From positions 88,729 through 152,728 of the forward strand of contig LSNK01000001.1 of the NCBI GenBank assembly GCA_003056085.1: 64,000 nucleotides of DNA. The letters are read 5' to 3'. Shown one piece after another: positions 1 through 64,000 of the stretch. Made by a program: the position numbers and the translations under genes. The notes under the pieces are model-generated. The model saw only the letters and a program-made list of their open reading frames with translations, was not told where the DNA came from and made no database searches. The DNA comes from Parcubacteria group bacterium M6-OD1-1 (lineage in GTDB: Bacteria > Patescibacteriota > Minisyncoccia > GWC2-36-17 > M10-OD1-4). Each line of letters opens with the position of its first letter. The stretch's first letter is position 1.

Positions 1-1182
1 TATTTCATCTTTACCTTCATCTTCTTCTTTGTCGGAAGAATTTATCGAAACTTTTCCGGACTCAACATCTTTTAAAAGACCATCAAACAAATCAGAAAGA
101 TTTTTTGTTTCTTTTTTCATCTCATCTAAGGAAGAAGCTTTAAGAAGACCTCCTAAGATATTTTTTATATGAGAAAGTTTTTCTTTTATATGAGAAATAC
201 TTATGGGAGTAAACTGAGGAACAACTTTCCGGCTTCTTGCCTGGAAATCTATCGCTCCCTCTATTTTTCCTAAGTCTCTTTGCAACTCGCTCTTTTTAGA
301 CTCAATCTTAAATAAATCTTTTTCATAAATTTCCAAATCCTCAAAAAATCCGGAAACTTTCTTCTCCTCATCCTCAAGCTTCAAAGATATTTCTTTTTGA
401 GAATTTTGCACATCCAAAAGAAGCTTGTCTAATTCTTCCTTCGTTTTATTTTTTTGGTCAAATTCTTTTTTTAGTGAAAGAAATTTGCTTGTAACAAACT
501 TTTTTTCAAGTTTTACAAGCTCTTCTTCTAATTTTTCTTTTTCTTCAAGTTTTTGAACCTGCTTTTTTAAAAATTTCAGATGAGGAGAAAGCTCTCTTTG
601 GATGCTCTCGGTTTTTTCTAAATTGTTTTTGGTTTGATTTAATTTTAAAATAGATTCATTTTTTTTGATTTGAAATTCACGAAGACCCAAAGCTTCGTCC
701 ACCATTTCTTTTCTTTCTTTTTCTGAGGCATTTAAAATATGGTCGCCCATTCCTTGATTTATTATGGTATAACCCTTAAGTCCGAGTTTTGCTTTTGAAA
801 TAAATTCGGCTAAATCTTTAAGTCTTACTTGAGAGTTGTTGATAAAATACTGATTTTCTCCATCTCTGAAAATTTTTCTTGATATAGAAACTTCTGTAAA
901 ATTTACAGGAAAAATTTTATTTGAATTATCAAAATACAAAGTAGCTTGGGCTATGTTCATTTTTGACTTTGAGCCCGAGCCGGAAAAGATAAGATCTTCG
1001 TTTTTTTTAACCCTTACATTTCGCATGCCCTGCTCTCCCAAAACAAACCTCAAGGCATCAGCTATATTTGACTTTCCACTTCCATTTGGACCGACGATAG
1101 CAGAAATCCCCAATTCAAAATCAAGGATTGTTTTTTGCGCAAAAGACTTAAAGCCTTGTATTTCAAGTTTTTTTAGAAACAT
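1..1182 (-). CDS. smc: Chromosome segregation protein SMC, N-terminal part (3' end lies beyond window start)
   Basis: Minus-strand translation from ATG at 1182 gives MFLKKLEIQGFKSF...IVGPNGSGKSNIADALRFVLGEQ (Walker A) followed by long coiled-coil heptads. The frame stays open to position 1. Confidence 0.85.
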   Translation of the reverse strand, partial: MFLKKLEIQGFKSFAQKTILDFELGISAIVGPNGSGKSNIADALRFVLGEQGMRNVRVKKNEDLIFSGSGSKSKMNIAQATLYFDNSNKIFPVNFTEVSISRKIFRDGENQYFINNSQVRLKDLAEFISKAKLGLKGYTIINQGMGDHILNASEKERKEMVDEALGLREFQIKKNESILKLNQTKNNLEKTESIQRELSPHLKFLKKQVQKLEEKEKLEEELVKLEKKFVTSKFLSLKKEFDQKNKTKEELDKLLLDVQNSQKEISLKLEDEEKKVSGFFEDLEIYEKDLFKIESKKSELQRDLGKIEGAIDFQARSRKVVPQFTPISISHIKEKLSHIKNILGGLLKASSLDEMKKETKNLSDLFDGLLKDVESGKVSINSSDKEEDEGKDEI

Positions 1183-1258
1183 AAATTTAGAATTTAGGAT
1201 ATAGAATTTTGAAGTTAGAATATAATTTTATAGCTTATATTCCATAATTTTGCGTAAT

Positions 1259-1948
1259 TTATTCTTTCCATCCTTTGTTTATGAGAGCGTTTTCCGCCGC
1301 TGACTGCTGAGCTTCCTGTTTTGACACTCCCTCACCTTCACCCACTGCTTCCTCACCCAAATATACTCCAATTTTAAAATGTCTGTCATGGTCCGGACCC
1401 CATTCATTTAGTACTTTATAAACCGGGGTAATACTAACTTTCTCCTGAGCTAATTCTTGAAGTAAGCTTTTTGAATCTTTGTGTAGTTTGTTTTTAATAA
1501 TATCATCAAGTTCCGGCAAGATAAATTTATGAACAAATTCAGAAGCAAATTCATATCCTCTATCTAAATAAATTGCACCTATTATAGCCTCAACAGCATT
1601 TGTTAAAATATATTGCCTTGCTCTCCCGGAGTCTTTTGCTTCACCTTTTGAAAGAAGCAGAAATTCATTTAGTTCCAATCTTGTCCCTATTGTTGCAAGC
1701 ATTTTTGAATTAACTAATGACGCTCTCCAAGAAGTGAGCTCTCCTTCCGGATTTGAATAATTTCTGTAAAGATAATCTGTAACTGCAAGCTCCAAAACAG
1801 CGTCCCCTAAAAATTCAAGACGCTCGTTGTGATCTAAAGAAAAATCCGGATTTTCATTTAAATATGATCTATGAGTTAAAGCCTGCGTTAATAAATCTTT
1901 ATTTTTAAAATTAACACCTAATGTAGACTCTAATTTTTCTAAATTCAT
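1259..1948 (-). CDS. rnc: Ribonuclease III
   Basis: RNase III signature ERLEFLGDAVLELAV, a C-terminal dsRBD-like region, 229 aa. Confidence 0.9.
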   Translation of the reverse strand: MNLEKLESTLGVNFKNKDLLTQALTHRSYLNENPDFSLDHNERLEFLGDAVLELAVTDYLYRNYSNPEGELTSWRASLVNSKMLATIGTRLELNEFLLLSKGEAKDSGRARQYILTNAVEAIIGAIYLDRGYEFASEFVHKFILPELDDIIKNKLHKDSKSLLQELAQEKVSITPVYKVLNEWGPDHDRHFKIGVYLGEEAVGEGEGVSKQEAQQSAAENALINKGWKE

Positions 1949-2009
1949 CTTTTTTAAAAAATCAGAAACAAAAAATTACCAATCCGAAGGGATTAGTAAT
2001 TCTTTGACC

Positions 2010-2444
2010 CTAATCTTTATTTTTATTTTCTAACATATTTTTATATATCGCCCCTAAAACACCATTTATAAATTTTCCTGAAGACTCACCACCAAATGTT
2101 TTTGCAAGCTCTATAGCTTCGTTTATCGCCACTTTTGGAGGAACATTTTCCGGATCGCCGTACAAAAGCTCATAAACACCAATTCTTAAGACATTCCTGT
2201 CAACTACGGTTATTTGGTCAAGAGGCCATTCTGGCGCATATTTTTCTATGGCTGAATTTATATTATCAATATTTTGCAGAACTCCGTCTATTAACTCACG
2301 AATAAAATCAATATCTGACATCCCGGGAGCAAATTCTTTAACATTTTTATCCAAGACACCATCTAAACTTTTGGTTTTATTCCAAAAATCCCACTCATAG
2401 AGTGATTGCATAACTATACTTCTTGAAAGGTGCCTATTTGCCAT
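2010..2444 (-). CDS. nusB: Transcription antitermination factor NusB
   Basis: 144 aa with NusB-like helical fold pattern (SLYEWDF..., ...[15 protein letters not shown]). Confidence 0.8.
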
Positions 2445-2502
2445 TTATTTAGCTTATTAGCTTATTTCAGCCCGCACTTTAGCGGAAACTTTTAGGAGAA
2501 AA

Positions 2503-2745
2503 TTATTTTTCCTCATGTTTATCTTCAATTTCTTTTTTCTTTTGCTTCTTTTCTTTTTTATCTAACTTTGCCATAACATCAATCACTTCTCTTTTGTTGT
2601 AATTGCCGCAATTTTTGCATGTTGTATGAGAAAGTACGGGATCATTGCATTTTGGACAAAAAGACATTGGAATTTTTTTAAGAGCATGATGCGCTCTTCT
2701 TCTATTTGTTCTTGATTTTGTTTGTCTTACTTTTGGTAAAGCCAT
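2503..2745 (-). CDS. rpmF: 50S ribosomal protein L32 with Lys/Glu-rich C-terminal tail
   Basis: N-terminus MALPKVRQTKSRTNRRRAHHALK plus CxxC...CxxC zinc ribbon typical of L32. Unusual KKEKKQKKKEIEDKHEEK tail. Confidence 0.7.
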   Translation of the reverse strand: MALPKVRQTKSRTNRRRAHHALKKIPMSFCPKCNDPVLSHTTCKNCGNYNKREVIDVMAKLDKKEKKQKKKEIEDKHEEK

Positions 2746-2855
2746 ATTTAGCTTCTTAGCTTTTAGCCTCTTAGCTTTTAGCTAAAAATATTAATTTTTA
2801 TTTTCAATATACTACCCTATAAATTTCATTTTGACAAGGCAATCAACTAAAACGA

Positions 2856-3926
2856 TTATGTCCTTGCGCATACAGCATAAACTGTCATGCTTCCTGAATT
2901 CCAATTTGCAGCTGCCGTCCAACCATTTGCACCAAGATTAGGTCTGTTGAATTTCATCCATACATAATTAACATCACCTCCTGCAACCATATTATAACCT
3001 CCAGATATAACTTTATATCCTGATGGACAAACAGCTGTCGCTCCATTGCCGGTAGCTGTAACAACCATCACATTAATCCCAACTGGAGTATCGGAGGTGC
3101 AAACAACTCTTCCGCTTGATGCCCTACACCACTGACCTTCTGTTAAATCTCCAACTAAACCTGTTGGAGCGCTTGCTGTGCAATTTATTTCTGTCCCATT
3201 TGAAGTGCACCACATATTATTTTGGAGAGTTCCGACTTCCGGATCATTCTCCGTTAAAACAGGAGGCGTTGCCTGACAATTTATAGTTGTTCCATTTGAA
3301 GTACACCATCTTCCTCCCTGAAGAGACCCCACAGCCGGATCTACCTCTGAAGGAGGGTCTGTTGTACAATTAACTACTGCTCCGTTTGAAGTGCACCACA
3401 TATTATTTTGAAGAGTTCCGACTTGAGGGTCCTGCTCCTGAGTTAAAAGCTGCTGTCCTTGCGAAAATATTCTTCCATTTGCTCTTATATCTCCATCTAC
3501 GTGAAGTTTCGCCTGAGGAATTATATCTCCAATTGAAATATCCCCGCTGTTTGCTATTTGAAATCTTGTTTGTTCTTGAGGATTTGATGGATTATTTGAA
3601 GTCTGAACATTATATTTTAAAGAATTTCCATCATTAAAAAAATATCCGTACCTTGGACTTGTTTGAGAATTTGAAAAAAATCTTATTCCTGACCTTGAGC
3701 CTTGCGAAACCCCATTATTTAACCAAATATCTCTCCCGATAGTTAATCCTCCTGTTTTTGTTTGGTTTGAATTTGATACATTTATCGGAGCAGGGAGATT
3801 ACTGATTGCCGGAGCCCCGGGAGGACCTATCCATTGAGCTTTTGTTTTTTGGATTATCATTGAACCTAAAAAAGAGAAGAAAACTACCGCTAAAACCATA
3901 GATATTATTTTAAATGGGATTTTCAT
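2856..3926 (-). CDS. Secreted Cys-containing repeat protein; paralog of 27906..29267 (shared N-terminal module)
   Basis: Signal peptide then AQWIGPPGAPAISNLPAPINV...GGLTIG, and a TLQNNMWCTSNG repeat present three times. The N-terminal 80 aa are alignable with the 27906 protein. Confidence 0.5.
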   Translation of the reverse strand: MKIPFKIISMVLAVVFFSFLGSMIIQKTKAQWIGPPGAPAISNLPAPINVSNSNQTKTGGLTIGRDIWLNNGVSQGSRSGIRFFSNSQTSPRYGYFFNDGNSLKYNVQTSNNPSNPQEQTRFQIANSGDISIGDIIPQAKLHVDGDIRANGRIFSQGQQLLTQEQDPQVGTLQNNMWCTSNGAVVNCTTDPPSEVDPAVGSLQGGRWCTSNGTTINCQATPPVLTENDPEVGTLQNNMWCTSNGTEINCTASAPTGLVGDLTEGQWCRASSGRVVCTSDTPVGINVMVVTATGNGATAVCPSGYKVISGGYNMVAGGDVNYVWMKFNRPNLGANGWTAAANWNSGSMTVYAVCART

Positions 3927-4085
3927 AAAATATTTAAATTATTTTTTATAATATATATTTTAACATTTTTTAAAAAATAATAAAACAGCTTCAACACAAA
4001 CCTACATTTAATAACTGATGCTTTTTTATACTGATTATAAAAATATTAAATATCATCAGAAAAAGAATATTTAATATAATAAAAA

Positions 4086-4125
4086 AAAGCAAATCCACTT
4101 AGGGGTTGAACCCCCAAGTGATGTC
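4086..4125 (-). terminator. Rho-independent terminator downstream of rnhB
   Basis: Hairpin cacttagggg/cccccaagtg with a U-run on the minus strand (A8 at 4081-4088 on plus). Confidence 0.5.
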
Positions 4126-4199
4126 TGCTGTGAAAAATCTACTTTTGAAGGCTCTGTTAGAATTAATTGTAAAATTTCTATTTAAAAATAAAAGGGTTT

Positions 4200-4835
4200 T
4201 TAATGCAAGAAAGACTTCCTATGAATTTCACAAGAACCGTACTTTTTTATCATCTCAAAATGAAACTTGGTGCCATACCCTTTATGTTTTTCAAAACCAA
4301 ATTCTGGATATTTTTCGGCGTATTCTTCCATTATTTTGTCTCTTGTTACTTTTGCTATTATAGACGCCGCCGCAATGGAAAATATTTTTGCATCACCTCC
4401 TATTATCGCTTTTTGGCTCACTGAAATATTTGGAATAATCTCTCTTCCATCAACAAGAACAAATACATCTTTTTCACTTTTTAAACCCAAGTCCAAAAAG
4501 GCAATTTTCATAGCAAGTAAAGACGCCTGCAATATATTTATTTTATCTATTGTTTTCTCATCAACAATGCCTATGCCGTATTTTACAATTTTACTTTTTT
4601 TTAATTTTGAAAATATCTCTTCTCTCTTTTTTGGAGTAACTTTTTTTGAATCTTTTATACCTAAATTTAAAAATTCTTCAATGCTTTCTCCTGATTTTTC
4701 TTTAAAAAAACAGGCAGATGCAACCACAGGACCAGCTAAAGGACCTCTGCCAACTTCATCAATACCAACAACACAATTATAGCCGGATCGCCAAATTTCT
4801 CTTTCTTTTTCTAATTTTGGTGATTGTTGTTTCAT
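4200..4835 (-). CDS. rnhB: Ribonuclease HII
   Basis: GIDEVGRGPLAGPVVASAC motif, 211 aa. Confidence 0.9.
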   Translation of the reverse strand: MKQQSPKLEKEREIWRSGYNCVVGIDEVGRGPLAGPVVASACFFKEKSGESIEEFLNLGIKDSKKVTPKKREEIFSKLKKSKIVKYGIGIVDEKTIDKINILQASLLAMKIAFLDLGLKSEKDVFVLVDGREIIPNISVSQKAIIGGDAKIFSIAAASIIAKVTRDKIMEEYAEKYPEFGFEKHKGYGTKFHFEMIKKYGSCEIHRKSFLH

Positions 4836-4884
4836 ATGATAATATTAACACAGCCTATATAAATTTTATAATTTCAAATAGTAT

Positions 4885-7800
4885 ATGTCAGAAGAAAAAA
4901 AATTCGTTCATCTCCACGTTCACTCCCACTACAGCTTGCTTGACGGCATGCCAAAAATAGAGGAGCTCATCAAAAAAACCAAAGAACTTGGTATGGACTC
5001 TATTGCTCTAACCGACCACGGCTACATGTACGGGATAATTGAATTTTACAAAACAGCTAAAAAACATGGAATAAAACCTATTTTAGGAGTTGAAGTATAT
5101 GTGGCTCCAAGAAAAATAACAGATAAAGAAACGGGAATAGATGATAAAAGATTTCATTTGGTGCTTCTTGCAAAAAATAATACAGGATACAAAAATCTTA
5201 TAAAACTGATAACAAAAGCAAATTTAGAAGGTTTTTATTATAAACCGAGAGTAGATAAAGATCTTTTAAAAAAATATTCAAAAGGACTGATAGCTTTGTC
5301 TGCGTGTATGTCCGGTGAAATACCTCGGGCAATATTAACTAAAAACTTTGAGAAGGCGGAAAAAACAATAAAAGAATATAAAGACATATTTGGAGAAAAT
5401 TTTTACTTGGAAATATCTCATCGCCCAAACATTAAAGTATCTGATACGGTAAATAAAAAAATAATTGAATATTCCGAAAAGTTTGATGTGCCTTTAGTGG
5501 CAACTTGCGATGTTCATTATATTGAAAAAGATGATGCAAAAGCCCAAGACACTTTAATGGCGGTTCAAACAGGAGCAAAGCTCGGAGAAGGCGATAGAAT
5601 AACTTTGGCACAGGATGATTTTTCTTTAAAAAGTCCTGAAGAAATATATGAAACGTTCCCCTACCCAAAGGAAGCGCTTAAAAACACGATTAAAATTGCG
5701 AAATCTTGTAATGTTGATATAGAACTTGGAGTAATCCAACTTCCTGACTATGAGGTGCCCAAAAATAGAACAACTGAAAGTTATTTAAAAGAACTTTGTC
5801 TTGGGGGTATTGAAAAAAGATACGGCAAAAATTCCTCAGACGATGTAATAAAGCGTCTTGATTACGAACTTTCTGTTATAAACAAAACCGGCTATGCGGA
5901 ATATTTTTTAATAGTTTCGGATTTTGTTAATTGGGCAAAAGAAAACAAAATAGTCGTCGGACCGGGAAGAGGCTCGGCCGCAGGCTCTATCGTTGCTTAT
6001 CTTTTAAATATCACAAATATAGACCCTTTAAAATATGATTTGCTTTTTGAAAGATTTTTAAATCCTGACAGAGTAAGTATGCCCGATATTGATCTTGATT
6101 TTGCAGACACCAGAAGAGATGAGGTTTTAGATTATGTTGTTGAAAAATATGGGCAAGAACGCGTAGCTCAGATTATCACGTTTGGAACCATGGCTGCTCG
6201 TGCTGCGATAAGAGACACAGGCAGAGCGCTTGGTATAAGTTATGATTTTTGTGATAAATTGGCAAAACTAATTGAATTTGGAACTTCTTTGCAGGATTCT
6301 TTAAATAAAATTCCGGAATTGAAAGAAATATATGAAACCAATGAAGAAGCTAAGGTGCTGCTGGATGCCGCAAAAAAATTAGAAGGGGTAGCAAGGCATG
6401 CGTCAACACACGCCTGCGCTGTTGTGATAGCAAGAAACCCACTTGATGAAATAGTGCCATTGCAATATGCAACAAAGTCTCAAGATGATTCCGGAAATGC
6501 AAAAAAAGATGAGAGAAAACAAATAGTTACACAATATGAGATGCATGCTATTGAAGATTTAGGACTTTTAAAAATGGATTTTTTAGGACTTAAAAATCTC
6601 TCTATTATTGAACGAACTTTAAAAATTATAAAAAGAAGACATAAAATTGAAATAGATATTGATAAAATACCACTGGATGACGAAAAGTCATTTAAATTGT
6701 TTCAAAAGGCAAAAACAACAGGAATATTCCAATTTGAATCTTCGGGAATGAAACGATACTTAAAAGAGTTAAAACCGACTGAACTTGAAGATATTATCGT
6801 TATGGTCGCACTTTATCGCCCAGGTCCTCTTAATTCAGGAATGGTTGATGAATTTATTAATAGAAAGCATGGGAAAAAAGAAATTATCTTTAAACACCCA
6901 ATCATGGAAAATTCCTTAAAAAATACATATGGGGTTATTGTCTACCAAGAACAGGTTATGCAACTTTCCAAAGACATGGCAATGTTTACTGGTGGACAAG
7001 CTGATACATTAAGAAAAGCTATGGGGAAAAAAATTGCTTCTCTTATGACTAAAATGAAAAATGAATTCATTGAAGGATGCATTAAAAATAATCTCAAAGT
7101 AGACTTAGCTAAAACTACTTTTTTAGATATGGAAAAATTTGCTGAATATGGATTCAATAGAAGTCATGCTGCGTGTTACGGACTTGTTGGATATCAAACA
7201 GCATACCTTAAAGCACGCTTCCCAGCAGAATTTATGGCATCCCTTATGACTGCCGACCTAAGAGATATTGAAAGAATCGCATTTTTGGTTGAAGAGGCAA
7301 ACACATTAGGCATAACTATACTTGCTCCAAGTGTAAATGAAAGCTTTAGGGATTTTGCAGTTATTTCAGACAATGAAATAAGATTTGGTTTAGTTGCTAT
7401 TAAAGGCGTAGGAGAAAACATAGCAAAAGCAATAATTGAAGAAAGAGAAACAAATGGAAAATTTAACTCACTTGAAGACTTCTTAATAAGAGTTAATCAC
7501 AAAGACCTAAATAAAAAATCTGTAGAATCCTTAATAAAAGCCGGGGCGCTGGATGAATTTGAGGACAGAAATCTACTCTATGGGAATGCGGTGAAAATTT
7601 TGGAATTTGTAAAAAATAAATCAAAAAAAGATGTAAAAACTCCTCAAATGGGTCTTTTTGATGATGATCCAAAAATTGATATGTCTGCTCTTAGATTAGT
7701 TGCCCCGGAAGAAAATATATCAAAAAAAGATATGCTCGCATGGGAAAAAGAGTTGATTGGACTTTATATTTCCGGCCATCCGCTTGGAGAACACAAAGAA

Positions 7801-8100
7801 CAGTTAGAAAAAGAGACGATAAAAATAGAAGACATAACCGACAACTTAGTTGGAAGAACCGTTAAAGTCGGGGGGATGGTCACCAATATTAAAAAGATAG
7901 TAACAAAAAATGGCGACCCAATGGCATTTGCCCAACTTGAAGACTTTTCTAAAAAAATAGAATTGGTTATCTTCCCAAAGACTCTTGAAAAAACAAAAGA
8001 TTTTTGGCAGGAAGACAAAGCAGCTTTTATATCTGGAAAATTAGATATGAGAAATGGAGAATATCAAATTTTATGCAGCACGGCAAAGGAAATAAAATAA
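4885..8100 (+). CDS. dnaE: DNA polymerase III alpha subunit
   Basis: PHP domain HLHVHSHYSLLDG, a pol III alpha core and a C-terminal OB fold, 1071 aa. Confidence 0.95.
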   Translation: MSEEKKFVHLHVHSHYSLLDGMPKIEELIKKTKELGMDSIALTDHGYMYGIIEFYKTAKKHGIKPILGVEVYVAPRKITDKETGIDDKRFHLVLLAKNNTGYKNLIKLITKANLEGFYYKPRVDKDLLKKYSKGLIALSACMSGEIPRAILTKNFEKAEKTIKEYKDIFGENFYLEISHRPNIKVSDTVNKKIIEYSEKFDVPLVATCDVHYIEKDDAKAQDTLMAVQTGAKLGEGDRITLAQDDFSLKSPEEIYETFPYPKEALKNTIKIAKSCNVDIELGVIQLPDYEVPKNRTTESYLKELCLGGIEKRYGKNSSDDVIKRLDYELSVINKTGYAEYFLIVSDFVNWAKENKIVVGPGRGSAAGSIVAYLLNITNIDPLKYDLLFERFLNPDRVSMPDIDLDFADTRRDEVLDYVVEKYGQERVAQIITFGTMAARAAIRDTGRALGISYDFCDKLAKLIEFGTSLQDSLNKIPELKEIYETNEEAKVLLDAAKKLEGVARHASTHACAVVIARNPLDEIVPLQYATKSQDDSGNAKKDERKQIVTQYEMHAIEDLGLLKMDFLGLKNLSIIERTLKIIKRRHKIEIDIDKIPLDDEKSFKLFQKAKTTGIFQFESSGMKRYLKELKPTELEDIIVMVALYRPGPLNSGMVDEFINRKHGKKEIIFKHPIMENSLKNTYGVIVYQEQVMQLSKDMAMFTGGQADTLRKAMGKKIASLMTKMKNEFIEGCIKNNLKVDLAKTTFLDMEKFAEYGFNRSHAACYGLVGYQTAYLKARFPAEFMASLMTADLRDIERIAFLVEEANTLGITILAPSVNESFRDFAVISDNEIRFGLVAIKGVGENIAKAIIEERETNGKFNSLEDFLIRVNHKDLNKKSVESLIKAGALDEFEDRNLLYGNAVKILEFVKNKSKKDVKTPQMGLFDDDPKIDMSALRLVAPEENISKKDMLAWEKELIGLYISGHPLGEHKEQLEKETIKIEDITDNLVGRTVKVGGMVTNIKKIVTKNGDPMAFAQLEDFSKKIELVIFPKTLEKTKDFWQEDKAAFISGKLDMRNGEYQILCSTAKEIK

Positions 8101-8102
8101 AA

Positions 8103-8138
8103 AATCTCTGACATTAAATGTCAGAGATTTTTTATTTT
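8103..8138. terminator. Bidirectional hairpin terminator between convergent dnaE and gatB
   Basis: aatctctgacatt-aaa-tgtcagagatt followed by a T-run. Confidence 0.6.
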
Positions 8139-8155
8139 GACTACCTTAAATTAAG

Positions 8156-9646
8156 CTACAAAAGAAGCTTCTCTAAAACTTCCTTTGTAACTGCTGGATT
8201 TGCTTTTCCTTTTGTTTTTGCCATAACTTGCCCCAATAAAAATTGTACTGAATTTAAATTTCCATTTTTGTAATCTAATACGGGTTTCGGATTCTTATCT
8301 ATCACCTCTTTTACAATCTTAGATATTTCTTCGGCATCATTTAATTGCAAAAGCCCTTTCTCTTCTATTATATGGTCAGGATCTGCGCCAGTTTCCACCA
8401 TTTGAGCCAAGACGGTTTTTGCAGCGGCTGAGGTAATCTTTTTTTCAAAAATTAACAACATCAACTCTGCAAGATCTTCTTCCGACATTTTCATATCGGA
8501 TATTTTTTTATTCGTTTCTCTTAATATCTTTTTTAAATCTGTGTTTATATAATTAATCGCAAGCTTAATAATTGCTTTTGTTTTTTCAGTATAAATATCT
8601 TCCTTTTTTTCTTTCAAAAGACCCTTTAGTTCCGAAACAACATTCTCAAAATAAAAAGTTGTTTCTTTATTGGTTATTAAAATATCAGCATCTTTTTCTA
8701 AAATTCCAAAAACTGTTTTAAACCTTCCAAGTTTTTGTTTTGGCAATTCCGGCAAAGAGGCTTTTAATGATTCGACATCAATTATATCTTTTGTTGGAAT
8801 TCCCTCTCTTTCACCAAGCTCCATTTGGGGTAAGTCCGGTTCCGGAAAATATCTGTAATCATGCGCACTTTCTTTCAGTCTTTGAGAGTATGTTATTTTT
8901 CTGTTTTCGTCCCAACCTCTTGTTTCTTGTATGACCTTCTCCCCCTTTTCCAAAAGAGCCTCTTGTCTTTTTTCTTCAAATTCTGCAGCATCTCTTACAG
9001 CTCGAAAAGAATTGAGATTTTTTATTTCAACTTTTGTTCCAAATTCTTTATTGTTTTTTTTCTTTAAACTTATATTAACCTCGCAACGCATTTGTCCTTT
9101 TTCCATATTGGCGTCAGAAACACCTAAATATTGAAATATTCTTTGGAGTTCTTCACAAAAAGACTTAGCCTCATCACCGGAAGTCATTTCCGGTTCCGTT
9201 ACGAGTTCCATCAAAGGAGCACTCGCCCTGTTAAAATCAACAAAACTGTAACCGGAAGCCCCATGAATAGACTTTGCGGTGTCTTCTTCCAAGTGAACTC
9301 TTGTTATGTTTATTTTTTTACCCAAAACTTCTAAATGCCCTCCTTCACAAATAGGCAAGTCATATTGGGATATCTGATATCCTTTCGGTATATCCGGATA
9401 AAAATAATTTTTTCTGTCAAACTTTGTATGTTTTGCAATCTTTGAACTCAAAGCATGACCAACCTTAACAACATACTCAACCGCTTTTTTATTTATGGTT
9501 GGAAGGGTTCCGGGATGCCCCAAACAAACCGGACAAATATTAATATTTGGACGGCTTTCCTCAGGGTCGTTTCTAGTACTGCAAAACATTTTTGTTTTGG
9601 TTTTTAGCTGCGCATGGACTTCAAGTCCTATTACTGTTTCATACAT
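8156..9646 (-). CDS. gatB: Asp/Glu-tRNA amidotransferase subunit B
   Basis: N-terminus MYETVIGLEVHAQLKTKTKMFC, a GatB/YqeY C-terminal domain, 496 aa. Confidence 0.9.
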   Translation of the reverse strand: MYETVIGLEVHAQLKTKTKMFCSTRNDPEESRPNINICPVCLGHPGTLPTINKKAVEYVVKVGHALSSKIAKHTKFDRKNYFYPDIPKGYQISQYDLPICEGGHLEVLGKKINITRVHLEEDTAKSIHGASGYSFVDFNRASAPLMELVTEPEMTSGDEAKSFCEELQRIFQYLGVSDANMEKGQMRCEVNISLKKKNNKEFGTKVEIKNLNSFRAVRDAAEFEEKRQEALLEKGEKVIQETRGWDENRKITYSQRLKESAHDYRYFPEPDLPQMELGEREGIPTKDIIDVESLKASLPELPKQKLGRFKTVFGILEKDADILITNKETTFYFENVVSELKGLLKEKKEDIYTEKTKAIIKLAINYINTDLKKILRETNKKISDMKMSEEDLAELMLLIFEKKITSAAAKTVLAQMVETGADPDHIIEEKGLLQLNDAEEISKIVKEVIDKNPKPVLDYKNGNLNSVQFLLGQVMAKTKGKANPAVTKEVLEKLLL

Positions 9647-9655
9647 AAAAATTTG

Positions 9656-10300
9656 TTATTTAAAAAACTTTATTAAAACTTTTTCAAATTCATCAGAAAC
9701 TTCTGACATTGAAGAATTACTGGGAATAAAATACATATTTTCAAATTTATCTTCCATTGCCTTAAAAGCATTCGCAGTTTTTTTTAAGAAATCTTCCTTT
9801 TTTTCAAAATACTCAAGACTTTCCCCGGACTTTCTATTCTTTAATCTCATAAAAGCAATGTCGGCAGGTATATCCATAATAAACATTAAGTCCGGTAAAA
9901 TAAAAGTGTCTCCTAATATATTTTTATGCTCTAACATCAAATCATCAAAATTCAAACCTTGCGCCATCCCATAAGCTAAAGTGGATAAAAAATACCTATC
10001 GCAGATATAAACAGAATTTTCTTTTTTCAAAATAGGTATAATTTCTGACATTAAATGCTCTTTCCTGTCTTTTATAAAAATTTTCTGAAATTCCATTAGA
10101 TCATCCGGAGTAGGCTCTTTCCCCTCTATAATATTTCTTGCTTTAATTCCTGCCTCCTGAGAAGATGGTTCATGCCCCGTATAAACATCATAATTTCTAT
10201 CTTTAAACCAACTTGCAATAAACTTAAGCTGAGTTGATTTACCCGAGCCGTCTATTCCGTCAATAGTTATAAATTTACCGGGATAAGAATTTTTTAACAT
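9656..10300 (-). CDS. tmk: Thymidylate kinase
   Basis: P-loop ITIDGIDGSGKSTQ, a DRY-like motif (ICDRYFLS) and a lid region. Confidence 0.9.
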   Translation of the reverse strand: MLKNSYPGKFITIDGIDGSGKSTQLKFIASWFKDRNYDVYTGHEPSSQEAGIKARNIIEGKEPTPDDLMEFQKIFIKDRKEHLMSEIIPILKKENSVYICDRYFLSTLAYGMAQGLNFDDLMLEHKNILGDTFILPDLMFIMDIPADIAFMRLKNRKSGESLEYFEKKEDFLKKTANAFKAMEDKFENMYFIPSNSSMSEVSDEFEKVLIKFFK

Positions 10301-10452
10301 AGAGTGTATATTATATTTTTCTTAAAACAAACAGCGCTTTTTATAATTGCTATTTCTAATAATATACTTGTTATATTACCTTAATAAAGAAACTTTGTGA
10401 AGAATCTAAAAAACAAAAACAGCCTCAGAAAAAGACTGTTTTTAAAAAATAT

Positions 10453-10878
10453 TTATTCTACGGTAATACCCATTGATCTTGCTGTCCCTTCAACAATACG
10501 AGAAGCCTGATCTACATCGTAAGCATTTAAATCAACCATTTTCTTTTCTGCTATCTCTTTTACCTGATCTTTTGTAACTTTCCCAATCTTTTTTTTATGA
10601 GGTTCACCTGACCCCTTTTCTACACCAGCCGCTTTTTTAAGCAGTTCTGCTGTAGGAGATGTTTTTAATTTAAATTCAAATGTTCTGTCTTCAAAAATTG
10701 TAATCTCAACAGGGACAACCTCTCCCATTTTGTCTTTTGTAGCTTCGTTATACTGTAAACAAAACTGCTGAATATTAAGTCCATGTGGACCAAGCGCTGT
10801 TCCTACGGGAGGCGCCGGATTTGCTTTCCCAGCCTGTATATTTATCTTAACTATTGTTTTTATTGGTTTATCTGCCAT
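10453..10878 (-). CDS. rplK: 50S ribosomal protein L11
   Basis: [30 protein letters not shown] is the canonical L11 sequence. Confidence 0.95.
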
Positions 10879-11010
10879 TTTTTTAGCTTATTAGCTTATT
10901 AGCTTATTTCAACCGGAGGCTGATCCGTCTTTGACGGAAGCTTTTTAGCTTAAAGTTACCTTAATTTATTAAACATTTTTATAAAAAATACATACTTTAT
11001 AAATAAAACT

Positions 11011-11085
11011 TTCAGATTTGAGCGCAGTTCGAGGAAAAATTTGAAAAATGAAGTGAATTGTAGTAAAGCTACAGCGAATAAATTT
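11011..11085. repeat. REP-like intergenic element copy 1 (between nusG and rplK)
   Basis: Module tttgagcgcagttcgagg...aaatgaagtg...tgtagtaaagctacag (hairpin)...cgaataaatt. Shares all modules with the copies at 12.06-12.29 kb, 13.0 kb, 22.3 kb and 56.7 kb. Confidence 0.45.
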
Positions 11086-11124
11086 TTCAGATTTTGACGA
11101 AAAAATGCACCAAATCTGGAAGTT

Positions 11125-11670
11125 TTATATTTTTTTGATTTGAAGGAAGTCCAATTCAACCGGAGTTTCTCTTCCAAACATAGAAACCAAAACTTTTATC
11201 TTTCCTTTCTCTTCGTCTATCTCAGATACTTTACCATCAAAATCCTTAAAAGGTCCGTCTACTATTTTTACCGCATCTGAAGCCGCAAGGTCTATCTTGT
11301 ATTTTGGCTCTTCCACACCCATTCTCTTTTGAAGTTCTTTTATTTCTGAATCTGATAATGGAATTGGAGTTGTACCGGAACCGACAAAACCCGTAACTCT
11401 TGGTGTATTTCTAACCACATACCAAGAAGCATCAGTAACTATCATCTCAACTAAAACATACCCGGGATAAATTCTTTCTTCCACTATATGTCTTTTTCCG
11501 CTCTTCATTTTTATTTTCTTCTCTTTTGGGACAAGAACATTAAAAATCTTATCCTCCATATCCATAGATTCAATTCTCTGTTTTAAGTTCCTTACAACAG
11601 CATCTTCATACCCCGAATAAGTGTGAATAGCATACCATTTTTTGCCTTGTTCTATTGTTTGTTTCGCCAT
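11125..11670 (-). CDS. nusG: Transcription termination/antitermination factor NusG
   Basis: KKWYAIHTYSGYEDAVVRNL NGN domain plus a C-terminal KOW domain. Confidence 0.9.
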   Translation of the reverse strand: MAKQTIEQGKKWYAIHTYSGYEDAVVRNLKQRIESMDMEDKIFNVLVPKEKKIKMKSGKRHIVEERIYPGYVLVEMIVTDASWYVVRNTPRVTGFVGSGTTPIPLSDSEIKELQKRMGVEEPKYKIDLAASDAVKIVDGPFKDFDGKVSEIDEEKGKIKVLVSMFGRETPVELDFLQIKKI

Positions 11671-11705
11671 TTTTAGCTTCTTAACTAATTAGCCTACTTA
11701 ATATA

Positions 11706-11909
11706 TTATAATATAAATTTATTCAGTAAATAAGAAAAAACGAAATCAAGCCCGCCTAAAAAAATAATCATTGCCAGCGAAAAAACAACAACAGCGATAG
11801 TGTAATTAATCGTAACTGATCTTTTGGGCCATGTAACCTTTTTAAGCTCTAATTTAACTTCTTTAAAATAAGTTACTATTGCAAAAAATATTTTTGAAAA
11901 AATATTCAT
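11706..11909 (-). CDS. secE: Preprotein translocase subunit SecE
   Basis: 67 aa with VKLELKKVTWP followed by a single TM helix. Conserved secE-nusG-rplK order. Confidence 0.8.
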   Translation of the reverse strand: MNIFSKIFFAIVTYFKEVKLELKKVTWPKRSVTINYTIAVVVFSLAMIIFLGGLDFVFSYLLNKFIL

Positions 11910-12061
11910 ATAATACAGATAAATAAATTTTAAAAAATTCCTATTTAAAAAAGCCCCTGAGGCTTTTATAATCGGTATGGTATATTATTTTTAATAAATA
12001 GTCAATAAGCAGCTATTTTATCCAAGAGTGGAATGATTAATTTTAAATCACAGTACCATTT

Positions 12062-12290
12062 AAGTGAAATGCAGTCGTATTTATTAAAATAACGAATAAA
12101 TTCTGAATTTTAACAGATAACATCCGCAACAAAACGCCAACCAAGCCGTAAAATACACTAAAATGAAGTTTTGTTGGATTTTCAAAATTGAGTTCAGTTC
12201 GCGGAGTAAGCAAGAAGTGAAACAAGCTGTACTTATTGGTACAGCGAGTTAGCTCCGTAGCTTACGACAAAGAAGTGAACCAATTTTGGA
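12062..12290. repeat. Two tandem copies of the REP-like intergenic element upstream of secE
   Basis: gaaatgcagtcgtatttattaaaataacgaataaatt, then aaattgagttcagttcgcggag...ctgtacttattggtacag...aattttggaaattc. Flanked by the approximate inverted repeat tttcaaaatt/aattttggaaa. Confidence 0.45.
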
Positions 12291-12297
12291 AATTCAA

Positions 12298-12921
12298 TTA
12301 AATGAATAATTCCACTATAGATATTATAGAAAACGCCAATATTGAAACAGCAACTCCTATTAAGGTAAACACTAACACTCTTGTGGCCTTTTTTGCCTGT
12401 TCAGGATCTCCTTTAGATGTCATATATAAAGCCCCTGAATAAAGCCCTGCTGTGACAGAAAGAAGAGCAATAAACCATGCCACCCAGTTTACAAGAGTGA
12501 CTAATGCATCAGTTATATTTGAAGCTGCCGATCGCACACTGCAAATACTGGATACAGCCGTAACACCTTCAGATGTAGAAGGACTTCCGGCAATCTGCAC
12601 AGTCAAAGCAACCAATGCCGGAGCCAATAATAAAACAATTATACCTATGGAAACGGCAACTATAGTCATATTTGCTTTTTTAATACTTTCTGGCTTGCCG
12701 GCTGCCGTTAAATACAAAAAACCTGCCCACAAAATAAACAAGATAGCTATCGGCGGCATTAAAACTGTAGTTAAAAAATTTGTGCCAAGACAAATAACTT
12801 CCGGTATGTTTTGAGCGGAAATAGCATTTGGAATCATTGTTTGTCCAAACACAAATGCAACCGGAGTAAATAAAAATAATGCTAACGGGAAAAATAGATT
12901 TAAAATTTTTAGTTTTCTCAT
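12298..12921 (-). CDS. Membrane protein with internally duplicated two-helix module (TrbC/VirB2-pilin-like)
   Basis: Signal peptide, then two alignable halves (ILWAGFLYLTAAGKPESIKKANMTIVAVSIGIIVLL / LLSVTAGLYSGALYMTSKGDPEQAKKATRVLVFTLIGVAVSIL), each hydrophobic-G-K/D-P-E-hydrophobic. Confidence 0.55.
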   Translation of the reverse strand: MRKLKILNLFFPLALFLFTPVAFVFGQTMIPNAISAQNIPEVICLGTNFLTTVLMPPIAILFILWAGFLYLTAAGKPESIKKANMTIVAVSIGIIVLLLAPALVALTVQIAGSPSTSEGVTAVSSICSVRSAASNITDALVTLVNWVAWFIALLSVTAGLYSGALYMTSKGDPEQAKKATRVLVFTLIGVAVSILAFSIISIVELFI

Positions 12922-13007
12922 TATTTTATTTTAACATAAAACTTAAAAAATCAAAGATAGTCACTTATATCTTACCTAAAGCAGCCCACATCTTATATTA
13001 AATGTTT

Positions 13008-13085
13008 TAATTTTGAATGCAGGTCGCAGTTAAAAAATGAAAGACAAAATGAAGTCGTGTTTATTAGTACGATGAAATGAGTTGT
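13008..13085. repeat. REP-like intergenic element copy (between the VirB2-like gene and gyrB)
   Basis: aattttgaatgcaggtcgcagttaaaaaatgaaag...gaagtcgtgtttattagtacgatgaaatgag. Confidence 0.45.
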
Positions 13086-13122
13086 GATTTTTTTAACAAA
13101 AAATGTGCTAAAAAAAGCTTTG

Positions 13123-15189
13123 CTAAATATCAAGATTTTTTACACTTTTAGCTCGAGACTGAATAAACCTTTTTCTTGAAGAAACATCCGTACCCATTAA
13201 AATATCAAACATTTTGTCAGCCTCTGCAGCGTCTTGAACAGCTACTCTTCCTAAGGATCTGTTTTTTGGATTCATCGTTGTATCCCAAAGTTGATCCGGA
13301 TTCATCTCTCCAAGACCTTTGTATCTTTGAATATTTATACCTGTTATTTTAACTTCTCCCTTTTCATCTAAATTTTCCTCTTTTTTGTCTAATGTTTTAT
13401 TTTCAGTTTTTGAGGATGTCTTTTGTTTTATAAATTTATTTATCAATTTTTCTTTTCCATCTTCTGAATATGCATATTCAACTGATCTTCCTTTTTGAAT
13501 TCTATAAAGAGGCGGCTGCGCAATATAAAGATATCCTTGTTCTATTAATTCAGGAAAATGTCTGAAAAATAATGTCAAAAGCAATGTTCTTATATGAGCG
13601 CCATCAACATCAGCATCTGTCATTATAATGATTCTGTGATATCTTGCCTTTTTTATTTCAAACTCCTCTGCGATAGCTGTTCCCAACGCTATAATAAGAG
13701 CCCTTATTTCTTTTGAAGCCAGCATTTTATCTAATCTTGCTCTCTCTATGTTTAAAATCTTTCCACGCAAAGGCAAAATAGCCTGAAATCTCCTGTCTCT
13801 TCCTTGTTTAGCTGAACCTCCGGCAGAATCTCCCTCAACAATGTAAAGCTCTGACTCCTCGGCATTTTTTGAAGAACAATCAGCAAGTTTTCCCGGTAAA
13901 GTAAGTCCTTCTAAAACCCCTTTTCTTAAAACGGTTTCTCTTGCCGCTTTTGCCGCTTTTCTTGCTTTTTGAGATAAGATGCATCTTTCAATAATTTTTT
14001 TTGCATCTTGCGGATTTTCCTCCAGAAAATAAGATAACGCGGAAGAGATAACAGCATCAGTTGCAGGCCTTGCTTCGGTTGAGCCTAATTTTGCCTTTGT
14101 CTGCCCTTCAAACTGAGGATCTCTTAATTTAACCGATAAAACAACTGTTAATCCTTCACGAACATCTTCCCCGGACAAAGAATCTCCTGAATCTTTTTTA
14201 AAAAAATTATTTTTCTTGGCGTAATCATTTAACACTCTTGTTAATGCGGTTCTGAACCCTGTTAAATGCATGCCGCCCTCCTTAGTGTTAATATTATTGG
14301 CAAAACTCATTTCTTTTCCGGTAATATCAATTATATATTGAAATGACGCCTCAACCTCAACCCCATCATGAGTTTTATCAACATAAAAAATATTATCATG
14401 CAAAGCGTCTTCATTAAAATTCAAATATCTTACCAAAGAAAGGAGTCCGCCTTCAAAATAAAAAGAATAGGAAGGTGTTTGCAAATTTAATTCATTTAAA
14501 TAAAATGCTTTTGAATCATCTATTTTACCTTCATAATTTCTTGCATCTATAATACGTATTCTTAATCCTTTAACAAGGTACGCCTGTTGCCTTAGGTGAT
14601 CCACTATCGTCTGAAAGTTAAATTCCAATTCTGAAAAAATTGAATCATCCGGAATAAAAGAAATTATTGTGCCATTTCGTTTTGACGGACCAATTTTTTT
14701 TGTCTTGCCTTGCGGTTTTCCGATTTTATATTCTTGAATATATTTCCCTCCGTCCCTATGTATCTCTGCACGAAGTGAAGTTGAAAGAGCATTAACTACA
14801 GAAACACCAACTCCATGAAGACCCCCGGAAACCTTATATGAATCCCCGCCAAACTTACCTCCTGCGTGCAAAGTCGTCATAACGGTCTCAAGAGCCGAAA
14901 CTTTTGTTTTTTTATGAATCTCAACAGGAATACCTCGTCCATTATCCACTACCCTTACAACATTATTTGGAAGCAAAGCAACTTCAACTTCATCGGCATA
15001 TCCTCCCATAGCCTCATCTCTTGAATTATCAAAAACCTCCCATATTAAATGATGCAAACCATCAACTCCCGTAGAGCCGATATACATTCCCGGTCTTTTG
15101 CGTACGGGCTCAAGCCCCTCTAAAACATAAATGTCCTCAGCAGAATACTTAGGACCCTTCTTTTTTTGGTTTTCTTTTTCTTTTGTCAT
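13123..15189 (-). CDS. gyrB: DNA gyrase subunit B (or a ParE-type topoisomerase ATPase subunit)
   Basis: GHKL ATPase N-terminus (LEGLEPVRKRPGMYIGST), a TOPRIM domain (EGDSAGGSAKQGRDR) and a C-terminal tail, 688 aa. Confidence 0.85.
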   Translation of the reverse strand: MTKEKENQKKKGPKYSAEDIYVLEGLEPVRKRPGMYIGSTGVDGLHHLIWEVFDNSRDEAMGGYADEVEVALLPNNVVRVVDNGRGIPVEIHKKTKVSALETVMTTLHAGGKFGGDSYKVSGGLHGVGVSVVNALSTSLRAEIHRDGGKYIQEYKIGKPQGKTKKIGPSKRNGTIISFIPDDSIFSELEFNFQTIVDHLRQQAYLVKGLRIRIIDARNYEGKIDDSKAFYLNELNLQTPSYSFYFEGGLLSLVRYLNFNEDALHDNIFYVDKTHDGVEVEASFQYIIDITGKEMSFANNINTKEGGMHLTGFRTALTRVLNDYAKKNNFFKKDSGDSLSGEDVREGLTVVLSVKLRDPQFEGQTKAKLGSTEARPATDAVISSALSYFLEENPQDAKKIIERCILSQKARKAAKAARETVLRKGVLEGLTLPGKLADCSSKNAEESELYIVEGDSAGGSAKQGRDRRFQAILPLRGKILNIERARLDKMLASKEIRALIIALGTAIAEEFEIKKARYHRIIIMTDADVDGAHIRTLLLTLFFRHFPELIEQGYLYIAQPPLYRIQKGRSVEYAYSEDGKEKLINKFIKQKTSSKTENKTLDKKEENLDEKGEVKITGINIQRYKGLGEMNPDQLWDTTMNPKNRSLGRVAVQDAAEADKMFDILMGTDVSSRKRFIQSRAKSVKNLDI

Positions 15190-15349
15190 AATTTCATTTT
15201 ATCACAAATACGAGAAAACGTAAATAATAAAAATAAATACTCGAATTTTAACACCTCTAAAATAAACACCCTTTAGGAATTAAACATCTAAGTGAAAAAC
15301 TTTTACTTGGAAACTATATCTCTATATAATAGAGCCTTCGTTTATATCA

Positions 15350-16093
15350 CTAAAAATCAATCGATAATTTAATTATCAAAACTACTACCATTAAAGCTAC
15401 TAAAATTTTCAACCATTTATCACCAAACTTTAAAGCAACCGATGCGCCAACCCATGACCCAATCATAGAAGTTATAGCTAAGGGTATCGCGATGGAATAA
15501 TTGATATAATCTGTTATTACAAAAATATACACTGCGCCAAAAAGAAAAACAGCAGTTATAAAAACCGCATTAGCTATCCCTTCAAGCAAATCTTTTTTCA
15601 AAAGTAAAACAAACATAAATATTAAAAATGTTGTTACACCGACTGAAAAAAATCCTCCATATATACCCAATATAAAAGAAAGTATGTACGATACAATTAA
15701 ACTATATTTACTTATGGCGCCGGATTGAATAATTCCTTTTGGTTTTATAAAAAGTGTAAATATTAAAGCGCCAAAAAATACAGCTACCAATCTCCTAAGT
15801 ATTTCTATATCTATATTAATAACTAAATTTGAGCCTATAATAGCTCCAATTAAAGCAATGATTGATAGTGGTATAGATAATTTAAAATCTATTTTTTTAC
15901 TTTTCCAAAATCTTACAACAGCAACAACATTAATAAGCCAACCTGAAAGAATATTTGCACCTATTGCTAAAGCTGGTTCAAGTCCTAAAAATAGAAGCGC
16001 TGGAAGAGTTATCATTGCTCCAGCTCCAACCTGTGCACCGACAAATCCCCCAATAAACCCAGATATTAAAATTACTGCCATTTCTAATGTCAT
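15350..16093 (-). CDS. TauE/SafE (DUF81) family membrane transporter
   Basis: 247 aa polytopic protein with Gly-rich helices typical of TauE/SafE. Confidence 0.7.
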   Translation of the reverse strand: MTLEMAVILISGFIGGFVGAQVGAGAMITLPALLFLGLEPALAIGANILSGWLINVVAVVRFWKSKKIDFKLSIPLSIIALIGAIIGSNLVINIDIEILRRLVAVFFGALIFTLFIKPKGIIQSGAISKYSLIVSYILSFILGIYGGFFSVGVTTFLIFMFVLLLKKDLLEGIANAVFITAVFLFGAVYIFVITDYINYSIAIPLAITSMIGSWVGASVALKFGDKWLKILVALMVVVLIIKLSIDF

Positions 16094-16133
16094 GAAATTC
16101 CATCTATGCTAATTATGTCATGTATATATTTAT

Positions 16134-18197
16134 CTAAACTCTCACTTCCCAATTATTTTCAGCTATTGCCTTGAGTATATTTTTCATCAACTCATCAACC
16201 TCTTTATCAGAAAGAGTTTTTTCTTGAGATTGAAATATTAAATGAAAAGCTAAACTTTTTGGAAGTAAAGCATTTGTTTTGTCATCTTCATAAATATCAA
16301 AAAGCTCAACATCAATAAGCAGTTGCCCGCCAACCTCCTCAATTATCCCTTGAACATCGGCTATTTTTGTATTTCTCTCCGTTAAAATCGCAATATCTCT
16401 CGTTACTGCCGGAAACTTGCTGATTGGTCTATAATCATACTCTTCATTTATTATTTGAATAATTTTTTCAAAATCCATTTCAAATGCGGCAACCCTTGTA
16501 TCTATATCCATTTTTTTTAAAATCAAATGACTTATCTCCCCTATGGTTCCTATAGTTTCATTTCCAATATTTATCTTTGCCGCCCTGCCGGAATGCCAGA
16601 ATAAACAATGCGGATGAATTGAACTTTTTTCAAAACTATTGAGCCACATATCTGAAATACCGAGTTTTTGAAAAAAAACATCTAAAATTCCTTTTATTTC
16701 ATAAAACGATTCAGCGCTTTCTTTTTTATTTTTTTTATACGCCAAAACTCCTGCAAGCATTTTCTTTTCCTTTATATCTTTTGTCTTTGACACAGAAAAT
16801 ACTTCCCCCAACTCAAATAGTCTTATGCTTTTTTGATGTTTTAAATTTTCATGCGTATTATTTAAAAGATGAAATAACAAAGATGGTCTTAAGAATTTTT
16901 TATCTTCAGATAATGGATTTAAAAGATTAATTAAACCCGTGTATTTATTATCAAATATTTTTATTTCTTTTTCTCCTATAAAAGAATAATTATAAGCATC
17001 TGAAAATCCTAAACCTACTAAAATATCCCTAACTTTATTAGAATAAAAATAATCGTTATTTCTTTCTGCCGGCCAAAGCTCAGCCTCTATGGGTTTTGCC
17101 TTTATATTTTCATAACCATAAATTCTCGCCACTTCATCAGCTAAATCCTCTTTTAAAGTTATGTCTAACCTTTCAAAAGGAACTTCTGCGATTAAAATAT
17201 CCTTTTTATTTGATTTTGACACTAAAAAATTAAGACGTTTCAAAATTGACAAAATATCTTTATCTGAGATTTCAATACCAATGATATCTCTAATATCTTT
17301 TGTAGAAAAAATTACTTTTGTTTTTTCATATTTTTTATCAGCGGTATCTATAACTCCGGAAACAACGTTACCTCCTGCAACATTCAAAACAACATCAACA
17401 ATAACATCCAAAGATTTTCTACATAAAATTGGAGAGACCTCGTTTTCAAACCTTAAAGAAGACTCTGTTCTCAAGTTCAGTTTTTTTGAGGTTTTTCTTA
17501 TATTTTTTGGTTCAAAATATGCAGATTCCAAAATTATATTTTTTGTACTTTTATCTATTTCGGCTTTTACACCTCCTTTAATACCGACAATGGCAAGAGC
17601 GTCTTTATTGTCACGAATTGTCAAAACTGCATTATCTAAAATATATTTTTCGCCTCCAAGAGTTTTTATTGTCTCTTTATCTTTTGCCTTTGCAATTATA
17701 ATTTTTCCATTCTCAATTTTATCCAAATCAAAAGCATGTAAAGGCTGCCCCATTAAAAGCATAACAAAATTTGCTGCATCAACTACATTATTTATTGAAT
17801 TTTGTCCTAATGCCTCTAATTTATCTTTTAACCACTTAGGTGATGGACCCACCTTAACATTTAAAACAACTCTCGCGGTGTATCTTGGACACAACTTGGC
17901 ATCTTTTACATTAACCGATATATAATCTGATATTTTTAATTTTTTATCCTCCTTAATTTTTGGAAGCTTAAAATTAATTTTTCTTTTAAGCAACGCCTCA
18001 AGTTCTCTTGCAACTCCAATATGAGAAAGACAATCATGAGCCCTATTTGGCAAAATGTCCACATCTAAAATATAATCTTTCCCAAATTTTTCAATTCCTT
18101 CAACTTCAAAAGCATGCATAGTCAAAATATCCGCAACTTTTTCCGGTTTTTCTTTTAAGTCTATGTGTTCTTTTAACCAATTGTAAGATATTTTCAT
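16134..18197 (-). CDS. pheT: Phenylalanine--tRNA ligase beta subunit
   Basis: N-terminus MKISYNWLKEHIDL, B3/B4 and B5 domains, 687 aa. Confidence 0.9.
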   Translation of the reverse strand: MKISYNWLKEHIDLKEKPEKVADILTMHAFEVEGIEKFGKDYILDVDILPNRAHDCLSHIGVARELEALLKRKINFKLPKIKEDKKLKISDYISVNVKDAKLCPRYTARVVLNVKVGPSPKWLKDKLEALGQNSINNVVDAANFVMLLMGQPLHAFDLDKIENGKIIIAKAKDKETIKTLGGEKYILDNAVLTIRDNKDALAIVGIKGGVKAEIDKSTKNIILESAYFEPKNIRKTSKKLNLRTESSLRFENEVSPILCRKSLDVIVDVVLNVAGGNVVSGVIDTADKKYEKTKVIFSTKDIRDIIGIEISDKDILSILKRLNFLVSKSNKKDILIAEVPFERLDITLKEDLADEVARIYGYENIKAKPIEAELWPAERNNDYFYSNKVRDILVGLGFSDAYNYSFIGEKEIKIFDNKYTGLINLLNPLSEDKKFLRPSLLFHLLNNTHENLKHQKSIRLFELGEVFSVSKTKDIKEKKMLAGVLAYKKNKKESAESFYEIKGILDVFFQKLGISDMWLNSFEKSSIHPHCLFWHSGRAAKINIGNETIGTIGEISHLILKKMDIDTRVAAFEMDFEKIIQIINEEYDYRPISKFPAVTRDIAILTERNTKIADVQGIIEEVGGQLLIDVELFDIYEDDKTNALLPKSLAFHLIFQSQEKTLSDKEVDELMKNILKAIAENNWEVRV

Positions 18198-18232
18198 TAA
18201 TTTAGGTTTTAGCTTATTACTAACAAGCTAAC

Positions 18233-19276
18233 TTAAAATTGTTTCAACATTCGCATATCTGTATTATAAAACAGTCTAACATCACCAACTCCATACTTTA
18301 TCATAGCAACCCTTTCTATCCCCATTCCAAAAGCAAAGCCTTTAAACTCTGATGTGTCAATCTTAGCAGAATCAAGGACTTTTGGATGAACCATACCGGC
18401 GCCACCAATCTCTATCCAGCCTGTTTTCTTACACAACGGACACCCTTTGCCCAAACATTTAAAACAAATAACATCCACCTCTACTCCGGGCTCAACAAAC
18501 GGAAAATAACTCGGTCTGAATCTTACTTTTATTTTTTCATTTTCTAAAAGTTTTTTAAAAAATAATTCCAAAACAGACTTTAAATGCACTAAAGACATAT
18601 CTTTTGCAACGACAAGGCACTCTATCTGATAAAACTGCATTTCATGTGTTGCGTCAGTTGCTTCTTTTCTAAAAACTCTTCCCGGACAAACTATTCTAAA
18701 AGGAGGATTATTTTTCTCCATATATCTTACTTGAACGGAAGATGTTTGAGTCCTCATTAAAAACCCCGGTCCAACGGTTTTTGGATCAAGCCAAAAAGTG
18801 TCTTGCATATCACGAGAAGGATGACTTGCCGGAATATTTAACGCATCAAAATTATAAAACTCCGTTTCAACTTCAGGTCCGGAAGCAACTTCAAATCCCA
18901 TAGATTCAAAAATATCTACAGATTTCCTAATAATATGAGTTAACGGGTGAATATGTCCCGAAAAAACTTTTTTCCCCGGAGCAGTTATGTCAATTTTTTC
19001 CTCTTCTTCAAGATTTTTAATATGCTCCATTTTAAGAGATTCTTTTTTGATTTCTATTTCATTTTCAATATAAATTTTAAGCTGGTTGGCAAATTTGCCA
19101 TATTCCTTTTTTTTCTCAATAGACAAACCTTTTATGGATTTTAAAATATCATTTAAAACTCCTGATTTTCTACTGAAATATTTAAGCCTAAAATTCTCAA
19201 TTTCTTCTTGAGTTTTTATACTTTGAAGTTCAGCTTCAACTTCTTTTTTAAGTTTATCAAAATCAATATCTTTCAT
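18233..19276 (-). CDS. pheS: Phenylalanine--tRNA ligase alpha subunit
   Basis: Class II aaRS core (FRPSYFPFVEPGVEVDV, GWIEIGGAGMVHP), 347 aa. Confidence 0.9.
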   Translation of the reverse strand: MKDIDFDKLKKEVEAELQSIKTQEEIENFRLKYFSRKSGVLNDILKSIKGLSIEKKKEYGKFANQLKIYIENEIEIKKESLKMEHIKNLEEEEKIDITAPGKKVFSGHIHPLTHIIRKSVDIFESMGFEVASGPEVETEFYNFDALNIPASHPSRDMQDTFWLDPKTVGPGFLMRTQTSSVQVRYMEKNNPPFRIVCPGRVFRKEATDATHEMQFYQIECLVVAKDMSLVHLKSVLELFFKKLLENEKIKVRFRPSYFPFVEPGVEVDVICFKCLGKGCPLCKKTGWIEIGGAGMVHPKVLDSAKIDTSEFKGFAFGMGIERVAMIKYGVGDVRLFYNTDMRMLKQF

Positions 19277-19337
19277 AAAACTTAGACCAATCTAATATTT
19301 AAATTGCAACAGAAAATATATTATGCAATAAATCCAC

Positions 19338-19703
19338 CTATCTTTTAGAAAAAACGAATTCTAAAAATATTATAAAAACTAACAAAAAAATTACATTTAA
19401 AATAGAAAAATATCCCGCATGCCGCAAAATAATCATACCCACAAACAGCAAAGACAAAAGAACTCCATAGAGAAAAGATTGAAAAAATACTAAACTATCT
19501 GTTTTTTTTAATAAACTTTGCGTTGAAAATCCAATTAAAAAAAATAATCCCGACAAAGAAAAAAACATACTCAGATAAAAAAATACGAACTTAAATATTC
19601 CGGCTTCTTCAGGATTTATTTTAAATAAAATCAAAAATAATATCAAAAAAGATATTATGGTCCCCATTAAAATAATACCAACAATATCTCTTTTAGTTAT
19701 CAT
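19338..19703 (-). CDS. Small polytopic membrane protein, function unknown
   Basis: 121 aa with three to four hydrophobic helices. Confidence 0.45.
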   Translation of the reverse strand: MITKRDIVGIILMGTIISFLILFLILFKINPEEAGIFKFVFFYLSMFFSLSGLFFLIGFSTQSLLKKTDSLVFFQSFLYGVLLSLLFVGMIILRHAGYFSILNVIFLLVFIIFLEFVFSKR

Positions 19704-19810
19704 CTTGAAAAATTAAAGTTGAATTTATTTAGCAATAACCTTATTTTAGAATAATTAAAGCTCAAATGCAAGAAACTTTTTTATATGCTATTTTAGAAAT
19801 TTTATTTAAA

Positions 19811-19842
19811 AATAAGTCTTTAATTAAAATTAAAGACTTATT
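19811..19842 (-). terminator. Hairpin terminator downstream of the tRNA cluster
   Basis: aataagtctttaatt/aattaaagacttatt with flanking A/T runs. Confidence 0.5.
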
Positions 19843-19858
19843 TTTAAATAAAATTTAT

Positions 19859-19890
19859 TGCGAGGCCAACTAGATTTGAACTGGCGATCA
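19859..19890 (-). pseudogene. Duplicated 3' fragment (T-arm plus acceptor) of tRNA-Asp
   Basis: The reverse complement GATCGCCAGTTCAAATCTAGTTGGCCTCGCA matches the 3' 31 nt of the adjacent tRNA-Asp with 4 mismatches. Confidence 0.5.
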
Positions 19891-19915
19891 TTTAACCTAA
19901 AAATAAAACTCTCTG

Positions 19916-19990
19916 CGGGGCCGACCAGATTTGAACTGGCGATCTCCTCCGTGACAGGGAGGCGTCATAACCAAGCTAGACCACGGCCCC
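19916..19990 (-). tRNA. tRNA-Asp (GTC)
   Basis: The reverse complement GGGGCCGTGGTCTAGCTTGGTTATGACGCCTCCCTGTCACGGAGGAGATCGCCAGTTCAAATCTGGTCGGCCCCG folds as a cloverleaf with anticodon GTC. Confidence 0.9.
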
Positions 19991-20012
19991 ATTTAATTTA
20001 AAATCAATTTAG

Positions 20013-20086
20013 TACCAGAGGTGGGATTTGAACCCACGACCCCAGGCTTATGAGTCCTGTGCTCTAACCAACTGAGCTACCCTGGC
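20013..20086 (-). tRNA. tRNA-Met elongator (CAT), or tRNA-Ile2 if lysidinylated
   Basis: The reverse complement GCCAGGGTAGCTCAGTTGGTTAGAGCACAGGACTCATAAGCCTGG...CCCACCTCTGGTA has anticodon CAT and a 1:72 base pair. Confidence 0.85.
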
Positions 20087-20134
20087 AAAAGCCCGACTGG
20101 GGGCAACCTTACTTTGTGTACTATTTTTTACTTG

Positions 20135-20206
20135 TTGCGGGGGTGGGGATCGAACCCACGACCTGCGGCTTATGAGACCGCCGAGGTACCACTCCTCTAC
20201 CCCGCG
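20135..20206 (-). tRNA. Initiator tRNA-fMet (CAT)
   Basis: The reverse complement CGCGGGGTAGAGGAGTGGTACCTCGGCGGTCTCATAAGCCGCAGG...CCCCACCCCCGCAA has the C1xA72 mismatch and three G-C pairs in the anticodon stem, both initiator hallmarks. Confidence 0.9.
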
Positions 20207-20277
20207 ATGTTTTATCTTATCAGCTTATGTTTTACAACTTAAACAAGATACGAGATATTTTAATATAAAAATTGATT

Positions 20278-20829
20278 TTAATCAAGTATCTTCAGTTCGT
20301 GCAGGGCTTTTTCATAATTTTCTATGATTACCTGAGCGTCAGTGTAACTTAAATCATAATTTGAATCATGCGCAATTTTATTTCTCACCTTATGAGACTC
20401 CCAAACCTTATTTATGGATGGCAGTAATTCCTCATTTAAAAGCTTAAGCCTTTCCCCCATATCTTTTCCTTTGCGCAACATTATTTTTAAAAGATCGTCA
20501 AATATCTTATCAGCTTCAATAATAGCGAGTTTATATTCCGCTTCCTGCATAGTTTGCATTCTCTGTTTTATACCTTTCCATCTTATTACAAATTCTCCCT
20601 TATAAGGAGGAGGCGTTTTTCTTGTAAAAGAATCTTTATAAATCTGAAATCTTCCTTGGAGATTATTTATTTTAAAAATAATATAAATGATGTGCAAAAA
20701 TAAAAACACGGAAAAAACAATAAATACGATTTTTAAAATAACTATCAAATTCAAAATTGATTCTGAGTTTAAAAAACCCAAATTATCAACTCCTCCATTT
20801 GTTTTTATTAAAAATTCTGCTGGGCTCAT
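20278..20829 (-). CDS. Membrane-anchored protein with HEPN/HepT-like C-terminal domain
   Basis: N-terminal TM helix, then a C-terminal ...VRNKIAHDSNYDLSYTDAQVIIENYEKALHEL resembling the Rx4-6H HEPN motif of HepT/DUF86. Confidence 0.4.
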   Translation of the reverse strand: MSPAEFLIKTNGGVDNLGFLNSESILNLIVILKIVFIVFSVFLFLHIIYIIFKINNLQGRFQIYKDSFTRKTPPPYKGEFVIRWKGIKQRMQTMQEAEYKLAIIEADKIFDDLLKIMLRKGKDMGERLKLLNEELLPSINKVWESHKVRNKIAHDSNYDLSYTDAQVIIENYEKALHELKILD

Positions 20830-20857
20830 TTTTTAACTTATTAGATAATTAGTTTCA

Positions 20858-22285
20858 TTAGCTTATTAACTTTTCATAATCTTCTCCCGCCTTAAAAAGA
20901 GTCTCTTCACAAAACCATGGGGCTATAAACTGAAGACCCACAGGCATATTATTTATCTTACCGCAAGGAACGGAAATCGCAGGAACTCCCGCTAAATTTA
21001 TCGGTACAGTAAAAATATCTGCAAGATACATCGCAAGGGGATCTTCTGTTTTTTCACCAAACGAAAAAGCTGTCGTAGGAGTTGTCGGAGTTGCTATAAT
21101 ATCAACCTTACTGAAGGCTTTTTTAAAATCTTCTGTTATTTTTGTTCTAACTTGTTGCGCTCTTTTGTAGTAAGCATCGTAATATCCGGCTGACAAAACA
21201 TAAGTCCCGAGCATCATTCTTTTTTTAACTTCCGGCCCGATACCCTCCGCTCTTGAATTTAAATAAACAGATAATAGGTCTTCGCTATCGCTTTTGTGAG
21301 TGGAAAAACCGTATTTAATCCCATCGTATCTTGCCATATTTGAAGATACTTCTGCAGGCATAATAACATAATAAACAGATAGAGCATCCTTGGTATGAGG
21401 AAGATCTATTTCTTCAATCTTAGCTCCAGCATCTTCCATTTTTTTTATCTCATTTTTTATAACATCCTCAACTTTCTTATCCATTCCCTCAATAAAATAC
21501 TCTTTAGGAATACCTATTTTTAAATCCTTTAATCCTTTTTCTTGAAGTTTCTCAGGATACATCACACTCGTTGCATCTTTTTTATCTTTTCCTTTTATAC
21601 TCTCAAACACCACTCTTGCATCATCAACTGTTTTTGTCAGTGGACCTATCTGGTCCAAAGACGACGCCATAGCAATAAGTCCATACCTTGAAACAGCTCC
21701 GTATGTCGGCTTAAGTCCAACCACTCCGCAAAAAGAAGCCGGTTGACGAATAGACCCTCCTGTGTCTGACCCTAATGCAAAAACACATTGGTTTGAAGCG
21801 ACTGCAGCCGCAGAACCCCCGGAAGAACCACCTGGAACTCTGCTTAAATCATTTGGATTTTTTGTTTTAAAAAATGCTGAGTTTTCAGTGGAAGACCCCA
21901 TGGCAAACTCATCCATATTTGTTTTACCCAAAAAAACAGAATCTTGTTTTTTAAGCTTTAAAATAACCGTCGCATCATATGGGGCAACATAATTTTCCAA
22001 AATTTTAGATGATGCTGTTGCCTTTATCCCGTCAATTAAAATATTATCCTTTATGGCTGCCGGAATACCTGAAAGCATTGATATTTCATTGCCGTTTTTT
22101 ATAGCAAGATCAACTTTTTCAGCCTGCTTTTTTGCTTCTGAAAAATCATTGCTCAAAAATGCTTTTATATCTTTGTCTTTGCTTTTTATCTCATCCATAA
22201 AAAAATCTGTCAGCTCAAGCGCCGACATCTCTTTTTTCTTTAATTTTTCATGAATCTCACGAATTGAATTACTTAAAATCTCCAT
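20858..22285 (-). CDS. gatA: Glutamyl-tRNA(Gln) amidotransferase subunit A
   Basis: Amidase signature GGSSGGSAAAVA plus the Ser-cisSer-Lys triad context. Start assigned to MEILSNSIREI at 22285. The 31-codon upstream extension in the ORF track is low-complexity and overlaps the intergenic repeat. Confidence 0.9.
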   Translation of the reverse strand: MEILSNSIREIHEKLKKKEMSALELTDFFMDEIKSKDKDIKAFLSNDFSEAKKQAEKVDLAIKNGNEISMLSGIPAAIKDNILIDGIKATASSKILENYVAPYDATVILKLKKQDSVFLGKTNMDEFAMGSSTENSAFFKTKNPNDLSRVPGGSSGGSAAAVASNQCVFALGSDTGGSIRQPASFCGVVGLKPTYGAVSRYGLIAMASSLDQIGPLTKTVDDARVVFESIKGKDKKDATSVMYPEKLQEKGLKDLKIGIPKEYFIEGMDKKVEDVIKNEIKKMEDAGAKIEEIDLPHTKDALSVYYVIMPAEVSSNMARYDGIKYGFSTHKSDSEDLLSVYLNSRAEGIGPEVKKRMMLGTYVLSAGYYDAYYKRAQQVRTKITEDFKKAFSKVDIIATPTTPTTAFSFGEKTEDPLAMYLADIFTVPINLAGVPAISVPCGKINNMPVGLQFIAPWFCEETLFKAGEDYEKLIS

Positions 22286-22320
22286 AATCTTTTTTAAAAA
22301 TAAAGTTTTCAAAATCAGAC

Positions 22321-22436
22321 ATAAGTTGAAATGAAAGTGAGAAATGTAGTCAGTTGTACTAAATAGTACAACGAACAAGCACCGGAATTTTCAACGAAAA
22401 GATATGTTAATTTTGGAAATTCTACAATATTGATTT
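22321..22436. repeat. REP-like intergenic element copy inside the gatC-gatA intergenic gap
   Basis: gaaatgaaagtgagaaatgtagtcagttgtactaaatagtacaac...aattttcaacg...ttaattttggaaattc. The terminal aattttggaaattc is identical to the end of the 12.2-kb copy. Confidence 0.45.
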
Positions 22437-22711
22437 TACTTTTATATAACCATCCTCATTCTCAGGAGCCGAGTCTATCAGCTTCTTTGCAAGCTCAGCA
22501 TCCTGTTTGTCAGGCTCATCGTCATCTCTAAAAACATTTTCAGAGGAAGAGGCATTAAGTGTCGGCGAAACATCCGAAACATCCACTTTATTTAACTCTT
22601 TTACATAATCCAAAACAGCTGACAAGTCCTTTGACAACTTACCTATTTCATCATCACTTACTTTTAATCTTGCAAGCGATGCAATATGTTTTACTTGATC
22701 TTCATCAATCA

Positions 22712-22712
<1 letters not shown>
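22422..22712 (-). CDS. gatC: Glutamyl-tRNA(Gln) amidotransferase subunit C
   Basis: 96 aa, VKHIASLARLKVSDDEIGKLSKDLSAVLDYV is typical GatC. Confidence 0.85.
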
Positions 22713-25202
<2,490 letters not shown>

Positions 25203-25206
<4 letters not shown>

Positions 25207-25778
25207 AAATTTAATTTTCTTGGAGAAATGGTTGTTTGAAGATATATTTTATCTCCTGTACTTTGCGATGCATTTTTGGACCCCACATTCATTAATATTG
25301 TTATTTTTGGCTGTCTTGCAGGATTATTAATATCAAAATTTAGAAAAATCACATTTGTATTTTGAATAGAAGTTATAGCCTCTGCATTTGCCGTGCTTCC
25401 AAAATTTCCACCAAAATTATCATCAAATTTTATCTGCCCATTATCTAAAACAAATCTCAAAACTTGGCCAATTCTATTTTCGGAATTGCTTATAAAAGAA
25501 ATATCGGAAGAATTATTTAAAACAAAAGAACTGCCCATCCTTATTTCTCTTGAAATAATTTCCATAGCATACCTTGCGCTGTCAGAAACATTTTGAGTAG
25601 CGATAGCTTTTCTTTGTCCTGAAATAGCATTTAAAAACATATTAGTGTTTATCGCTACAACAATTGCAAAAACCGCTATGGAAACCAAGAGCTCAATTAA
25701 AGTAAAACCGCCGTCAGCTTTAAGCTGTAAGTTGTGAACTTTAGACTTTTTATCAACTTTTGATTTTAAATTTTTCAT
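25203..25778 (-). CDS. Prepilin-type minor pilin, GspJ/PilW-like
   Basis: Class III signal GGFTLIELLVSIAVFAIV plus the ARYAMEIISREIRMG motif characteristic of GspJ. Confidence 0.6.
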
Positions 25779-25813
25779 AAAAGTTTTTTGTAAACCATCA
25801 ACTAAAGATTAAC

Positions 25814-26377
25814 TTACTTCCAATTAAATAGATATCCTTTTACAGAGATATCACAATTAACACCGCAGATTACATCCGACTGAACAGTAATACTGTCTAC
25901 GCTCGTTTTTTGCAAAGTTATAGTTCTTGTAAAGTCTGTGTTTGCAACAGAGCCGGCACCAGCTGTGTTATGAACATAATAACCATCAGAAAGTTTTATG
26001 CTGTAACCGGAACTCAAAGAACTGCAATTAACATCAAAAACAGAATCATTATATTGAATACATCCAACTTTTGACTGTCCGGTGCTCAAATCATCTGTAA
26101 TCCCAAAATCCCATACATTTCCATCAATCCAATTTATATCTCTTATGTTTCTTACAAGCTCAATTCCTTCTTGAGCCAACTGGGCGGCTATCAATCTTTT
26201 TTTTACTTCAGGAGCCAATTTGGTGGAGTTAACAATAGCCCCAACAGATGCCGTAACGCCAACCGTAAGAATAGTCACCGCCACTAAAACTTCTATCAAA
26301 GTAAAACCTTTATTAGTTTTTAGATTACAGGTTTTAGGTTTTAGATTTTTATCTATTTTTGATTTTAAATTTTTCAT
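25814..26377 (-). CDS. Prepilin-type minor pilin, GspI/PilV-like
   Basis: KGFTLIEVLVAVTILTVGV then AAQLAQEGIELVRN. The probable start is the internal MKNLKSKIDK at 26377. Leader and upstream 60 nt are near-identical to those of the 25203 gene. Confidence 0.6.
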   Translation of the reverse strand: MKNLKSKIDKNLKPKTCNLKTNKGFTLIEVLVAVTILTVGVTASVGAIVNSTKLAPEVKKRLIAAQLAQEGIELVRNIRDINWIDGNVWDFGITDDLSTGQSKVGCIQYNDSVFDVNCSSLSSGYSIKLSDGYYVHNTAGAGSVANTDFTRTITLQKTSVDSITVQSDVICGVNCDISVKGYLFNWK

Positions 26378-26405
26378 AAAAGTTTTTTGTAAACTAAAAA
26401 TTAAA

Positions 26406-26981
26406 TTACTGTATTTCAATATTGCCAAATTTATTTATTGTTACCGTTCTTGTATCTGTAATATTTTGCGTAATCCTTAAAACTATATTTTGTGGAAAAT
26501 TATTTGCATTGCCGAAAAAATAAGATATCGGCTCCGGAGGAACAAACGTTACTTCTTTATTTACAGTATCAGCAAATTCAATCCCGGACTCCAAAAAAAC
26601 AGGCTGTGGATCTATCTTTGTAGATTGACCGGAAAATCTTGTAACACCAGCATTGCAGTTGCTTCTGTCATCATAATATAAAAAATAAGATGTAGAGCTT
26701 TCAATTTTAATTCCATAAAAACAAACCGGGTTTGTTCCGTATTTTTTAGGAGACAAAGCTAAATTTTGAACCTTTCTTATATCAAAAGCAAACTTTTGAG
26801 TTGATCTTAAAAGCGCCTGTCTGTCATTTCCAACCTTAATATTTGCCACAGTTACCGCAGACATTATTATTATAATTGACATCGCTACAAGAAGCTCAAG
26901 CAAGGTAAAACCTTCATCAGCTTTAAAGAAAGCCTTGAATTTTAAAAATTTTTTAATATTAAACTTTATTTTTTTATTCAT
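26406..26981 (-). CDS. Prepilin-type minor pilin, GspH/FimT-like
   Basis: EGFTLLELLVAMSIIIIMSAVTVANI N-terminus after a long leader, 191 aa. Confidence 0.6.
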   Translation of the reverse strand: MNKKIKFNIKKFLKFKAFFKADEGFTLLELLVAMSIIIIMSAVTVANIKVGNDRQALLRSTQKFAFDIRKVQNLALSPKKYGTNPVCFYGIKIESSTSYFLYYDDRSNCNAGVTRFSGQSTKIDPQPVFLESGIEFADTVNKEVTFVPPEPISYFFGNANNFPQNIVLRITQNITDTRTVTINKFGNIEIQ

Positions 26982-27011
26982 ATCTCTTAAAGCTTGCGCC
27001 TTACTGCTTTT

Positions 27012-27782
27012 TTAATAAGCTAAATTTAAATACCAGCTTAAAATATCCATTCCAAAAAAGTAGGCTGTTAATGTTCCAACAATCAAAAAGGGTCCAAATG
27101 GAATTTCACTTTTAATGTTTTTTTTCTCAAAAGCCATAAGCATCACTCCTACCAAGGCGCCTACTATATAAGCTATAAAAAGTCCAATTAGAATCTTCGG
27201 CCATCCTAAAAAAAATCCCATAAAAACACCGTATTTTACATCCCCCATTCCTATCCATTTGCCGGATGATACAACATAAAGCAGAAGAAAAAAACCTGAA
27301 GCTAAAAAAGCAGCTAAAATATAAAATAAAATTTCAGAAAAACTGTAAAAATATAAACTATAAAAAAAAGAAATCGTTATTAAAGAATAGACCGCTATAT
27401 TTGGTATTATATAATGCTTAAGATCAAAAACAAATATCAAAATTATAAATGACAATACTGTAAATATATAAACAACATCAATTATTCCTTGAAAAGACAG
27501 CCCTGCCCAGATATATAAAAAAGTGCTCAAAAATAAAAATCCTGTTAAAAGTTCAACCAAAGGATACTGAAATGATATCTTGCCGCCGCAAGACCGGCAT
27601 TTTCTTTTTTGAATAAGAAAACTCAAAACAGGTAAAAGTTCGTACCACTTAAGTATGTGTCCGCATAAAGGACATCGTGACCTCTCTTTCACTAAAGAGC
27701 CCCCGACTTCCAAACGATACAAAGCAGCATTTAAAAAACTGCCTATTATAAGTCCAAATAAAAATATAAAAAATCCAATCAT
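27012..27782 (-). CDS. pilD: Prepilin peptidase (A24 family) with N-terminal Zn-ribbon
   Basis: CPLCGH...CRSCGG zinc-binding N-domain, then a polytopic peptidase A24 body with the conserved Asp pair context. Confidence 0.85.
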   Translation of the reverse strand: MIGFFIFLFGLIIGSFLNAALYRLEVGGSLVKERSRCPLCGHILKWYELLPVLSFLIQKRKCRSCGGKISFQYPLVELLTGFLFLSTFLYIWAGLSFQGIIDVVYIFTVLSFIILIFVFDLKHYIIPNIAVYSLITISFFYSLYFYSFSEILFYILAAFLASGFFLLLYVVSSGKWIGMGDVKYGVFMGFFLGWPKILIGLFIAYIVGALVGVMLMAFEKKNIKSEIPFGPFLIVGTLTAYFFGMDILSWYLNLAY

Positions 27783-27905
27783 AGTTAAGCAATAAGTTAG
27801 AAAGTTGAAAGCAAGCTCTCCACTTTCTTATATGATACCAAAATATAAGACAAATAAAAACAAAGACCTTATAAGGTCTTTGTTTTTATAAAATTTTCTC
27901 AAAAA

Positions 27906-29267
27906 TCACCTATACCAAACCTCCCAATTATAATATCCAAAACTTGAAGACAAATCTCTTTCTTCAACATCCAGTCTGGATATAAGACCGCCATTCCAAT
28001 CAACCCCTTCTGTGTAAGTACAGTATCCCGTACCGCCCTGTTGTATCCACTTTCCGGGATAGGAAGGATCATTTGAAGCTCTCCCTGTATCATCGGAACA
28101 AGTTTTCATAAGAGTTCCATTTATAATTAAACTTATCCTATCATTATTTAACCCAAAACTTCCCGATCCACTACTATTAGTGCCGGAAAAACCTATATCT
28201 GGACACTGAAAAGGAAAAGAGCCTTCTAAAAATTCACTTGCCCCCGAAACAACTTCACCTCCAATACAAAAATCGTCCCATTTATTTGAAGCTTTAAATA
28301 CTATTTCAGACACTGTGCCCAAAGGCCAATTAAAAATTTTACCCTCCACTCTTTGCATAATTTCTCCAGAATCCGTTACCCATGTAATTCCGGAGCTTTG
28401 TAAAGTTATTGTCGCCGTTTGAATCCAATCACTTCCCTTGGCAAGAAGAGTCCACCCTCCTGATGATGCCGCGCTGCCAACATCATCAATTTCGCAAACA
28501 ACTGTACCATCTTGATTTACAACCCTTATGGAAGACCCCGCGGCACAAGTTCCTGAAACTCTTGTTTGTATTGAAGCATTATCAACATCAGCGCTTGTTA
28601 AACTTCCGTCAATAACTTCAATTGTCCCGACGGAGTCAGCGCCTAAAGCCGTGCCTGCATTATCAACTCCATCGGCAAAACCTGCCGGTATTCCTGTAAG
28701 TTCAGACCAATCAACACCATCTTTTACATTTGTTTGAACCGTTGGGTCGGTTTCTGCCGCTGTTCCGGTATCATCAACATTATCGGCAAAGCCTGCCGGT
28801 ATTCCTGTGAGCTCAGACCAATCAACCCCGTCTTTTACATTTGCCTGAACCGTTGGATCGGTTTCTGAAGTAAGTCCGCCTATACACCCTGTAGAATCAC
28901 AAATAGTCCCGCTTGCCGTTACATCTCCGTTGTTTCGTATTGTAAGCCTGTTTTCCAATCCGGTTTGAGTTCGTGCTTGAAATGTTAAATTGTCAGCCAA
29001 GTTGGATACTTGCCAATATTGCGTCCCTCCTTCAGAAAAAAACCTTGCGCCTCGTTCAAGCCACAAATTAGAACCTAAAGTAAGACCTCCTTCTTTCCTT
29101 TGATTTTGGGCTCCAACATTTAAAGGAGCAGGGAGATTATTTTGGGGCGGGCTTGCTGTTATTCCCACCCATTGAGCAGATGTCTCTTTTACAATGGCCG
29201 CTCCCAAAAAGCTTAAAAAAACTAAGGCTACTGCCGTAAAAAATATATTTAAAAACTTTTTACCCAT
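27906..29267 (-). CDS. Large secreted repeat protein embedded in the pilus locus (candidate pilus-associated adhesin)
   Basis: Signal peptide, AQWVGITASPPQNNLPAPLNV...GGLTLG N-module shared with the 2856 protein. The ETDPTVQ.NVKDGVDWSELTGIPAGFADxVD repeat occurs twice (tail-fibre-like), then a Cys-containing C-terminal domain. Confidence 0.6.
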   Translation of the reverse strand: MGKKFLNIFFTAVALVFLSFLGAAIVKETSAQWVGITASPPQNNLPAPLNVGAQNQRKEGGLTLGSNLWLERGARFFSEGGTQYWQVSNLADNLTFQARTQTGLENRLTIRNNGDVTASGTICDSTGCIGGLTSETDPTVQANVKDGVDWSELTGIPAGFADNVDDTGTAAETDPTVQTNVKDGVDWSELTGIPAGFADGVDNAGTALGADSVGTIEVIDGSLTSADVDNASIQTRVSGTCAAGSSIRVVNQDGTVVCEIDDVGSAASSGGWTLLAKGSDWIQTATITLQSSGITWVTDSGEIMQRVEGKIFNWPLGTVSEIVFKASNKWDDFCIGGEVVSGASEFLEGSFPFQCPDIGFSGTNSSGSGSFGLNNDRISLIINGTLMKTCSDDTGRASNDPSYPGKWIQQGGTGYCTYTEGVDWNGGLISRLDVEERDLSSSFGYYNWEVWYR

Positions 29268-29270
29268 TGA

Positions 29271-29298
29271 CTTAATTCTTAATTCTTAATTCTTAATT
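29271..29298. repeat. Perfect heptanucleotide tandem repeat (CTTAATT)x4 starting 4 nt upstream of the start codon of the 27906..29267 gene
   Basis: cttaattcttaattcttaattcttaatt read directly from the sequence. On the mRNA strand it is (AAUUAAG)4-UCA-AUG. Confidence 0.9.
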
Positions 29299-29384
29299 TA
29301 TTATATCATACAAATAAACTATAACAAATAAAAAAACAACCCTTTAAAAAGGGCTGTTTTTTTATTTGTCTTATGAAAACAAAA

Positions 29385-29861
29385 TTAATTTTCTACGCAC
29401 GCAGCGGCAGCTATATTTTTTTCTGAACATCCTGTTGAGTCACAAATAAAAGCATAGCTATTCCTTCCTTCAAGATCAGCACCAACGCAGTAAGTACCAT
29501 CATCACCCTCAGCGGTCAGATTTTTATAAACATATGTATTCCCTGTAGGATCTCCCGGCGATGTTGGTAGAAACGTATTAAAAGCAGGAGATCCATCAGC
29601 GGTATTTATACAACGAGTAGCAGCCCATCCATTTCCAGCCGCACAAGCCTCATCTGTATTCACATAACCAAATGTACCTTGTGAATCCGCAAATAAAACC
29701 TGAGCAGTGTTGATAGCCTGCATATCCGCCTGTCTTTTGGCGTCTCTTGCTTTTACTCTTGCACTGTTTAAAGAAACAAGAACAATAGAAGATAATATTC
29801 CGATAATAGCGATAACAACTAAAAGTTCAATCAGTGTAAAACCTTTTTGATTTTTTTTCAT
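29385..29861 (-). CDS. pilA: Type IV major pilin (PilA-like)
   Basis: MKKNQKGFTLIELLVVIAIIGILSSIVLVSL is the classic type IVa prepilin N-terminus. 158 aa with a C-terminal Cys pair. Confidence 0.85.
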   Translation of the reverse strand: MKKNQKGFTLIELLVVIAIIGILSSIVLVSLNSARVKARDAKRQADMQAINTAQVLFADSQGTFGYVNTDEACAAGNGWAATRCINTADGSPAFNTFLPTSPGDPTGNTYVYKNLTAEGDDGTYCVGADLEGRNSYAFICDSTGCSEKNIAAAACVEN

Positions 29862-30157
29862 AATTATATTATTAAATTATTAAGCTCTGTCCTTCAATAT
29901 TTTTGTATCAAATTAGCAGAACTTTTCCATAAGCCCCAAGCTTGTAAAGAATATATTAATATTCTAAGGCTTATAAATTTCTTTTTAGCGATACGACCTT
30001 TTTTTAAGTTTTTAACTATACCCCTTAATTATATTATACAAATACTTTTTGAACAACACTTGCTGTGAATAACTCCTTGTGTTAGGTGGTAGTGATTTAG
30101 AAAATAAGTTTTAGTTTATAGTTGTTAGACGTTATAATTTCCCCCCTATAACCTAAG

Positions 30158-31363
30158 CTACATAGCTGATGTTATATTATACATCGGCATAAGTATAGCA
30201 ACCAAAAGTATACCCACACCTATCCCAAGCACCAAAATAAGAAGCGGTTCTATTATCGTCACCAAATTATCCATAGTATTTTCAACTTCTTTATGATAAA
30301 AATCAGCAACTGTTTTTAACGTACTATCTAATTTTCCCGCTTGCTCTCCTATCGCTATCATCTGACTCACCATAATGGGAATCTCATTGTGTTTTTTAAA
30401 AATAGAGCTTATAGTCCCTCCTTTTTTGACATTATCAATAGTATCTTCGATTATTTTTCTGTAAGTATAGTTGCCGACAACATTGGCAGAAACCTCAAGA
30501 GATTTCACAATGGGCAAACCTCCTTTAATAAGAGTACTTAAGCTGTCGGAAAATCTGGAAAGATAAAACTTGGTAAGTATAGTCCCAAAAATCGGTATTT
30601 TCAATTGAATTGCGCCCCAAATAACCCTCCCCATTCTTGTTGTTATCCAATGCAGAAAACCAACCACACTGCCTATTAACGCAATTAAGATTAACCACCA
30701 ATAACTTTGAAAAATTTCTGAAATTCCAATTACAATCCTTGTAAGTAACGGCAATTCTATATCTGCCTCTGAAAAAACAGATGTCAAATTTGGAATAACC
30801 CATACCATCATAACAAACATAACGCCAACAAGACCAAAAAGAATAAAGGCTGGATATATCATAGCTCCTCTTACTTTCTGAGTTAAATAATATTCTCTTT
30901 CAATGGTATCTGCCAAATAGTCAAAAACTTCTTCCAAGTTTCCGGAAAGTTCTCCGGAATGAACGATACTTATAAAAAAATCAGAGAAAACTTTTTTATG
31001 ACTGGACAGTGACTTGGAAAGAGAATTCCCGGAATTGACACTTTCGGTAATATCCTCCAGAACCTCTTTAAAAGTAACATTTTTAGTTTGGTCAACCATA
31101 GCCTGGAGAGATTCTATTACAGGAACTTTTGCTTGAAATAAGGCCGATATTTGACGAGAAAAAATAACAATTTCTTTTTGGGGAACATGATCAAAAAACT
31201 TAATCCTTTTATTGGTTAAAGAAATTTTAGATGCTTCACGCACGCTCAAAACTATTAAATTATTTCTTTGCAAAGTTTCAACAGCGGCATCTTGAGTTAA
31301 CGCTTCTACTGTTCCTGTTTTTGTTTCACCTTGCTGTGTTTTTGTTTCGTAGTTAAATAACAT
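30158..31363 (-). CDS. pilC: Type IV pilus platform protein PilC (GspF family)
   Basis: Two GspF repeats, three TM helices, 401 aa. Confidence 0.85.
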   Translation of the reverse strand: MLFNYETKTQQGETKTGTVEALTQDAAVETLQRNNLIVLSVREASKISLTNKRIKFFDHVPQKEIVIFSRQISALFQAKVPVIESLQAMVDQTKNVTFKEVLEDITESVNSGNSLSKSLSSHKKVFSDFFISIVHSGELSGNLEEVFDYLADTIEREYYLTQKVRGAMIYPAFILFGLVGVMFVMMVWVIPNLTSVFSEADIELPLLTRIVIGISEIFQSYWWLILIALIGSVVGFLHWITTRMGRVIWGAIQLKIPIFGTILTKFYLSRFSDSLSTLIKGGLPIVKSLEVSANVVGNYTYRKIIEDTIDNVKKGGTISSIFKKHNEIPIMVSQMIAIGEQAGKLDSTLKTVADFYHKEVENTMDNLVTIIEPLLILVLGIGVGILLVAILMPMYNITSAM

Positions 31364-31430
31364 TTGTTCAAGTTATGGTTATTAGATTATAGTTGTTAAG
31401 AACAATAACCTAATTACTACAACCTATCAT

Positions 31431-32498
31431 CTATTTTATGAGCATCCTAAGCTCCGCAGGATTAAGCGAGTGAATTTCAGCGTCTTCCATAGTTATAAGC
31501 CCCTCTTGAACCAATTTAGAAAGTGATTTATTTAAAGAAACCATTCCCATATCCGAAGAAGTTTCTATAACAAGATCAATTTGATGAGCCTTTCCCTCCC
31601 GAATAAGATTTCTAACTGCCGAATTTGCTATTAAAAGCTCATACGCCGCAACTCTGCCTCCACCTATTTTAGGAATAAGTCTTTTTGAAAGAACTCCGAG
31701 CAAAGTTCCTGCAAGCTGAGCCTTTATTTGGTTTTGCTGCGCCGGTGGGAATGAGTCAATTATCCTGTCTATGGTTTGTGCGGCGTTGTTTGTATGCAAA
31801 GTTGAAAATACTAAATGCCCTGTTTCTGACGCTGTAATTGCCGCAGAAATTGTTTCCGGGTCTCTCATTTCGCCAACCATAATGACATCTGGATCCTGAC
31901 GCAAAATAGAACGCAGAGCTCTCGTAAAGCTCTTTGTGTCATTTCCAACCTCTCTTTGATCAACCACTGACTTTACGTCCTTAAATAAATATTCTATGGG
32001 ATCCTCTATTGTAACTATATGATCTTTTCTTTGTTGATTTATCTCGTCAATCATAGCGGCAAGCGTTGTTGATTTTCCTTGCCCCGAAGGTCCAACCACA
32101 AGAAAAAAACCTTGAGAAGTTTTTAAAAGATCATGTATAATTTCCGGATGCATAAGCTCATCTAATGTTTTTATGGTTTCCGGGATAAGTCTTAGGGCTG
32201 CTGCAAATTTACCTCTTTGAAAAAAAACATTGACACGAAACCTTCCTATGCTGTCTACAGTATAGGAAAAATCTATTTCTTTCTCTTCCAGAAATCTTTT
32301 TTTCTGATCTTGACTTAAAATTAAAGACATAAAATCTTCACCTTTTTCTTTTGTTATAACTCCCGCTTCATCAAAGGTGACCAAAGAGCCGTCTATTCTA
32401 AATTGCGGTTTCCTGCCGACTGACAAATGCAGGTCGGAGGCATTTCTTAAAACAACTTCTTGAAGCAATCTTTCAAATTCTTCTTTCAGGTTATTCAT
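31431..32498 (-). CDS. pilT: Twitching-motility retraction ATPase PilT
   Basis: Walker A GPSGQGKSTT, Asp/His boxes and a PilT-type C-terminus, 355 aa. Confidence 0.85.
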   Translation of the reverse strand: MNNLKEEFERLLQEVVLRNASDLHLSVGRKPQFRIDGSLVTFDEAGVITKEKGEDFMSLILSQDQKKRFLEEKEIDFSYTVDSIGRFRVNVFFQRGKFAAALRLIPETIKTLDELMHPEIIHDLLKTSQGFFLVVGPSGQGKSTTLAAMIDEINQQRKDHIVTIEDPIEYLFKDVKSVVDQREVGNDTKSFTRALRSILRQDPDVIMVGEMRDPETISAAITASETGHLVFSTLHTNNAAQTIDRIIDSFPPAQQNQIKAQLAGTLLGVLSKRLIPKIGGGRVAAYELLIANSAVRNLIREGKAHQIDLVIETSSDMGMVSLNKSLSKLVQEGLITMEDAEIHSLNPAELRMLIK

Positions 32499-32514
32499 AA
32501 ATATTTTTTAAAAA

Positions 32515-32904
32515 TTAATTATTAGCGCAAGAACCTAAAATCTCACTTACTTTTTTAACAACTTCTTTTGGTGTGTAATTTGCCTTAATAAGGTAATCTT
32601 TAGCGCCAAGATTCATAGCTTTATCAATCTCCTCTTTTTGACCCAAGTTAGTCAACATCACTACCGGTATATCTTTATATTCATCTACTTTTTTAATGGC
32701 AGCTAATGTTTCCAATCCATCCATTTTTGGCATAACTATATCCAAAAGCACAATGGCCGGCCTTAATCCTTCAGAAAGCATTCTAATTCCGGTTTCTCCA
32801 TCTTCTGCCATAACAGCATCAAACCCTTCAGAATTAAATTTAGTTTGATACATATCGGACAGAAAATTATCATCTTCAATTATTAAAACTTTCTTATTTT
32901 CCAT
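32515..32904 (-). CDS. CheY-like single-domain response regulator (PilG/PilH-like position)
   Basis: VLIIEDD...DIVMPKMDG...K receiver-domain residues, 129 aa, no output domain. Confidence 0.8.
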   Translation of the reverse strand: MENKKVLIIEDDNFLSDMYQTKFNSEGFDAVMAEDGETGIRMLSEGLRPAIVLLDIVMPKMDGLETLAAIKKVDEYKDIPVVMLTNLGQKEEIDKAMNLGAKDYLIKANYTPKEVVKKVSEILGSCANN

Positions 32905-32934
32905 ATTTTTAAAAATTAAAATAAATTATTAAAA

Positions 32935-34650
32935 CTAAACTGTATCCTGCAAAACATCCTCCAATGATATCATGCCTTTTAAAACTTTAATAATGCCGTC
33001 CTGTCTTAATGAAATCATATTCTGTCTTTTTGCTTCTTCATTTATCTTTTCATCAACCTCGCCATTTATTATTATACTTTTTAATTGCGGTGTCATTTCC
33101 AAAACCTCAAATATAACCATTCTTCCAATAGTCCCTTTATGAGCACACTTTGGACATCCTACAGCCTGAAAAATTTTAAATTCCTGTTTTCTAACTTCAT
33201 CCTGCAAAAACTGGGGCATTTCCGATATATTTTTATCAAGTATTTCTTTTGCTCTTCCTTCCGGTTTGTATTCCGCTTTGCAATCATTGCAAAGTTTTTT
33301 GATAAGCCTTTGGGCTATAATAAGATTTAAAGCCGAAGGAAGCAAAAATGATTCAACCCCCATATCTATAAGACGGGAAACAACCCCGATTGCATCATTT
33401 GTATGCAAAGTTGAAAACACTAAATGACCGGTTAACGCAGCATGCACCACTAAAGTTGCTGTCTCTGAATCTCTAACCTCACCAACCATTATAACATTCG
33501 GATCCTGACGCAAGATACTTCTTAAACCGGAAGCAAATGTATAGTCAATTTCAGGCCTTATCTGAGACTGATTAACTCCATTTACATAATATTCCACAGG
33601 ATCCTCCAAGCTTATTATATTAACTTCCTCATTATTTAAAACTCCCAGCATCGACTGTAAAGTCGTTGATTTACCGGAGCCGGTAGGTCCTGTTGTCAGC
33701 ACCATTCCAAAAGGTTTCTTTAAAGACCTCTCAATGACTTCATAAGAATGCCCGAAAAATCCTAATTCCTCCAAAGTTTTAAGACCGGTTGACGGATCCA
33801 AAAGACGAAGCACAACCTTCTCACCTTCAATGGTAGGAAAAGTTGAAACACGAAAATCTATAGGATTTCCGTCTATTCTTATTCTAAATCTTCCGTCTTG
33901 CGGAACTCTTGTTTCATCTATTTTAAGATTTGATAGAATTTTTATTTTAGAAATTATAGCGCTGTGAGTAGCCTTGGGCAAAGTAAGACTGGCATGAAGC
34001 ACACCGTCTATTCTAAATCTTACTCTTGTGTCATCTTCCATAGGCTCGATATGAATATCTGAAGCTTTTCCTTCATAAGCATGCTTGAAGATAACATCAA
34101 TTAATTTATTTATAGGAGCTTCCTCGGATATTTTTTCCGCTTTTTTTGGATCATCTAATTTAATCTCCACTTCTGATGTTTTTTCTTCAATTCCCTCCAA
34201 AGCCTCTTTAACTTTTGTATCTATGGCGGAATATTGCCTAAACAAAAAATTAAATTGAGAATTTGTTATCAAAAATATCTGTGCATTTAAGTTGTTGCTT
34301 GTCAAAATAAATTTAATAGCGTCTGACGCCTTGATATCCTGCGGATTCACCATTCCAACTTCCAAAAGAGATCCCTTTTTTAAGAGCGGGATTATCTTGT
34401 AAGTCCTTGAGACCTCCTCCGGTATTTGGCTTAAAGCATTCCCCGGAATAGAATAATCTTCTCTTACTTTTTTTAAAGGCACTCCGTAAAACTTGCTTTT
34501 TGCATCAAAAACAACATCTTCAGAAAATTTTTCAAGTAAAAATTCTTCTTCAGTTCCTGAAAATTCTGAAAGCTCTTCTTTAAGACTTACAGCCTCTTCT
34601 TTTGAAATTTTATGCGTTGTAAATAATATATCTATTAAAGTTTTTTGCAT
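32935..34650 (-). CDS. pilB: Type IV pilus assembly ATPase PilB (GspE family)
   Basis: N-terminal GspII domain, Walker A GPTGSGKSTTL and a tetra-Cys Zn motif (CNDC...CPKC), 571 aa. Confidence 0.9.
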   Translation of the reverse strand: MQKTLIDILFTTHKISKEEAVSLKEELSEFSGTEEEFLLEKFSEDVVFDAKSKFYGVPLKKVREDYSIPGNALSQIPEEVSRTYKIIPLLKKGSLLEVGMVNPQDIKASDAIKFILTSNNLNAQIFLITNSQFNFLFRQYSAIDTKVKEALEGIEEKTSEVEIKLDDPKKAEKISEEAPINKLIDVIFKHAYEGKASDIHIEPMEDDTRVRFRIDGVLHASLTLPKATHSAIISKIKILSNLKIDETRVPQDGRFRIRIDGNPIDFRVSTFPTIEGEKVVLRLLDPSTGLKTLEELGFFGHSYEVIERSLKKPFGMVLTTGPTGSGKSTTLQSMLGVLNNEEVNIISLEDPVEYYVNGVNQSQIRPEIDYTFASGLRSILRQDPNVIMVGEVRDSETATLVVHAALTGHLVFSTLHTNDAIGVVSRLIDMGVESFLLPSALNLIIAQRLIKKLCNDCKAEYKPEGRAKEILDKNISEMPQFLQDEVRKQEFKIFQAVGCPKCAHKGTIGRMVIFEVLEMTPQLKSIIINGEVDEKINEEAKRQNMISLRQDGIIKVLKGMISLEDVLQDTV

Positions 34651-34659
34651 AATAAAAAA

Positions 34660-35007
34660 TTAAAATGTTGAAATAAATGGATTTTTTCTCCCAGGTTTTA
34701 TAATAATCTCTCCTGACGATTCATATTTTTTAAGATTTGAATAAAAAGGATTATCTAATTCTTTTTTCATTTTGTCTATATCTCTTTTTATCTTATTGAT
34801 AATTACCGCAGAAGACTCCGAAGAAGTAATAATCTCACCTGAAACAAGTTTTGAAACTCCTGCTTGAGGAGGTGCGGGAACGGTTTTAAAAAAAGCATTA
34901 TAAATAAACATAAACCCGACTAAGGACAGAACCACCAAAACAGCCACAAGTAAATTTTGTCTTGTTCTTCCGTCTTTTGGAAATAAATTTTTAATGGAAA
35001 AATTCAT
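34660..35007 (-). CDS. Small single-TM protein in pilM-N-O block (PilP-like position)
   Basis: 115 aa with one TM helix then a soluble domain. Assigned by position only. Confidence 0.4.
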   Translation of the reverse strand: MNFSIKNLFPKDGRTRQNLLVAVLVVLSLVGFMFIYNAFFKTVPAPPQAGVSKLVSGEIITSSESSAVIINKIKRDIDKMKKELDNPFYSNLKKYESSGEIIIKPGRKNPFISTF

Positions 35008-35015
35008 AAATAAAC

Positions 35016-35564
35016 TTACTGATAATACGCGTTTATGCTAACATCAAAATCAAAAATTGGCTCAATCACCACATCTTCTTCAATAACCTGACTGGATCTT
35101 GATATTGAAAATTTTACGATATCCATAAGGTGTTTATTGTTTTTTATATCTTCACTAAAATTTAAAAATGAGTCATAAGAACCGGAAATTTTTAAATTTG
35201 CCAAAATAATATAATATTCTCCCTTTCTAACTGATTTTTTTATAGGAGTTGAAAAACTAACATCTTTTGCAATAAGTCCATTTCTTGAAATAATATAATC
35301 TATTTCAACAAGAAGATCAGCAATGTTTTTTGATTTTGGCAATATATCGTTTATTCTTTGATTGTTTTTTAAAATTGGGGCAAATTCTTTATTTATATTT
35401 CCAACTTCTTTTATAATATATTGATACCCATCAAGCTCTTGTCCTTTTGCAGTAAGACTTGCCGACACTACTCCTACTTCTCTGTATTTAGGTTCAACAA
35501 AAACAACAGTTAAAATAACGGCGATAGTTAAAAAAATTGTTCCGGTTATATACCTTTTGTCCAT
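35016..35564 (-). CDS. PilO-like pilus assembly protein
   Basis: N-terminal TM helix, a coiled segment and a periplasmic domain, 182 aa, immediately after the PilN-like gene. Confidence 0.5.
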   Translation of the reverse strand: MDKRYITGTIFLTIAVILTVVFVEPKYREVGVVSASLTAKGQELDGYQYIIKEVGNINKEFAPILKNNQRINDILPKSKNIADLLVEIDYIISRNGLIAKDVSFSTPIKKSVRKGEYYIILANLKISGSYDSFLNFSEDIKNNKHLMDIVKFSISRSSQVIEEDVVIEPIFDFDVSINAYYQ

Positions 35565-35637
35565 TTTTATAATTTAAAAATTAACTTATCGTTAATCTTC
35601 TTCTTTTTGCTTTTCATCTTTTATTTTATCTTTAAAT

Positions 35638-36162
35638 CTATTTTTTGATATTTAGCAAAACTGAAAATTTAACACCTTTTTCAACTAAAGAGATGTCTGA
35701 TATTTCGTAACTTGATATATCTTTATTTTTAAAATACAAACTCACCTGTTCAGATAGACTTTTTGGATTCAAAGCAACTCCGATTAATTCCACTTTTCCT
35801 CTCATAACATCAAAGTCAGTATTCTCATAATAAACTCTTGGATGAATTGAACTTGAAATGACAGACAAAAGCTTGTTTGGGTCGGCGTGATTTTTTCTTA
35901 AATTTTCAACCACACTAAGTTGACCCTCCACTTCATTAAGTCTTCCTATCTCACTTGAAGTATTTTCTATATTAAGGTTTTTAATGGATTCGGCCACTTG
36001 GTTTAAGTTTTCAGTCAATATTGAATTGTAGAAAAAAAGACCGATATAAGAACCTGCGCTTATTATTAAAAAAATTATTGAGGTCGTTAAAAAAATCCCT
36101 GAAATTTTACTTTCTTTCGCTTCTATTTCAACATCGCTTTGTAATAGAGAAATATCCGGCAT
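35638..36162 (-). CDS. PilN-like pilus assembly protein
   Basis: Short cytoplasmic N-terminus, a TM helix and a periplasmic domain. Follows pilM. Confidence 0.5.
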   Translation of the reverse strand: MPDISLLQSDVEIEAKESKISGIFLTTSIIFLIISAGSYIGLFFYNSILTENLNQVAESIKNLNIENTSSEIGRLNEVEGQLSVVENLRKNHADPNKLLSVISSSIHPRVYYENTDFDVMRGKVELIGVALNPKSLSEQVSLYFKNKDISSYEISDISLVEKGVKFSVLLNIKK

Positions 36163-36320
36163 AGTTAAAAGTTAAAAATTAAAACCTTATGGTAATTATA
36201 CAATAAAAGTTGAAAATAAAAAAATTTATTTATACTTAATAATTGATGAGTTATAGATTGCAGTAATTTATAAAAAATAGCCTATAAACTAACACCCGCC
36301 TCTAATTCTTCAATAACAAA

Positions 36321-37403
36321 TCAGCGCCGCATAGCAAGTCCAACTGCAACAGAAAAAGACGGACCTATATTCTTTAAAGTTTTCTGAAGCTCTTCTGGAT
36401 AAATTAATCCCGAAAATGGATCAGCAACAGATGCTTTAATCTTTAATTTTTCTTCAAAATACTCAGATAGCCCAAGCATATTGGCAGAGCCTCCGCTTAA
36501 AAAAACCTCGCTAATTCTATGATTGCTTTTATTAAAATAAACATTCATAATTCTTTCTGTTTCCGCTAAAACTCCGTCTATCGTACGAAAAACATCTTTA
36601 GCATCTTCTTTTTGCGCCGGTGTCATCTTCAAACCCATGGCTTTTTTCAGCTCTTCGGCTTTTTTATAATCTCCTTGAGTAATTTTTAAAAATGCTTTTG
36701 TTATGGCAACCCCGGAAATATCATAATTATGAGACAGCCTGACAAATCCGTTATCAACTATACAATAATTGGTGGACTTTGACCCTACATCAATTATTAA
36801 AACCGGACTTTTAATGCCCTTGGCTATGGATCTTGCCATTGGAAATGTTTCCATTTCCAATGCCACAAGATCAACGCCGGACAACATTGATATATTGGAA
36901 TATTTACTTTTTACTTCATTTGGTATAGCAACCAAAAGAACTTGAATTTTATTCACCTTAGACCCTTCTTCTTTTTTTTCTCTTTCTATAATAGTTGAAC
37001 TTAAAGAAACCTGATCCATAGGAACCGGTATATATTGTCTTGCTTGAAATTCTATTGCTTTTTTAAGTTCGTTTTTTGAAAGATCAAGCATCTCTATAAC
37101 TGTAGAAAAACTTGAGAAAACAGGCACACTCATAGCGGTTTTTTTTGCTTCTGCCCCTGATTCTTTTATTATTTTTATAATCAAATCCGCGACTTGATCA
37201 TCAAGCACCCTTAAAGAAGCTTCTTCAAACTCACCTGCATCACCTCTTGAAAAAAGATGTATTTCGCCATAAGTATCAAGTTTGTATTTAGAGCCCTTCC
37301 TTGTTAATTGAACTATTTTTATAGAAGATGTCCCTATGTCCACACCCAAAAATGTGTGTTCTCGAAAAAGCTCAAGAAAGTTTATTTTTTGCGTTAATTT
37401 CAT
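36321..37403 (-). CDS. pilM: Type IV pilus assembly protein PilM (actin-like ATPase)
   Basis: LGVDIGTSSIKIVQL phosphate-1 motif of the actin/FtsA fold, 360 aa. Confidence 0.85.
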   Translation of the reverse strand: MKLTQKINFLELFREHTFLGVDIGTSSIKIVQLTRKGSKYKLDTYGEIHLFSRGDAGEFEEASLRVLDDQVADLIIKIIKESGAEAKKTAMSVPVFSSFSTVIEMLDLSKNELKKAIEFQARQYIPVPMDQVSLSSTIIEREKKEEGSKVNKIQVLLVAIPNEVKSKYSNISMLSGVDLVALEMETFPMARSIAKGIKSPVLIIDVGSKSTNYCIVDNGFVRLSHNYDISGVAITKAFLKITQGDYKKAEELKKAMGLKMTPAQKEDAKDVFRTIDGVLAETERIMNVYFNKSNHRISEVFLSGGSANMLGLSEYFEEKLKIKASVADPFSGLIYPEELQKTLKNIGPSFSVAVGLAMRR

Positions 37404-37422
37404 TTTATAATTTTAAAACAAC

Positions 37423-38706
37423 CTATGGTCTTTGCTCTTGAAACTCTGGAATGGGTTTATTAACATTTAGTTCCCCGGAATTTTTTGTTTCAGTGCAAGG
37501 ACCTCCTGTATTATCTCCTGTTATAGAAAGTGATATTATTTTATCTCCTGAACTTAAAAATTGAACCGTCGGGTCAGCTACTGTTGCATCATCAGTCCCT
37601 TGATATATAGAGTCTGCAATATCCCAGAAAAATGTATCACCAAAAGCTGAGGTGCAATCTCTCAAAATATCACCTGTAAAACATTGAGTAACTCCTGTAC
37701 TTGTAAATAATGTATCTAAGTTTGGAACTATAAATACCGGACTCCATGTAAAGTCAACCACAGGACGTCTATTTACTTCAATGAAAAAATCCGGAGAGCC
37801 TGCCATCTCTGTTACCGGAGAATCCTGACTGATGAAATTAGTAACCTTCACATTCCAATTATAACTCTCGCCCCTGATAAGAGTTGTCCCAACATAAGTA
37901 ACAGACTGTGTTTCTCCAGGTAATCTGACTATATTCCCCGTTATTGTCGCAACCGGCAAAATATCACCAATTTTAGTTACAGTTATTTCATAACTTTGCA
38001 TATTATAAAAATTTGAAAGATCGTATGTAAAATTAAAAATAGGAACTCTATTGTCGGTGCAATAAATTATAGATGTCCCTGTCGGAGTAACAGTAGGCGC
38101 CTCCGGCGCTAACCTTGCTTCGTATATTGAAGGTCCTGGAGTTCCATCCGAATCATCGCTAAAACTTATCCAACCGGGCACCACATCACCCCAAGCAAAT
38201 CCATTGAAAGTTCCGTCTCCTGCTGCAGCAACCTGATAATTTGATATTGCACAATTTCCTCCATTTTGACAGGAAAAAGAAATCCAGCCATTCGAAGCCT
38301 CCCCAATACTTGATAAAACTCTCGCCCAACCCAGAAGGTTTCCATTCGGATCTAACCTTGCCGTACAAGATCCGCTCGGACAACCAACTACATCAGCGGC
38401 ATTAAAAGAAATCCACCCAAGATTATCACTCCATGCATATCCCGAAGACTCCCTTGTTGTATGGGAAAACAAAACACCATAATCTGAAGTGGCGCAAACA
38501 CCTTGATTTTGACAACTCATACTTATCCATCCCGTATTTTCAGACCAAATCCAACCCAAAACATCAATTCCCTGACCTGCTGCCAAAGCAGAAGGCTCCT
38601 TGCGGGTTTCAGACCAACTTACAAAAACAAAAACAGCAAGAAAAACCACTAAGCCTGCGGCAAAAAAAATCTCTGCTTTACGCATATTGTGAATAATTTT
38701 TTTCAT
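37423..38706 (-). CDS. Secreted protein with GW(I)SxS repeats, at the head of the pilus locus
   Basis: N-terminal TM/signal, then repeated ...NTGWISMSCQNQGVC / NLGWISFN / SNGWISFSCQNGGNC / VPGWISFSD units. Same repeat type as the 44040 protein. Confidence 0.55.
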   Translation of the reverse strand: MKKIIHNMRKAEIFFAAGLVVFLAVFVFVSWSETRKEPSALAAGQGIDVLGWIWSENTGWISMSCQNQGVCATSDYGVLFSHTTRESSGYAWSDNLGWISFNAADVVGCPSGSCTARLDPNGNLLGWARVLSSIGEASNGWISFSCQNGGNCAISNYQVAAAGDGTFNGFAWGDVVPGWISFSDDSDGTPGPSIYEARLAPEAPTVTPTGTSIIYCTDNRVPIFNFTYDLSNFYNMQSYEITVTKIGDILPVATITGNIVRLPGETQSVTYVGTTLIRGESYNWNVKVTNFISQDSPVTEMAGSPDFFIEVNRRPVVDFTWSPVFIVPNLDTLFTSTGVTQCFTGDILRDCTSAFGDTFFWDIADSIYQGTDDATVADPTVQFLSSGDKIISLSITGDNTGGPCTETKNSGELNVNKPIPEFQEQRP

Positions 38707-38826
38707 TGTTTTAATTATACATTATTTTTCAAAAAAAATAAAAGGAAAATTATCAACTATTGCTCTTTACTTTTTTTCAAAATGTTGTAAAATTATATTA
38801 AGTCAATTTTAGAAGGGAGAAATATC

Positions 38827-39048
38827 GTGAGCGAAAAACCGGCAGATACCGATTTCTATTTTTCTGATCTTGAAGGCTATATGAAAGAGCAGGTGAAAGA
38901 AGCTTTGAGTTCCGTAAATAAAAATGTCGCATCAAAAAAACTCGGCCGTGAACCAACAGATGAAGAGGCTATCAAGCATTGGCTGGCTCATAAAGGCCCT
39001 GAAAACTTTGCAGAGCAGCACCGCTCTAAATTTTTAAAAAAGAAATGA
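38827..39048 (+). CDS. Small hypothetical protein (GTG start)
   Basis: 73 aa, charged. Followed by a strong terminator. Confidence 0.35.
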   Translation: MSEKPADTDFYFSDLEGYMKEQVKEALSSVNKNVASKKLGREPTDEEAIKHWLAHKGPENFAEQHRSKFLKKK

Positions 39049-39065
39049 TATTTCTCTTGAAATTT

Positions 39066-39100
39066 AATCCCGCGTTTAAATAAACGCGGGATTTTCATTG
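39066..39100 (+). terminator. Rho-independent terminator
   Basis: aatcccgcgttta-aa-taaacgcgggatt then ttcattg, a perfect 13-bp stem. Confidence 0.7.
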
Positions 39101-39168
39101 CCAAATTTAACCTTGAAAACATAAATTATAAATGATATAAAGAATGTATTACACAATAAATAAAAATC

Positions 39169-41736
39169 ATGGAAACATTAAATAAAATTTTTGAAAAATT
39201 TACATTGCATGCAAAGAATCTTTTTTTTACAGCAATGTCAGAGATAGAAAATAAAAAATCAAAGCTTATTGCTCCGGAGCATCTTTTGAGTGCAATTTTA
39301 AAAGAAAATGGTTCTTTGGCATATAATCTTTTGATGGTAAATGGAGTTAAACCAAAAAAAACAACTCCAAAAAAATCGGATGCTGATGCTTCTTATTCTC
39401 AAAAAACAAAAAAAAATCAAACAGAAATAAATCAAATAATTCTTTCAAAGTTAGATAATGCATCAAAAGAAATTTTAGTAAAATCAGTAACCGTAGCAGC
39501 ATTTCACGAACATAAATATATAGGATCAGAACATATCCTTTATGCAATTTTAGAAAAAACAGATCTTCTGAAAAAAAATAAAAATTATGAACAGCTGAAA
39601 AAGCAGACTCGTGAAATACTGGGTTCTTCTTCTCAGTTTCAAAATCTTCAAGAAGTTCCGCCAAATATTGCAAAAGGAAATTTTTTAAGCCACACAACCA
39701 CAAAAAAAGAAAATGCACAGCCAAAAAAAGAAATGGAAAAGGAGCTAAAAAATGACGAAAAATTTCCGGCTCTTTCTTTTTTCTGCGAAAATTTAAACAA
39801 AGAATGCAGCACTAAAAAATCAATGCCTGTTTTTGGCAGAGAAAAAGAAATAGAAAGGATATCTCATATTCTTTTAAGAAAACTAAAAAACAATCCTCTT
39901 CTCATTGGAGAGGCGGGAGTTGGGAAAACGGCAATAGTAAAAGGACTTGCTCAAAAAATAGTTAAAAAACAAATTCCCGCAGCGCTTTTAGACAAAAAAA
40001 TATTCTCTTTGGATATGGGGCTTTTAATTGCCGGGACATCATTTAGAGGAGAATTTGAAGCAAGACTTAAAGACATTTTAGAAGAAGCGGAAAACGAAGA
40101 AGTTGTTTTATTCATAGATGAAATACACACAATAGTGGGCGCAGGCTCAGCATCAGGTTCGCTTGATGCCGCAAATATGATAAAACCTGTGCTGTCGTCA
40201 GGAAATATTAAAATAATAGCCGCAACAACACCAAAAGAATACAAACTAACTATCGGAAAAGACACAGCCTTAGCAAGAAGATTTCACCCTGTGATAATAA
40301 AAGAAGAAACTCCAAAAGAAACACTCAGAACAATCTCGGGACTGAAAGAGACATATCAGGAGCACCACAACATAAAAATATCCGATGAAGCGATTGAGCA
40401 TGCTATTTTATATTCAGAAAAATATTTCCCGCAAAGAAAACTGCCCGACAAAGCTTTGGATTTAATAGATGAAGCATCTTCGTATCTAAGCAACACAAAA
40501 ACGGCCTCAAAAGACCAGCAAGAATTATCCGAAATTAAAAAAGAACTTGAAACTGTTATAGACGAAAAAAGAATGGCGGTTTTCAATGAAGATTACAAAA
40601 CTGGAAATGAACTTAAAAAAGTAGAAGGGTTTTTAGAGCAGGAAGCAAAGTTCCTGCAAAAAAGCATAGAAAGAGTGGGCTTCCAAGAACCGAGACTGAC
40701 TCTAACAAAAGAACATATAGAAAAAACTTTATATAAAATTCTAAACTTGCCGAAAACCGAAAAAGAAAATGAGAAAAAAGTTCTGAATCTCAAAAAGCAT
40801 CTGTTGAAAAATATTATCGGTCAAAATGAAATTATAAAAAAAGTTTCAGAAAACATTATAAGAGCGCACGCAAATATAAGAAAAAAACAAAAACCTCTCG
40901 TTTCTTTTGTATTTTTAGGACCGTCAGGAGTTGGAAAAACCGAACTTGCAAAACAAATTGCAAAAGAAGTTTTTGGAAGCTCGTTTGGCTACAATAAAGA
41001 GTTTAATTCTTTTATAAGAATAGATATGTCTGAATTTTCAGAACCTCACAGTACATCAAGACTACTCGGCTCCCCTCCCGGATATGTCGGGTTTGAAGAG
41101 GGTGGTTACTTAACGGAGAAAGTTAAAAATAACCCAAGGTCTCTTATTCTTTTTGATGAAATAGAAAAAGCTCACCCTCAAATATTTAACATATTGCTTC
41201 AAATATTAGATGAGGGGGTTTTAACCGACTCAAATTCTCAAGCGGTTGATTTCAAAAATACCATCATCGTTATGACATCCAACATAGGAACTGAGGAATT
41301 TAACAAAGAAACTTTGGGATTTTTCGGACAAGAGAAAAAAGAAGCAAGGAAACACTTTGAACAGATAAGAGAAAAAACAAAGAAGTCTTTAAAAGAGATT
41401 ATGCGTCCGGAACTTATAAACAGAATAGACAGCATACTTACCTTTTTACCCCTCTCTCCCGAAGCTCTTAAAAAAATAGTTAAAAAGGAGATAAAAGAAT
41501 TTAAAACACAGCTTAAAAAATCCAAAAATATTGATCTTGAAATCTCGGAAGATGTGCTCAAATATTTAACGGAAAAATCCCAAAGCAAAGATGAAGGAGC
41601 AAGACTTGTAAAAAGAATGATTGAGGAAAAAGTTGAGTTTCCTTTGGCTGAAAAAATATTATCAGAAAAAACAAAAGATGGAGATAAGATAAAAATATCC
41701 CTCGGTAAAAACGGGTTAGAAATTTTTGAGAACTAA
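39169..41736 (+). CDS. clpC: Clp/Hsp100 family AAA+ chaperone (ClpC/ClpB-like, two AAA modules)
   Basis: Clp-N repeats, D1 Walker A GEAGVGKTAIVKGLAQKI, D2 Walker A GPSGVGKTELAKQIA, a sensor-2 region and a short middle domain, 855 aa. Confidence 0.85.
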   Translation: METLNKIFEKFTLHAKNLFFTAMSEIENKKSKLIAPEHLLSAILKENGSLAYNLLMVNGVKPKKTTPKKSDADASYSQKTKKNQTEINQIILSKLDNASKEILVKSVTVAAFHEHKYIGSEHILYAILEKTDLLKKNKNYEQLKKQTREILGSSSQFQNLQEVPPNIAKGNFLSHTTTKKENAQPKKEMEKELKNDEKFPALSFFCENLNKECSTKKSMPVFGREKEIERISHILLRKLKNNPLLIGEAGVGKTAIVKGLAQKIVKKQIPAALLDKKIFSLDMGLLIAGTSFRGEFEARLKDILEEAENEEVVLFIDEIHTIVGAGSASGSLDAANMIKPVLSSGNIKIIAATTPKEYKLTIGKDTALARRFHPVIIKEETPKETLRTISGLKETYQEHHNIKISDEAIEHAILYSEKYFPQRKLPDKALDLIDEASSYLSNTKTASKDQQELSEIKKELETVIDEKRMAVFNEDYKTGNELKKVEGFLEQEAKFLQKSIERVGFQEPRLTLTKEHIEKTLYKILNLPKTEKENEKKVLNLKKHLLKNIIGQNEIIKKVSENIIRAHANIRKKQKPLVSFVFLGPSGVGKTELAKQIAKEVFGSSFGYNKEFNSFIRIDMSEFSEPHSTSRLLGSPPGYVGFEEGGYLTEKVKNNPRSLILFDEIEKAHPQIFNILLQILDEGVLTDSNSQAVDFKNTIIVMTSNIGTEEFNKETLGFFGQEKKEARKHFEQIREKTKKSLKEIMRPELINRIDSILTFLPLSPEALKKIVKKEIKEFKTQLKKSKNIDLEISEDVLKYLTEKSQSKDEGARLVKRMIEEKVEFPLAEKILSEKTKDGDKIKISLGKNGLEIFEN

Positions 41737-42415
41737 AAACCGGCAACCCAAAATAAAACTCCTTGCTTTAAAAACAAGGAGTTTTATTTTAGACATATTT
41801 TTCCCTTCTTTTTGTGTTACTTGCAAGAAAGAAGGAGTTTTTTTGTGCAAAGACTGCAAAAAGAGAATAGATATATTTAAAACTCCATCTCACTTCCCCA
41901 AAAAATCAAAATTGGAAATTTTTTACTGCGCAACAAAATACAAACAAGACGAAATAGAAAAATTAATTTACAGCTTTAAATATCAATTTATAAAAGAAAT
42001 TAAAAATGAACTTTGTGAAATTTTAATGGAACATCTTAAAATATCCGGGTTCAAAAAAAACAGCAGCCAAGTTTTAATACCTGTGCCTCTCCACAAAAAA
42101 CGACTAAGATGGCGAGGCTTTAACCAGTCTGAAATTTTAGCAAAAGAAATTTCAGATCATTTTGATATACCAATGATAACAAATGTGCTTTTCAGAAAAA
42201 AATACACAGAACCGCAGACTTTAAAACAAGACAGAAAAGAGAGAATTAAAAATGTTAAAAATGCTTTTTTGTGTAAAAATATTGAAATTATAAAAGACAA
42301 AGAAATAATTTTAATTGATGATGTTTTAACAACAGGCGCCACTTTAAAAGAGTGTGCTAAAATCCTCTCAAAAAATAATATAAAAAAAATAATCGCCATA
42401 ACAATAGCAAAATGA
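41726..42415 (+). CDS. comF: ComF-family protein (phosphoribosyltransferase domain, N-terminal Zn finger)
   Basis: CVTCKKEGVFLCKDCKK Zn ribbon then PRTase motif ILIDDVLTTGATL. The true start probably lies downstream of the annotated overlap with clpC. Confidence 0.75.
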   Translation: MRTKNRQPKIKLLALKTRSFILDIFFPSFCVTCKKEGVFLCKDCKKRIDIFKTPSHFPKKSKLEIFYCATKYKQDEIEKLIYSFKYQFIKEIKNELCEILMEHLKISGFKKNSSQVLIPVPLHKKRLRWRGFNQSEILAKEISDHFDIPMITNVLFRKKYTEPQTLKQDRKERIKNVKNAFLCKNIEIIKDKEIILIDDVLTTGATLKECAKILSKNNIKKIIAITIAK

Positions 42416-42453
42416 CAACTTTGGGGACGACCGTCCCCAAAGTTGTCATTTTG
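42413..42453 (+). terminator. Rho-independent terminator after comF
   Basis: tgacaactttggggacg/accgtccccaaagttgtca then ttttg. Confidence 0.7.
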
Positions 42454-42553
42454 AAATTCTAAAAATTTCTGTATTATAAATACTCAAAGATATTGCAAAC
42501 CGGCAAAAAAAATGATAACTTACTATTTATCAAACAAAATTCCGTTATAAAAC

Positions 42554-42620
42554 GGAGAGGTGGCTGAGCAATCGCCCCGTAAAAAGGCAGCGGTCTTGTT
42601 CCCAATTTATTCAAATCTTT
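42554..42620 (+). pseudogene. 5' tRNA-Ser-like fragment (acceptor plus D-arm) with divergent tail
   Basis: GGAGAGGTGGCTGAGC... identical to the first 16 nt of the intact tRNA-Ser(TGA), then diverges (cgccccgtaaaaaggcagcggtcttg-ttcccaatttattcaaatc). Confidence 0.5.
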
Positions 42621-42678
42621 AATTTGGTGATAAATTGCAATCCCGAAATAGAATTTGTTTGCAATTTGATATTAGAGC

Positions 42679-42800
42679 GGAGAGGTGGCTGAGCGGTTGC
42701 TCCCTGTTTGTCCAAGAGCAGTAGCGATTGGCTAACAAACAGCAGTACAGCGAGGCGAAGCCGAGTCGTAAAGGCGATAGTCTTGCTCCCGATTTGTTCA
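42679..42800 (+). pseudogene. Disrupted tRNA-Ser-like copy carrying a 58-nt hairpin insertion in the D-loop
   Basis: GGAGAGGTGGCTGAGCGGT, then the insert 42698..42755 (tgctccctgtttgtccaagagcagtagcgattggctaacaaacagcagtacagcgagg), then CGAAG-ccgagtcgtaa-AGGCGATAGTCTTG-ctcccgatttgttcaaatc. No anticodon or T arm. Confidence 0.5.
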
Positions 42801-42823
42801 AATCATTAATAATTTATAAAGCG

Positions 42824-42909
42824 GAGAGGTGGCTGAGCGGTCGAAGGCGATAGTCTTGAAAACTATTGTACGTTCACGCGTACCGAGGGTTCGAATCCCT
42901 CCCTCTCCG
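42824..42909 (+). tRNA. tRNA-Ser (TGA), type II with long variable arm
   Basis: GGAGAGGTGGCTGAGCGGTCGAAGGCGATAGTCTTGAAAACTATTGTACGTTCACGCGTACCGAGGGTTCGAATCCCTCCCTCTCCG, anticodon loop CTTGAAA. Confidence 0.85.
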
Positions 42910-42956
42910 CTTTGTACGATATTATGATTTGATTACAAATCGCAGTGCTGTGCAAA

Positions 42957-43010
42957 AACTATTGTACGTTCACGCGTACCGAGGGTTCGAATCCCTCCCT
43001 CTCCGCTCTG
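42957..43010 (+). pseudogene. Direct repeat of the 3' half of tRNA-Ser(TGA) (anticodon-loop to 3' end), att-site-like
   Basis: aaaactattgtacgttcacgcgtaccgagggttcgaatccctccctctccgct is identical to 42856..42909. It generates the artefactual ORF 42866..43090. Confidence 0.6.
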
Positions 43011-43080
43011 GTATTAAATCAAATTTTATTCGGGAAAAACGTTGCTCCGCTTTGCAACGGAAAATTAATTTACCAAAAAA

Positions 43081-43153
43081 GCGCCCATAGCTCAGCTGGT
43101 AGAGCAGTCGCCTCTTAAGCGAACGGTCCCAGGTTCAAGTCCTGGTGGGCGCA
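43081..43153 (+). tRNA. tRNA-Lys (CTT)
   Basis: GCGCCCATAGCTCAGCTGGTAGAGCAGTCGCCTCTTAAGCGAACGGTCCCAGGTTCAAGTCCTGGTGGGCGCA, anticodon loop CTCTTAA, one mismatch in the anticodon stem. Confidence 0.8.
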
Positions 43154-43203
43154 CAAGAAAATCAAAATTATAAAATAAATTAGTTTACAATTTAATCTTA
43201 TAT

Positions 43204-43330
43204 GAAGAGGTGACTGAGTGGCTGCTCCCTGTTTGTCCAAGAGCAGTAGCGATTGGCTAACAAACAGCAGTACAGCGAGGGCTCCCATTTTATTCACGCT
43301 TGCGTGAGTACAAAATGCAGTGCTTTAGCC
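43204..43330 (+). pseudogene. Disrupted duplicate of tRNA-Ser(GCT) 5' part carrying the same 58-nt insertion
   Basis: GAAGAGGTGACTGAGTGG, then the insert 43223..43280 (identical to 42698..42755), then unrelated sequence. The upstream 25 nt (tagtttacaatttaatcttatatg) are duplicated from the intact gene's promoter region. Confidence 0.5.
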
Positions 43331-43399
43331 TTTAGCCCGAGTCGTAAAAGTGACATATATACTTTATAATAAAAGATAGTTTACAATTTAATCTTATAT

Positions 43400-43488
43400 G
43401 GAGAGGTGACTGAGTGGCTGAAAGTGACACCCTGCTAAGGTGTTGTACGGGTTAAACCGTACCGAGGGTTCGAATCCCTCCCTCTCCG
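43400..43488 (+). tRNA. tRNA-Ser (GCT), type II
   Basis: GGAGAGGTGACTGAGTGGCTGAAAGTGACACCCTGCTAAGGTGTTGTACGGGTTAAACCGTACCGAGGGTTCGAATCCCTCCCTCTCCG, anticodon loop CTGCTAA. Confidence 0.85.
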
Positions 43489-43501
43489 CAATAGTAAAAA
43501 G

Positions 43502-43531
43502 GAAGTGCTAATTTATTAGCGCTTCTTTTTT
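43502..43531 (+). terminator. Terminator after tRNA-Ser(GCT)
   Basis: gaagtgctaat-tt-attagcgcttc then tttttt. Confidence 0.55.
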
Positions 43532-44039
43532 ACTTCTGTGAAGTAGGGATTCGAAGAATCCTCCCTGTTTGTTCAAATTTTCACCTAAAAGGTACAGGTA
43601 ATTTAATAACAAAACGCAGTACCTTTAGTGTAAGCCATTCGTTTTTTTATTTTATGATGTCTATTGGATAAAATCCGAACTTATTTTAAACAGAACCCCG
43701 ACTAATCACGTGCCGAGCGCATGGTAACTCTAAACTTTCTCTTACGCTTCTATGAATTGGTAATTCTGTCGGTGTGTTTCCGTCCACCCCTGCTGTGTTG
43801 CGATGAACCAAAACAGAAATTTTTTCAATACATTTTTTTAATTTTTTTCTGTCCTCATCTTTTTCTTTTAATAGAATTTGTGAAGTGCCCTGCGGGTGAA
43901 AAAATTTTTCTGTTTGGGGTTTCCTCTTAACCAGAGAAAAGCGGAAACGTTCTAATCTGAATCGCAAGAAGAACAAAATTCCTTCCCCCATCACACCTAT
44001 GCGCGAGCAATATAAAGGAATTCCCTGAAATTTCAAAAG

Positions 44040-45581
44040 CTATTGACGTTCAAATACCTCTTTTAATTGAGCGCGAGTCTTTGGTCCGACCAAGCCGTAT
44101 CCGGTAGTTTTTTCATCTCCAAAAGAAACAATATCGTGTTTTTTTTGAAACCTTCTTACTGCGTCTTGAGTAAGTTGTCCAAAATATCTAGTCTCATTGC
44201 TCGCTGAGCCGGAGCCTTGATCGGCAAGTTTTGTATCAGGGTCTGAATTGAGCAACTGTTGCAATTCTTTTACATCGTCATTCTGCATTCCAAATCGAAG
44301 AGTTTTAATAAACACAGCCAAAATAGGTTGAGTCGGCGTTTCCAGCTGTTGAATAGAAGGGGTTTCCGTTGGTATTTCTGTGGGTTGTTGTAAAAAAGAA
44401 TTCACAAACGCTCTGGTTGACGGCCCGAAAAAACCAGTGCCTCTTTTTAATCCTATAGGAGCCAAAATTTTCGAGGCGTGCTTTTGCTGGTATATAATGA
44501 GTGCTTTTTTGGTTAAAGGCCCGAAGTATTTGGTTTCGTTGCCCGGAGAACCTGGGCCTTGATTCGCCAAAGGATGCAGTTGGTTTAAGAATTTTTGCAA
44601 AGTTTTGACATTTTCTCCTTTGTCGCCAAAACGCATATTGCGCTTAAAAAGCACTACTGTTGTAAAATGTTCCTGTGGAGGTAATTGAAAAATCTTTTTG
44701 GGAGCATAAATAACACTATCGGAGATAACTTTTGAATACCGTACATATTTGTTAGAAAATTTAACATAGAGTGTTTTTTCTCCATATTTTCCCGATAAGA
44801 TCCATGAGGTTGAAGTAGTGTAATTGATATATATAGCTGGAGAGAAGTTTAAATTATCCGCAATAGCAATTTTTTCAGCATCCGGTCCGCCTTCAAAATT
44901 AAGAATGACAGTAGCGTCATTAGTAATATCTGGAATTATGAAAAATTTAAATCCGTCATCTGGTTCAGTTAGAGGAGGCGGAGTCCAGCCACCACCACCT
45001 CCGCTAATAGGGTCAGTTTCGTCAGTGTCGCTAGCTGACGAGCAGCCGGGATCTGAAGGATAATCAATTAGACCATCGCCGTCATCATCAAGAGAATTAT
45101 TGCAAGCCGCCCGCGCGCTTTGAGGACGCCAATCTGTTTTGACTTTAAAATCAGATGAACCGCAAGAGCTGGCATTGGCGCAATTAAAACTAATTTGGCC
45201 TGTTACAGTGCTTGAAGCGTAGCCGCTGAAATATCCCGAGCTACCAATAGTAACACCGGAAAAATCTACCCAGCCGGTATTTTCTCCCCAAGCTGAGCCG
45301 GACAATATTCCTTCGCCGTTATTGTTAACGCCTGAACCGTCTGGATTAAGGTTGATCCAACCGTAATTGGCGCTCCATGTATATCCGGTCATGCCTGTAT
45401 CAGTAATGGCTACACTGCCGCCGGATACGCCAAAATTTATCCAACCGGCATTTTCCGACCAAGCGTATTTATATGTAGAGTCAATTGTGCCGTTGGTTTC
45501 AGAAGCGAAAGCAAAACTTGGCAATAATAGAATTATAGATGTTACTAAAATAAAAAATAATTTTACGTATTTTAATTTCAT
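44040..45581 (-). CDS. Secreted protein with W-S/G-E-N-x-G-W-I/V-x-F repeats and two C-terminal peptidoglycan-binding-like repeats
   Basis: Signal peptide. Repeats AWSENAGWINFG / TWSANYGWINLN / AWGENTGWVDFS. Acidic DDDGDGLIDYPSDPGCSSASDTDETDP segment. The helical bundle pattern ...GDKGENVKTLQKFLNQ...YFGPLTKKALIIYQQKH (PG_binding_1-like) occurs twice at the C-terminus. Confidence 0.6.
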   Translation of the reverse strand: MKLKYVKLFFILVTSIILLLPSFAFASETNGTIDSTYKYAWSENAGWINFGVSGGSVAITDTGMTGYTWSANYGWINLNPDGSGVNNNGEGILSGSAWGENTGWVDFSGVTIGSSGYFSGYASSTVTGQISFNCANASSCGSSDFKVKTDWRPQSARAACNNSLDDDGDGLIDYPSDPGCSSASDTDETDPISGGGGGWTPPPLTEPDDGFKFFIIPDITNDATVILNFEGGPDAEKIAIADNLNFSPAIYINYTTSTSWILSGKYGEKTLYVKFSNKYVRYSKVISDSVIYAPKKIFQLPPQEHFTTVVLFKRNMRFGDKGENVKTLQKFLNQLHPLANQGPGSPGNETKYFGPLTKKALIIYQQKHASKILAPIGLKRGTGFFGPSTRAFVNSFLQQPTEIPTETPSIQQLETPTQPILAVFIKTLRFGMQNDDVKELQQLLNSDPDTKLADQGSGSASNETRYFGQLTQDAVRRFQKKHDIVSFGDEKTTGYGLVGPKTRAQLKEVFERQ

Positions 45582-45916
45582 AAAATAATTTTACGAAGAA
45601 TTTTTATTTGCCAACCGACCTATTTTTACTTCCATTTCGCAAATAGACAATATTGACAACTTCCACCTTTTTATCACCGTCATATATATAAAGGAACTTT
45701 AACGCATTTTTTCGTAGCTGTTATTAGTGTTCTTATAGAATCAGACACGCCTTTTTGATAGACAGTTTTTAAATATCGCGTTTTAAATTTCTGCCATTGG
45801 TCGTGGGCAACATAACCAACGGAAAATACAGCTCAAACAACAACAATAAAAATTAAAATATTTTTTTAGTTATAATATTTTTTTCAGTCATACTGGTTAA
45901 ATAATTATTTTTCATA

Positions 45917-47887
45917 TTATTTATAATAATCTACCCATCCACCTAATAATGTATATCCAGTTCCAACATGAAGTATTAAATAATTACTAGCGGTTGATTT
46001 TACGACTCTAGCTCTATAAATATCGCTGTAAGAAACATCAGTAATGACTTCTTCTTCAGAATTAGCAATATTTAATACTTGTATAGCACTATTTATGATA
46101 CCTCCATTGGCGCCAATATTAAGAAAATTATATCCGTTAACCCAAGTAGAAGATATATACATCCGATAAACTGCACCATACCTACCACCTTGTTGGTCAG
46201 GACTGTAATATGCAATACCATCTGCAGGAACTACATAAGCACCATCCGAAACCCTCTTTAGTCTTCCAGCAAAGCCACCAGAGCTTATGCCATTTCCGTC
46301 AATTCTTGCTATCACAGCATTGTTTGCATAAATATCAAAAATTCCATCTGAAACCCAATTAAAGCCAGTATCACTATCTCCTATCGCTAAGTCAATAGAA
46401 GGAGAAGCGCTAGTCCCAATACCAACATTTCCAATTGAGGTTATTCTTACTCGCTCAACATTATTCGTATAAAATTCAATTTGTCCGTCAGCCGTACTAA
46501 ACATACCTCCGTCTGTATCACCTGGGGAAGTAAAAGAGTATCCACCACCGTTGGAAGGGGTAGCTCCTTTGGCTCTTATTTGCCCGTTTACTTCTAGCTT
46601 TACATTTGGGGCGCTGTTTCCAATGCCGACATTACCAGTGTCTAAAATAGTAAATATATTAGTGCGAGTATAAGATCCGTCATCAGCATTTACTCTTAAC
46701 CCTACATCTGTTTTTTGCCATTCAGCCCAAGTGGATGTTGCAGAATTTTCTTTTAAATAAATTGCGGCCGCTAAACTGCCAGTAACCATAATTTTGGTAT
46801 CACCACCACTTACTTCTAAAAGCTGAGCAGGAGCGTTAGTCCCAATACCAACTTTTGCATTTAAAATATTTACTTCATCAGTTGTTTGGTCGTCAAATTC
46901 AATTCTTCCGGCAGCTGCGCCCAAACCGAGCCAATCACCTGTTGCTGTTGAATCAGCAAAAGCTGCGCCTGTTGTCATAGACCCTACTTTGGTAATATCT
47001 CCAGATCCTACGCTCGTCCATGCAGGATTGGCACCTGCCCCAAGAGTTTTTAGAAGTTGTCCTGATGTTCCCGGAGATAGATTTACCCAATTAGTTCCAT
47101 TAAAATATATAATGTCTCCTTGACTGGCTGTAATACCAGCAATGTCTGTAAGGTAGGCGTTACCGGCTTGCTTAGCATTCCAAGTAGAGGCCGAAGAAAT
47201 ATATGAATCGCCAATAGCGGTGCCATTCCATACGCCCGTTGCAATTGTACCTAATGTGGTAATATTTGATGTTCCCGCCCAAATTGATAAGGCAGTATTT
47301 TCTACATTGCCAAGACTAAGATTAGTTCTAGCCGCTGCGTAGTTAGCAGAACCAAGCAATGTCTGGATATTTGCGGAAGGCGTAATTCCAGCGTAAGTAG
47401 TTAAGTCAGCGTCATATGCTTGAACATTTGTTCCAATAACCAAACCCAAGTTAGTTCTGGCGGTAGAAGTACTGGCTAAATCTGAAAGATTGTTAGTTGA
47501 AAGAAGATCTCCTCCTCCACTACTAATAGTGCCCCACGCAGGATTAACGCCTGCTCCAAGAGTTTTTAGAAATTGCCCTGACGTCCCTGGAGCTATATTT
47601 ACCCAATTAGTTCCATTAAAATATATAATATCTCCTTGACTGGCTGTAATGCTTGAAATATCTGTGAGATAATCATTTCCATTCTGTGGAGTATTTACTG
47701 TACAGTTAGTGTCTCCTGGAGCGCAAGTTGGAGATAGAGTCTCTCCAAGATTATATGACGATCCTGGTGGAGCAGCCAAGGCAGTGTAAATAAAGGTTGA
47801 GAAAGCAATGATAAAAACACCAAGCAAAAACTTACTGCTTGTTTGCAGGACATTTATAACAGTGAGTAATTTGTGTAAATTTCTCAT
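45917..47887 (-). CDS. Large secreted tail-fibre-like repeat protein
   Basis: Signal/TM N-terminus. A 57-aa unit YLTDI(S/A)(S/G)ITASQGDIIYFNGTNWVN(I/L)(A/S)PGTSGQ(F/L)LKTLGAG(V/A)NPAW is duplicated. Ser/Gly/Thr-rich beta-type sequence, 656 aa. Confidence 0.6.
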   Translation of the reverse strand: MRNLHKLLTVINVLQTSSKFLLGVFIIAFSTFIYTALAAPPGSSYNLGETLSPTCAPGDTNCTVNTPQNGNDYLTDISSITASQGDIIYFNGTNWVNIAPGTSGQFLKTLGAGVNPAWGTISSGGGDLLSTNNLSDLASTSTARTNLGLVIGTNVQAYDADLTTYAGITPSANIQTLLGSANYAAARTNLSLGNVENTALSIWAGTSNITTLGTIATGVWNGTAIGDSYISSASTWNAKQAGNAYLTDIAGITASQGDIIYFNGTNWVNLSPGTSGQLLKTLGAGANPAWTSVGSGDITKVGSMTTGAAFADSTATGDWLGLGAAAGRIEFDDQTTDEVNILNAKVGIGTNAPAQLLEVSGGDTKIMVTGSLAAAIYLKENSATSTWAEWQKTDVGLRVNADDGSYTRTNIFTILDTGNVGIGNSAPNVKLEVNGQIRAKGATPSNGGGYSFTSPGDTDGGMFSTADGQIEFYTNNVERVRITSIGNVGIGTSASPSIDLAIGDSDTGFNWVSDGIFDIYANNAVIARIDGNGISSGGFAGRLKRVSDGAYVVPADGIAYYSPDQQGGRYGAVYRMYISSTWVNGYNFLNIGANGGIINSAIQVLNIANSEEEVITDVSYSDIYRARVVKSTASNYLILHVGTGYTLLGGWVDYYK

Positions 47888-48104
47888 ATAGCTTCTATTT
47901 CTACTAAACTTACTTTTTTATATTAATTCGGTAAAGAAATTAATTAATTTATAATCGCGATTTTTTGACAAAATTGATTTAAGTATATTTTTTTATAATT
48001 CTAATATTTGTATAATACCATATTTTCAATTATAATAATATCTGTCAATATGAAATATTAAATTAACACTTAGGTAGTAGTAATAAATTAAATACTCTAT
48101 CTTA

Positions 48105-48332
48105 ATGTTAGTATTATATTTTAAAGTTATGTCAAGTAATCAAAACTTATCAAAAAATATAAAACGATTAAGGAAAACCAAAGGGCTCTCACAAGAAAAA
48201 TTGGCGAGACTGGCCGATGTCGCCAATAATACCCTTATTAAAATGGAAACAGGGGAAAATAAAAATCCAACACTTAAAACCTTAAAAAAGGTTGCAAACG
48301 CCTTTGGGGTTAGTGTTGATGATTTAATTTAA
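48105..48332 (+). CDS. XRE-family HTH transcriptional regulator
   Basis: LSQEKLARLADVANNTLIKMETGEN is an HTH_3 motif, 75 aa. Confidence 0.8.
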   Translation: MLVLYFKVMSSNQNLSKNIKRLRKTKGLSQEKLARLADVANNTLIKMETGENKNPTLKTLKKVANAFGVSVDDLI

Positions 48333-48355
48333 TTAACTAATTTTATTTAAAAATT

Positions 48356-49357
48356 ATGGAAAATACATCAAAAAAACACATTGTTCTAAAAATTTTATTA
48401 GCATTATTGCCTGCTTTAATCTTTACACAAAATTACGCTTGGATGACGCTTAATTCGTTTACAGGAGTAGCTTTTTTGATTATTTGGGCGTTAATGATTT
48501 GGAGTGTTTGGCAATTCACAGAAAAGAACTATATTATTGAAAGATTTTTTCGCCTAACGGAAATATCTTTCTTTTTACTTCCTTTGTCAGCTATCATTTT
48601 TGCATTTGTTCTTGGCTCTCAAGTAGTTACCTCTACATCAAACGAAATTGAGCAAGCTGGAGCTGCTTTAGGTACGGCAATAGGTGGAACTTTTGCAGTT
48701 ATCTTAGCTTTTATTATTGGGCTTATAGGGGGTATCATCATGCACTTAATAACCAGCAAATATGATAAAAAAGCAGAGGCGTCTGAAGTAAAACAATCAG
48801 AATCTTTATCGAACAAACACGGCGTTATCCTTTCACTCGTTGCCGTGATTACTCTTGCTATTATCATAGGTTCTATTTCAAGTGCTCAACAATCCGCACA
48901 AATTACTAAAGAAAAGGAAGAATTAAGTAATAGCTTACAACAGAGCGGAATAAATCAAACTGATACAACGGAAACAGAACAAATAAAAACAGAAAACAAA
49001 AAAGTCACGATAGAAATTATGAGTAAAAATTTTCATGAGGCAGATTATATGTCAGGCGATTATCAGGATCAAATCACAATGGATTTGAAATTTACCAACA
49101 CTACCGATAAAGAAATAAGAGGAGTTGAGGGCGTGCTTACTTTTTACGATATTTTTGATAATAAAATATCCGCGACAAAAGTAAGTTACGACAAAGGAAT
49201 CCCCGCAAACGAAAGCAAAGTTTGGAAATCTGGAACAAACTATAATCAATTTATGGATGAGGATATAAAGTTGAGAAACACTGAACTAAAAGACTTGAAG
49301 TACAAATGGGAAGTTTCAACGATTATTTACACCGATGGCAGTAAAGAAACATTATAA
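48356..49357 (+). CDS. Membrane protein with C-terminal extracytoplasmic beta-rich domain, partner of the XRE regulator
   Basis: Several N-terminal TM helices, a Gln/Ser linker and a C-terminal about 130-aa domain. Adjacent to the HTH gene, 24-nt gap. Confidence 0.6.
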   Translation: MENTSKKHIVLKILLALLPALIFTQNYAWMTLNSFTGVAFLIIWALMIWSVWQFTEKNYIIERFFRLTEISFFLLPLSAIIFAFVLGSQVVTSTSNEIEQAGAALGTAIGGTFAVILAFIIGLIGGIIMHLITSKYDKKAEASEVKQSESLSNKHGVILSLVAVITLAIIIGSISSAQQSAQITKEKEELSNSLQQSGINQTDTTETEQIKTENKKVTIEIMSKNFHEADYMSGDYQDQITMDLKFTNTTDKEIRGVEGVLTFYDIFDNKISATKVSYDKGIPANESKVWKSGTNYNQFMDEDIKLRNTELKDLKYKWEVSTIIYTDGSKETL

Positions 49358-49366
49358 ATATGGGAA

Positions 49367-49705
49367 TTTTTAACACAATTATTGATAAGCACAAAGCAAC
49401 AAAGCAAAAATCTCTAAATAAAAAAGAATTTAGGGAAGCTCTTTTGCATGCCGTTGATGATGGAAAATTAACTAAAAAAGAAAACAGAACTTGGTTTAAC
49501 CGATGAAGATGTAAAAAGCATGCGTGTAGAGATTTTTACCACCGCTTTTTCGGTCGCAAAAGAAGACAAGCAAGTTACGGAAGAAGAGAAAAAAGAACTG
49601 AAAGAAATCCAAAAATATCTTGGAATTGCAGATGACGAAATACAAACAACAAAAAAAGAGCTTAACCGCTCACGGTTCCAGCACGAGGTTGCTCACAATA
49701 ACTAA
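49367..49705 (+). pseudogene. TerB-like small protein gene split by a frameshift at an A-run
   Basis: ATG 49367 encodes MGIFNTIIDKHKATKQKSLNKKEFREALLHAVDDGKLTKKE... and stops at 49505. The +1 frame continues ...ELGLTDEDVKSMRVEIFTTAFSVAKEDKQVTEEEKKELKEIQKYLGIADDEI to 49705. The junction lies at aaaaaag (49472-49478). Confidence 0.4.
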
Positions 49706-49880
49706 AATACCAGACTTTTATCTGGTATTTTAGTTATTGTAATCGATTGTAATTTTTATACAAAATAAATGCCCTCTACTAATAAACTACTTCATCGCAT
49801 TTCAATAAAACAAAAACTTTGATATAATAATACAAAAAGGTCATCTAATTTATTTATTAATAATTAAATATAAAAATACA

Positions 49881-50264
49881 ATGTTAAAAAATTTATCTAT
49901 TAAAACATCTACACAAGATCTCTTTTTTAGAATCGGACTTTCAAGTTTTTTTCTTATAAATTCATTAACCGCATGGCTTGCGCCCGATGAATTTTTAGAA
50001 CTACTGGGGATGAACTCTCTTGCCTCAGCAATTGCAGACCCTCAATTTTGGGTTTATGTTATAGGAATCAATGACGCTATATTATTTTTATTGATTCTCT
50101 CCGGATATTGGCGCAAAAAAATCGCCATTTGGGCGGGACTTTGGGTAATCGCTGTTATGTATGTAACAATATCTGAAGGTACAATGGAATTTATTGAGCA
50201 TATCGGTATTTTATCTTTTGCTTTTTATTATTACTTTACATTTCAAAAAACTTCTCAAGAATAG
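49881..50264 (+). CDS. Small membrane protein (DoxX-like)
   Basis: 127 aa with four hydrophobic helices. Confidence 0.45.
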   Translation: MLKNLSIKTSTQDLFFRIGLSSFFLINSLTAWLAPDEFLELLGMNSLASAIADPQFWVYVIGINDAILFLLILSGYWRKKIAIWAGLWVIAVMYVTISEGTMEFIEHIGILSFAFYYYFTFQKTSQE

Positions 50265-50290
50265 TAAAGATAATAAAATTATCGAAAAAA

Positions 50291-50334
50291 ATTACTACCT
50301 GTTGCGCAGTCGCGTAATAGGTAGTAATTTTTTA
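50291..50334. terminator. Bidirectional terminator between convergent genes
   Basis: attactacct-gttgcgcagtcgcgtaat-aggtagtaat then tttttt. Confidence 0.6.
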
Positions 50335-50341
50335 GTTTAAA

Positions 50342-50821
50342 TTAAATATTTAAAATTCTAAAAAGCGCTATCCCTAAAGAGACGGATACATTTAAAGATT
50401 CTTTTTCCCCTCTCATTTTGATTTCGGCCACCACATCGCACCTTTTAAGAATTTGTTTTGAAATTCCCTTAACTTCATTGCCAAACAAAAAAGCAATCGG
50501 ATATTTTGGCTTTATTTTTTTGTAATCTAAAGAATCTTCCGACAGCTCAACCCCAACAACAAAGACCCTTTCTTTTTTAAGTTTTTTAATTAAAGAACCC
50601 ACCTGTTTACAGTGTTCCCATTTAACGCTTTTTTCCGCGCCTAAAGCAGACTTGGCAAAATCTTTTCTTTTCCTGCCAAACCTATCAAGTGGTGTTGGAG
50701 TATAACCGCAAAGATATATTTTTGAAATACCGGCAGCATCTGCGGTCCTAAAAATAGCTCCGACATTGTAAACGCTTCTTATATTATGAAGTATTATAAA
50801 AGCTTCTTTTTTATTATTCAT
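50342..50821 (-). CDS. SpoU/TrmH-family RNA 2'-O-methyltransferase (SPOUT fold)
   Basis: IILHNIRSVYNVGAIFRTADAAGI...LFGNEVKGIS...SLNVSVSLGIALFRI are SPOUT motifs, 159 aa. Confidence 0.8.
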   Translation of the reverse strand: MNNKKEAFIILHNIRSVYNVGAIFRTADAAGISKIYLCGYTPTPLDRFGRKRKDFAKSALGAEKSVKWEHCKQVGSLIKKLKKERVFVVGVELSEDSLDYKKIKPKYPIAFLFGNEVKGISKQILKRCDVVAEIKMRGEKESLNVSVSLGIALFRILNI

Positions 50822-50883
50822 CTTTAAAGTATATCAAAATTTAAAGTAAAATAAAAAAGTCATTTTATATACTTTTATTTTAA

Positions 50884-51399
50884 ATGAAAAAAGGATATTA
50901 TAGATATATGAACAAAGAAGAGATTTATTACAAAAAATCAGACGACGAAATAGAATGGTCAGCTTACGAATTTTTGCATCACGAAAAAGACAGGCAATGG
51001 TTTTTGGTGTTTTGGATAATATCCGGCGGTGTTTTTGCAAGTCTTCTGATATTTGGCAATACTTTTGGAGCCGCAACCATGGCTTTGTTTATAATTATTT
51101 TGTATATGTATGCTTTAAAAAAGCCTGAAACAATTCATTGCAAACTTACACAAGAAGGAGTTGTATTCAACGATAGATTATTTCCTTACAACAACATTTC
51201 GTCTTTTTGGATTCTTTACGAACCGCCTGTCAAAGAACTCATTATAATAAGCAAGCATAAACTAATGCCCAAAATATCCATTCCGATAGATGATGCCAAC
51301 CCAACAGAAATAAGAGAAATAATGCTCAATAACGGAGTATTAGAAAAAGAAGAGGAGGAAACTCTTTCTGAAATAATTGCAAGAAAGCTAAGATTCTGA
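50884..51399 (+). CDS. Hypothetical membrane protein
   Basis: 171 aa with two TM helices after an acidic N-terminus. Confidence 0.45.
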   Translation: MKKGYYRYMNKEEIYYKKSDDEIEWSAYEFLHHEKDRQWFLVFWIISGGVFASLLIFGNTFGAATMALFIIILYMYALKKPETIHCKLTQEGVVFNDRLFPYNNISSFWILYEPPVKELIIISKHKLMPKISIPIDDANPTEIREIMLNNGVLEKEEEETLSEIIARKLRF

Positions 51400-51414
51400 T
51401 ATATAAAGATAAAC

Positions 51415-51488
51415 GCTTCCGTAGCTCAACTGGATAGAGTGCTTGGCTTCGAACCAAGAGGTTGGGGGTTCGAGTCCCTCCGGGAGCA
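51415..51488 (+). tRNA. tRNA-Arg (TCG)
   Basis: GCTTCCGTAGCTCAACTGGATAGAGTGCTTGGCTTCGAACCAAGAGGTTGGGGGTTCGAGTCCCTCCGGGAGCA, anticodon loop CTTCGAA. Confidence 0.85.
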
Positions 51489-51618
51489 CAAAAATTTAAT
51501 TGGAAAAATTGAGTATTTAGTTTTAGATTTATTTTGGAATATTAAAAAAGCGCGAGTTATTTAACTCGCGCTTTTTGCATAAAATATATTACGCAAAAGA
51601 TTATATTTTAAGCTGTTA

Positions 51619-51816
51619 TTATGCTTCAAAAATCAGGTATTTTTCACCTTCATACGGATACACAACAGCCTTCCCGCTTCTTTTAGCATCATAATTGCCT
51701 TTTACAACAACCATACCCGAAGAATCGGGAATTTCCAGCTCATTTAGTCCATTCTCTCTGATTTCCAAAATGGCACTTTTTATCTTTTTTTGAAAAGAGT
51801 CTGTAAAAGCAATCAT
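51619..51816 (-). CDS. Small hypothetical protein
   Basis: Probable start MIAFTDSFQKK. The longer ORF-track version (to 51876) overlaps the kinase gene end. Confidence 0.35.
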   Translation of the reverse strand: MIAFTDSFQKKIKSAILEIRENGLNELEIPDSSGMVVVKGNYDAKRSGKAVVYPYEGEKYLIFEA

Positions 51817-51862
51817 AATACTCACCTTGTTTTTTAATAATATAATTATGTAAACATATACA

Positions 51863-52501
51863 TTAAATATTGTCAATGTATTTTTTCAATTTTCTTTTGG
51901 TTATTTTTAAAAACTCAAAGTCGTCGGTAAAATAAGTTACTTTGCTTTTGATGTCATCAAATTCTCTGTATGGGTCTTCATCACCAAAATACATTTTTTT
52001 CCCATTTCCAAAATCAATTACAAAAGGTTCACCGTTTTTACCCACCATAATATTTCTATCTTGAGCATCTCTATGAAAGATATCTTCTTTATGCATCTTA
52101 GTGAAAAAATTCTCCAAACTGCTGAAAAATAAATCAATGTTAAAATTTTCCGGAAGATTCTCCCTTCCTTCTATAACATCGCTTAAACTGACAGCATCTA
52201 ACCTTTCCATAACAAGCGCATGCACGTTATCTCCCGATTGTGTTTTAGCTTTTATTGAATAATACGGATTCGGAACTCTAACAACATCATCTATCTCTCT
52301 TAAACTATCCAAAAGTTTCGCTTCTTCATCTACCTTGCTAAACTCATTTCCTTTATAATAGTCACCTTCTATATCCTTAATAATCTTATAGCAAATTTCC
52401 GGATTTGTTTCACTGAAGCTGACTTCCGCTGTCCTTCCCTCTCCTAATCTATTTTTTTGGGTTCCTAAAATTTCAAAAAATTTATGAATGTATTTCTTTT
52501 T
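51863..52501 (-). CDS. Atypical small protein kinase (RIO/Kdo-kinase-like) lacking an in-frame canonical start
   Basis: The frame is open from 52501. It encodes the Gly loop LGEGRTAEV, a catalytic loop IFHRDAQDRNIMV and DFG (VIDFG). The first ATG/GTG/TTG is only at 52312, after the Gly loop. The upstream HTH ORF is in the +1 frame across an A7 run (52497-52503). Confidence 0.5.
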   Translation of the reverse strand, partial: KKKYIHKFFEILGTQKNRLGEGRTAEVSFSETNPEICYKIIKDIEGDYYKGNEFSKVDEEAKLLDSLREIDDVVRVPNPYYSIKAKTQSGDNVHALVMERLDAVSLSDVIEGRENLPENFNIDLFFSSLENFFTKMHKEDIFHRDAQDRNIMVGKNGEPFVIDFGNGKKMYFGDEDPYREFDDIKSKVTYFTDDFEFLKITKRKLKKYIDNI

Positions 52502-52736
52502 TTATCAAAGAATTATTTTCAATGATTCTTTGGTTAATTTTAGAGCTTCTTCTTTTTTCTTTAGATAGTCTATGTGCTGCAGCTCCTTTGTAGACATCCT
52601 TGCCATTTCTTTTAACTTCTCTTAATATCGTTGTTCTGTGAAAATCTAACTCTTTTCCTATTTCCGCGTATGTACGTCCTTGTTTTAACATCAAAGCTAT
52701 ACAAACACGATCATCTCGTTTAAGATGTTTATGCAT
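52482..52736 (-). CDS. IS30-family transposase-like N-terminal HTH domain only (standalone HTH protein, or possibly fused to the downstream kinase by a frameshift)
   Basis: RDDRVCIALMLKQGRTYAEIGKELDFHRTTILREVKRNGKDVYKGAAAHRLSKEKRR matches the IS30 HTH_38 pattern (L..GxSxxxIAxxLGRxxSTIxRExxRN...Y.A..A). No DDE domain follows. Confidence 0.5.
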   Translation of the reverse strand: MHKHLKRDDRVCIALMLKQGRTYAEIGKELDFHRTTILREVKRNGKDVYKGAAAHRLSKEKRRSSKINQRIIENNSLIKKEIHS

Positions 52737-52902
52737 ACTCGTGGTATTTAATTAGTTGATTACAAACTATTTATACCACGAGTTTTGCTTTGGTGCATTT
52801 CAGGTGTTAATTCAGCATCTGCTCTTGACAAAAAGCGTAAAAAGTTATTTAATTTAACAAATATGCTGGCACTTTACAATCAAATTATTTCAGGAGAATA
52901 TT

Positions 52903-53487
52903 ATGGACGGCGATTTCTTTTTTACTTTATTTATAACCTCAGTGGTTATAAATTTGATTTTTATAATAAAAATGGCAATGATGCATAAAAAACTACACAC
53001 CAACCCTCTGACCGGACTGCCAAACAAAGAAGGCTTTGAACGAGCAAGAAAAAACAAAGAAGAAAACAAAGGATCCATACTTTATTTGGACCTGGATAAT
53101 TTCAAAAAAATCAATGACGAATACGGCCACTCTGTTGGAGATGAAGTCATCAAACTATTTGGCAATTTCTTAAAACGTCAAATAAGAAGCACCGACGAAC
53201 TCCGCAGACTTAACGGCAAAAAAAATAATATCGCGCATTTTCATGGAGACGAATTTGTTATATTTCTTGACGGAGCTTCATTTTCTGAAGCAAAAAAAGT
53301 CAAAAAAAAGATTATATCAAATTTAAAAAATGAAGAATTTCTCATTGAAGAAGCTGACGGAAATATTAGCATTAGTGTTAATACAACCATTGGCATTGCT
53401 CTTTTTGAAGAGTCTTACGAAAAGACCATACAGCAAGCAGACGTAAAAATGCTTGAAGCAAAAAAAGAAAAAGGCGTAACAAGATAA
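52903..53487 (+). CDS. Membrane-anchored GGDEF-domain protein with degenerate active site (HGDEF)
   Basis: N-terminal TM helix. GGDEF fold motifs LDLDNFKKINDEYGH...RSTDELRRLNG...AHFHGDEFVIFL. The first Gly of GG(D/E)EF is replaced by His. Confidence 0.75.
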   Translation: MDGDFFFTLFITSVVINLIFIIKMAMMHKKLHTNPLTGLPNKEGFERARKNKEENKGSILYLDLDNFKKINDEYGHSVGDEVIKLFGNFLKRQIRSTDELRRLNGKKNNIAHFHGDEFVIFLDGASFSEAKKVKKKIISNLKNEEFLIEEADGNISISVNTTIGIALFEESYEKTIQQADVKMLEAKKEKGVTR

Positions 53488-53591
53488 TTTTATCCCCCTT
53501 ATTAAATTTGATAAGAGGGATTTTTTCTTGCAAAAACTGCTTATTTTCTATATTCTTAGTTTAAATGTTAAATAAATAAAAAATTAAATTT

Positions 53592-54191
53592 ATGTTGGTT
53601 ATTGATATGGAGGCTACGGGGTTAGACGCCCGCAAAAATTCAATATTAAGCATTGGCGCAGTTGATTTTGATAATTCAAGAAGGCAATTTTATGAAGAAT
53701 GCCGAGTTTTTGAAGGCGCTGAGATTGACCCTGAGGCACTGGCGGTAAACGGATTTACAAGAGAAGAATGCCTTGATAAAAGAAAGAAAACACTAAGAGA
53801 AGTTATGATTCTTTTTAAAGAATGGATTGACGAATCTGAAGGAGACAAGATACTCGCCGGACAAAATGCCTACTATGATAGAGAAATTTTAAATGAATCT
53901 TTTAAAAGATCTGCCATAGATTTTCAATTTCATTTCAGAATAATAGAGATGCACTCTATAGCGTATTTTGATTTTATAAAGAAAGGTTTGACCCCGCCCC
54001 ACAAAGAAGAAATTTCCGCTTTAGGCTTGGACAAAATATTAAATTATGTCGGACTGCCGGATGAACCAAAACCTCACAACGCGCTGACAGGAGCAAAGGT
54101 GGAAGCTGAAGCGCTATCAAGAATATTTTATGGTAAAAATCTTTTGGAGGATTTTAAAGAATATAAAGTACCTGAAATATTTTTAAAATAA
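53592..54191 (+). CDS. DEDDh-family 3'-5' exonuclease (DnaQ/oligoribonuclease-like)
   Basis: Exo I motif VIDMEATGLD, Exo II YYDREIL and Exo III H...A, 199 aa. Confidence 0.75.
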   Translation: MLVIDMEATGLDARKNSILSIGAVDFDNSRRQFYEECRVFEGAEIDPEALAVNGFTREECLDKRKKTLREVMILFKEWIDESEGDKILAGQNAYYDREILNESFKRSAIDFQFHFRIIEMHSIAYFDFIKKGLTPPHKEEISALGLDKILNYVGLPDEPKPHNALTGAKVEAEALSRIFYGKNLLEDFKEYKVPEIFLK

Positions 54192-54240
54192 AAAGATCCG
54201 GCATTATGCCAAGACCTTTTATTGAGTTTATTGCCTTTTA

Positions 54241-54444
54241 TTAATCAAATCCTTCCGGTAATTGCCGTTCAGAAATTGTCTCCCATATATTATTTTTCTT
54301 ATTAACAACAGGAACTATATTTATTTTGGGATTTTCCCATTCTCTTATAGACATCTTCAAAAGTCTATATCCTAAAAATATTAATGTTATTGATAGATAA
54401 CCACCCACCAAAAAAACAATAATTTTTAAGATTTCCAAGCTCAT
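54241..54444 (-). CDS. Small membrane protein
   Basis: 67 aa with one TM helix. Confidence 0.35.
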   Translation of the reverse strand: MSLEILKIIVFLVGGYLSITLIFLGYRLLKMSIREWENPKINIVPVVNKKNNIWETISERQLPEGFD

Positions 54445-54524
54445 AGCATGTTCTCCTTGTTTTTAAACTTATTTAATAGAGTATAATACAAAAATACACA
54501 AGTCAATTATGCTAAAATTAATCT

Positions 54525-56648
54525 ATGAAATCAATTGATATTTGCGACCCGATAGAAAACCTAAGGGGTGTAAACTCAAAAATAACAAAGCAGTTGGAGC
54601 ATCTTGGTATAGAAACTGTCCGGGACTTGCTTTTGTATTTTCCAAGACGCTACGACGACTTTTCTGTCACTACCAAAATAAAAGACATTACGATAGGAGA
54701 AAAATATACTATATCAGGCACTGTGCTTTCTATTGAAAACAACAGAGCTTTCAGGTCCAGAATGGCGATAACAAGCGCGCAAATAAGCGACGGAGACAGA
54801 ACCATAAAAGCTATCTGGTACAATCAGCCGTTTTTAATAAGAAACATACACAAAGATCAAAAAATAAACATTTCCGGAAAAGTCGGATACCAGCAAAAAA
54901 GTTTAATTATGCAAAATCCGGCTTATGAAGTTTTGAATTTAAACTCAGAAACCACACATACGGGAAGACTCGTCCCGATATATAAAGAAACGCGAGGACT
55001 AACATCAAGATGGCTAAGATCTCTTGTTAAAAATGCGCTTACTTGTTCCGACCAAATAGAGGACATTTTGCCCGAAGACATAAAAAAGAAAAGAAGCTTA
55101 ATAAGCACTCAAAGCTCCGTAAAACAAATCCATTTTCCTAAAAACAGAAAGGAGCAGCAAGAAGCAAAAAGAAGGATATCTTTTGACGAACTTTTTTTGA
55201 TACAGCTTGTAATATTAAATTCCAAAAAACAACTTGAATCTGTCGGCGCACCGAAAATAATTCCCGACATCAAACTTACAAAAACAATATTAAGCTCTCT
55301 TCCTTTTAAACTTACGGACGCGCAAAAAAAAGCCTTGTGGCAGGTATTGAAGGATATGGAAAAAGGAGTTCCGATGAACAGACTCGTTGAGGGGGACGTT
55401 GGTTCAGGAAAAACTTTAGTTGCGCTTTTGTCTGCCGCAAGTACGGCAAAAAGCGGTTGGCAAACAGCTTTTATGGCGCCAACGGAAATTTTAGCTTCCC
55501 AGCATTTTACAGAAACTATAAAAGTCTTAACTGACGCCAACTTAAACATTGCGCTTTTAACAGCATCGGAAAGCACAGCGTACGAACCTGAACTTAAAGA
55601 AATATATTCTCCTAAAAAAAACGATCTTATTAAGATGATAAATAACGGGAAAATAGATATAGTCTTGGGAACGCATTCTCTAATACAGGATAAAGTAAAA
55701 TTTAAAAAACTCGGACTGGTGATATTGGACGAACAACACAGGTTTGGAGTTAAACAGCGCGCCACACTGCTCAAAGACCAAGATTTCACTCCTCATCTTT
55801 TAAGTATGACCGCAACTCCCATACCAAGGACACTTGCAATGACAGCATACGGCGACTTGGATATTTCTTTAATAGATCAAATGCCAAAAAATAGAAAAAA
55901 AGTGATTACAAAAACGGCTTCGGGGAAAGAAAGAAAAAAAGAATACGACTTCATAGAAAAAGAAGTTAAAAAAGGACGACAGGTTTTTGTTATTTGTCCG
56001 AAAATAGAAAATAAAAATCAAGATGACGTAGAGCTCACGGAAAGACAACTTAAATCTCTTAAAATAAAAGCGGTAAAAGAAGAATATGAAAAACTTTCTG
56101 AAAAAATATTCCCTCACCTTAAAGTTGCTATGCTTCACGGGAAAATGAAACCGAAAGAAAAAGACCAGATAATGAAAGATTTCAAAGATAAAAAATATGA
56201 TATATTAGTTTCAACATCAGTAATTGAGGTTGGGGTGGATGTTCAAAATGCAACTATTATGATGATAGAGGGTGCCGATAGGTTTGGGCTTTCTCAACTT
56301 CATCAATTTCGCGGCAGAGTTGGCAGAGGAGAACACCAGTCTTACTGCTTTTTATTTTCCGATTCAGAATCGGAAAATTCAAGAATAAGACTTAAAATAA
56401 TGGAAACATGTTCTGACGGATTTAAGCTGGCGGAATACGACTTAAAAATGCGAGGACCGGGAGATTTTTTAGGAAAAAATCAATCCGGTATTCCGGATGT
56501 TGCAATGGAAGCATTGATAAATCCATTTTTAATTTCAGAAGCGCAAGAAGAAGCAAAAAAAATAATAGAAAAAGACCCAACTCTCAAAAAACATCCAAAA
56601 ATTTTAAAAAGAATATCCAAAATGACGGAAGAAATACATTTTGAATAA
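54525..56648 (+). CDS. recG: ATP-dependent DNA helicase RecG
   Basis: Wedge/OB N-domain, helicase motifs GDVGSGKT...DEQHRFGV...VSTSVIEVGVDV...QFRGRVGRG, 707 aa. Confidence 0.9.
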   Translation: MKSIDICDPIENLRGVNSKITKQLEHLGIETVRDLLLYFPRRYDDFSVTTKIKDITIGEKYTISGTVLSIENNRAFRSRMAITSAQISDGDRTIKAIWYNQPFLIRNIHKDQKINISGKVGYQQKSLIMQNPAYEVLNLNSETTHTGRLVPIYKETRGLTSRWLRSLVKNALTCSDQIEDILPEDIKKKRSLISTQSSVKQIHFPKNRKEQQEAKRRISFDELFLIQLVILNSKKQLESVGAPKIIPDIKLTKTILSSLPFKLTDAQKKALWQVLKDMEKGVPMNRLVEGDVGSGKTLVALLSAASTAKSGWQTAFMAPTEILASQHFTETIKVLTDANLNIALLTASESTAYEPELKEIYSPKKNDLIKMINNGKIDIVLGTHSLIQDKVKFKKLGLVILDEQHRFGVKQRATLLKDQDFTPHLLSMTATPIPRTLAMTAYGDLDISLIDQMPKNRKKVITKTASGKERKKEYDFIEKEVKKGRQVFVICPKIENKNQDDVELTERQLKSLKIKAVKEEYEKLSEKIFPHLKVAMLHGKMKPKEKDQIMKDFKDKKYDILVSTSVIEVGVDVQNATIMMIEGADRFGLSQLHQFRGRVGRGEHQSYCFLFSDSESENSRIRLKIMETCSDGFKLAEYDLKMRGPGDFLGKNQSGIPDVAMEALINPFLISEAQEEAKKIIEKDPTLKKHPKILKRISKMTEEIHFE

Positions 56649-56675
56649 AAAATATAACACTTAAAAATCAAAAAA

Positions 56676-56716
56676 TAACAACCTTTTTGACGACCGTCAA
56701 AAAGGTTGTTATTTTT
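56676..56716. terminator. Bidirectional terminator between recG and the GT2 gene
   Basis: aacaacctttttgacg/accgtcaaaaaggttgtt then attttttt. Confidence 0.65.
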
Positions 56717-56744
56717 TATAAATTCCATTTGAGATACCAAACTT

Positions 56745-56790
56745 CAAAAATTGAGTGCAGGTTGCAGCTAAAATTTTGAAGTTTTATCTC
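56745..56790. repeat. REP-like element copy (hairpin form)
   Basis: cttcaaaaattgagtgcaggttgcagctaaaattttgaagtttt. The ttgagtgcaggttgcag core lies in the loop of a ttcaaaatt/aattttgaa stem. Confidence 0.45.
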
Positions 56791-58322
56791 CCTTTTGGAG
56801 TCACCCAAAAACCCATATACTTTCCGAGCATCAACCTTGTCTGCGCTTCAAGCCCTGGAAAAGATCCAAAAACAATTATAGTGACAAACAAAAGCGGCCA
56901 TTGAAGTATCATTATAAGATATTTAAATCTTCCGTATTCCGGCGGTTTTGGAGGAAGTATCATCATGGTTAAAATTACTGAAGTTATTATACCAAGCATA
57001 GCAAGCATCATTATGGACTTTGTTATTTCAGGCAAGTTATAAGCTAAAAGAAGTTGATTAAACGCCTCCCCGCCAAGATAAAGCGGCAACCACCCCAAAA
57101 GAAAAATTATAAGTGCGTTAGTAGCCCAAGAATGAAAACCCTCTATAATTGTCCAAGAATAATGCCACTTTTTTTTGAATGATATTTTTTTGTTTTTTAA
57201 AAAACCAAACAAAAAATACGGCACATTTTCCACTCCGTAACCCCAACGCCTTTGTTGTTTATATTGGTTTATCATCGTATGCCAAAACTTTGGAGCGACA
57301 TTTGCGTCCATAGAAACAGGATAATACATCGGCACAACAGAATAGTCCCCGTCATATCTTAAAAAGCATTGCCAAAATATTCTTGAATCCTCAGAGACCA
57401 TATTTACCTGCCAAAAATCAACGTCTACAAGAGCTTGAAACGGCATTGAGTGCGAAGAAAAAGTTGTCATTCTTTCCGGTCTTTCCTGCTGAAGAGTGTG
57501 CCAAAAAGTAGCGGAAAAAGATATAACTCTTGCGATGGCCGGCGCCTGCCAAATGTTGTTTATATAAAAAGGAACGGGTTGGTAACTCGCTCTTTGTGGG
57601 TTTTTTGTTGAAAGATAAACATACATAAGCCTTGAAAAATATTCTTTCCACAAAACAGTATCAATATCCAAAGCGGAAACGACTATTTTATCATACGGCA
57701 AGTTCTCCTTGTCTATTATTTCTTCTTTTACTTTTTTCCCCGCAAAAGCGATGTTTGACCCCTTGCCGGCTATTTCACCCTCAATGTTCCCGGGGTGTTT
57801 TGTTATTAAAAACCTGAAAAACTTATCGCCAAACTTTTTTTTGATTTCTTCCGCCAACTTTTCTGCACGCTCTCCCACCCTTTCTTCTATTGCAAACACA
57901 ATTATCATTTTATCTTTAGGATAATTTATATCTAAAATTGACTGCATAGTCGGCTCAACTATATCCATTCCTTCATCGTAAACCGGAAGCACTATCAAAT
58001 TATAAAAATCCTCCCATCCCTTTTTTTCCTTTCTTAATCTTTCCATCCAGTTTATTTTTATATTTTTTCTTGTTTCCTTAAATCCAACTTTAAGATGAAA
58101 AGATAAAAATATGGTTTTTAGCAGCCAGTAAACATCAAAGGCTATAATAAAAAATGCTATAAAAACCGGAGAAGACCAAGATAGAAAAACAACCAATATT
58201 AAGGTCGTCCACGATAAAAAACCTGGAAATATTTCAAAAATCCGATAAATCAGCCTTTCTTTTTTATCTTTAAGATCGTTTGCTTTTGAAAGCTTCAAAT
58301 AATACCTATCGCTGTCATTCAT
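56784..58322 (-). CDS. Membrane-embedded processive family-2 glycosyltransferase (cellulose/chitin/hyaluronan-synthase-like)
   Basis: N-terminal TM pair, a GT-A domain, the Q(Q/R)xRW motif (QYKQQRRWGYG) and a C-terminal TM bundle, 512 aa. Confidence 0.7.
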   Translation of the reverse strand: MNDSDRYYLKLSKANDLKDKKERLIYRIFEIFPGFLSWTTLILVVFLSWSSPVFIAFFIIAFDVYWLLKTIFLSFHLKVGFKETRKNIKINWMERLRKEKKGWEDFYNLIVLPVYDEGMDIVEPTMQSILDINYPKDKMIIVFAIEERVGERAEKLAEEIKKKFGDKFFRFLITKHPGNIEGEIAGKGSNIAFAGKKVKEEIIDKENLPYDKIVVSALDIDTVLWKEYFSRLMYVYLSTKNPQRASYQPVPFYINNIWQAPAIARVISFSATFWHTLQQERPERMTTFSSHSMPFQALVDVDFWQVNMVSEDSRIFWQCFLRYDGDYSVVPMYYPVSMDANVAPKFWHTMINQYKQQRRWGYGVENVPYFLFGFLKNKKISFKKKWHYSWTIIEGFHSWATNALIIFLLGWLPLYLGGEAFNQLLLAYNLPEITKSIMMLAMLGIITSVILTMMILPPKPPEYGRFKYLIMILQWPLLFVTIIVFGSFPGLEAQTRLMLGKYMGFWVTPKGR

Positions 58323-58499
58323 ATTAATGGCCTGCTTATAATCTTCAATATTAAAAATATTTTACAAATTAAACATTAGAAATTCTAATGTTTAATTTTC
58401 GCAATGAGATCATAAGTAGGTTCTTATATCCTATATTAAAAATACAAAATAAAAAACATTGACTTTTCACCAAAAATAGTTTATATTAAAATAAGTTTT

Positions 58500-59153
58500 T
58501 TGACAATGAGGATATTTGATATGCAAAACTGGCAATTTATTTGGCATAGGATACTTGTCGGACTTTCTTTGAGAAAAGAAATATATCCGGTAAGTAACGA
58601 AATTCTAACTTTTCCAAACAGCATTACCGCTTTTGGCTTTCTGTCTCTTTTTTTATATCAAGCAAATTATCTTTACGGTTTTTTGCATAACAATACCGGT
58701 TTTTTCCCTGGACACATTGCGCTAACACTTCTTGTTGTCGCAATAATAAGCGATGCTTTGGATGGATTTTTTGCAAGGACGCTCGGAGCCTGCTCTCATA
58801 TTGGAGAAATACTTGATCCCGCAAGAGACAGATACCTCGCTTTTGTAATACTGCTTCAAATGGCAACGGTAGAAAAAACCTCTTTTGTTATTTTTGTGGT
58901 GGGTTCAATCATTTTAATTGAAACCTCCACAGCTATTCAAAATTGGAAATACTCCATAGCAGTCAATGGAGTAGGTAAACTAAGGATGGGAATTCATATG
59001 TTTTGCAGTTTGATATTCGTCATCCAAACTTACCAAATTTGGACATCAATCAATATAATAAGCACCGAAACTCTTGTTGTGATAATGCTTTTGGCGACAG
59101 TAATGTCGTCATTCAAATATGTATCACTGGCATCCTTGCCAAACAGCAAGTAG
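58500..59153 (+). CDS. CDP-alcohol phosphatidyltransferase family protein (PgsA-like)
   Basis: The DALDGFFARTLGACSHIGEILDPARDR region matches the family signature DGx2ARx8Gx3Dx3D, 217 aa. Confidence 0.75.
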   Translation: MTMRIFDMQNWQFIWHRILVGLSLRKEIYPVSNEILTFPNSITAFGFLSLFLYQANYLYGFLHNNTGFFPGHIALTLLVVAIISDALDGFFARTLGACSHIGEILDPARDRYLAFVILLQMATVEKTSFVIFVVGSIILIETSTAIQNWKYSIAVNGVGKLRMGIHMFCSLIFVIQTYQIWTSINIISTETLVVIMLLATVMSSFKYVSLASLPNSK

Positions 59154-59387
59154 AACATTGTTCCAAACAAAAAGACTCCCTTATCAACATCTGGGGAGTT
59201 TTTTCTTGTAAAAAACACTTAAAATGCTATTATTATAACAATATGAAATTAAAAACAAAAGGCATTTAAATTTTTGGATGTAATTTGCGGAAAAATCAAG
59301 GAGCAAAATGAGTCGTACTCAAAAGTACGACGAATGAGCACCTCAGATTTTAACAAAGAAGTACGTCAAAAATAAAATACCCACGAT

Positions 59388-60140
59388 ATGAAATTAAAAA
59401 CAAATCTGCACTTTCACACAGCAGACGACCCAAATCACGAAATTGAATATTCTTTTTATCAAGCGATAGACAAAACATCGGCGCTTGGTTTTTCTGTTTT
59501 GGCTCTTACCTGCCACAACTACTTTGCTTGGTCAAAAAAATATGCGGAATATGCGGAAGAAAAAGGCGTTTTGTTAATCCCCGGGATTGAGATCGGCATA
59601 GACAGAGGAAAAGTTTCAAAAGAAGGAAGACATCTTATAATTTTGGGATGCGATAAAGATGTAGAAAAAATCCAAACATTTGACGATGTAAGAAAATACA
59701 AAAAAGAACATCCTGAAATTTTTATTCTTGCTCCCCACCCATTTTTTTACGGAAGCTTCAGTTTAAAAGATGCTCTTGAAAAAAATATTGATATAATAGA
59801 TGCCATAGAACAATCCTGGTTTTACTCAAAGTGGTTTAATAAAAACAAAGAAGCAGAAAAAATGGCGAAAAAATACAACCTGCCTTATATATCAACATCA
59901 GATACTCACTTTTTTAATTTTATAGACAGACATTACGCCACAATAACAACAAAAGAACAAACGCAAGAAGCAGTTTTTGAATCAATGAGAAAAAAACAAT
60001 TTAAAAACACAACAAGTCCTCAAAACTTCTTGCTTGATTTAATGATAATACAAGGAATATTCACCATCTCAGATAACATAAAACGATTTGCCAAAAAATT
60101 CTCTAAAAAACCTGCTGCCAATCTTGATTTTTCCGAATAA
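59388..60140 (+). CDS. PHP-domain metal-dependent phosphoesterase
   Basis: N-terminus MKLKTNLHFHTADDPNHE... and internal His/Asp ligand spacing of the PHP fold, 250 aa. Confidence 0.7.
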   Translation: MKLKTNLHFHTADDPNHEIEYSFYQAIDKTSALGFSVLALTCHNYFAWSKKYAEYAEEKGVLLIPGIEIGIDRGKVSKEGRHLIILGCDKDVEKIQTFDDVRKYKKEHPEIFILAPHPFFYGSFSLKDALEKNIDIIDAIEQSWFYSKWFNKNKEAEKMAKKYNLPYISTSDTHFFNFIDRHYATITTKEQTQEAVFESMRKKQFKNTTSPQNFLLDLMIIQGIFTISDNIKRFAKKFSKKPAANLDFSE

Positions 60141-60216
60141 ATAATGTAATATTCATCCAATGATAAATCCGACTACGGTCGGGTTTTGATATTAAAAGAC
60201 CAAAAAACTTAAAAAT

Positions 60217-60288
60217 GGCCTCATCGTCTAACGGTTAGGACACCAGCTTTTCAAGCTGGCGATCGGGGTTCGATTCCCCGTGGGGCTA
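60217..60288 (+). tRNA. tRNA-Glu (TTC)
   Basis: GGCCTCATCGTCTAACGGTTAGGACACCAGCTTTTCAAGCTGGCGATCGGGGTTCGATTCCCCGTGGGGCTA, anticodon loop TTTTCAA. Confidence 0.85.
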
Positions 60289-60298
60289 CAATTAAAAC

Positions 60299-60340
60299 AA
60301 AAACCTCCTTACTCACGAAGGGGGTTTTTGTTTTGGTTCG
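60299..60340 (+). terminator. Terminator after tRNA-Glu
   Basis: aaacctcctt-actcacg-aagggggttt then ttgttttgg. Confidence 0.55.
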
Positions 60341-60414
60341 TATTTTCTGAATAACTCAACGGGTTGAGGTATTCAATTTACTCCGTTATTCTCTATTAAG
60401 TGGTATAGCATACT

Positions 60415-60445
60415 ATCCAAATTTTGGATATTGATTTTTTGGATA
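60415..60445 (+). promoter_or_regulatory. Candidate operator for the XRE regulator: 15-bp palindrome plus a repeated half-site
   Basis: atccaaattttggat (perfect palindrome, 60415..60429), then ttgattttttggata (TTTGGATA again), 15-30 nt upstream of the XRE start codon. Confidence 0.5.
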
Positions 60446-60459
60446 GACAATGATAGCAT

Positions 60460-60681
60460 ATGAACAAATCAATCCATACAAAAGAATACGCCAAATTTGT
60501 AGAAAAATTAAAGCAAGCTCGTATTGAAGCTGACTTTACACAAGTACAAGTTGCCAAAAAACTAAAACGTCCCCAATCACATGTTTCAAATATTGAAACA
60601 GGACAACAAAGAGTTGATGTCATTGAATTGAAAAGATTCGCAAAATTGTACAAAAAAAATATTAATTATTTTATTAAATAA
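60460..60681 (+). CDS. XRE-family HTH transcriptional regulator
   Basis: FTQVQVAKKLKRPQSHVSNIETGQQRVDV is an HTH_3 motif, 73 aa. The stop abuts the next gene. Confidence 0.8.
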   Translation: MNKSIHTKEYAKFVEKLKQARIEADFTQVQVAKKLKRPQSHVSNIETGQQRVDVIELKRFAKLYKKNINYFIK

Positions 60682-60683
60682 AT

Positions 60684-61283
60684 ATGGGATTTTTTAATTT
60701 TTCAAAATACAACAATGCAGAAAAAGAACTCCTAGATTTATATAGCACCGAGTTCGAAAACATAGGAATTCCAGAACCATCTAAAATGGCGGGAAATTTG
60801 TTAGATGAAGCAATCAAAGAATCTAAAAAAATTAATCTTCCCGTTAATGCTGGAGATTCACTTTTAGATAAAGAAAAAAATAATGAAAGCACCCACAATC
60901 TTTTAGAAAAAAAGAGACGGGAGGGTGTGCGTGATGAAGATATTAGATGGTGGTGGAATTCGAGCGACCTAGAACGAATGATGATGTTAAAAGTTGATGA
61001 GTTTCACCGATTAGCTTTACATATAAAATGTCGGGAAGATGGTTTGTCGGCTGAACAGTCAGCTAATCAAGTTAGAAAATTTCATCCTATTTATGGAAAC
61101 CCAGAAGAAACAACTCATACTGATGGGGATGATGGACCACTACCCGAAGAACTAAAAAATAGAATTAATATTTATATAGAAAGAAAACCACAAACAGACC
61201 CTGAAAAATATAAAGATGAAATTGAACAATCAACTACATTTAATGCTTTAATACGAAAAGAACTTAAAAAGAATAACCTTTAA
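60684..61283 (+). CDS. Hypothetical protein (island gene 1)
   Basis: 199 aa, no recognisable motif. Co-oriented with the XRE gene, 2-nt spacer. Confidence 0.5.
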   Translation: MGFFNFSKYNNAEKELLDLYSTEFENIGIPEPSKMAGNLLDEAIKESKKINLPVNAGDSLLDKEKNNESTHNLLEKKRREGVRDEDIRWWWNSSDLERMMMLKVDEFHRLALHIKCREDGLSAEQSANQVRKFHPIYGNPEETTHTDGDDGPLPEELKNRINIYIERKPQTDPEKYKDEIEQSTTFNALIRKELKKNNL

Positions 61284-61321
61284 AAAAATTATCTACGATA
61301 AAATTAAAATATGGAAATGAT

Positions 61322-61546
61322 ATGCATATAGAATATTATAAAAAATTTAGAATAAATATACATAAACCTGAGCCAAGAGATAATAATTGGTTAATAGAGT
61401 GGGATTTAATGATTTCTGTTAAAAATGGTTGGGATCCTTATTCTGATGATAAATTTATTGAAGAAATACCAAATTCATATCCAGAAGATAATTGTCTTAC
61501 TATTGTTTTAAATAGAGTTAAGAAATATATAGATAAAAATTTATAA
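61322..61546 (+). CDS. Hypothetical small protein (island gene 2)
   Basis: 74 aa. Confidence 0.4.
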   Translation: MHIEYYKKFRINIHKPEPRDNNWLIEWDLMISVKNGWDPYSDDKFIEEIPNSYPEDNCLTIVLNRVKKYIDKNL

Positions 61547-61549
61547 AAT

Positions 61550-61981
61550 ATGTATTTAAAATGTAACATATGCGGTAAAAATAGTGTATTTATTTTTCCA
61601 TGGCTTGCTGGGGATAATAATTGTAATAAATGCTCTAAACAGTTTGAGTATAGAAGAAAAAATGGCTTGTGTTTAATGTGTGGTAGTTCTGAGAAAGTAT
61701 TTTTCTCTGGAAAATGTGATAAGTGTCACAAGCTGCAACAACCTAACGAATTTAAGCCAGAAAAAAATATTGGAAAAGATGTGAAAGTGCTTAATAAGCT
61801 TAAAAATAAACCAGCTTCTCATTCACTTATTTTTTGGCTTATTGGATTTTTTGTAATTGTTATTTTCTACAAACCAATTTTCTTTATTATTCAATACCTT
61901 CTTTGGTTTTTTCTAGTAATTCTATCTGAATTAATATGTTTAATCTCCTTAGGAAATCTACTATGCAAATACACAATATAA
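61550..61981 (+). CDS. Double zinc-ribbon protein with C-terminal TM helices (island gene 3)
   Basis: CNICGK...CNKCSK and CLMCGS...CDKCH, then two hydrophobic helices. Confidence 0.5.
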   Translation: MYLKCNICGKNSVFIFPWLAGDNNCNKCSKQFEYRRKNGLCLMCGSSEKVFFSGKCDKCHKLQQPNEFKPEKNIGKDVKVLNKLKNKPASHSLIFWLIGFFVIVIFYKPIFFIIQYLLWFFLVILSELICLISLGNLLCKYTI

Positions 61982-62005
61982 CCAATATTAAATCACATAA
62001 AGAAT

Positions 62006-62539
62006 ATGATTTATCTTGTAGGTGTAGATCATAGAATTCAACATGATGGGATTGAATCAGCTAATCTAAATCAAAGAAAAAAATTTATTGATTATTTAGT
62101 TTCTACTTTTAAAGAGCTTAATATATCTATTGTAGCTGAAGAATTTAATGAAGACTCTCTTGAATATTCTTATGCAAAAAATAGCACAGCTAAACTTGCA
62201 GTACAAAAAAATGATATAAAACATATTTACTGTGATCCCAACATCAAAGAACGAAAAGAAATAAAAATTCCTTCTGAGGACAAAATATGTAAAGATTTAG
62301 GAATTAAATTCATTAGGAATAATAGTGAAGATGAGGCTCGGATTATACAAGAAAAAAGAAAATACTACATTATACGAGAAAATTTTTGGCTTGATAAATT
62401 ATCTGATTCTTTACATAAAGAAATATTAATTATCATCGGAACAGATCATATAAAAAGTTTTAAGAAATTACTTAATTCAAAAAATATTCCTTGCACCATT
62501 CTAAATAACAATTGGTGTTTTGAAAATTTGTTAACATAA
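62006..62539 (+). CDS. Hypothetical protein (island gene 4), convergent with the RT gene
   Basis: 177 aa, N-terminus MIYLVGVDHRIQ, a later ILIIIGTDH. No confident family assignment. Confidence 0.5.
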   Translation: MIYLVGVDHRIQHDGIESANLNQRKKFIDYLVSTFKELNISIVAEEFNEDSLEYSYAKNSTAKLAVQKNDIKHIYCDPNIKERKEIKIPSEDKICKDLGIKFIRNNSEDEARIIQEKRKYYIIRENFWLDKLSDSLHKEILIIIGTDHIKSFKKLLNSKNIPCTILNNNWCFENLLT

Positions 62540-62563
62540 CACAATAACTTGTGTTATGTTAAC
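62530..62563. terminator. Perfect 15-bp stem hairpin shared by the convergent 62006 and RT genes
   Basis: gttaacataacacaa-taac-ttgtgttatgttaac then ttttctc. Overlaps both stop codons. Confidence 0.6.
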
Positions 62564-63515
62564 TTTTCTCCACATATTTTTTATACTTCATTAGAGCTAT
62601 ACGCTTTTTTTTAGCACCTCTTATTTCAATTGGGGATAAACCTTTTTTTAATTGATTTTTGATTTTATCTATCTTCGATCTAGTCTTTTTACCAACTGAC
62701 ACCTTATTTCTATACATAATTAACCCCAAATGCTCAATTCCTTCCTCATGAGAGCATATAAATTTCTTTTCTTGATTTAAAGGTAAGTCATTACTTAATA
62801 ACAACTCTTCTATTTCCTCAGAGATAACTTTCATATCCTCTTTGGAAACCCTGCTTACTGTTATTCCTATATCATCAACGTAAATAGCAAGTCGCGAATC
62901 TTTTCCTTTTAAGCGTTTTTTTACTAATCTATCTATTCTTATAAAAACATCTAAATTACACCAAACAGCCAATCTTGATGAAGTGGCAAATCCACGAGCT
63001 ATAGTTTTTTTGGAAGATCCATTTCCTTTTGGACCAATTGGAACACAGCATACATCAGAAAGAATTTTAGAAGCTCTATAATCACAACCGCACTCACTCT
63101 TAAAAAAATGATAAACTTTTTCTTTTGTTACATTTTCAAAAAAAGTTTTTATATCTAACTTTAATATTGTCCTTTTTCTTTTTTCACCGAGTAAATGTTC
63201 CGCAGCTTTTTTATGATTTAATCCACCAATACCACCAAAAATAAAGTGGGGTAACATTTTGTCATGAGGAGCAAGAATACTTTTATTTATTTTATCTAAT
63301 AGTTTGCCTAGATTAGTACTTTTTGCATTGCGTACATATTTATTTTTATCAGGCTTTGAGTGTTTTTTATTATCTTTCCAATATTGGTCAAAATTACTTA
63401 TTACACCATTTATTAAATTTAAAGATTCTTCTTTGGAAAAATATTTATTACTCAAATGCTTTGCTAATTCATTTTTACTCCTAATAAAAAGTTTTGGATA
63501 TCTTCTATTTTGCAT
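62559..63515 (-). CDS. Compact reverse transcriptase (retron-like or defense-associated RT)
   Basis: RT motifs in order: PHFIFGGIGGLNHKKAAEHL (motif 1, nAkkH-like), ILKLDIKTFFENV (motif 2), VPIGPKGNGSS...FATSSRLAVWCNL (motifs 3/4), IYVDDIGI (motif 5, catalytic YxDD), LPLNQEKKFIC (motif 6), HLGLIMY (motif 7). 318 aa with no fused extra domain. Confidence 0.75.
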   Translation of the reverse strand: MQNRRYPKLFIRSKNELAKHLSNKYFSKEESLNLINGVISNFDQYWKDNKKHSKPDKNKYVRNAKSTNLGKLLDKINKSILAPHDKMLPHFIFGGIGGLNHKKAAEHLLGEKRKRTILKLDIKTFFENVTKEKVYHFFKSECGCDYRASKILSDVCCVPIGPKGNGSSKKTIARGFATSSRLAVWCNLDVFIRIDRLVKKRLKGKDSRLAIYVDDIGITVSRVSKEDMKVISEEIEELLLSNDLPLNQEKKFICSHEEGIEHLGLIMYRNKVSVGKKTRSKIDKIKNQLKKGLSPIEIRGAKKKRIALMKYKKYVEKS

Positions 63516-63828
63516 ATTTCTTTAAAAACTTTGCTTTATCTTGTATTAGATAATTTTGCATTTTTTCACCAAATTCTATAAATTTTCTTTCTATTGTAGA
63601 ACTTTTATCTATTTGTTTTTCATTACCAAAAAGAAATGGAGTGATAGACGAAGGATGAACATTTAAAATTTTAGATAACTTTAAAAGAAATTTCTTAGAC
63701 ACTTCTTTTTGACCAGTTTCTATCATAGCAATAAGAACAGTAGACACATCTAATGCCTTGGCAAATTCAGACTGGGTAAGTCCAGCTTCATCTCTTATTT
63801 TTCTTATTAGATTTGGAAAAGAATACAT
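63505..63828 (-). CDS. XRE-family HTH protein translationally coupled to the RT
   Basis: LTQSEFAKALDVSTVLIAMIETGQKEVSKKFLLKLSKILNV is an HTH_3 motif, 107 aa. Its 3' end overlaps the RT start by 11 nt. Confidence 0.75.
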   Translation of the reverse strand: MYSFPNLIRKIRDEAGLTQSEFAKALDVSTVLIAMIETGQKEVSKKFLLKLSKILNVHPSSITPFLFGNEKQIDKSSTIERKFIEFGEKMQNYLIQDKAKFLKKYAK

Positions 63829-63837
63829 ATAAGAAGA

Positions 63838-63984
63838 CTATAGGGCGACTACCTCAAAAAATCTATGAGTATACGAATAATTTTTAAAATCATCCATAAA
63901 AATCTTAGAATTTTCATTTTCAGTAACCGCCCTATGATACGGGAGACACAATTCATATACAAAAACTAAAGTATTTTTATTCAT
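63838..63984 (-). CDS. Very small ORF upstream of the HTH-RT pair (possibly non-coding)
   Basis: 48 codons (MNKNTLVFVYELCLPYHRAVTENENSKIFMDDFKNYSYTHRFFEVVAL). The same DNA contains inverted repeats, so it may instead be a structured RNA. Confidence 0.25.
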   Translation of the reverse strand: MNKNTLVFVYELCLPYHRAVTENENSKIFMDDFKNYSYTHRFFEVVAL

Positions 63985-64000
63985 AAAGTTATTTCTTTCC

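Follow-up and report, generated by a model that had tools for sequence, protein, structure and literature searches.

A dispersed hairpin element of about 120 nt inserted among the core genes of Patescibacteria and in a Myxococcota-like organism

Our study revealed an apparently undescribed family of small non-coding hairpins, about 120 nt in length (about 155 nt in a GC-rich subfamily), which is dispersed among the genes of a Patescibacteria genome and recurs in other organisms. We consider it probable that the family is mobile, similar in kind to MITEs and to ERIC, and that it is moved by an enzyme encoded elsewhere. Patescibacteria (CPR) have tiny, compact genomes that are thought to be poor in mobile elements. 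The element has nonetheless inserted within their core operons, namely gyrB–pilin–secE–nusG–rplK, gatCA and the S10 ribosomal protein operon, as well as within an RNase P RNA gene.

Copies in the window, their fold and their relatives

The window, by which we mean the whole 64 kb stretch of DNA analysed, contains five full copies of approximately 121 nt, one short, internally deleted copy and one decayed fragment, all on the + strand. A first-pass annotation, made from the sequence alone, had reported six or more copies of a dispersed, structured, intergenic repeat. The repeat is present at all six of the places that it gave, and this description is borne out by the copies found by HMM and covariance model (CM) and by their fold. 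Several copies had, however, been drawn too short (the full extents are 11007–11127, 12177–12297, 13002–13122 and 22304–22424), and a full copy at 59263–59383 had been missed. This copy surfaced when the window was searched with an HMM built from four copies, which also recovered those four (E = 9e-31 to 7e-20). The insertional nature of the copies, their common orientation, the rule for their right end and the spread of the family beyond Patescibacteria, all described below, are additional to that annotation.

11007..11127, + strand: full copy 1; nhmmer E = 2.7e-27; CM 100.4 bits; MFE -39.3 kcal/mol, z = -6.5
12042..12131 (nhmmer envelope), + strand: decayed fragment, drawn at 12062–12110 in the first-pass annotation, central hairpin region only; E = 0.023, model positions 40–88
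12177..12297, + strand: full copy 2, the best preserved; CM 112 bits; MFE -53.2 kcal/mol, z = -9.6
13002..13122, + strand: copy 3, full-length but decaying; CM 63.5 bits; fold no better than shuffles
22304..22424, + strand: full copy 4, filling the gatC/gatA spacer; CM 94.1 bits
56742..56786, + strand: short form; nhmmer E = 0.02, model positions 4–35; hairpin -13.6 kcal/mol
59263..59383, + strand: full copy 5; nhmmer E = 4.6e-16; CM 110.9 bits

The five full copies score 63–112 bits against the covariance model and the rest of the window no more than about 20 bits; the decayed fragment, which lies in tandem with copy 2 on its left, gave no CM match at E ≤ 1. Three full copies are found inside 2 kb (11007, 12177 and 13002), with the others 10 kb and 48 kb away, and the overall density is five full and two partial copies per 64 kb. 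No ORF is conserved from copy to copy, and with a length of 121–155 nt the element is small, non-coding and multi-copy, as are MITEs. The ordered modules noted in the first-pass annotation are all shared, and the gene contexts it assigned (nusG/rplK, 5' of secE, 5' of the T4SS-pilin gene and gatC/gatA) were correct.

Each copy forms one long imperfect hairpin, a four-helix rod whose internal loops are conserved. When four copies were first folded against shuffled sequence, three were far more stable (z = -6.5, -9.6 and -4.8) and the decayed copy at 13002 did not go beyond the shuffles (z = -0.2). Checks for covariation and by covariance-model scanning of related sequences had been proposed from the outset; covariation supports the fold, and copies do occur in other organisms. 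When 19 copies from various organisms were compared, compensatory (two-sided) changes were seen at 35 of the 42 base pairs. These 42 pairs were formed in 81.9 % of cases, compared to 64 % in shuffles and 35–41 % with slid partners, and the covariation score was 0.497 versus 0.207, a level reached by none of 500 shuffles. The ratio of G-U to A-C at paired columns was 48:24, and the sense strand folded better than the antisense in every one of the 19 copies.

The conserved bases lie in the internal loops and the apical hairpin (GTTCGAGG; CGTAC-N6-GTACGRCGAR; RACRAAGAAAT), with constant purine-rich loop bases at G25, G28, A46, A49, A54, A58, G80, A81, A103, A106 and A107. Conservation is weak at the termini (roughly TA-RAAnTT...AAnTTY-TA) and strongest, across phyla, in the interior loops. 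An outer stem of 10–19 bp is present in all intact copies (18 bp and perfect in the copy at locus L097), giving the terminal inverted repeats expected of a MITE. Within a single genome the copies keep the fold at identities of no more than about 55–65 %, for which either selection acting on every copy or correction between the arms is required.

The GC-rich subfamily, of about 155 nt, occurs in a Myxococcota-like host of 58 % GC, where copies at five unrelated loci are 95–98 % identical. Its terminal inverted repeats are CCCAAATCCACCATC and GATGGTGATTCGGG, and some of its copies are flanked by the 5 bp direct repeats GATAA and GAAAT, with a near-match of four in five in (T/G)GGGG. Relatives of this host lack the element. 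As the fold and loop motifs are common to Patescibacteria and a Myxococcota-like organism, the element must either be very old or have passed from one phylum to another. One further copy lies in sense orientation within the terminal loop of an RNase P RNA gene (L097), another, also sense, in a pre-tRNA leader, and four copies occur within 10.5 kb at L099. No copy was found at 80 other Patescibacteria nusG loci (1.2 Mb).

Chance similarity in A/T-rich spacers, or a local duplication limited to the 2 kb region, might be suspected in a genome of 32 % GC with A/T-rich spacers and three copies so close together. The E-values (down to 1e-31), the window copies at distances of 10 kb and 48 kb, the copies in other organisms, including contigs of 58 % GC, and a covariation above that of all 500 shuffles and all slid registers leave this explanation with a negligible probability.

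Insertions, empty sites and placement

Five sites that are occupied in the window are empty in relatives: nusG/rplK, trbC/secE, gyrB/trbC, gatC/gatA and the region 5' of a PHP-domain phosphoesterase gene (the PHP gene). The nusG/rplK spacer is empty in L007 (20 nt) and L008 (85 nt). At trbC/secE, L008 has a 103 nt spacer without an insert and with a conserved secE promoter region. The gyrB/trbC site is empty in both, the gyrB C-terminus and stop position being conserved between the window and L008, and L119 carries a decayed copy at the same gyrB site as copy 3. In L115, L117 and L119, gatC and gatA overlap (TAATG) without an insert, and the window gatC lacks the last Lys codon. The insertion here split a translationally coupled gatC–gatA pair and gave gatC a new stop codon, which is now the last three bases of copy 4 (CTA, 22422–22424). 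The site upstream of the PHP gene is empty in the congener L114 and in L110. The reverse case was also seen, in that L114 has a copy at GGDEF/RNase T where the window is empty. The element thus varies in presence between related genomes at five sites and in this reverse case, as is usual for a MITE. The relatives compared stand at much the same distance from the window, so that the copies shared with L119 may stem from one insertion or from independent ones.

The insertion at the PHP gene, comprising positions 59260–59385, is flanked by a perfect 19 bp target duplication that is single in L114 and L110.

59241..59259, + strand: 19 bp target-site duplication ATATGAAATTAAAAACAAA, left copy; exact repeat
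59386..59404, + strand: 19 bp target-site duplication, right copy; the real start of the PHP gene

The left duplication holds the ATG and five codons, and it now heads an 8-codon mini-ORF. Flanking duplications vary in length, with 19 bp seen once and 5 bp in two to three of the five GC-rich copies; inspection of the flanks of most AT-rich copies detected no duplication. Many AT-rich copies have TA at their flanks.

Placement relative to genes follows strict rules. In this genus all 10 copies, at eight loci, share one chromosomal orientation, and it is the right end, never the left, that abuts a gene boundary. Of the copies that immediately follow a stop codon (approximately 12), all are antisense, and the nine copies in 5' leaders, including the five Myxococcota-like loci, are all sense; most of the copies in Patescibacteria lie antisense to the only transcripts that are evident. 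In the window, copy 1 is antisense to the operon between nusG and rplK, with the nusG stop (11125–11127, minus strand) falling within its outer stem. Copy 2 lies 5' of the secE promoter and runs right up to the T4SS-pilin (TrbC/VirB2-like) gene, with 0 nt between its end and the stop codon (12298–12300) of that gene, and the right end of copy 3 abuts the gyrB stop codon (13123–13125). The short form, which retains the outer stem around GAGTGCAGGTTGCAG with the interior deleted, takes in at its right end the stop codon (56784–56786) of a 512 aa glycosyltransferase gene. Copy 5 is in sense orientation just 5' of the PHP gene ATG (59388). Core housekeeping genes (nusG, gyrB, gatC, rpsJ, rplB and secY) flank the copies, and the genes 3' of the copies are unrelated to one another (aminotransferase IV, MFS transporter, AhpC/TSA, FAD oxidase, lipoprotein, PHP and S19). 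It is not obvious how simple random insertion, followed by selection, could produce the uniform orientation and the right-end rule.

Candidate mechanisms

Nothing in our searches connected the element to a described family. Rfam 15 in gathering mode, across the window and 11 loci, matched only tRNAs and one RNase P RNA, and in E-value mode the matches overlapping two element regions were at chance level (E ≥ 2). No described CPR repeat or RNase P insertion of this kind emerged from a literature search. A blastn search (word 11) of 5426 complete Escherichia coli genomes gave no match. A phage or plasmid origin was rejected, as pattern scans of IMG/VR were empty and blastn against phages and plasmids gave no similarity. 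Pfam scans of the neighbouring genes and window ORFs recognized housekeeping genes and one retron-type reverse transcriptase (RT) only, with no transposase, integrase or HUH gene near any copy. Neither a Y1 nor a RAYT gene was present among the window ORFs scanned and the genes called at the fetched loci (about 70 kb of the source genome). The fetched loci likewise held no autonomous partner or parent insertion sequence with the same ends, and no solo ends of the GC-rich subfamily elsewhere.

Several other identities were considered and set aside. A riboswitch or leader was rejected because the downstream genes are unrelated to one another. For an intrinsic terminator, the U-tract after the hairpin was inconsistent in either orientation when flanks were examined by eye, and a scan flagged one site, at copy 2. 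No promoter, terminator signal or IHF site was recognized in common among the copies. A conserved small ORF was suggested by MSRTQKYDE and MKRTQGYDE in two copies, although by eye neither ATG nor frame is conserved in the others. In integrons, attC has R''/R' core sites (RYYYAAC ... GTTRRRY) that bound a hairpin following a gene cassette; here the ends misfit GTTRRRY and the neighbours are core housekeeping genes, not cassettes. The hairpin ribozyme, K-turn and T-loop appear not to fit the element in loop size and sequence. A TA target duplication of the IS630/mariner type, for which the reconstructed nusG and gatC C-termini are unlike those of all relatives, is a doubtful candidate.

A functional structured RNA, acting in cis on processing, stability or protein binding or forming a small RNA family, and retained by its hosts for that function after duplication, is a considerably less likely explanation. 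It would fit the strong covariation with constant purine-rich loops, the better fold of the sense strand throughout and the strict tie between orientation and context (antisense after stop codons, sense in 5' leaders), as well as the sense orientation of both the RNase P RNA copy and the pre-tRNA leader copy. It would also fit the copy 3' of nusG, in which all motifs are kept in two species and the remaining spacer is unalignable. However, genomes that are just as closely related have empty sites, the neighbouring genes are functionally unrelated, most Patescibacteria copies are antisense to obvious transcripts, and a promoter or terminator signal common to the copies is absent. Some copies also decay (13002, 18680 in L119, the fragment at 12042 and the short form at 56742), and the near-identical GC-rich copies with their flanking duplications show recent transposition.

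The MITE/ERIC-like mobile hairpin is our preferred reading. A putative enzyme encoded elsewhere would insert copies by integration of a staggered-cut type. In compact genomes, copies might survive only at harmless places: right after a stop codon, right before a start codon or tRNA, or in the RNase P RNA terminal loop. We infer that mobilization or retention requires a folded single strand, of RNA or DNA, and not the ends alone. Once inserted in a transcribed spacer, the element would act as an RNA hairpin, and the persistence of insertions may be set by orientation-dependent effects on transcript processing and stability, by analogy with ERIC and Correia elements.

Three more specific routes of movement were weighed. 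The first, which we hold to be rather improbable, is a self-folding mobile hairpin whose conserved loops are recognized by a dedicated single-strand enzyme, either an RT acting on the sense RNA or a new hairpin-specific recombinase. Such an enzyme would jointly explain the conservation of loops in preference to ends between Patescibacteria and Myxococcota, the duplications of 5–19 bp, the uniform orientation and the joining of the right end to the edge of a gene or stable RNA.

The second, to which we give little weight, is a single-stranded DNA hairpin moved by a HUH/Y1 enzyme (REPIN/RAYT or IS200/IS605-like), with orientation set by replication. Strand-specific folding in all copies, conservation of the hairpin and loops rather than the ends, a single chromosomal orientation at eight independent loci in this genus and REPIN hairpins of about the element's size (PMC3116915) are in its favour. 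Against it, a perfect 19 bp duplication and others of 5 bp flank insertions, the unit lacks the doublet arrangement of paired short REPs, neither a Y1 nor a RAYT gene is present in the window or fetched loci, and the strand that folds better in the window is, to judge from GC skew and gene bias, probably the leading-strand template and not the lagging one. To our knowledge, HUH/RAYT and Y1 (IS200/IS605) transposition makes no target duplications. GTAG or any other fixed tetranucleotide at the foot, a feature of REPs (PMC8266576), is also missing.

The third, a retro-mobilized RNA hairpin, SINE-like, in which the sense RNA is recognized by an RT through its loops and the cDNA is joined at nicks or transcript ends, seems very unlikely. 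The variable duplication length (5 and 19 bp) and an RNA-like fold with conserved purine loops rather than ends are compatible with it; the right duplication at the PHP gene probably starts at about the expected near-leaderless transcript start, just after a conserved promoter; and the window contains a retron-type RT gene (62559–63515). This RT and its HTH partner, however, correspond to type VI retrons, which are a defence system, and no element copy adjoins it. No RT was seen in other contigs, an A-tail or other 3' priming signature is absent, and the GC-rich terminal inverted repeats with fixed 5 bp duplications suit DNA transposition better. If an RT does copy the sense RNA, the element would be a bacterial SINE-like retroposon.

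Whichever enzyme is responsible, the atypical conservation pattern and strict gene-edge polarity may lead to it, or to an RNA-binding partner. A covariance model of the element would improve CPR annotation, flag insertions in structural RNA genes and account for many long spacers and contig breaks.

Comparison with known systems

ERIC/IRU elements of Enterobacteriaceae and Vibrionaceae are 127 bp imperfect palindromes that are classed as MITEs. The element is of about the same size, with its whole length forming one imperfect hairpin, and it similarly occupies transcribed intergenic spacers, often at gene 3' ends, with a copy number that varies among related genomes. It differs in its hosts, which are Patescibacteria and a Myxococcota-like lineage, and in showing no similarity to the 5426 E. 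coli genomes, which carry ERIC copies. Furthermore, it conserves interior loops, not ends, its right-end polarity at gene boundaries is strict, and its duplications are of 5 and 19 bp, compared to a short fixed one. ERIC has context-dependent effects on transcripts, including an RNase E site unmasked in Yersinia (PMC10969869).

The element resembles the Correia elements of Neisseria (NEMIS/CREE) in being small, non-coding and mobile, with inverted-repeat ends and a position just 5' of genes. In Correia elements the 26 bp ends alone pair, promoters and an IHF site are carried, and TA is duplicated; in the present element pairing extends over the whole length, and neither a promoter nor an IHF site was recognized. 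Correia elements are co-transcribed as RNA hairpins that are cut by RNase III, and with ERIC they set a precedent for orientation- and RNase-dependent effects (PMC10969869).

The first-pass annotation had called the repeat REP-like. REP/REPIN sequences (RAYT, TnpA-REP) are likewise extragenic, multi-copy and hairpin-forming, and the folded single strand is the form thought to be the mobile substrate of REPINs, whose hairpins are about as long as the element (PMC3116915). At its foot, the palindrome of a REP carries a conserved tetranucleotide, GTAG or CGTC (PMC8266576), whereas the element's feet read RAAnTTT... / ...AAAnTTY, with GTAC/GTAG only inside the apical hairpin. The element is a single 120 nt rod rather than a palindrome of about 20–40 nt or an inverted pair of short REPs, and its insertions bear 19 bp and 5 bp target duplications. 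Given these duplications, the lack of GTAG at the foot and the lack of a short REP unit, the element falls outside the REPs as strictly defined.

Intervening sequences (IVS) lengthen helices 25 and 45 of 23S rRNA and are confined to rRNA. The RNase P RNA copy is comparable, in that it lengthens the terminal loop as an extra hairpin, although the element is found mostly between protein-coding genes. Compared to a classical MITE, conservation in the element is reversed: its loops are fixed, its stems co-vary and its ends are loose.

The repeat and other features of the window

The window (32 % GC) derives from a genome of the Patescibacteria/Parcubacteria, near 'Candidatus Azambacteria' MAGs. 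Our HMM, built on four copies of the element, recovered those training copies at E values of 9e-31 to 7e-20 and found a further full copy that the first-pass annotation had not listed, while the repeat was present at all six of the places which that annotation had named. A covariance model gave 63-112 bits for five full copies, and at most about 20 bits for the rest of the window. All seven full and partial copies lie on the plus strand. In the flagged region the minus-strand gene order, from right to left, is gyrB, T4SS-pilin/TrbC-like gene, secE, nusG and rplK. Chance similarity is excluded as the source of the repeat.

Element copies and neighbouring genes in the window
10453-10878, minus: rplK
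11007-11127, plus: full copy, ~121 nt (HMM, covariance model)
11125-11670, minus: nusG
11706-11909, minus: secE
12042-12131, plus: decayed fragment, in tandem with copy 2 (the next full copy)
12177-12297, plus: full copy, ~121 nt (HMM, covariance model)
12298-12921, minus: T4SS-pilin/TrbC-like gene (trbC)
13002-13122, plus: full copy, ~121 nt (HMM, covariance model)
13123-15189, minus: gyrB
22304-22424, plus: full copy (copy 4), ~121 nt (HMM, covariance model)
56742-56786, plus: short form, interior deleted
59263-59383, plus: full copy, ~121 nt (HMM E = 4.6e-16, covariance model)

Several other features were seen. The remainder of the nusG-rplK spacer (10879-11006, minus, upstream of rplK) contains a G+C-rich hairpin (CTTCCGTCAAAGACGGATCAG) and then, immediately 5' of the rplK ATG, three TAAGCTAA-like units in tandem; it is unalignable with relatives and could be an L11-operon leader. 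Terminator-like palindromes at 42384-42452 and 56647-56715, one after a phosphoribosyltransferase gene and one after recG, have the common form AAAAAAT...ACAAC(C)TTT-GACGACCGTC-AAAGTTGT...TTTT, with GACGACCGTC at both centres. Two tRNA-Ser 5' parts (42668-42790 and 43203-43345) are broken after GGCTGAGYGGYTG by one common insert (CTCCCTGTTTGTCCAAGAGCAGTAGCGATTGGCTAACAAACAGCAGTACAGCGAGG ... CCGAGTCGTA), each with an intact tRNA-Ser just downstream (42823-42910, 43400-43489), and an extra 3' half lies at 42955-43010. Disrupted gene copies, scars of integration and pseudo-tRNAs with an intron are possible readings of the interrupted parts. The minus strand at 62559-63828 encodes a reverse transcriptase of 318 aa (PADLOC's best match RT_VI, 1.2e-29), overlapped by the gene for an upstream 107-aa HTH protein (HTH_VI, 4.7e-14); the locus resembles a retron defence system of type VI, and three small genes without assigned function (60684-62539) adjoin it. 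Diverged direct repeats within coding regions (3161-3438, 25684-26405, 28648-28867 and 47018-47680), comprising three 92-nt units and pairs that are 74 %, 85 % and 84 % identical, probably encode repeated protein domains, in pilin-like genes and in a 656-aa protein without a Pfam match.

Fold and covariation

Each intact copy forms one rod-like hairpin (-29 to -53 kcal/mol), with folding z-scores of -4.8 to -9.6 against shuffles, a comparison that the decayed copy at 13002 alone fails.

Layout of the element, from base to tip
1: outer stem, 10-19 bp
2: bulged purine
3: 5-bp stem, GUGCA/UGCGC
4: large internal loop, 5' side GUUCGAGG, 3' side RACRAAGAAAU, crossed by UUC/GAA and one G-C pair
5: variable stem
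6: purine-rich loop
7: apical hairpin CGUAC-N6-GUACG, then GCGAR

Covariation was assessed for a 42-pair structure on an alignment of 19 copies from the window and other organisms. Paired cells made up 81.9 %; shuffling the columns lowered this to 64 %, and sliding the partners by 1-3 columns to 35-41 %. Two-sided changes occurred at 35 of the 42 pairs, and the covariation score (0.497 versus 0.207) was matched by none of 500 shuffles. RNAalifold independently recovered 27 of the 42 pairs, and compensatory changes occurred at 23 of the 27. The orientation here termed sense gave the better fold in all 19 copies, G-U outnumbered A-C in paired columns (48 versus 24) and the unpaired invariant bases were nearly all purines. 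Together, this indicates that one particular strand matters, as RNA or as single-stranded DNA.

No family in Rfam 15 matches the element, and no transposase, integrase or HUH gene was found near any copy. As an explanation of the element, an exapted functional RNA is unlikely. Mobilisation of a single-stranded-DNA hairpin by an HUH enzyme is very improbable. A retro-mobilised, SINE-like hairpin seems marginally less probable still.

Insertion sites and spread

Comparison with loci from related genomes (L-numbers) revealed gain and loss of copies between them.

Window sites and their counterparts in relatives
nusG-rplK: spacer 246 nt in the window; 20 nt in L007, 85 nt in L008
trbC-secE: spacer 388 nt in the window; 103 nt in L008, the secE promoter region being kept beyond the insert
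gyrB-trbC: in the window the element follows the stop codon at once; gyrB C-terminus and stop position the same in L008
gatC-gatA: spacer 136 nt in the window, filled by copy 4; genes overlap (TAATG) in L115, L117 and L119
upstream of the PHP-domain phosphoesterase gene: 126-nt insert in the window; one unbroken sequence in L114

The window gatC lacks its last codon, and its stop is now a TAG formed by the final three bases of the element. Ahead of the PHP-domain gene, ...TATATAAAATATGAAATTAAAAACAAACCTG... is present once in the congener L114, and in the window ATATGAAATTAAAAACAAA occurs at 59241-59259 and 59386-59404, a perfect 19-bp target duplication flanking the insert. This insertion left an 8-codon mini-ORF behind the promoter, with the real gene beyond the hairpin. 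The reverse case was also seen: a GGDEF gene and an RNase T gene are separated by a copy in L114, but the window lacks one at this place. In L119, which belongs to the organism of L114, one copy immediately follows nusG (74 bits) and another, decayed, follows gyrB (15.7 bits), the two sites also being occupied in the window. Inheritance or independent hits at a hot spot could account for these shared copies, as the relatives all stand at much the same distance from the window.

No copy turned up in 1.2 Mb of sequence around nusG from 80 other Patescibacteria species. Scanning JGI metagenomes with a degenerate pattern returned 21 contigs, and the members confirmed by HMM and covariance model fell into two groups. 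The first is AT-rich and CPR-like (L092, L094, L096, L097, L099 and L103). L099 has four copies in the S10 ribosomal protein operon, within a 10.5-kb stretch; two of them (2560-2885, rplB to rpsS) stand head to head in opposite orientation, 78 nt apart, and touch the stop codon of rplB and the start codon of rpsS, respectively. The L096 copy precedes a tRNA by 7 nt, with another, older and decayed, behind it. The element is tolerated within a structural RNA gene in L097, where it occupies the terminal loop of a specificity-domain helix of RNase P RNA (146.5 bits with the insert skipped). That gene (2222-2928) is 707 nt long against a 367-nt model, with the element inside a 166-nt loop insert; a second insertion of ~190 nt lies in the hairpin matched at model position ~136.

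The second group has 58 % GC (L089, L091, L093, L098, L101, L104-L106 and L109), with Myxococcota proteins as nearest named matches, and its element is ~155 nt long with ends CCCAAATCCACCATC / GATGGTGATTCGGG. Amplification in one host was recent, copies at five unrelated loci being 95-98 % identical. Perfect 5-bp direct repeats flank two loci (GATAA, GAAAT) and a 4/5 match flanks one. Two relatives of this organism (42.7 kb) had no copy, and their orthologous spacer was shorter.

Placement and nature of the element

The right end of the AT-rich copies is separated by 0-10 nt from a gene or stable RNA boundary, and the left end by 15-130 nt from the next gene. Copies following a stop codon were antisense in all ~12 cases (window 11007, 12177, 13002, 22304 and 56742; L099 b, c and d; L092; L103; two in L119), and sense copies precede a start codon or tRNA (window 59263, L099a, L114 and L096). 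The Myxococcota-like copies were 5/5 sense, 36-155 nt upstream of unrelated genes. In the genus of the window's organism, 10/10 copies (8 loci) run in one direction when read in the window's coordinates. In spacers with two copies (12042/12177; L096), the intact one is gene-proximal and the decayed one farther away. Selection in very compact genomes can explain one end touching a gene, but does not obviously explain why the right end is always gene-side. This polarity may stem from orientation-dependent RNA effects or from a polar, replication-linked insertion mechanism.

The first-pass annotation had called the element REP-like. In the strict sense this does not hold, as it lacks the GTAG foot and short units of REP/REPIN (PMC8266576, PMC3116915) and has target duplications. 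It showed no similarity by blastn to E. coli genomes (carriers of ERIC, REP and BIME), plasmids or phages, and pattern scans of IMG/VR found it in no contig. An attC site, a pathway-specific leader and coding for a conserved peptide were also considered and rejected.

The repeat family is real and appears to be undescribed, in a bacterial group with hardly any reports of such elements. The most likely reading is a MITE-type, non-autonomous mobile element. The folded strand itself would be required for mobilisation or retention, and the surviving orientation may have been filtered by effects at the RNA level. The family is mostly ordinary in kind, as small mobile DNA, with several unusual details. 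Unlike a classical MITE, it has no known partner gene, its interior loops are conserved across phyla whereas its ends are loose, its duplication length varies, and it is uniform in orientation and polarity. Closest in form are the ERIC and Correia elements, which have whole-length or terminal hairpins, lie in transcribed spacers and affect transcripts in a manner that depends on RNase and orientation (PMC10969869).

What the first reader, a model, noticed from the sequence alone, without database searches (positions are those of the whole stretch)
27906..29267. Pilus-locus secreted protein has a distant paralog at 2856..3926 sharing only the N-terminal module; candidate exchangeable tip adhesin
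Both proteins begin with a signal peptide followed by AQW(I/V)G...NLPAP(I/L)NV...K.GGLT(I/L)G...WL. After that they diverge into different repeat sets, TLQNNMWCTSNG x3 in one and a tail-fibre-like ETDPTVQ.NVKDGVDWSELTGIPAGFAD x2 in the other, and into different Cys-rich C-termini. A conserved N-terminal anchor with variable distal domains is the architecture of pilus tip adhesins and phage receptor-binding proteins. One copy sits between the major pilin and pilD.
Basis: partly seen in the sequence, partly recalled or inferred. Interest (0 to 1): 0.55.

Follow-up and report, generated by a model that had tools for sequence, protein, structure and literature searches.

The report
Tail-fibre-like surface fibre in pilus locus
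Two secreted proteins of an ultrasmall (CPR-type) bacterium share a conserved N-terminal base but carry different stalk repeats and tips. They belong to the same kind of tail-fibre-like adhesive fibres that predatory Bdellovibrio uses to recognise prey, and one copy sits in a fast-evolving slot beside the major pilin gene, though nothing shows it is physically part of the pilus.

Summary
ORF A (27906..29267, minus strand, 453 aa) and ORF B (2856..3926, minus strand, 356 aa) share an N-terminal module. BLASTP gives E=6e-22, and still 2e-18 with the signal peptides removed. After that module they diverge into different repeats and unrelated C-termini. A lies between the major pilin gene and pilD.

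Neither protein is a pilin: both have Sec-type leaders with a conserved A|xW cleavage site. The shared module has two parts:
- a roughly 40-aa cap, which is also found at the N-terminus of giant CPR proteins and of genes far from any pilus locus;
- one copy of the fibre unit R.TI..DGNVGIG..P.AKLHV.G. This unit occurs 10-40 times in giant proteins and matches the solved Bdellovibrio MAT fibre Bd2133 (8OND, E=5e-7), which is also the top Foldseek hit for both models.

The stalk modules are shuffled among relatives. A's 190-aa tip is an orphan with a hypervariable patch.

The pilin-X-pilD placement recurs in seven loci, but all belong to one clade. X always has its own promoter and terminators and is the most divergent gene of the locus. 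A more distant pilus locus with the same layout has the slot empty.

Best reading: A and B are MAT-like, non-S74 surface adhesin fibres, and A is genomically linked to the pilus. Attachment to the pilus tip remains an untested minority hypothesis.

The parts
27906..29267 (-). ORF A (453 aa): secreted fibre protein in the slot between the major pilin gene and pilD
29178..29267 (-). A aa 1-30: Sec-type signal peptide (MGKK + 22-aa hydrophobic core + TSA|QW). It has no G|FTLIE prepilin motif and no lipobox.
   Evidence: Sequence. AF2 predicts a helix at residues 2-30. Ala at -1 and a small or aliphatic residue at -3 are conserved across the family.
28875..29177 (-). A aa 31-131: shared N-module, made of a cap (W.G...PP..N..AP.NV...Q.K.GGLT.G) and the first beta-rich fibre unit
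   Evidence: AF2 beta-strands at residues 74-129 with pLDDT about 68-83
28644..28865 (-). A aa 135-208: two 37-aa ETDPTV..VKDGVDWSELTGIPAGFAD repeats. This stalk module is widespread in many phyla, often in proteins that also carry the S74 chaperone, C1q or collagen domains.
   Evidence: D4
28473..28643 (-). A aa 209-265: 'mid' module (..SVGT.EVIDGSLTSADVD..IQTRVSGTCAAGSSIRVVNQDGTVVCE), a disulfide-bracketed knob shared widely, including by a viral contig ORF
   Evidence: (pLDDT 72-86)
27909..28472 (-). A aa 266-453: orphan C-terminal (tip) domain, shared only with the 77%-identical orthologue P0002
28098..28277 (-). Hypervariable patch within the tip (aa 331-390): 47% aa identity plus indels against the orthologue, dN/dS about 0.5 compared with 0.06-0.14 in the flanking tip segments
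29300..29327 (-). Promoter-like site (TTGTTA-16-TATAAT with TG extended -10) directly upstream of A. The same layout is found in orthologous loci.
29271..29298 (-). Exact (AATTAAG)x4 heptamer array in A's 5' leader
   Evidence: about 1.5 copies in L019; absent from L005/6/9/11
29323..29370 (-). Terminator-like hairpin between the pilin gene and A
27854..27889 (-). Terminator-like (bidirectional) hairpin between A and pilD
2856..3926 (-). ORF B (356 aa): paralogous fibre protein outside the pilus locus, between rpmF and rnhB/dnaE
3456..3839 (-). B aa 30-157: N-module (cap plus a complete fibre unit ending ..GDIIPQAKLHVDGDIRANG)
   Evidence: AF2 strands at residues 79-132 with pLDDT 72-82
3087..3434 (-). 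B aa 165-280: three E.DP.VG.LQ...WCTSNG....C units plus a degenerate fourth. The number of units varies between strains: P0129 lacks 62 aa.
   Evidence: D1
2859..3086 (-). B aa 281-356: small C-terminal domain (..CPSGYKVISGGY....AVCART), with clustered substitutions relative to orthologue P0129
29385..29861 (-). Major prepilin gene (158 aa)
27012..27782 (-). Prepilin peptidase PilD
24796..26981 (-). Three minor prepilins (N_methyl) plus a 136-aa PilX-like protein
30158..37403 (-). Rest of the T4P gene set: pilC, pilT, response regulator, pilB, a 115-aa ORF, pilO, a 174-aa ORF, pilM
45917..47887 (-). Third, more distant fibre-family protein (656 aa). It has three GNVGIGT..P..KLEV.G units and TARTNLGL motifs but no cap.
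   Evidence: D9; hmmsearch E=1.1e-6

Best explanation
A and B are two members of a family of secreted, tail-fibre-like surface fibres in a CPR/Patescibacteria-type bacterium. They are most probably trimeric. The closest characterised relatives are the non-S74 'mosaic adhesive trimer' (MAT) fibres of Bdellovibrio.

Proposed mechanism:
1. Each protein is exported by Sec and probably cleaved by signal peptidase I at the conserved A|(Q/A)W site (inferred).
2. The conserved N-module (cap plus first fibre unit) forms the cell-proximal base. It nucleates the fibre and holds it on the cell envelope. The partner is unknown (inferred).
3. Interchangeable stalk modules project a lineage-specific C-terminal domain. 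These modules are the ETDP..KDG..W.E..IPAGFADG repeats, the E.DP.VG.L...WC..NG...C repeats and the Q.RVSGTC...DGTV.C knob.
4. The C-terminal domain binds a ligand on the host cell or another surface (inferred).

A occupies a clade-specific, independently transcribed, rapidly diversifying slot between the major pilin gene and pilD. The pilus and the fibre are therefore likely used together: the pilus gives long-range tethering and retraction, and the fibre gives close-range specific adhesion. The fibre is not a pilin, and the N-module is a family-wide base rather than a pilus-specific adaptor.
For: **Shown**
- The shared module is significant without the signal peptide.
- An exhaustive profile search shows that module positions about 40-113 are a unit repeated 10-40 times in 1000-7900-aa proteins. 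One of these is from Candidatus Roizmanbacteria.
- The cap heads both small and giant proteins.
- The same profile hits the solved MAT fibres: Bd2133 8OND at E=5.1e-7, Bd2439 8OL4/8ONF at 0.0066 and Bd1334 8OML at 0.014.
- 8OND is the top Foldseek hit for both independent models, followed by the T4 gp34 tail fibre.
- A's stalk repeats co-occur in other proteins with Peptidase_S74, C1q, collagen and Gly_rich_2 tips.
- Modules are shuffled among positional orthologues. P0003/7/9/13/111 differ in module order and length, from 288 to 453 aa.
- MAT proteins are defined as a signal peptide, a conserved beta-rich N-domain of about 130 aa, a trimeric fibre and a variable tip, with or without S74 (PMC10769870).
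- The slot gene is the most divergent in the locus. It shows 31-44% identity over the N-terminal part only, against 68-81% for PilB/T/C and 73% for LigA.
- The tip has a hypervariable patch.
- B's orthologue has a different repeat number.
- GC3 is host-like, so neither gene is a recent foreign insert.
- X has its own promoter and terminators in all loci examined.
- A third fibre-unit protein lies in the same window.

**Literature frame**
- In Saccharibacteria, T4P tether the cell to the host and 'additional close-proximity adhesins' are postulated (PMC12206443).
Against: - Both monomer AF2 models are poor (mean pLDDT 57.8 and 52.1). The Foldseek hits are weak (E 0.05-0.09) and cover only 80-110 residues.
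- The PDB sequence match concerns a single fibre unit of about 55 aa.
- Trimerisation, surface location, signal-peptide cleavage and ligand binding were not tested.
- Homology of the cap to the Bdellovibrio MAT N-domain could not be tested. No Bd N-domain sequence or model was reachable, and afdb50 was unavailable.
- A's tip has no homologue or fold assignment, so 'adhesin' rests on architecture and evolutionary rate alone.
- Repeated placement next to the pilin in seven loci is also what a pilus-associated protein would show.
Confidence: 0.6

Rival explanations
1. One reading: A is a non-pilin adhesin at the pilus tip (or along the pilus), analogous to PilY1. Its conserved N-module docks onto the minor-pilin priming complex. 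Paralogues with the same N-module (B and others) would be alternative tips that can be exchanged on the same pilus.
For: - A gene with this N-module lies immediately after the major pilin gene in seven loci. One of these (L009) has a different downstream neighbourhood.
- It evolves as fast as, or faster than, the minor pilins.
- The mature N-terminus starts at an invariant Trp, and about 20 positions are invariant across paralogues. This could reflect a conserved binding partner.
- There is a precedent for a T4P adhesin with a non-canonical signal peptide in CPR, PilX2 of TM7x (PMC12206443).
- The MAT authors themselves raise possible interplay with T4P (PMC10769870).
Against: - There is no prepilin motif.
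- The gene is not in the minor-pilin operon and has its own promoter and terminators.
- All seven loci come from one clade (PilC at least 68% identical), so the synteny is not independent evidence.
- L017, with the same pilin, pilD and four-minor-pilin layout, has the slot empty.
- The cap or N-module occurs in at least nine non-pilus loci and on 1000-3500-aa proteins.
- A and B N-modules are no closer to each other than to orthologues elsewhere.
- No PilY1/PilC domain is detected.
Confidence: 0.17
2. A and B are structural cell-envelope or S-layer-associated fibres. They could act as spacers, glycocalyx-like filaments or cell-cell cohesion fibres. They have no specific host-recognition role, and the position beside the pilin gene is incidental.
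For: - The family is very large: 14,326 representatives at E<=1e-3. It includes giant multi-repeat proteins in many lineages.
- Most members sit among housekeeping genes.
- There is no recognisable lectin or adhesin domain in A or B.
Against: - Tip domains are swapped among positional orthologues, and a hypervariable patch is confined to the tip while the base and stalk are under strong purifying selection (dN/dS 0.07-0.11).
- Repeat number varies between strains.
- The closest characterised relatives are prey-recognition fibres.
Confidence: 0.15
3. A is a phage-derived receptor-binding protein, from a prophage remnant or a tailocin fibre, inserted into the pilus locus.
For: - Foldseek lists the T4 gp34 tail fibre among the top hits.
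- The stalk repeats co-occur with the phage-type S74 chaperone in other proteins.
- The mid module occurs in tandem in a 1086-aa ORF of an IMG/VR contig.
Against: - No phage genes flank A or B.
- GC3 equals that of host genes.
- There is no PHROG hit and no tblastn hit in 50,697 phage records.
- The protein has a Sec signal peptide.
- Vertical synteny runs across a clade.
Confidence: 0.03

Closest known systems
Bdellovibrio bacteriovorus MAT (mosaic adhesive trimer) fibres, non-S74 subgroup (Caulton et al. 2024, PMC10769870; PDB 8OND, 8OL4/8ONF, 8OML)
   Same: - Both have a signal peptide, then a conserved beta-rich N-terminal domain of about 100-130 aa, then a repetitive fibre, then a variable C-terminal tip.
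- There are several paralogues per genome.
- The fibre unit (R.TI...GNVGIG..P.AKL.V.G) is similar at sequence level, and MAT fibres are the top structural hits.
- The organism depends on attaching to other bacteria.
   Different: - The host is a CPR-type, probably monoderm, bacterium rather than a diderm predator.
- A and B are much shorter (356-453 aa against roughly 1000 aa), with only one canonical fibre unit.
- Their stalks use ETDP/KDG-W and E.DP.VG..WC..C repeats and a disulfide knob, none of which were matched to MAT structures.
- Homology of the N-terminal cap to the MAT N-domain is untested.
- One copy is embedded in a T4P locus.
Phage tail fibres / receptor-binding proteins (T4 gp34; S74-chaperone tail fibres and endosialidases)
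   Same: - The logic is modular: a conserved proximal part and an exchangeable distal receptor-binding part.
- There is weak fold similarity to gp34.
- The stalk repeats co-occur with Peptidase_S74 in relatives.
   Different: - A and B have no S74 domain.
- They are Sec-secreted cellular proteins.
- There are no sequence hits in phage databases and no phage context.
Non-pilin T4P tip adhesins (PilY1/PilC of Pseudomonas/Neisseria) and CPR PilX2 (TM7x)
   Same: - The gene is encoded in a T4P locus.
- The protein has a Sec-type or non-canonical leader.
- It is a large, variable extracellular protein proposed to mediate adhesion.
   Different: - There is no PilY1/PilC beta-propeller domain.
- It is not in the minor-pilin operon.
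- PilX2 is a minor pilin with a pilin-like N-terminus, whereas A is not.
- The N-module is widespread outside pilus loci.
R64 shufflon PilV (thin-pilus tip adhesin with switchable C-termini; Pfam Shufflon_N PF04917)
   Same: - The concept is the same: a constant N-part with alternative C-terminal specificity segments.
- In some hits (P0010, P0025) the same ETDP repeats are followed by a segment matching the last 46 residues of Shufflon_N.
   Different: - A and B themselves do not match PF04917.
- There is no recombinase, no sfx-type inverted repeats and no silent cassettes in the window.
- PilV is a true prepilin.

Membership tests
MAT / tail-fibre-like trimeric fibre superfamily | N-terminal signal peptide | tested here: met
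   The leader has a basic n-region, a hydrophobic core of about 22 aa, Ala at -1 and a small or aliphatic residue at -3. This pattern is conserved in all family members examined. AF2 predicts a helix at residues 2-30. SignalP was not available.
MAT / tail-fibre-like trimeric fibre superfamily | Conserved beta-rich domain of about 130 aa directly after the signal peptide | tested here: inconclusive
   A conserved module of 100-128 aa, predicted to be beta-rich, is present. Its homology to the Bdellovibrio N-domain could not be tested: no Bd N-domain is in the PDB, and afdb50 was unavailable.
MAT / tail-fibre-like trimeric fibre superfamily | Fibre repeats homologous to MAT beta-prism/beta-helix units | tested here: met
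   - N-module profile against the PDB: Bd2133 8OND E=5.1e-7 (3 stretches), 8OL4/8ONF 0.0066, 8OML 0.014.
- Foldseek top hit is 8OND for both models (probability 0.96-0.99, E 0.05-0.09).
- Only one canonical unit is present per protein.
MAT / tail-fibre-like trimeric fibre superfamily | Homotrimeric assembly | not testable with these tools
   Only monomer AF2 was available. The poor monomer confidence is compatible with an obligate oligomer but does not prove one.
MAT / tail-fibre-like trimeric fibre superfamily | Variable C-terminal tip, with or without the S74 chaperone-protease | tested here: met
   The tips of A, B and the positional orthologues are unrelated. A and B have no PF13884, so they are of the non-S74 type. 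S74 is present in relatives that share A's repeats.
MAT / tail-fibre-like trimeric fibre superfamily | Display on the cell surface and binding of target-cell ligands | not testable with these tools
   This needs experiment.
Type IV pilin / minor pilin | Class III (prepilin) signal: short leader, G|(F/M)xxxE, N_methyl motif | tested here: not met
   A and B have no PF07963/TIGR02532 hit, while the five neighbouring pilins score. Their leaders lack a Gly at -1 and a Glu at +5.
PilY1/PilC-type non-pilin tip adhesin | C-terminal PilY1/PilC beta-propeller domain, and a gene inside the minor-pilin operon | tested here: not met
   There are no Pfam or NCBIfam hits. A is flanked by terminator hairpins and has its own promoter-like site.
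Shufflon / cassette-switching adhesin | Site-specific recombinase, inverted recombination sites and alternative C-terminal segments in cis | tested here: not met
   The repeat finder shows only intragenic tandem units. There are no inverted cassettes or silent copies. A and B do not match PF04917.
DGR variable protein | Template/variable repeat pair (about 100 bp, A-specific mismatches) and a nearby reverse transcriptase | tested here: not met
   No repeat pair involves the 3' parts of A or B. Not every ORF of the window was scanned for a reverse transcriptase.
Phage tail fibre (prophage gene) | Phage gene neighbourhood and sequence relatives in phage genomes | tested here: not met
   housekeeping and T4P neighbours; no PHROG hit; no phage tblastn hit; host-like GC3

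The most novel reading that the evidence does not exclude
In this Parcubacteria-like clade the T4P locus has captured a MAT-type host-recognition fibre. The fibre's conserved N-terminal cap docks on the pilus, at the tip complex or along the shaft. Fibres encoded elsewhere with the same cap (B and relatives) could then be loaded alternatively. This would give an ultrasmall episymbiont a modular, rapidly evolving host-range determinant carried on a retractile filament. It would be a pilus-adhesin coupling different from PilY1, modular pilins or shufflons, and a concrete example of the MAT-T4P interplay speculated for Bdellovibrio.
Probability: 0.15. Interest if true: 0.75.

Novelty: new variant of a known kind. 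Interest (0 to 1): 0.47.

Why it matters
How CPR/Patescibacteria recognise and hold their host cells is largely unknown outside a few Saccharibacteria. There, pili tether the cell and other, unidentified adhesins are postulated.

This locus points to candidates for those adhesins: MAT-like, tail-fibre-type fibres with swappable tips.
- The family is very large in CPR, yet has no Pfam or NCBIfam model for its N-terminal cap.
- One member is fixed in a hypervariable, separately transcribed slot beside the major pilin gene.

This links the fibre system that Bdellovibrio uses to recognise prey with a second, unrelated lineage that lives on other bacteria.

It also yields testable predictions:
- the tip domain should determine host specificity;
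- the N-module should determine where the fibre is anchored.

If the N-module were shown to dock on the pilus, that would be a new way of arming a type IV pilus.

Tried and rejected
- **Family libraries.** Pfam, NCBIfam, PHROGs and PDB sequence searches with full-length A and B gave nothing.
- **A's tip domain.** A homology search with A's C-terminal 189 aa gave no hit at E<=0.1. The tip remains an orphan.
- **AF2 of A and B with family alignments.**
  - Mean pLDDT was 57.8 and 52.1. The tips, B's repeats and most of A's stalk are unusable.
  - I therefore drew no fold conclusion for the tips and treat the Foldseek hits as supportive only.
  - afdb50 was not available, so the Bdellovibrio N-domain could not be compared.
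- **Designed 'Bagel' beta-propellers.** These appeared in the PDB profile search as sums of individually insignificant repeats. Rejected as spurious.
- **GTDB scan with the N-module.** It returned only one Azambacteria MAG (three loci) and one weak hit. The pattern used was too specific to measure distribution.
- **Metagenome scan with PilC.** It returned only five loci. That was enough to find an empty slot (L017) but not enough for statistics.
- **Viral scan with alignment A3.** It failed because no stretch was conserved enough.
- **Foreign origin of A.** The raised GC (42% against 33.5%) comes from codon positions 1 and 2. GC3 is host-like.
- **Similar hairpins flanking A (I2).** Considered as insertion scars. 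Rejected, because every orthologous locus has its own unrelated terminator sequences.
- **Homology between A-type and B-type repeats.** Only the 7-residue lead-in aligns.
- **Positive selection.** No region has dN/dS above 1. dS is near saturation at about 1, so the test is weak.
Full report
**1. Observation.**
The window has 33.5% GC. It carries a complete type IV pilus (T4P) gene set, all on the minus strand:
- pilM (36321-37403), a 174-aa ORF, pilO, a 115-aa ORF and pilB (32935-34650);
- a response regulator, pilT and pilC;
- a 158-aa prepilin (29385-29861);
- ORF A (27906-29267, 453 aa);
- pilD (27012-27782);
- three N_methyl minor pilins, a PilX-like 136-aa protein, and then ligA.

ORF B (2856-3926, 356 aa) lies 24 kb away, between rpmF and rnhB/dnaE.

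A and B align at E=6e-22. With the leaders removed they still align at E=2e-18, 34% identity. No third copy of the full module exists in the six-frame translation.

A carries two 37-aa ETDPTVQ.NVKDGVDWSELTGIPAGFAD repeats. B carries three E.DP.VG.LQ...WCTSNG....C units plus a degenerate fourth. The two repeat types share only the lead-in E.DP.V.. The C-termini are unrelated.

**2. Anatomy of A.**
Mapping the 120 best database hits onto A shows four independent modules.
- **N-module (aa 31-131).** It is shared only with a small set of 176-480-aa proteins: P0002, 3, 6, 7, 9, 13, 17, 71, 83, 111, 121 and B.
- **ETDP repeats.** They are shared with hundreds of proteins from many phyla. Those proteins end in Peptidase_S74 (the tail-fibre chaperone), C1q, collagen, Gly_rich_2 and other tips.
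- **Disulfide-bracketed 'mid' knob (IQ.RVSGTC..G..I......DGTV.C).** It is also widespread, and it occurs in tandem in a 1086-aa ORF of an IMG/VR contig.
- **190-aa C-terminal domain.** It is found only in the 77%-identical orthologue P0002. A dedicated search found nothing else.

Relatives mix these modules freely:
- P0017, P0071 and P0111 combine B-type repeats with A-type modules.
- The positional orthologues P0003/7/9/13 carry the knob before the ETDP repeat and end in a different, roughly 70-aa Cys-containing domain.

The raised GC of A and B comes from codon positions 1 and 2. GC3 (0.28 and 0.25) matches host genes, so there is no sign of recent import.

**3. What the shared N-module is.**
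A 9-sequence profile of the module (A2) was searched exhaustively against 1.84 billion representatives. It found 14,326 proteins at E<=1e-3.
- Full-length matches are confined to small proteins.
- Profile positions about 40-113 are a unit that recurs 10-40 times in proteins of 1000-7900 aa. One of these is annotated Candidatus Roizmanbacteria.
- The first roughly 40 positions form the 'cap' (A|xW.GP...PP..N..AP(I/L)NV...Q.K.G.L). The cap also sits directly after the leader of 680-3500-aa proteins.

The same profile hits solved Bdellovibrio MAT fibres through the unit R.TI...GNVGIG..P.AKL.V.G:
- Bd2133, 8OND: E=5.1e-7;
- Bd2439, 8OL4/8ONF: E=0.0066;
- Bd1334, 8OML: E=0.014.

AF2 monomer models of A and B are poor overall (pLDDT 57.8 and 52.1). 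They predict a moderately confident beta-meander for this unit. For both models the best Foldseek PDB hit is 8OND (probability 0.96-0.99, E 0.05-0.09). T4 gp34 and other MATs follow. These structural hits are weak and I use them only as corroboration.

MATs are defined as a signal peptide, a conserved beta-rich N-domain of about 130 aa, an intertwined trimeric fibre and a variable tip, with or without S74. They are displayed on the predator surface and bind prey glycans (PMC10769870). A and B fit this architecture as short, non-S74 members. Whether their cap is homologous to the MAT N-domain could not be tested.

The leaders are not prepilin leaders. They have a basic n-region and a hydrophobic core of about 22 aa. 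Ala at -1 is invariant and the residue at -3 is small or aliphatic, immediately before the invariant Trp. This suggests signal peptidase I cleavage, but that is an inference.

**4. The link with the pilus.**
A gene with this N-module lies directly after the major pilin gene in L005, L006, L007, L011/L012, L019/L020 and L009, besides the window. In L009 two further genes separate it from pilD.

In every locus examined, the pilin gene is followed by a terminator hairpin. An extended -10 promoter-like site and a leader of about 35 nt then precede X, and a hairpin follows X wherever the downstream flank was read. X is therefore a separate transcription unit.

Against these relatives, identities are as follows:

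| Gene | Identity |
|---|---|
| PilB/T/C | 68-81% |
| LigA | 73% |
| PilD | 62-66% |
| Major pilin | 52-71% |
| Minor pilins | 42-60% |
| X | 31-44%, over the N-terminal 116-270 aa only |

Against the closest orthologue, dN/dS by region is as follows (dS is about 1, so the estimates are rough):

| Region | dN/dS |
|---|---|
| N-module and stalk | 0.07-0.11 |
| Tip overall | 0.18 |
| Tip patch aa 331-390 (47% identity, indels) | about 0.5 |

Four points argue against X being a structural part of the pilus:
- All occupied loci belong to one clade, and the whole region through ligA/gatC is syntenic.
- A more distant locus (L017, PilC 55% identical) has the same pilin, pilD, minor-pilin and PilX-like layout. 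There, only a single terminator lies between the pilin gene and pilD.
- Nine other cap or N-module genes have no pilus genes nearby: B, L001-L003 of an Azambacteria MAG, L008, L010 and L021-L023.
- The N-modules of A and B are 39% identical. That is no closer than either is to the slot genes of other genomes (41-46%).

No cassette, shufflon or DGR-type repeat is present.

The window also holds a third, cap-less fibre protein (45917-47887). It has three GNVGIGT units and TARTNLGL motifs.

**5. Interpretation.**
The best-supported reading (confidence about 0.6) is that A and B are MAT-like, tail-fibre-type surface fibres.
- The shared N-module is the family's generic cell-proximal base.
- The stalk is built from shuffled modules.
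- The C-terminal domain is the specificity-determining tip.

A occupies a clade-specific, independently expressed, fast-evolving slot in the T4P locus. This is consistent with the fibre and the pilus being used together in attachment. The proposed division of labour in Saccharibacteria between pilus tethering and 'close-proximity adhesins' is a parallel (PMC12206443).

A purely structural envelope fibre (about 0.15) and a phage remnant (about 0.03) are less likely.

**6. Novelty.**
The kind is known: MAT and tail-fibre-like adhesive fibres, and the widely annotated 'tail fiber domain-containing' proteins. Three things are not described in the literature I could search. Six papers mention MAT, and by their titles none concerns CPR. 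No paper combines Patescibacteria, type IV pili and tail fiber.
- The cap-plus-unit base module is very common in CPR but has no model in Pfam or NCBIfam.
- The short disulfide-rich stalk variants.
- The embedding of one member in a hypervariable slot next to the major pilin gene.

I rate this a new variant of a known kind, of moderate interest.

Noticed in passing
window 29271-29298 (minus strand: AATTAAG x4), between the promoter-like -10 box and A's start codon: There is an exact heptanucleotide tandem array in A's 5' leader. The closest orthologous locus (L019) has only about 1.5 copies, and more distant loci have none. This could be a contingency repeat that modulates expression of the fibre.
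   Followed up: partly
window 45917-47887 (-) and 44040-45581 (-): A third fibre-type protein (656 aa) has a signal anchor, duplicated YLTDI..ITASQGDIIYFNGTNWVN modules, tail-fibre-like TARTNLGL motifs and three GNVGIGT units. Next to it is a 513-aa secreted protein with W.EN.GWINF repeats and two PG_binding_1 domains. Together with A and B this suggests a multi-member fibre repertoire.
   Followed up: partly
L009 6875-9147: In this relative the pilin-pilD slot holds three genes: the fibre gene, a 235-aa Cys-rich membrane-anchored protein and a 522-aa secreted protein with no Pfam match. The start of pilD follows. The slot behaves as a cargo site.
   Followed up: partly
P0129 vs window 2856-3926 (ORF B): A near-identical orthologue of B lacks 62 aa (two repeat units). 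Its substitutions cluster in one stretch of the C-terminal domain (YNMVAGGDVNYVWMKFN vs HEMAPQGDVDYVWMIRS). This indicates repeat-number variation and local tip diversification between strains.
   Followed up: partly
P0010 aa 198-243, P0025 aa 340-385 (hits): In proteins that carry the same ETDP repeats, the segment before the tip matches the last 46 positions of Pfam Shufflon_N, the constant region of the R64 PilV thin-pilus adhesin. The scores are just above the gathering threshold. This hints that the junction module before a variable tip is shared between these fibres and a true pilus-tip adhesin.
   Followed up: no
L018 3527-6787 (IMG/VR UViG_3300028840_003901): A 1086-aa ORF on a viral contig contains tandem copies of the 'mid' knob (Q.RV.GTC...DG.V.C with the ..QIIDGS.T..D.DS.. 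linker). The nature of the virus is unknown.
   Followed up: no
L001-L003 (Candidatus Azambacteria MAG JALTWS01): One MAG carries three N-module genes, and two of them are cut by contig ends. Mosaic fibre genes seem to break assemblies, so their copy number in MAGs is probably underestimated.
   Followed up: no
window 32515-32904 (-) and the same position in L005, L006, L009, L011: A stand-alone response-regulator receiver gene is conserved between pilB and pilT in all loci of this clade.
   Followed up: no
window 42681-43493 (+): Duplicated segments surround the tRNA-Ser(tga), tRNA-Lys and tRNA-Ser(gct) genes. They comprise 75-nt and 57-nt upstream repeats at 91-96% identity, plus an extra copy of the tRNA-Ser 3' half at 42955-43010 that ARAGORN does not call as a gene.
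   Followed up: partly
window 27845-27890 and 29329-29374: The two terminator hairpins flanking A resemble each other (76% over 46 nt). Other loci have unrelated terminators, so this is probably convergence of A/T-flanked hairpins rather than an insertion scar.
   Followed up: yes

What the first reader, a model, noticed from the sequence alone, without database searches (positions are those of the whole stretch)
29271..29298. (CTTAATT)x4 heptamer tract abutting the start codon of the pilus-locus surface protein, a phase-variation candidate
A perfect four-unit tandem heptanucleotide repeat starts 4 nt upstream of the ATG of the 27906..29267 gene, inside its 5' UTR and promoter-proximal region. 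Short tandem repeats in promoters and leaders of surface adhesin genes are the classic substrate for slipped-strand mispairing. Unit-number changes would alter promoter spacing or the translation-initiation context.
Basis: partly seen in the sequence, partly recalled or inferred. Interest (0 to 1): 0.55.

Follow-up and report, generated by a model that had tools for sequence, protein, structure and literature searches.

The report
Heptamer-repeat mRNA leader, not a switch
The four-copy 7-base repeat is real and forms almost the whole untranslated leader of a pilus-locus gene, but the same kind of repeat also precedes ribosomal-protein and other housekeeping genes in this Shine-Dalgarno-free Parcubacteria lineage and never changed length in any assembly examined, so it looks like a lineage-typical translation-start leader rather than an on/off switch for a surface protein.

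Summary
In detail: (CTTAATT)x4 lies at 29271-29298, which reads (AATTAAG)x4-TCA-ATG on the minus strand. It starts 2 nt after a TG-extended -10 (TTGTTA-16-TATAAT), is predicted unpaired, and has no SD.

The phase-variation reading is weakly supported.
- The tract lies downstream of the -10. Changing the unit number alters neither promoter spacing, nor the reading frame, nor the ATG-proximal context.
- Six assemblies or datasets of this population all show four units.
- The -10-to-ATG distance is 29-32 nt in all orthologs, with or without repeats.
- Similar period-7/8 arrays abut the ATG of smc, nusB, rpmF, rplK, the major pilin and others in this window. They are unchanged in strains about 2% diverged.

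Across about 440 gene starts from related Patescibacteria, period 7 is specifically over-represented upstream of starts (12 observed, about 0.1 expected). Arrays occur only where SD use is low.

The closest precedent is the TAACTGA heptamer leaders of Beggiatoaceae and cyanobacteria. Here the units differ from locus to locus.

Best reading: an SD-independent leader built and homogenised by replication slippage. Read-level data are still needed to exclude slow rheostat-type variation.

The parts
29271..29298 (-). (AATTAAG)x4 perfect heptamer array. It makes up nearly the whole 5' untranslated leader of the 453-aa gene.
   Evidence: Predicted fully unpaired in the RNA MFE structure. TAA stops in all three frames.
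29268..29270 (-). TCA spacer between the array and the start codon
27906..29267 (-). 453-aa gene: signal/membrane helix followed by repeated ETDPTV..DWSELTGIPAGFADGVDD modules. No Pfam family. It is an accessory gene in the slot between the major pilin and the prepilin peptidase.
   Evidence: The slot is variable between relatives.
29300..29327 (-). sigma-70-type promoter TTGTTA (29327-29322), 16-nt spacer, TG-extended TATAAT (29305-29300). It is conserved as TTGTCA-16-TGATATAAT in the 77% ortholog.
   Evidence: 10/12 matches, TG present
29323..29370 (-). intrinsic terminator hairpin of the upstream pilin gene (22-nt arms, T-run)
29385..29861 (-). major type IV pilin gene (N_methyl motif)
29863..29883 (-). 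period-8 array (TTAATAAT-like, 2.6 copies) ending 1 nt before the pilin ATG
10883..10908 (-). (TAAGCTAA)x3.2 array ending 4 nt before the rplK (L11) ATG
   Evidence: Unchanged in L094-L096.
2747..2783 (-). (AGCTAAA/AGCTAAGA)x5 array ending 1 nt before the rpmF (L32) ATG
   Evidence: Unchanged in the 98.1% strain L103.
2449..2466 (-). (TAAGCTAA)x2.2 array ending 4 nt before the nusB ATG
1184..1224 (-). imperfect (CTAAATT)-type array ending 1 nt before the smc ATG
20833..20872 (-). imperfect octamer array (TAAGYTAA-like) that fills the gatA-orf183 spacer and ends 3 nt before the ATG
36163..36184 (-). (TTTTAAC)x3 array directly abutting the ATG of orf174, which lies between pilM and pilO
   Evidence: Unchanged in the 98.4-99% strains L109-L112.
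26313..26349 (-). imperfect heptamer array (AAAAYCT) inside the coding region for the prepilin leader peptide of a minor pilin (MKNLKSKIDKNLKPKTCNLKTNKG|FTLIE)
31364..31392 (-). degenerate heptamer leader (ATAATCT AATAACC ATAACTT) of pilC. Its orthologous leaders carry clean arrays in three relatives.

Best explanation
The tract is the untranslated leader of the mRNA. Transcription starts from the conserved TTGTTA-16-TGATATAAT promoter, probably within the first unit. The transcript therefore carries about 3 to 3.5 AATTAAG units plus TCA before the AUG.

The organism is a Parcubacteria/Paceibacterota-type Patescibacterium that makes almost no use of Shine-Dalgarno pairing. In this lineage the 20-40 nt next to start codons are often built from tandem 7-nt (sometimes 8-nt) A/T-rich, G-poor units. 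I infer that the array works as an SD-independent ribosome-loading leader: it is open and A-rich, and its exact unit sequence matters little. I also infer that its repeated form is produced and kept homogeneous by replication slippage (concerted evolution).

Unit number sets leader length and may tune translation over evolutionary time. It is not a fast ON/OFF switch.

Shown: the position of the tract relative to promoter and ATG; the absence of SD; the lack of predicted structure; the lineage-wide, period-specific occurrence, including at housekeeping genes; length stability across assemblies and strains.
Inferred: the transcription start site; the role in initiation; the slippage origin.
For: - Anatomy: the tract begins 2 nt after a 10/12, TG-extended -10, which itself follows a strong terminator. 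The leader is entirely unpaired in the MFE structure.
- SD use: only 2 of 56 genes in the window have an SD-like 4-mer at -20..-4. In the close family the fraction is 0-12%.
- Same design elsewhere in the window: arrays end 0-4 nt before the ATG of smc, nusB, rpmF, rplK, orf183, pilin and orf174. The joint probability under uniform placement within their intergenic regions is about 4e-12.
- Period specificity: over about 440 starts in related loci, a self-shift score >=10 in -42..-1 was seen 12 times for period 7, 4 times for period 8 and 0-2 times for every other period from 3 to 13. Shuffles gave about 0.1 and coding DNA gave 0.
- Link to SD loss: arrays occur only in SD-poor loci, 22 of 413 genes against 0 of 168, Fisher p = 6e-4.
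- Relatives: rplK leaders carry arrays with unrelated units, such as ATTCGTA, ATCGGTA, ATTTGYA and ATTCTAA. The orthologous pilC leader has arrays in four species with different unit and copy number.
- Leader length: the -10-to-ATG distance is 29-32 nt in all orthologs, with or without repeats.
- Stability: the target has 4 units in 6 assemblies or datasets. Four other arrays are identical in strains 1-2% diverged, with 1 SNP in 280 nt where about 5 were expected.
- Start regions are generally open: -3.9 against -7.3 kcal/mol for internal coding windows, p = 1.5e-9.
- Literature: a Parcubacteria subgroup lacks the anti-SD (PMC9297842). Heptamer repeats that abut start codons, overlap the RBS and also precede r-protein genes are described in Beggiatoaceae, cyanobacteria and Bacteroidetes (PMC4679880).
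Against: - No expression, TSS or ribosome data exist for this organism, so the role in initiation is inferred.
- Array-bearing start regions are not less structured than other start regions in the window (-4.65 against -3.83 kcal/mol, not significant). The repeat form adds nothing measurable to openness.
- The strong preference for period 7 is not explained by 'any open A-rich leader will do'.
- In relatives, some arrays lie just after stop codons, in mid-intergenic positions, or as inverted pairs. Not all arrays are leaders.
- The 16S rRNA of this genome was not available, so loss of the anti-SD is inferred from the lack of SD motifs and from the literature.
- All assemblies covering the target tract are 100% identical clones of one population.
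Confidence: 0.55

Rival explanations
1. Contingency locus. Slipped-strand mispairing changes the number of AATTAAG units at high frequency. The resulting change in leader length switches or grades expression of a pilus-associated surface protein, as with the (ATCTTTC)n tract of H. influenzae hmw1A/hmw2A.
For: - The four perfect units imply recent slippage.
- Unit number and perfection differ from the 77% ortholog, and the tract is absent in more distant orthologs.
- The gene is a variable accessory gene for a probable surface protein in a T4P locus.
- The T4P loci of this family are rich in arrays. Some perfect arrays lie inside prepilin leader-peptide coding sequence, where a change of one unit would frameshift the gene.
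- Graded control by 5'-UTR heptamer number is known for hmw (PMC12721329).
Against: - There are only 4 units, whereas natural hmw tracts have 11-63.
- The tract is downstream of the -10 and outside the ORF, so neither promoter spacing nor reading frame changes.
- The ATG-proximal context does not change with unit number.
- There is no complementary partner to form an hmw-like hairpin.
- Six assemblies or datasets all show 4 units.
- Leader length is conserved at 29-32 nt among orthologs.
- The same design precedes rplK, rpmF, nusB and smc.
- Other arrays are invariant in strains 1-2% diverged.
Confidence: 0.15
2. Multivalent binding platform. The period-7 array is read as single-stranded RNA by a protein whose binding sites are spaced about 7 nt apart. 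Candidates are ribosomal protein S1, a cold-shock-domain protein or another OB-fold protein. This protein would recruit ribosomes or regulate translation, so periodicity rather than mere openness is the selected feature.
For: - The preference for period 7 (and 8) over all other periods is sharp.
- Arrays are anchored to the start codon.
- An array is retained at the orthologous pilC leader in four species although the unit sequence changes.
- Array leaders are more conserved than the genome average between strains.
- MacGregor 2015 proposed S1, Csp and CsrA as readers of TAACTGA repeats.
Against: - Units differ between genes of the same genome (AATTAAG, TAAGCTAA, CTAAATT, TTTTAAC), so no single sequence-specific reader fits.
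- Some arrays occur in the opposite sense or away from starts.
- No candidate protein was identified or tested here.
Confidence: 0.15
3. Neutral by-product. In an SD-free lineage the segment between the -10 and the ATG is the only unconstrained part of a compact intergenic region. Slippage-generated microsatellites would then accumulate there, and in cleaved leader peptides, without any function of their own. The period preference would reflect a mutational bias of the replication and repair machinery.
For: - Arrays confer no extra openness.
- Arrays occur only where SD constraint is absent.
- They also occur in leader-peptide coding sequence, after stop codons and in mid-intergenic positions in relatives.
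- Unit sequences are arbitrary.
Against: - In the window, arrays sit 0-4 nt from the ATG even in intergenic regions of 246-296 nt.
- Arrays persist at the same leader across species at about 72% LigA identity.
- Array leaders carry fewer SNPs than expected between strains.
Confidence: 0.15

Closest known systems
TAACTGA heptamer direct repeats upstream of start codons in marine Beggiatoaceae, some Cyanobacteria and Bacteroidetes (MacGregor 2015, PMC4679880)
   Same: Both are period-7 direct repeats of 2-6 copies in forward orientation that end a few nt before the start codon. Both overlap the expected RBS and lack an SD. Both give stop codons in all three frames. Both occur at many loci per genome, including ribosomal-protein genes, with no functional theme. 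In both, relatives differ in unit number. Function is unproven; translational roles via S1 or Csp have been proposed.
   Different: There, one unit (TAACTGA) dominates a genome and related heptamers are rare as repeats. Here, every locus has its own unit (AATTAAG, TAAGCTAA, CTAAATT, TTTTAAC...) and orthologous leaders change unit between species. This is a different phylum (Patescibacteria) with near-total absence of SD. Octamer arrays and arrays inside prepilin leader-peptide coding sequence also occur.
H. influenzae hmw1A/hmw2A (ATCTTTC)n 5'-UTR simple sequence repeat (PMC12721329; PMC8262952)
   Same: Both are heptanucleotide tandem repeats transcribed as part of the 5' UTR of a surface-protein gene, between promoter and start codon.
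   Different: hmw tracts have 11-63 units. They form a long hairpin with a G-rich right arm that RNase III processes, and they show within-population length variation that is inversely related to expression. Here there are 4 units, no complementary arm, a leader predicted unpaired, no length variation in six assemblies, and the same design at housekeeping genes.
Cyanobacterial heptamer repeats: STRR sequences (from my own knowledge: Mazel et al. 1990) and Nostoc PCC 7120 contiguous heptamers near start codons (bioRxiv 10.1101/2022.06.06.494920)
   Same: Both are contiguous heptamers in non-coding DNA close to, or overlapping, start codons and promoters. A global regulatory or translational role is suspected but unresolved.
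   Different: They occur in a different phylum with genome-wide recurrent units (for example TTTTGAA). Those genomes do use SD.
SD-independent initiation on open, A-rich leaders (Bacteroidetes-type), and AU-rich or TMV-omega-type translational enhancers (from my own knowledge)
   Same: Both involve a G-poor, A/U-rich leader with no SD and little structure around the start codon. The omega leader also contains short direct repeats.
   Different: Those leaders are not generally tandem arrays with a fixed period of 7 nt. The mechanism was not tested here.
V. cholerae ctxAB promoter TTTTGAT heptad repeats (bioRxiv 10.1101/2021.05.14.444153)
   Same: Both are tandem heptamers whose number differs between strains and that lie upstream of a gene.
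   Different: The ctx heptads lie upstream of the -35 and are double-stranded DNA binding sites for ToxR and H-NS. The tract here lies downstream of the -10, in the transcribed leader.

Membership tests
SSR-mediated phase-variable (contingency) locus | A simple sequence repeat in the promoter, 5' UTR or ORF of the gene | tested here: met
   Perfect 4 x 7 nt tract in the 5' leader
SSR-mediated phase-variable (contingency) locus | A change in unit number has a predictable effect on expression (-35/-10 spacing, reading frame, or a defined regulatory structure) | tested here: not met
   The tract is downstream of the -10 and outside the ORF. The ATG-proximal context does not change with unit number. 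There is no hairpin partner. Only leader length would change.
SSR-mediated phase-variable (contingency) locus | Tract-length polymorphism within populations or between closely related strains | tested here: inconclusive
   Six assemblies or datasets all have 4 units, but their flanks are 100% identical. No reads could be examined and no diverged strain covers this tract. Other arrays of the species are invariant at 1-2% divergence.
SSR-mediated phase-variable (contingency) locus | Tract long enough for high slippage rates (natural hmw heptamer tracts have at least 11 units) | tested here: not met
   4 units here, against 11-63 in hmw
SSR-mediated phase-variable (contingency) locus | Repeats preferentially associated with surface or contingency genes rather than housekeeping genes | tested here: not met
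   The same arrays abut smc, nusB, rpmF and rplK. There is only a modest excess in the T4P locus.
Start-codon-proximal heptamer direct-repeat leaders (MacGregor 2015 type) | Direct repeats of a 7-nt unit, 2-6 copies per set | tested here: met
   4.0 copies, period 7
Start-codon-proximal heptamer direct-repeat leaders (MacGregor 2015 type) | Forward orientation, ending within a few nt upstream of the start codon and overlapping the expected RBS, with no SD | tested here: met
   The tract ends at -4 and the leader has no GGAG, GAGG or AGGA
Start-codon-proximal heptamer direct-repeat leaders (MacGregor 2015 type) | Many sets per genome with no functional theme, essential genes included | tested here: met
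   At least 8 sets in 64 kb, including r-protein genes. Relatives show the same.
Start-codon-proximal heptamer direct-repeat leaders (MacGregor 2015 type) | Forward repeats give stop codons in all three frames | tested here: met
   TAA occurs in frames 0, 1 and 2
Start-codon-proximal heptamer direct-repeat leaders (MacGregor 2015 type) | One specific unit (TAACTGA) shared by all sets of a genome | tested here: not met
   Units differ from locus to locus, and none is TAACTGA
Altered SD:anti-SD pairing (16S 3' tail complementary to the recurrent TAAGCTAA word) | A 16S rRNA 3' tail containing UUAGCUUA | tested here: not met
   Scanning 185,579 species genomes for GTCGTAACAAGGTA-N20-45-TTAGCTTA gave only 6 chance hits, all in unrelated phyla. 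The genome's own 16S was not available.
Known cis-regulatory RNA families (Rfam) | A match at or above a family's gathering score | tested here: not met
   No gathering-level hit apart from tRNAs. The E-value scan gave only sub-threshold hits on the terminator hairpin.

The most novel reading that the evidence does not exclude
Start-codon-anchored period-7 arrays are a distinct translation-initiation and regulation element that replaces SD in Parcubacteria lacking the anti-SD. They would be read through their periodicity by an S1-, CSP- or other OB-fold-type single-stranded-RNA binder. In type IV pilus genes, arrays also lie inside the cleaved prepilin leader-peptide coding sequence, where a one-unit slip shifts the frame. 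There the same elements would double as slippage-driven contingency switches for pilus components, and the target tract would act as a graded (rheostat) member of that set.
Probability: 0.15. Interest if true: 0.75.

Novelty: new variant of a known kind. Interest (0 to 1): 0.45.

Why it matters
How ribosomes find start codons in Parcubacteria that lack the anti-Shine-Dalgarno sequence is an open question. PMC9297842 notes the loss but offers no alternative.

This locus and its relatives show a concrete sequence feature that can be counted. Period-7 arrays sit exactly where the SD would be, in front of ribosomal-protein and pilus genes alike. They are conserved as arrays while their unit sequence drifts. 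This makes the question testable, by reporter or in vitro translation assays that vary unit number, period and sequence, and by RNA pull-downs.

The result also guards against a systematic annotation error. SSR-based phase-variation predictors would flag many housekeeping genes in these genomes.

For the finding as given, the practical message is that it is most likely an ordinary leader for this lineage, not an adhesin switch.

Tried and rejected
(1) 16S tail complementary to the recurrent TAAGCTAA word. A scan of species genomes gave only 6 chance hits in unrelated phyla, so this is rejected.

(2) hmw-like hairpin. There is no inverted copy of the tract within +/-400 nt, and the leader is unpaired. 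Rejected.

(3) Known RNA family. None was found.

(4) 'Arrays make the start region less structured than other leaders.' This is not so: -4.65 against -3.83 kcal/mol, not significant.

(5) Strain comparison of the target tract. Orthologs are rare: P0001 at 100%, P0002 at 77%, then 40% or less. Exact-protein look-ups of the gene and its neighbours returned only clonal contigs. Contigs of the diverged strains break in the pilin gene or in the gene's internal 111-nt duplication. So no diverged allele of this tract could be seen.

(6) Structure prediction of the 453-aa protein. Mean pLDDT was 43.7, too poor for fold search. No Pfam hit.

(7) Three-frame stops as a termination-reinitiation device. 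The tract does contain them, but this gene has its own promoter directly after a terminator, so no upstream translation reaches it. TAA is also expected by chance in A/T-rich heptamers.

(8) Literature search for heptamer leaders in CPR, Parcubacteria or Patescibacteria. Nothing was found in the held library.

Full report
OBSERVATION. The tract is real. Window 29271-29298 is a perfect 4.0-copy repeat of CTTAATT (TRF score 56). On the coding (minus) strand it reads (AATTAAG)x4, then TCA, then the ATG at 29267 of the 453-aa ORF 27906-29267. No match with up to 3 mismatches occurred in 100 dinucleotide-preserving shuffles.

LOCAL ANATOMY. Reading on the minus strand, the order of features is as follows.
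- The major type IV pilin gene (29385-29861; N_methyl motif).
- A strong intrinsic terminator (29370-29323; 22-nt arms and a T-run).
- A sigma-70-type promoter, TTGTTA-16-TATAAT, with a TG extension (29327-29300; 10/12 matches).
- One A, then the tract, then TCA and the ATG.

The tract therefore starts 2 nt after the -10 hexamer and makes up essentially the whole 5' leader. The -10-to-ATG distance is 32 nt, and the inferred TSS falls in the first unit. The leader has no SD-like word. It is completely unpaired in the predicted MFE structure and has no inverted partner nearby. It matches no Rfam family. TAA stops occur in all three frames.

The gene lies in a complete type IV pilus locus: PilM, PilO, PilB, PilT, PilC, pilin, prepilin peptidase and three minor pilins.

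Its product has no Pfam family. It has an N-terminal hydrophobic helix, which is the only confident part of a poor AF2 model (pLDDT 43.7). It also has repeated ETDPTV..DWSELTGIPAGFADGVDD modules that are shared with 'tail-fibre domain' and C1q-like proteins of many phyla. A surface location is plausible. 'Adhesin' is untested.

THE SAME DESIGN ELSEWHERE IN THE WINDOW. TRF and direct inspection show tandem 7- or 8-nt arrays ending 0-4 nt before the ATG of eight genes in this window:
- smc (1184-1224)
- nusB (2449-2466, TAAGCTAA x2)
- rpmF/L32 (2747-2783)
- rplK/L11 (10883-10908, TAAGCTAA x3)
- orf183 (20833-20872)
- the major pilin (29863-29883)
- orf174, between pilM and pilO (36163-36184)
- the target gene

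If arrays were placed uniformly within their intergenic regions (76-296 nt), the joint probability of such proximity to the ATG is about 4e-12. Only 2 of 56 genes have an SD-like 4-mer at -20..-4. Instead, words such as CTAA, GCTAA, AAGCTA and TAAG are enriched. Start regions are much less structured than internal coding windows (-3.9 against -7.3 kcal/mol, p = 1.5e-9). However, array-bearing starts are no more open than other starts.

LINEAGE. LigA homologs place the organism among Parcubacteria/Paceibacterota-type Patescibacteria. rplK is followed by tmk, not rplA. Tsurumaki et al. 2022 report that a Parcubacteria subgroup, largely the uL1-lacking one, lacks the CCUCCU anti-SD (PMC9297842). 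The 16S of this genome was not available to me. A direct test of the idea that the 16S tail had changed to pair with TAAGCTAA was negative.

RELATIVES.
(a) rplK leaders. I fetched 80 metagenomic loci that encode L11 at 61-77% identity. Many low- and medium-GC ones carry heptamer arrays in front of rplK, with unrelated units: ATTCGTA, TTTCGTA, ATCGGTA x4, ATTTGYA, ATTCTAA, TACGCTN.
(b) Period specificity. Over about 440 gene starts from loci with GC <= 0.56, a self-shift score >=10 in -42..-1 occurred 12 times for period 7, 4 times for period 8 and 0-2 times for every other period from 3 to 13. Shuffles gave about 0.1 and coding DNA gave 0. Of the 17 strongest tandem repeats in 596 kb, 10 have period 7.
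(c) Link to SD use. Arrays occur only in SD-poor loci: 22 of 413 genes against 0 of 168, Fisher p = 6e-4.
(d) Close family (LigA 70-74% identical; L004, L097-L101). The orthologous pilC leader carries (ATAATTC)x5, (AACCTAN)x5 and (ATAACCT)x3 in three relatives, and a degenerate array in the window. gatC leaders also carry arrays. The array is thus retained while unit and copy number drift, which is concerted evolution.
(e) Other positions. Not all arrays are leaders. In relatives, some lie just after stop codons, some in mid-intergenic positions, and some occur as inverted pairs that would form long hairpins.

ORTHOLOGS OF THE TARGET GENE.
- The 77%-identical ortholog, found in two marine assemblies, keeps the terminator and the promoter (TTGTCA-16-TGATATAAT). 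Its leader is TAGTTTAGATTTAAAATTAAGAATTAAAA, which is about 2 clean AATTAAG units plus decayed heptamers, 29 nt in all.
- Three relatives at about 40% identity (L097, L004, L101) have a conserved, non-repeated leader of 30-32 nt after a TATACT -10.
- L098 lacks the gene, and L099 has other genes in the slot.

Leader length is therefore conserved at 29-32 nt. The perfect four-unit array is a recent, lineage-specific homogenisation.

STABILITY.
- The target tract has exactly four units in the window and in contigs from SRR14803397, SRR6439371, GCA_006243085.1 and GCA_006243105.1, plus one further similar contig that was not shown. All of these are 100% identical in their flanks.
- The rplK octamer tract has 3 units in three further contigs, one of which carries SNPs.
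- Diverged strains of the same species (98.1-99.2% identity; 79 and 73 SNPs over about 4.2-4.5 kb) cover the smc, nusB, rpmF and orf174 arrays. All four 70-nt leaders are unchanged in length. They carry 1 SNP in 280 nt, where about 5 were expected.
- Two datasets of a relative are identical through its arrays.

Arrays in this species therefore behave as conserved sequence, not as hypermutable tracts. No diverged strain covers the target tract itself, and reads could not be examined.

INTERPRETATION. The phase-variation rationale was 'a repeat in the leader of an adhesin gene'. That rationale fails for four reasons.
- The same design precedes ribosomal-protein and other core genes.
- The tract is downstream of the -10 and outside the ORF.
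- Unit number cannot change the ATG-proximal context.
- The tract is short compared with the one well-studied heptamer 5'-UTR switch. hmw tracts have 11-63 units and depend on a hairpin that RNase III processes (PMC12721329).

The best-supported reading is that this is a member of a lineage-wide class of start-codon-proximal heptamer-array leaders in an SD-free organism. These leaders are generated and homogenised by slippage and serve as the SD-independent ribosome-loading segment.

The closest precedent is MacGregor's TAACTGA repeats: 2-6 copies, ending a few nt before start codons, with no SD, present at r-protein genes, and giving three-frame stops (PMC4679880). The differences here are locus-specific units, a new phylum, octamer variants and arrays inside prepilin leader peptides. 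The function of that class is itself unproven.

Three rivals remain open, each at about 0.15: a slow rheostat-type contingency locus, a periodic protein-binding platform, and a neutral by-product of slippage in the only unconstrained segment. The sharp preference for period 7 is not explained by any of my tests.

In close relatives, perfect heptamer arrays lie inside the coding region for the cleaved prepilin leader peptide of minor pilins. An example is L097: ATGAAA(AAACTAC)x4.9...KG|FTLIE. There a one-unit slip would frameshift the gene, which is the classical contingency design. The window's own copy (26313-26349) is imperfect. This suggests that pilus genes of this family may be subject to slippage-based variation, although the target tract is not positioned to act that way.

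VERDICT. Novelty is 'new variant of a known kind'. Interest is moderate (0.45). That interest comes mainly from the lineage-wide period-7 leader phenomenon, which bears on how Parcubacteria that lack the anti-SD initiate translation.

Noticed in passing
window 26313-26349; L097 7777-7808 and 8419-8452; L101 2212-2235; L099 7811-7846 and 8475-8506: Heptamer arrays lie inside the coding sequence of the cleaved prepilin leader peptide of minor pilins, between the ATG and G|FT(L/M)IE. Some are perfect with 4.5-5 units. A one-unit slip would frameshift the gene, and point changes keep the annotated frame free of the TAA that a perfect array would place in it.
   Followed up: partly
window 28648-28867: The 453-aa gene contains a 111-nt tandem duplication (2 copies, 85% identical) that encodes the ETDPTV..DWSELTGIPAGFADGVDD module. 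Three independent short-read contigs (L091, L092, L093) end at 28831-28873, that is, at this repeat.
   Followed up: partly
window 9656-10878: rplK (L11) is followed by a thymidylate kinase gene rather than rplA (L1). Together with the near absence of SD motifs (2 of 56 genes), this fits the uL1-lacking, anti-SD-lacking Parcubacteria subgroup described by Tsurumaki et al. 2022. The 16S rRNA was not available to check.
   Followed up: partly
L073 5861-5921; L029 712-800; L055 5871-5990; L024 3592-3725; L097 8321-8383: Heptamer arrays occur as inverted pairs (for example GAGATTR x3, then 14 nt, then YAATCTC x3.5). Such pairs would fold into long hairpins built from repeats, mostly 70-100 nt upstream of rplK or between minor pilin genes.
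   Followed up: no
window 27783-29384 compared with L097, L098, L099, L101, L004: The slot between the major pilin and the prepilin peptidase is variable in this family. It holds the 453-aa gene here, 329-438-aa relatives at 40% identity in three species, nothing in L098, and three unrelated genes in L099.
   Followed up: partly
window 10909-10960 (minus strand, rplK leader): Upstream of the rplK octamer array, the leader contains small hairpins and the string GGATCAGCCTCCGG, which resembles the canonical 16S 3' end GGAUCACCUCC. The nusB leader shows a similar layout (a hairpin, then ...CTGA, then the array). The significance is unknown.
   Followed up: no
L097 4521-4578; L004 5055-5111; L099 3244-3279: In three relatives, long heptamer arrays start at or just after the stop codon of the gene upstream of the major pilin, far (126-410 nt) from the pilin start. 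So not all arrays are start-proximal leaders.
   Followed up: no
window 29500-29900 and about 42900 (inferred from the contig ranges of L108 and L109): Contigs from several assemblies, including the 98.4% strain GCA_003056185.1, appear to end inside or near the major pilin gene. This suggests strain-level heterogeneity of the pilin, and it prevented recovery of a diverged allele of the target tract.
   Followed up: no
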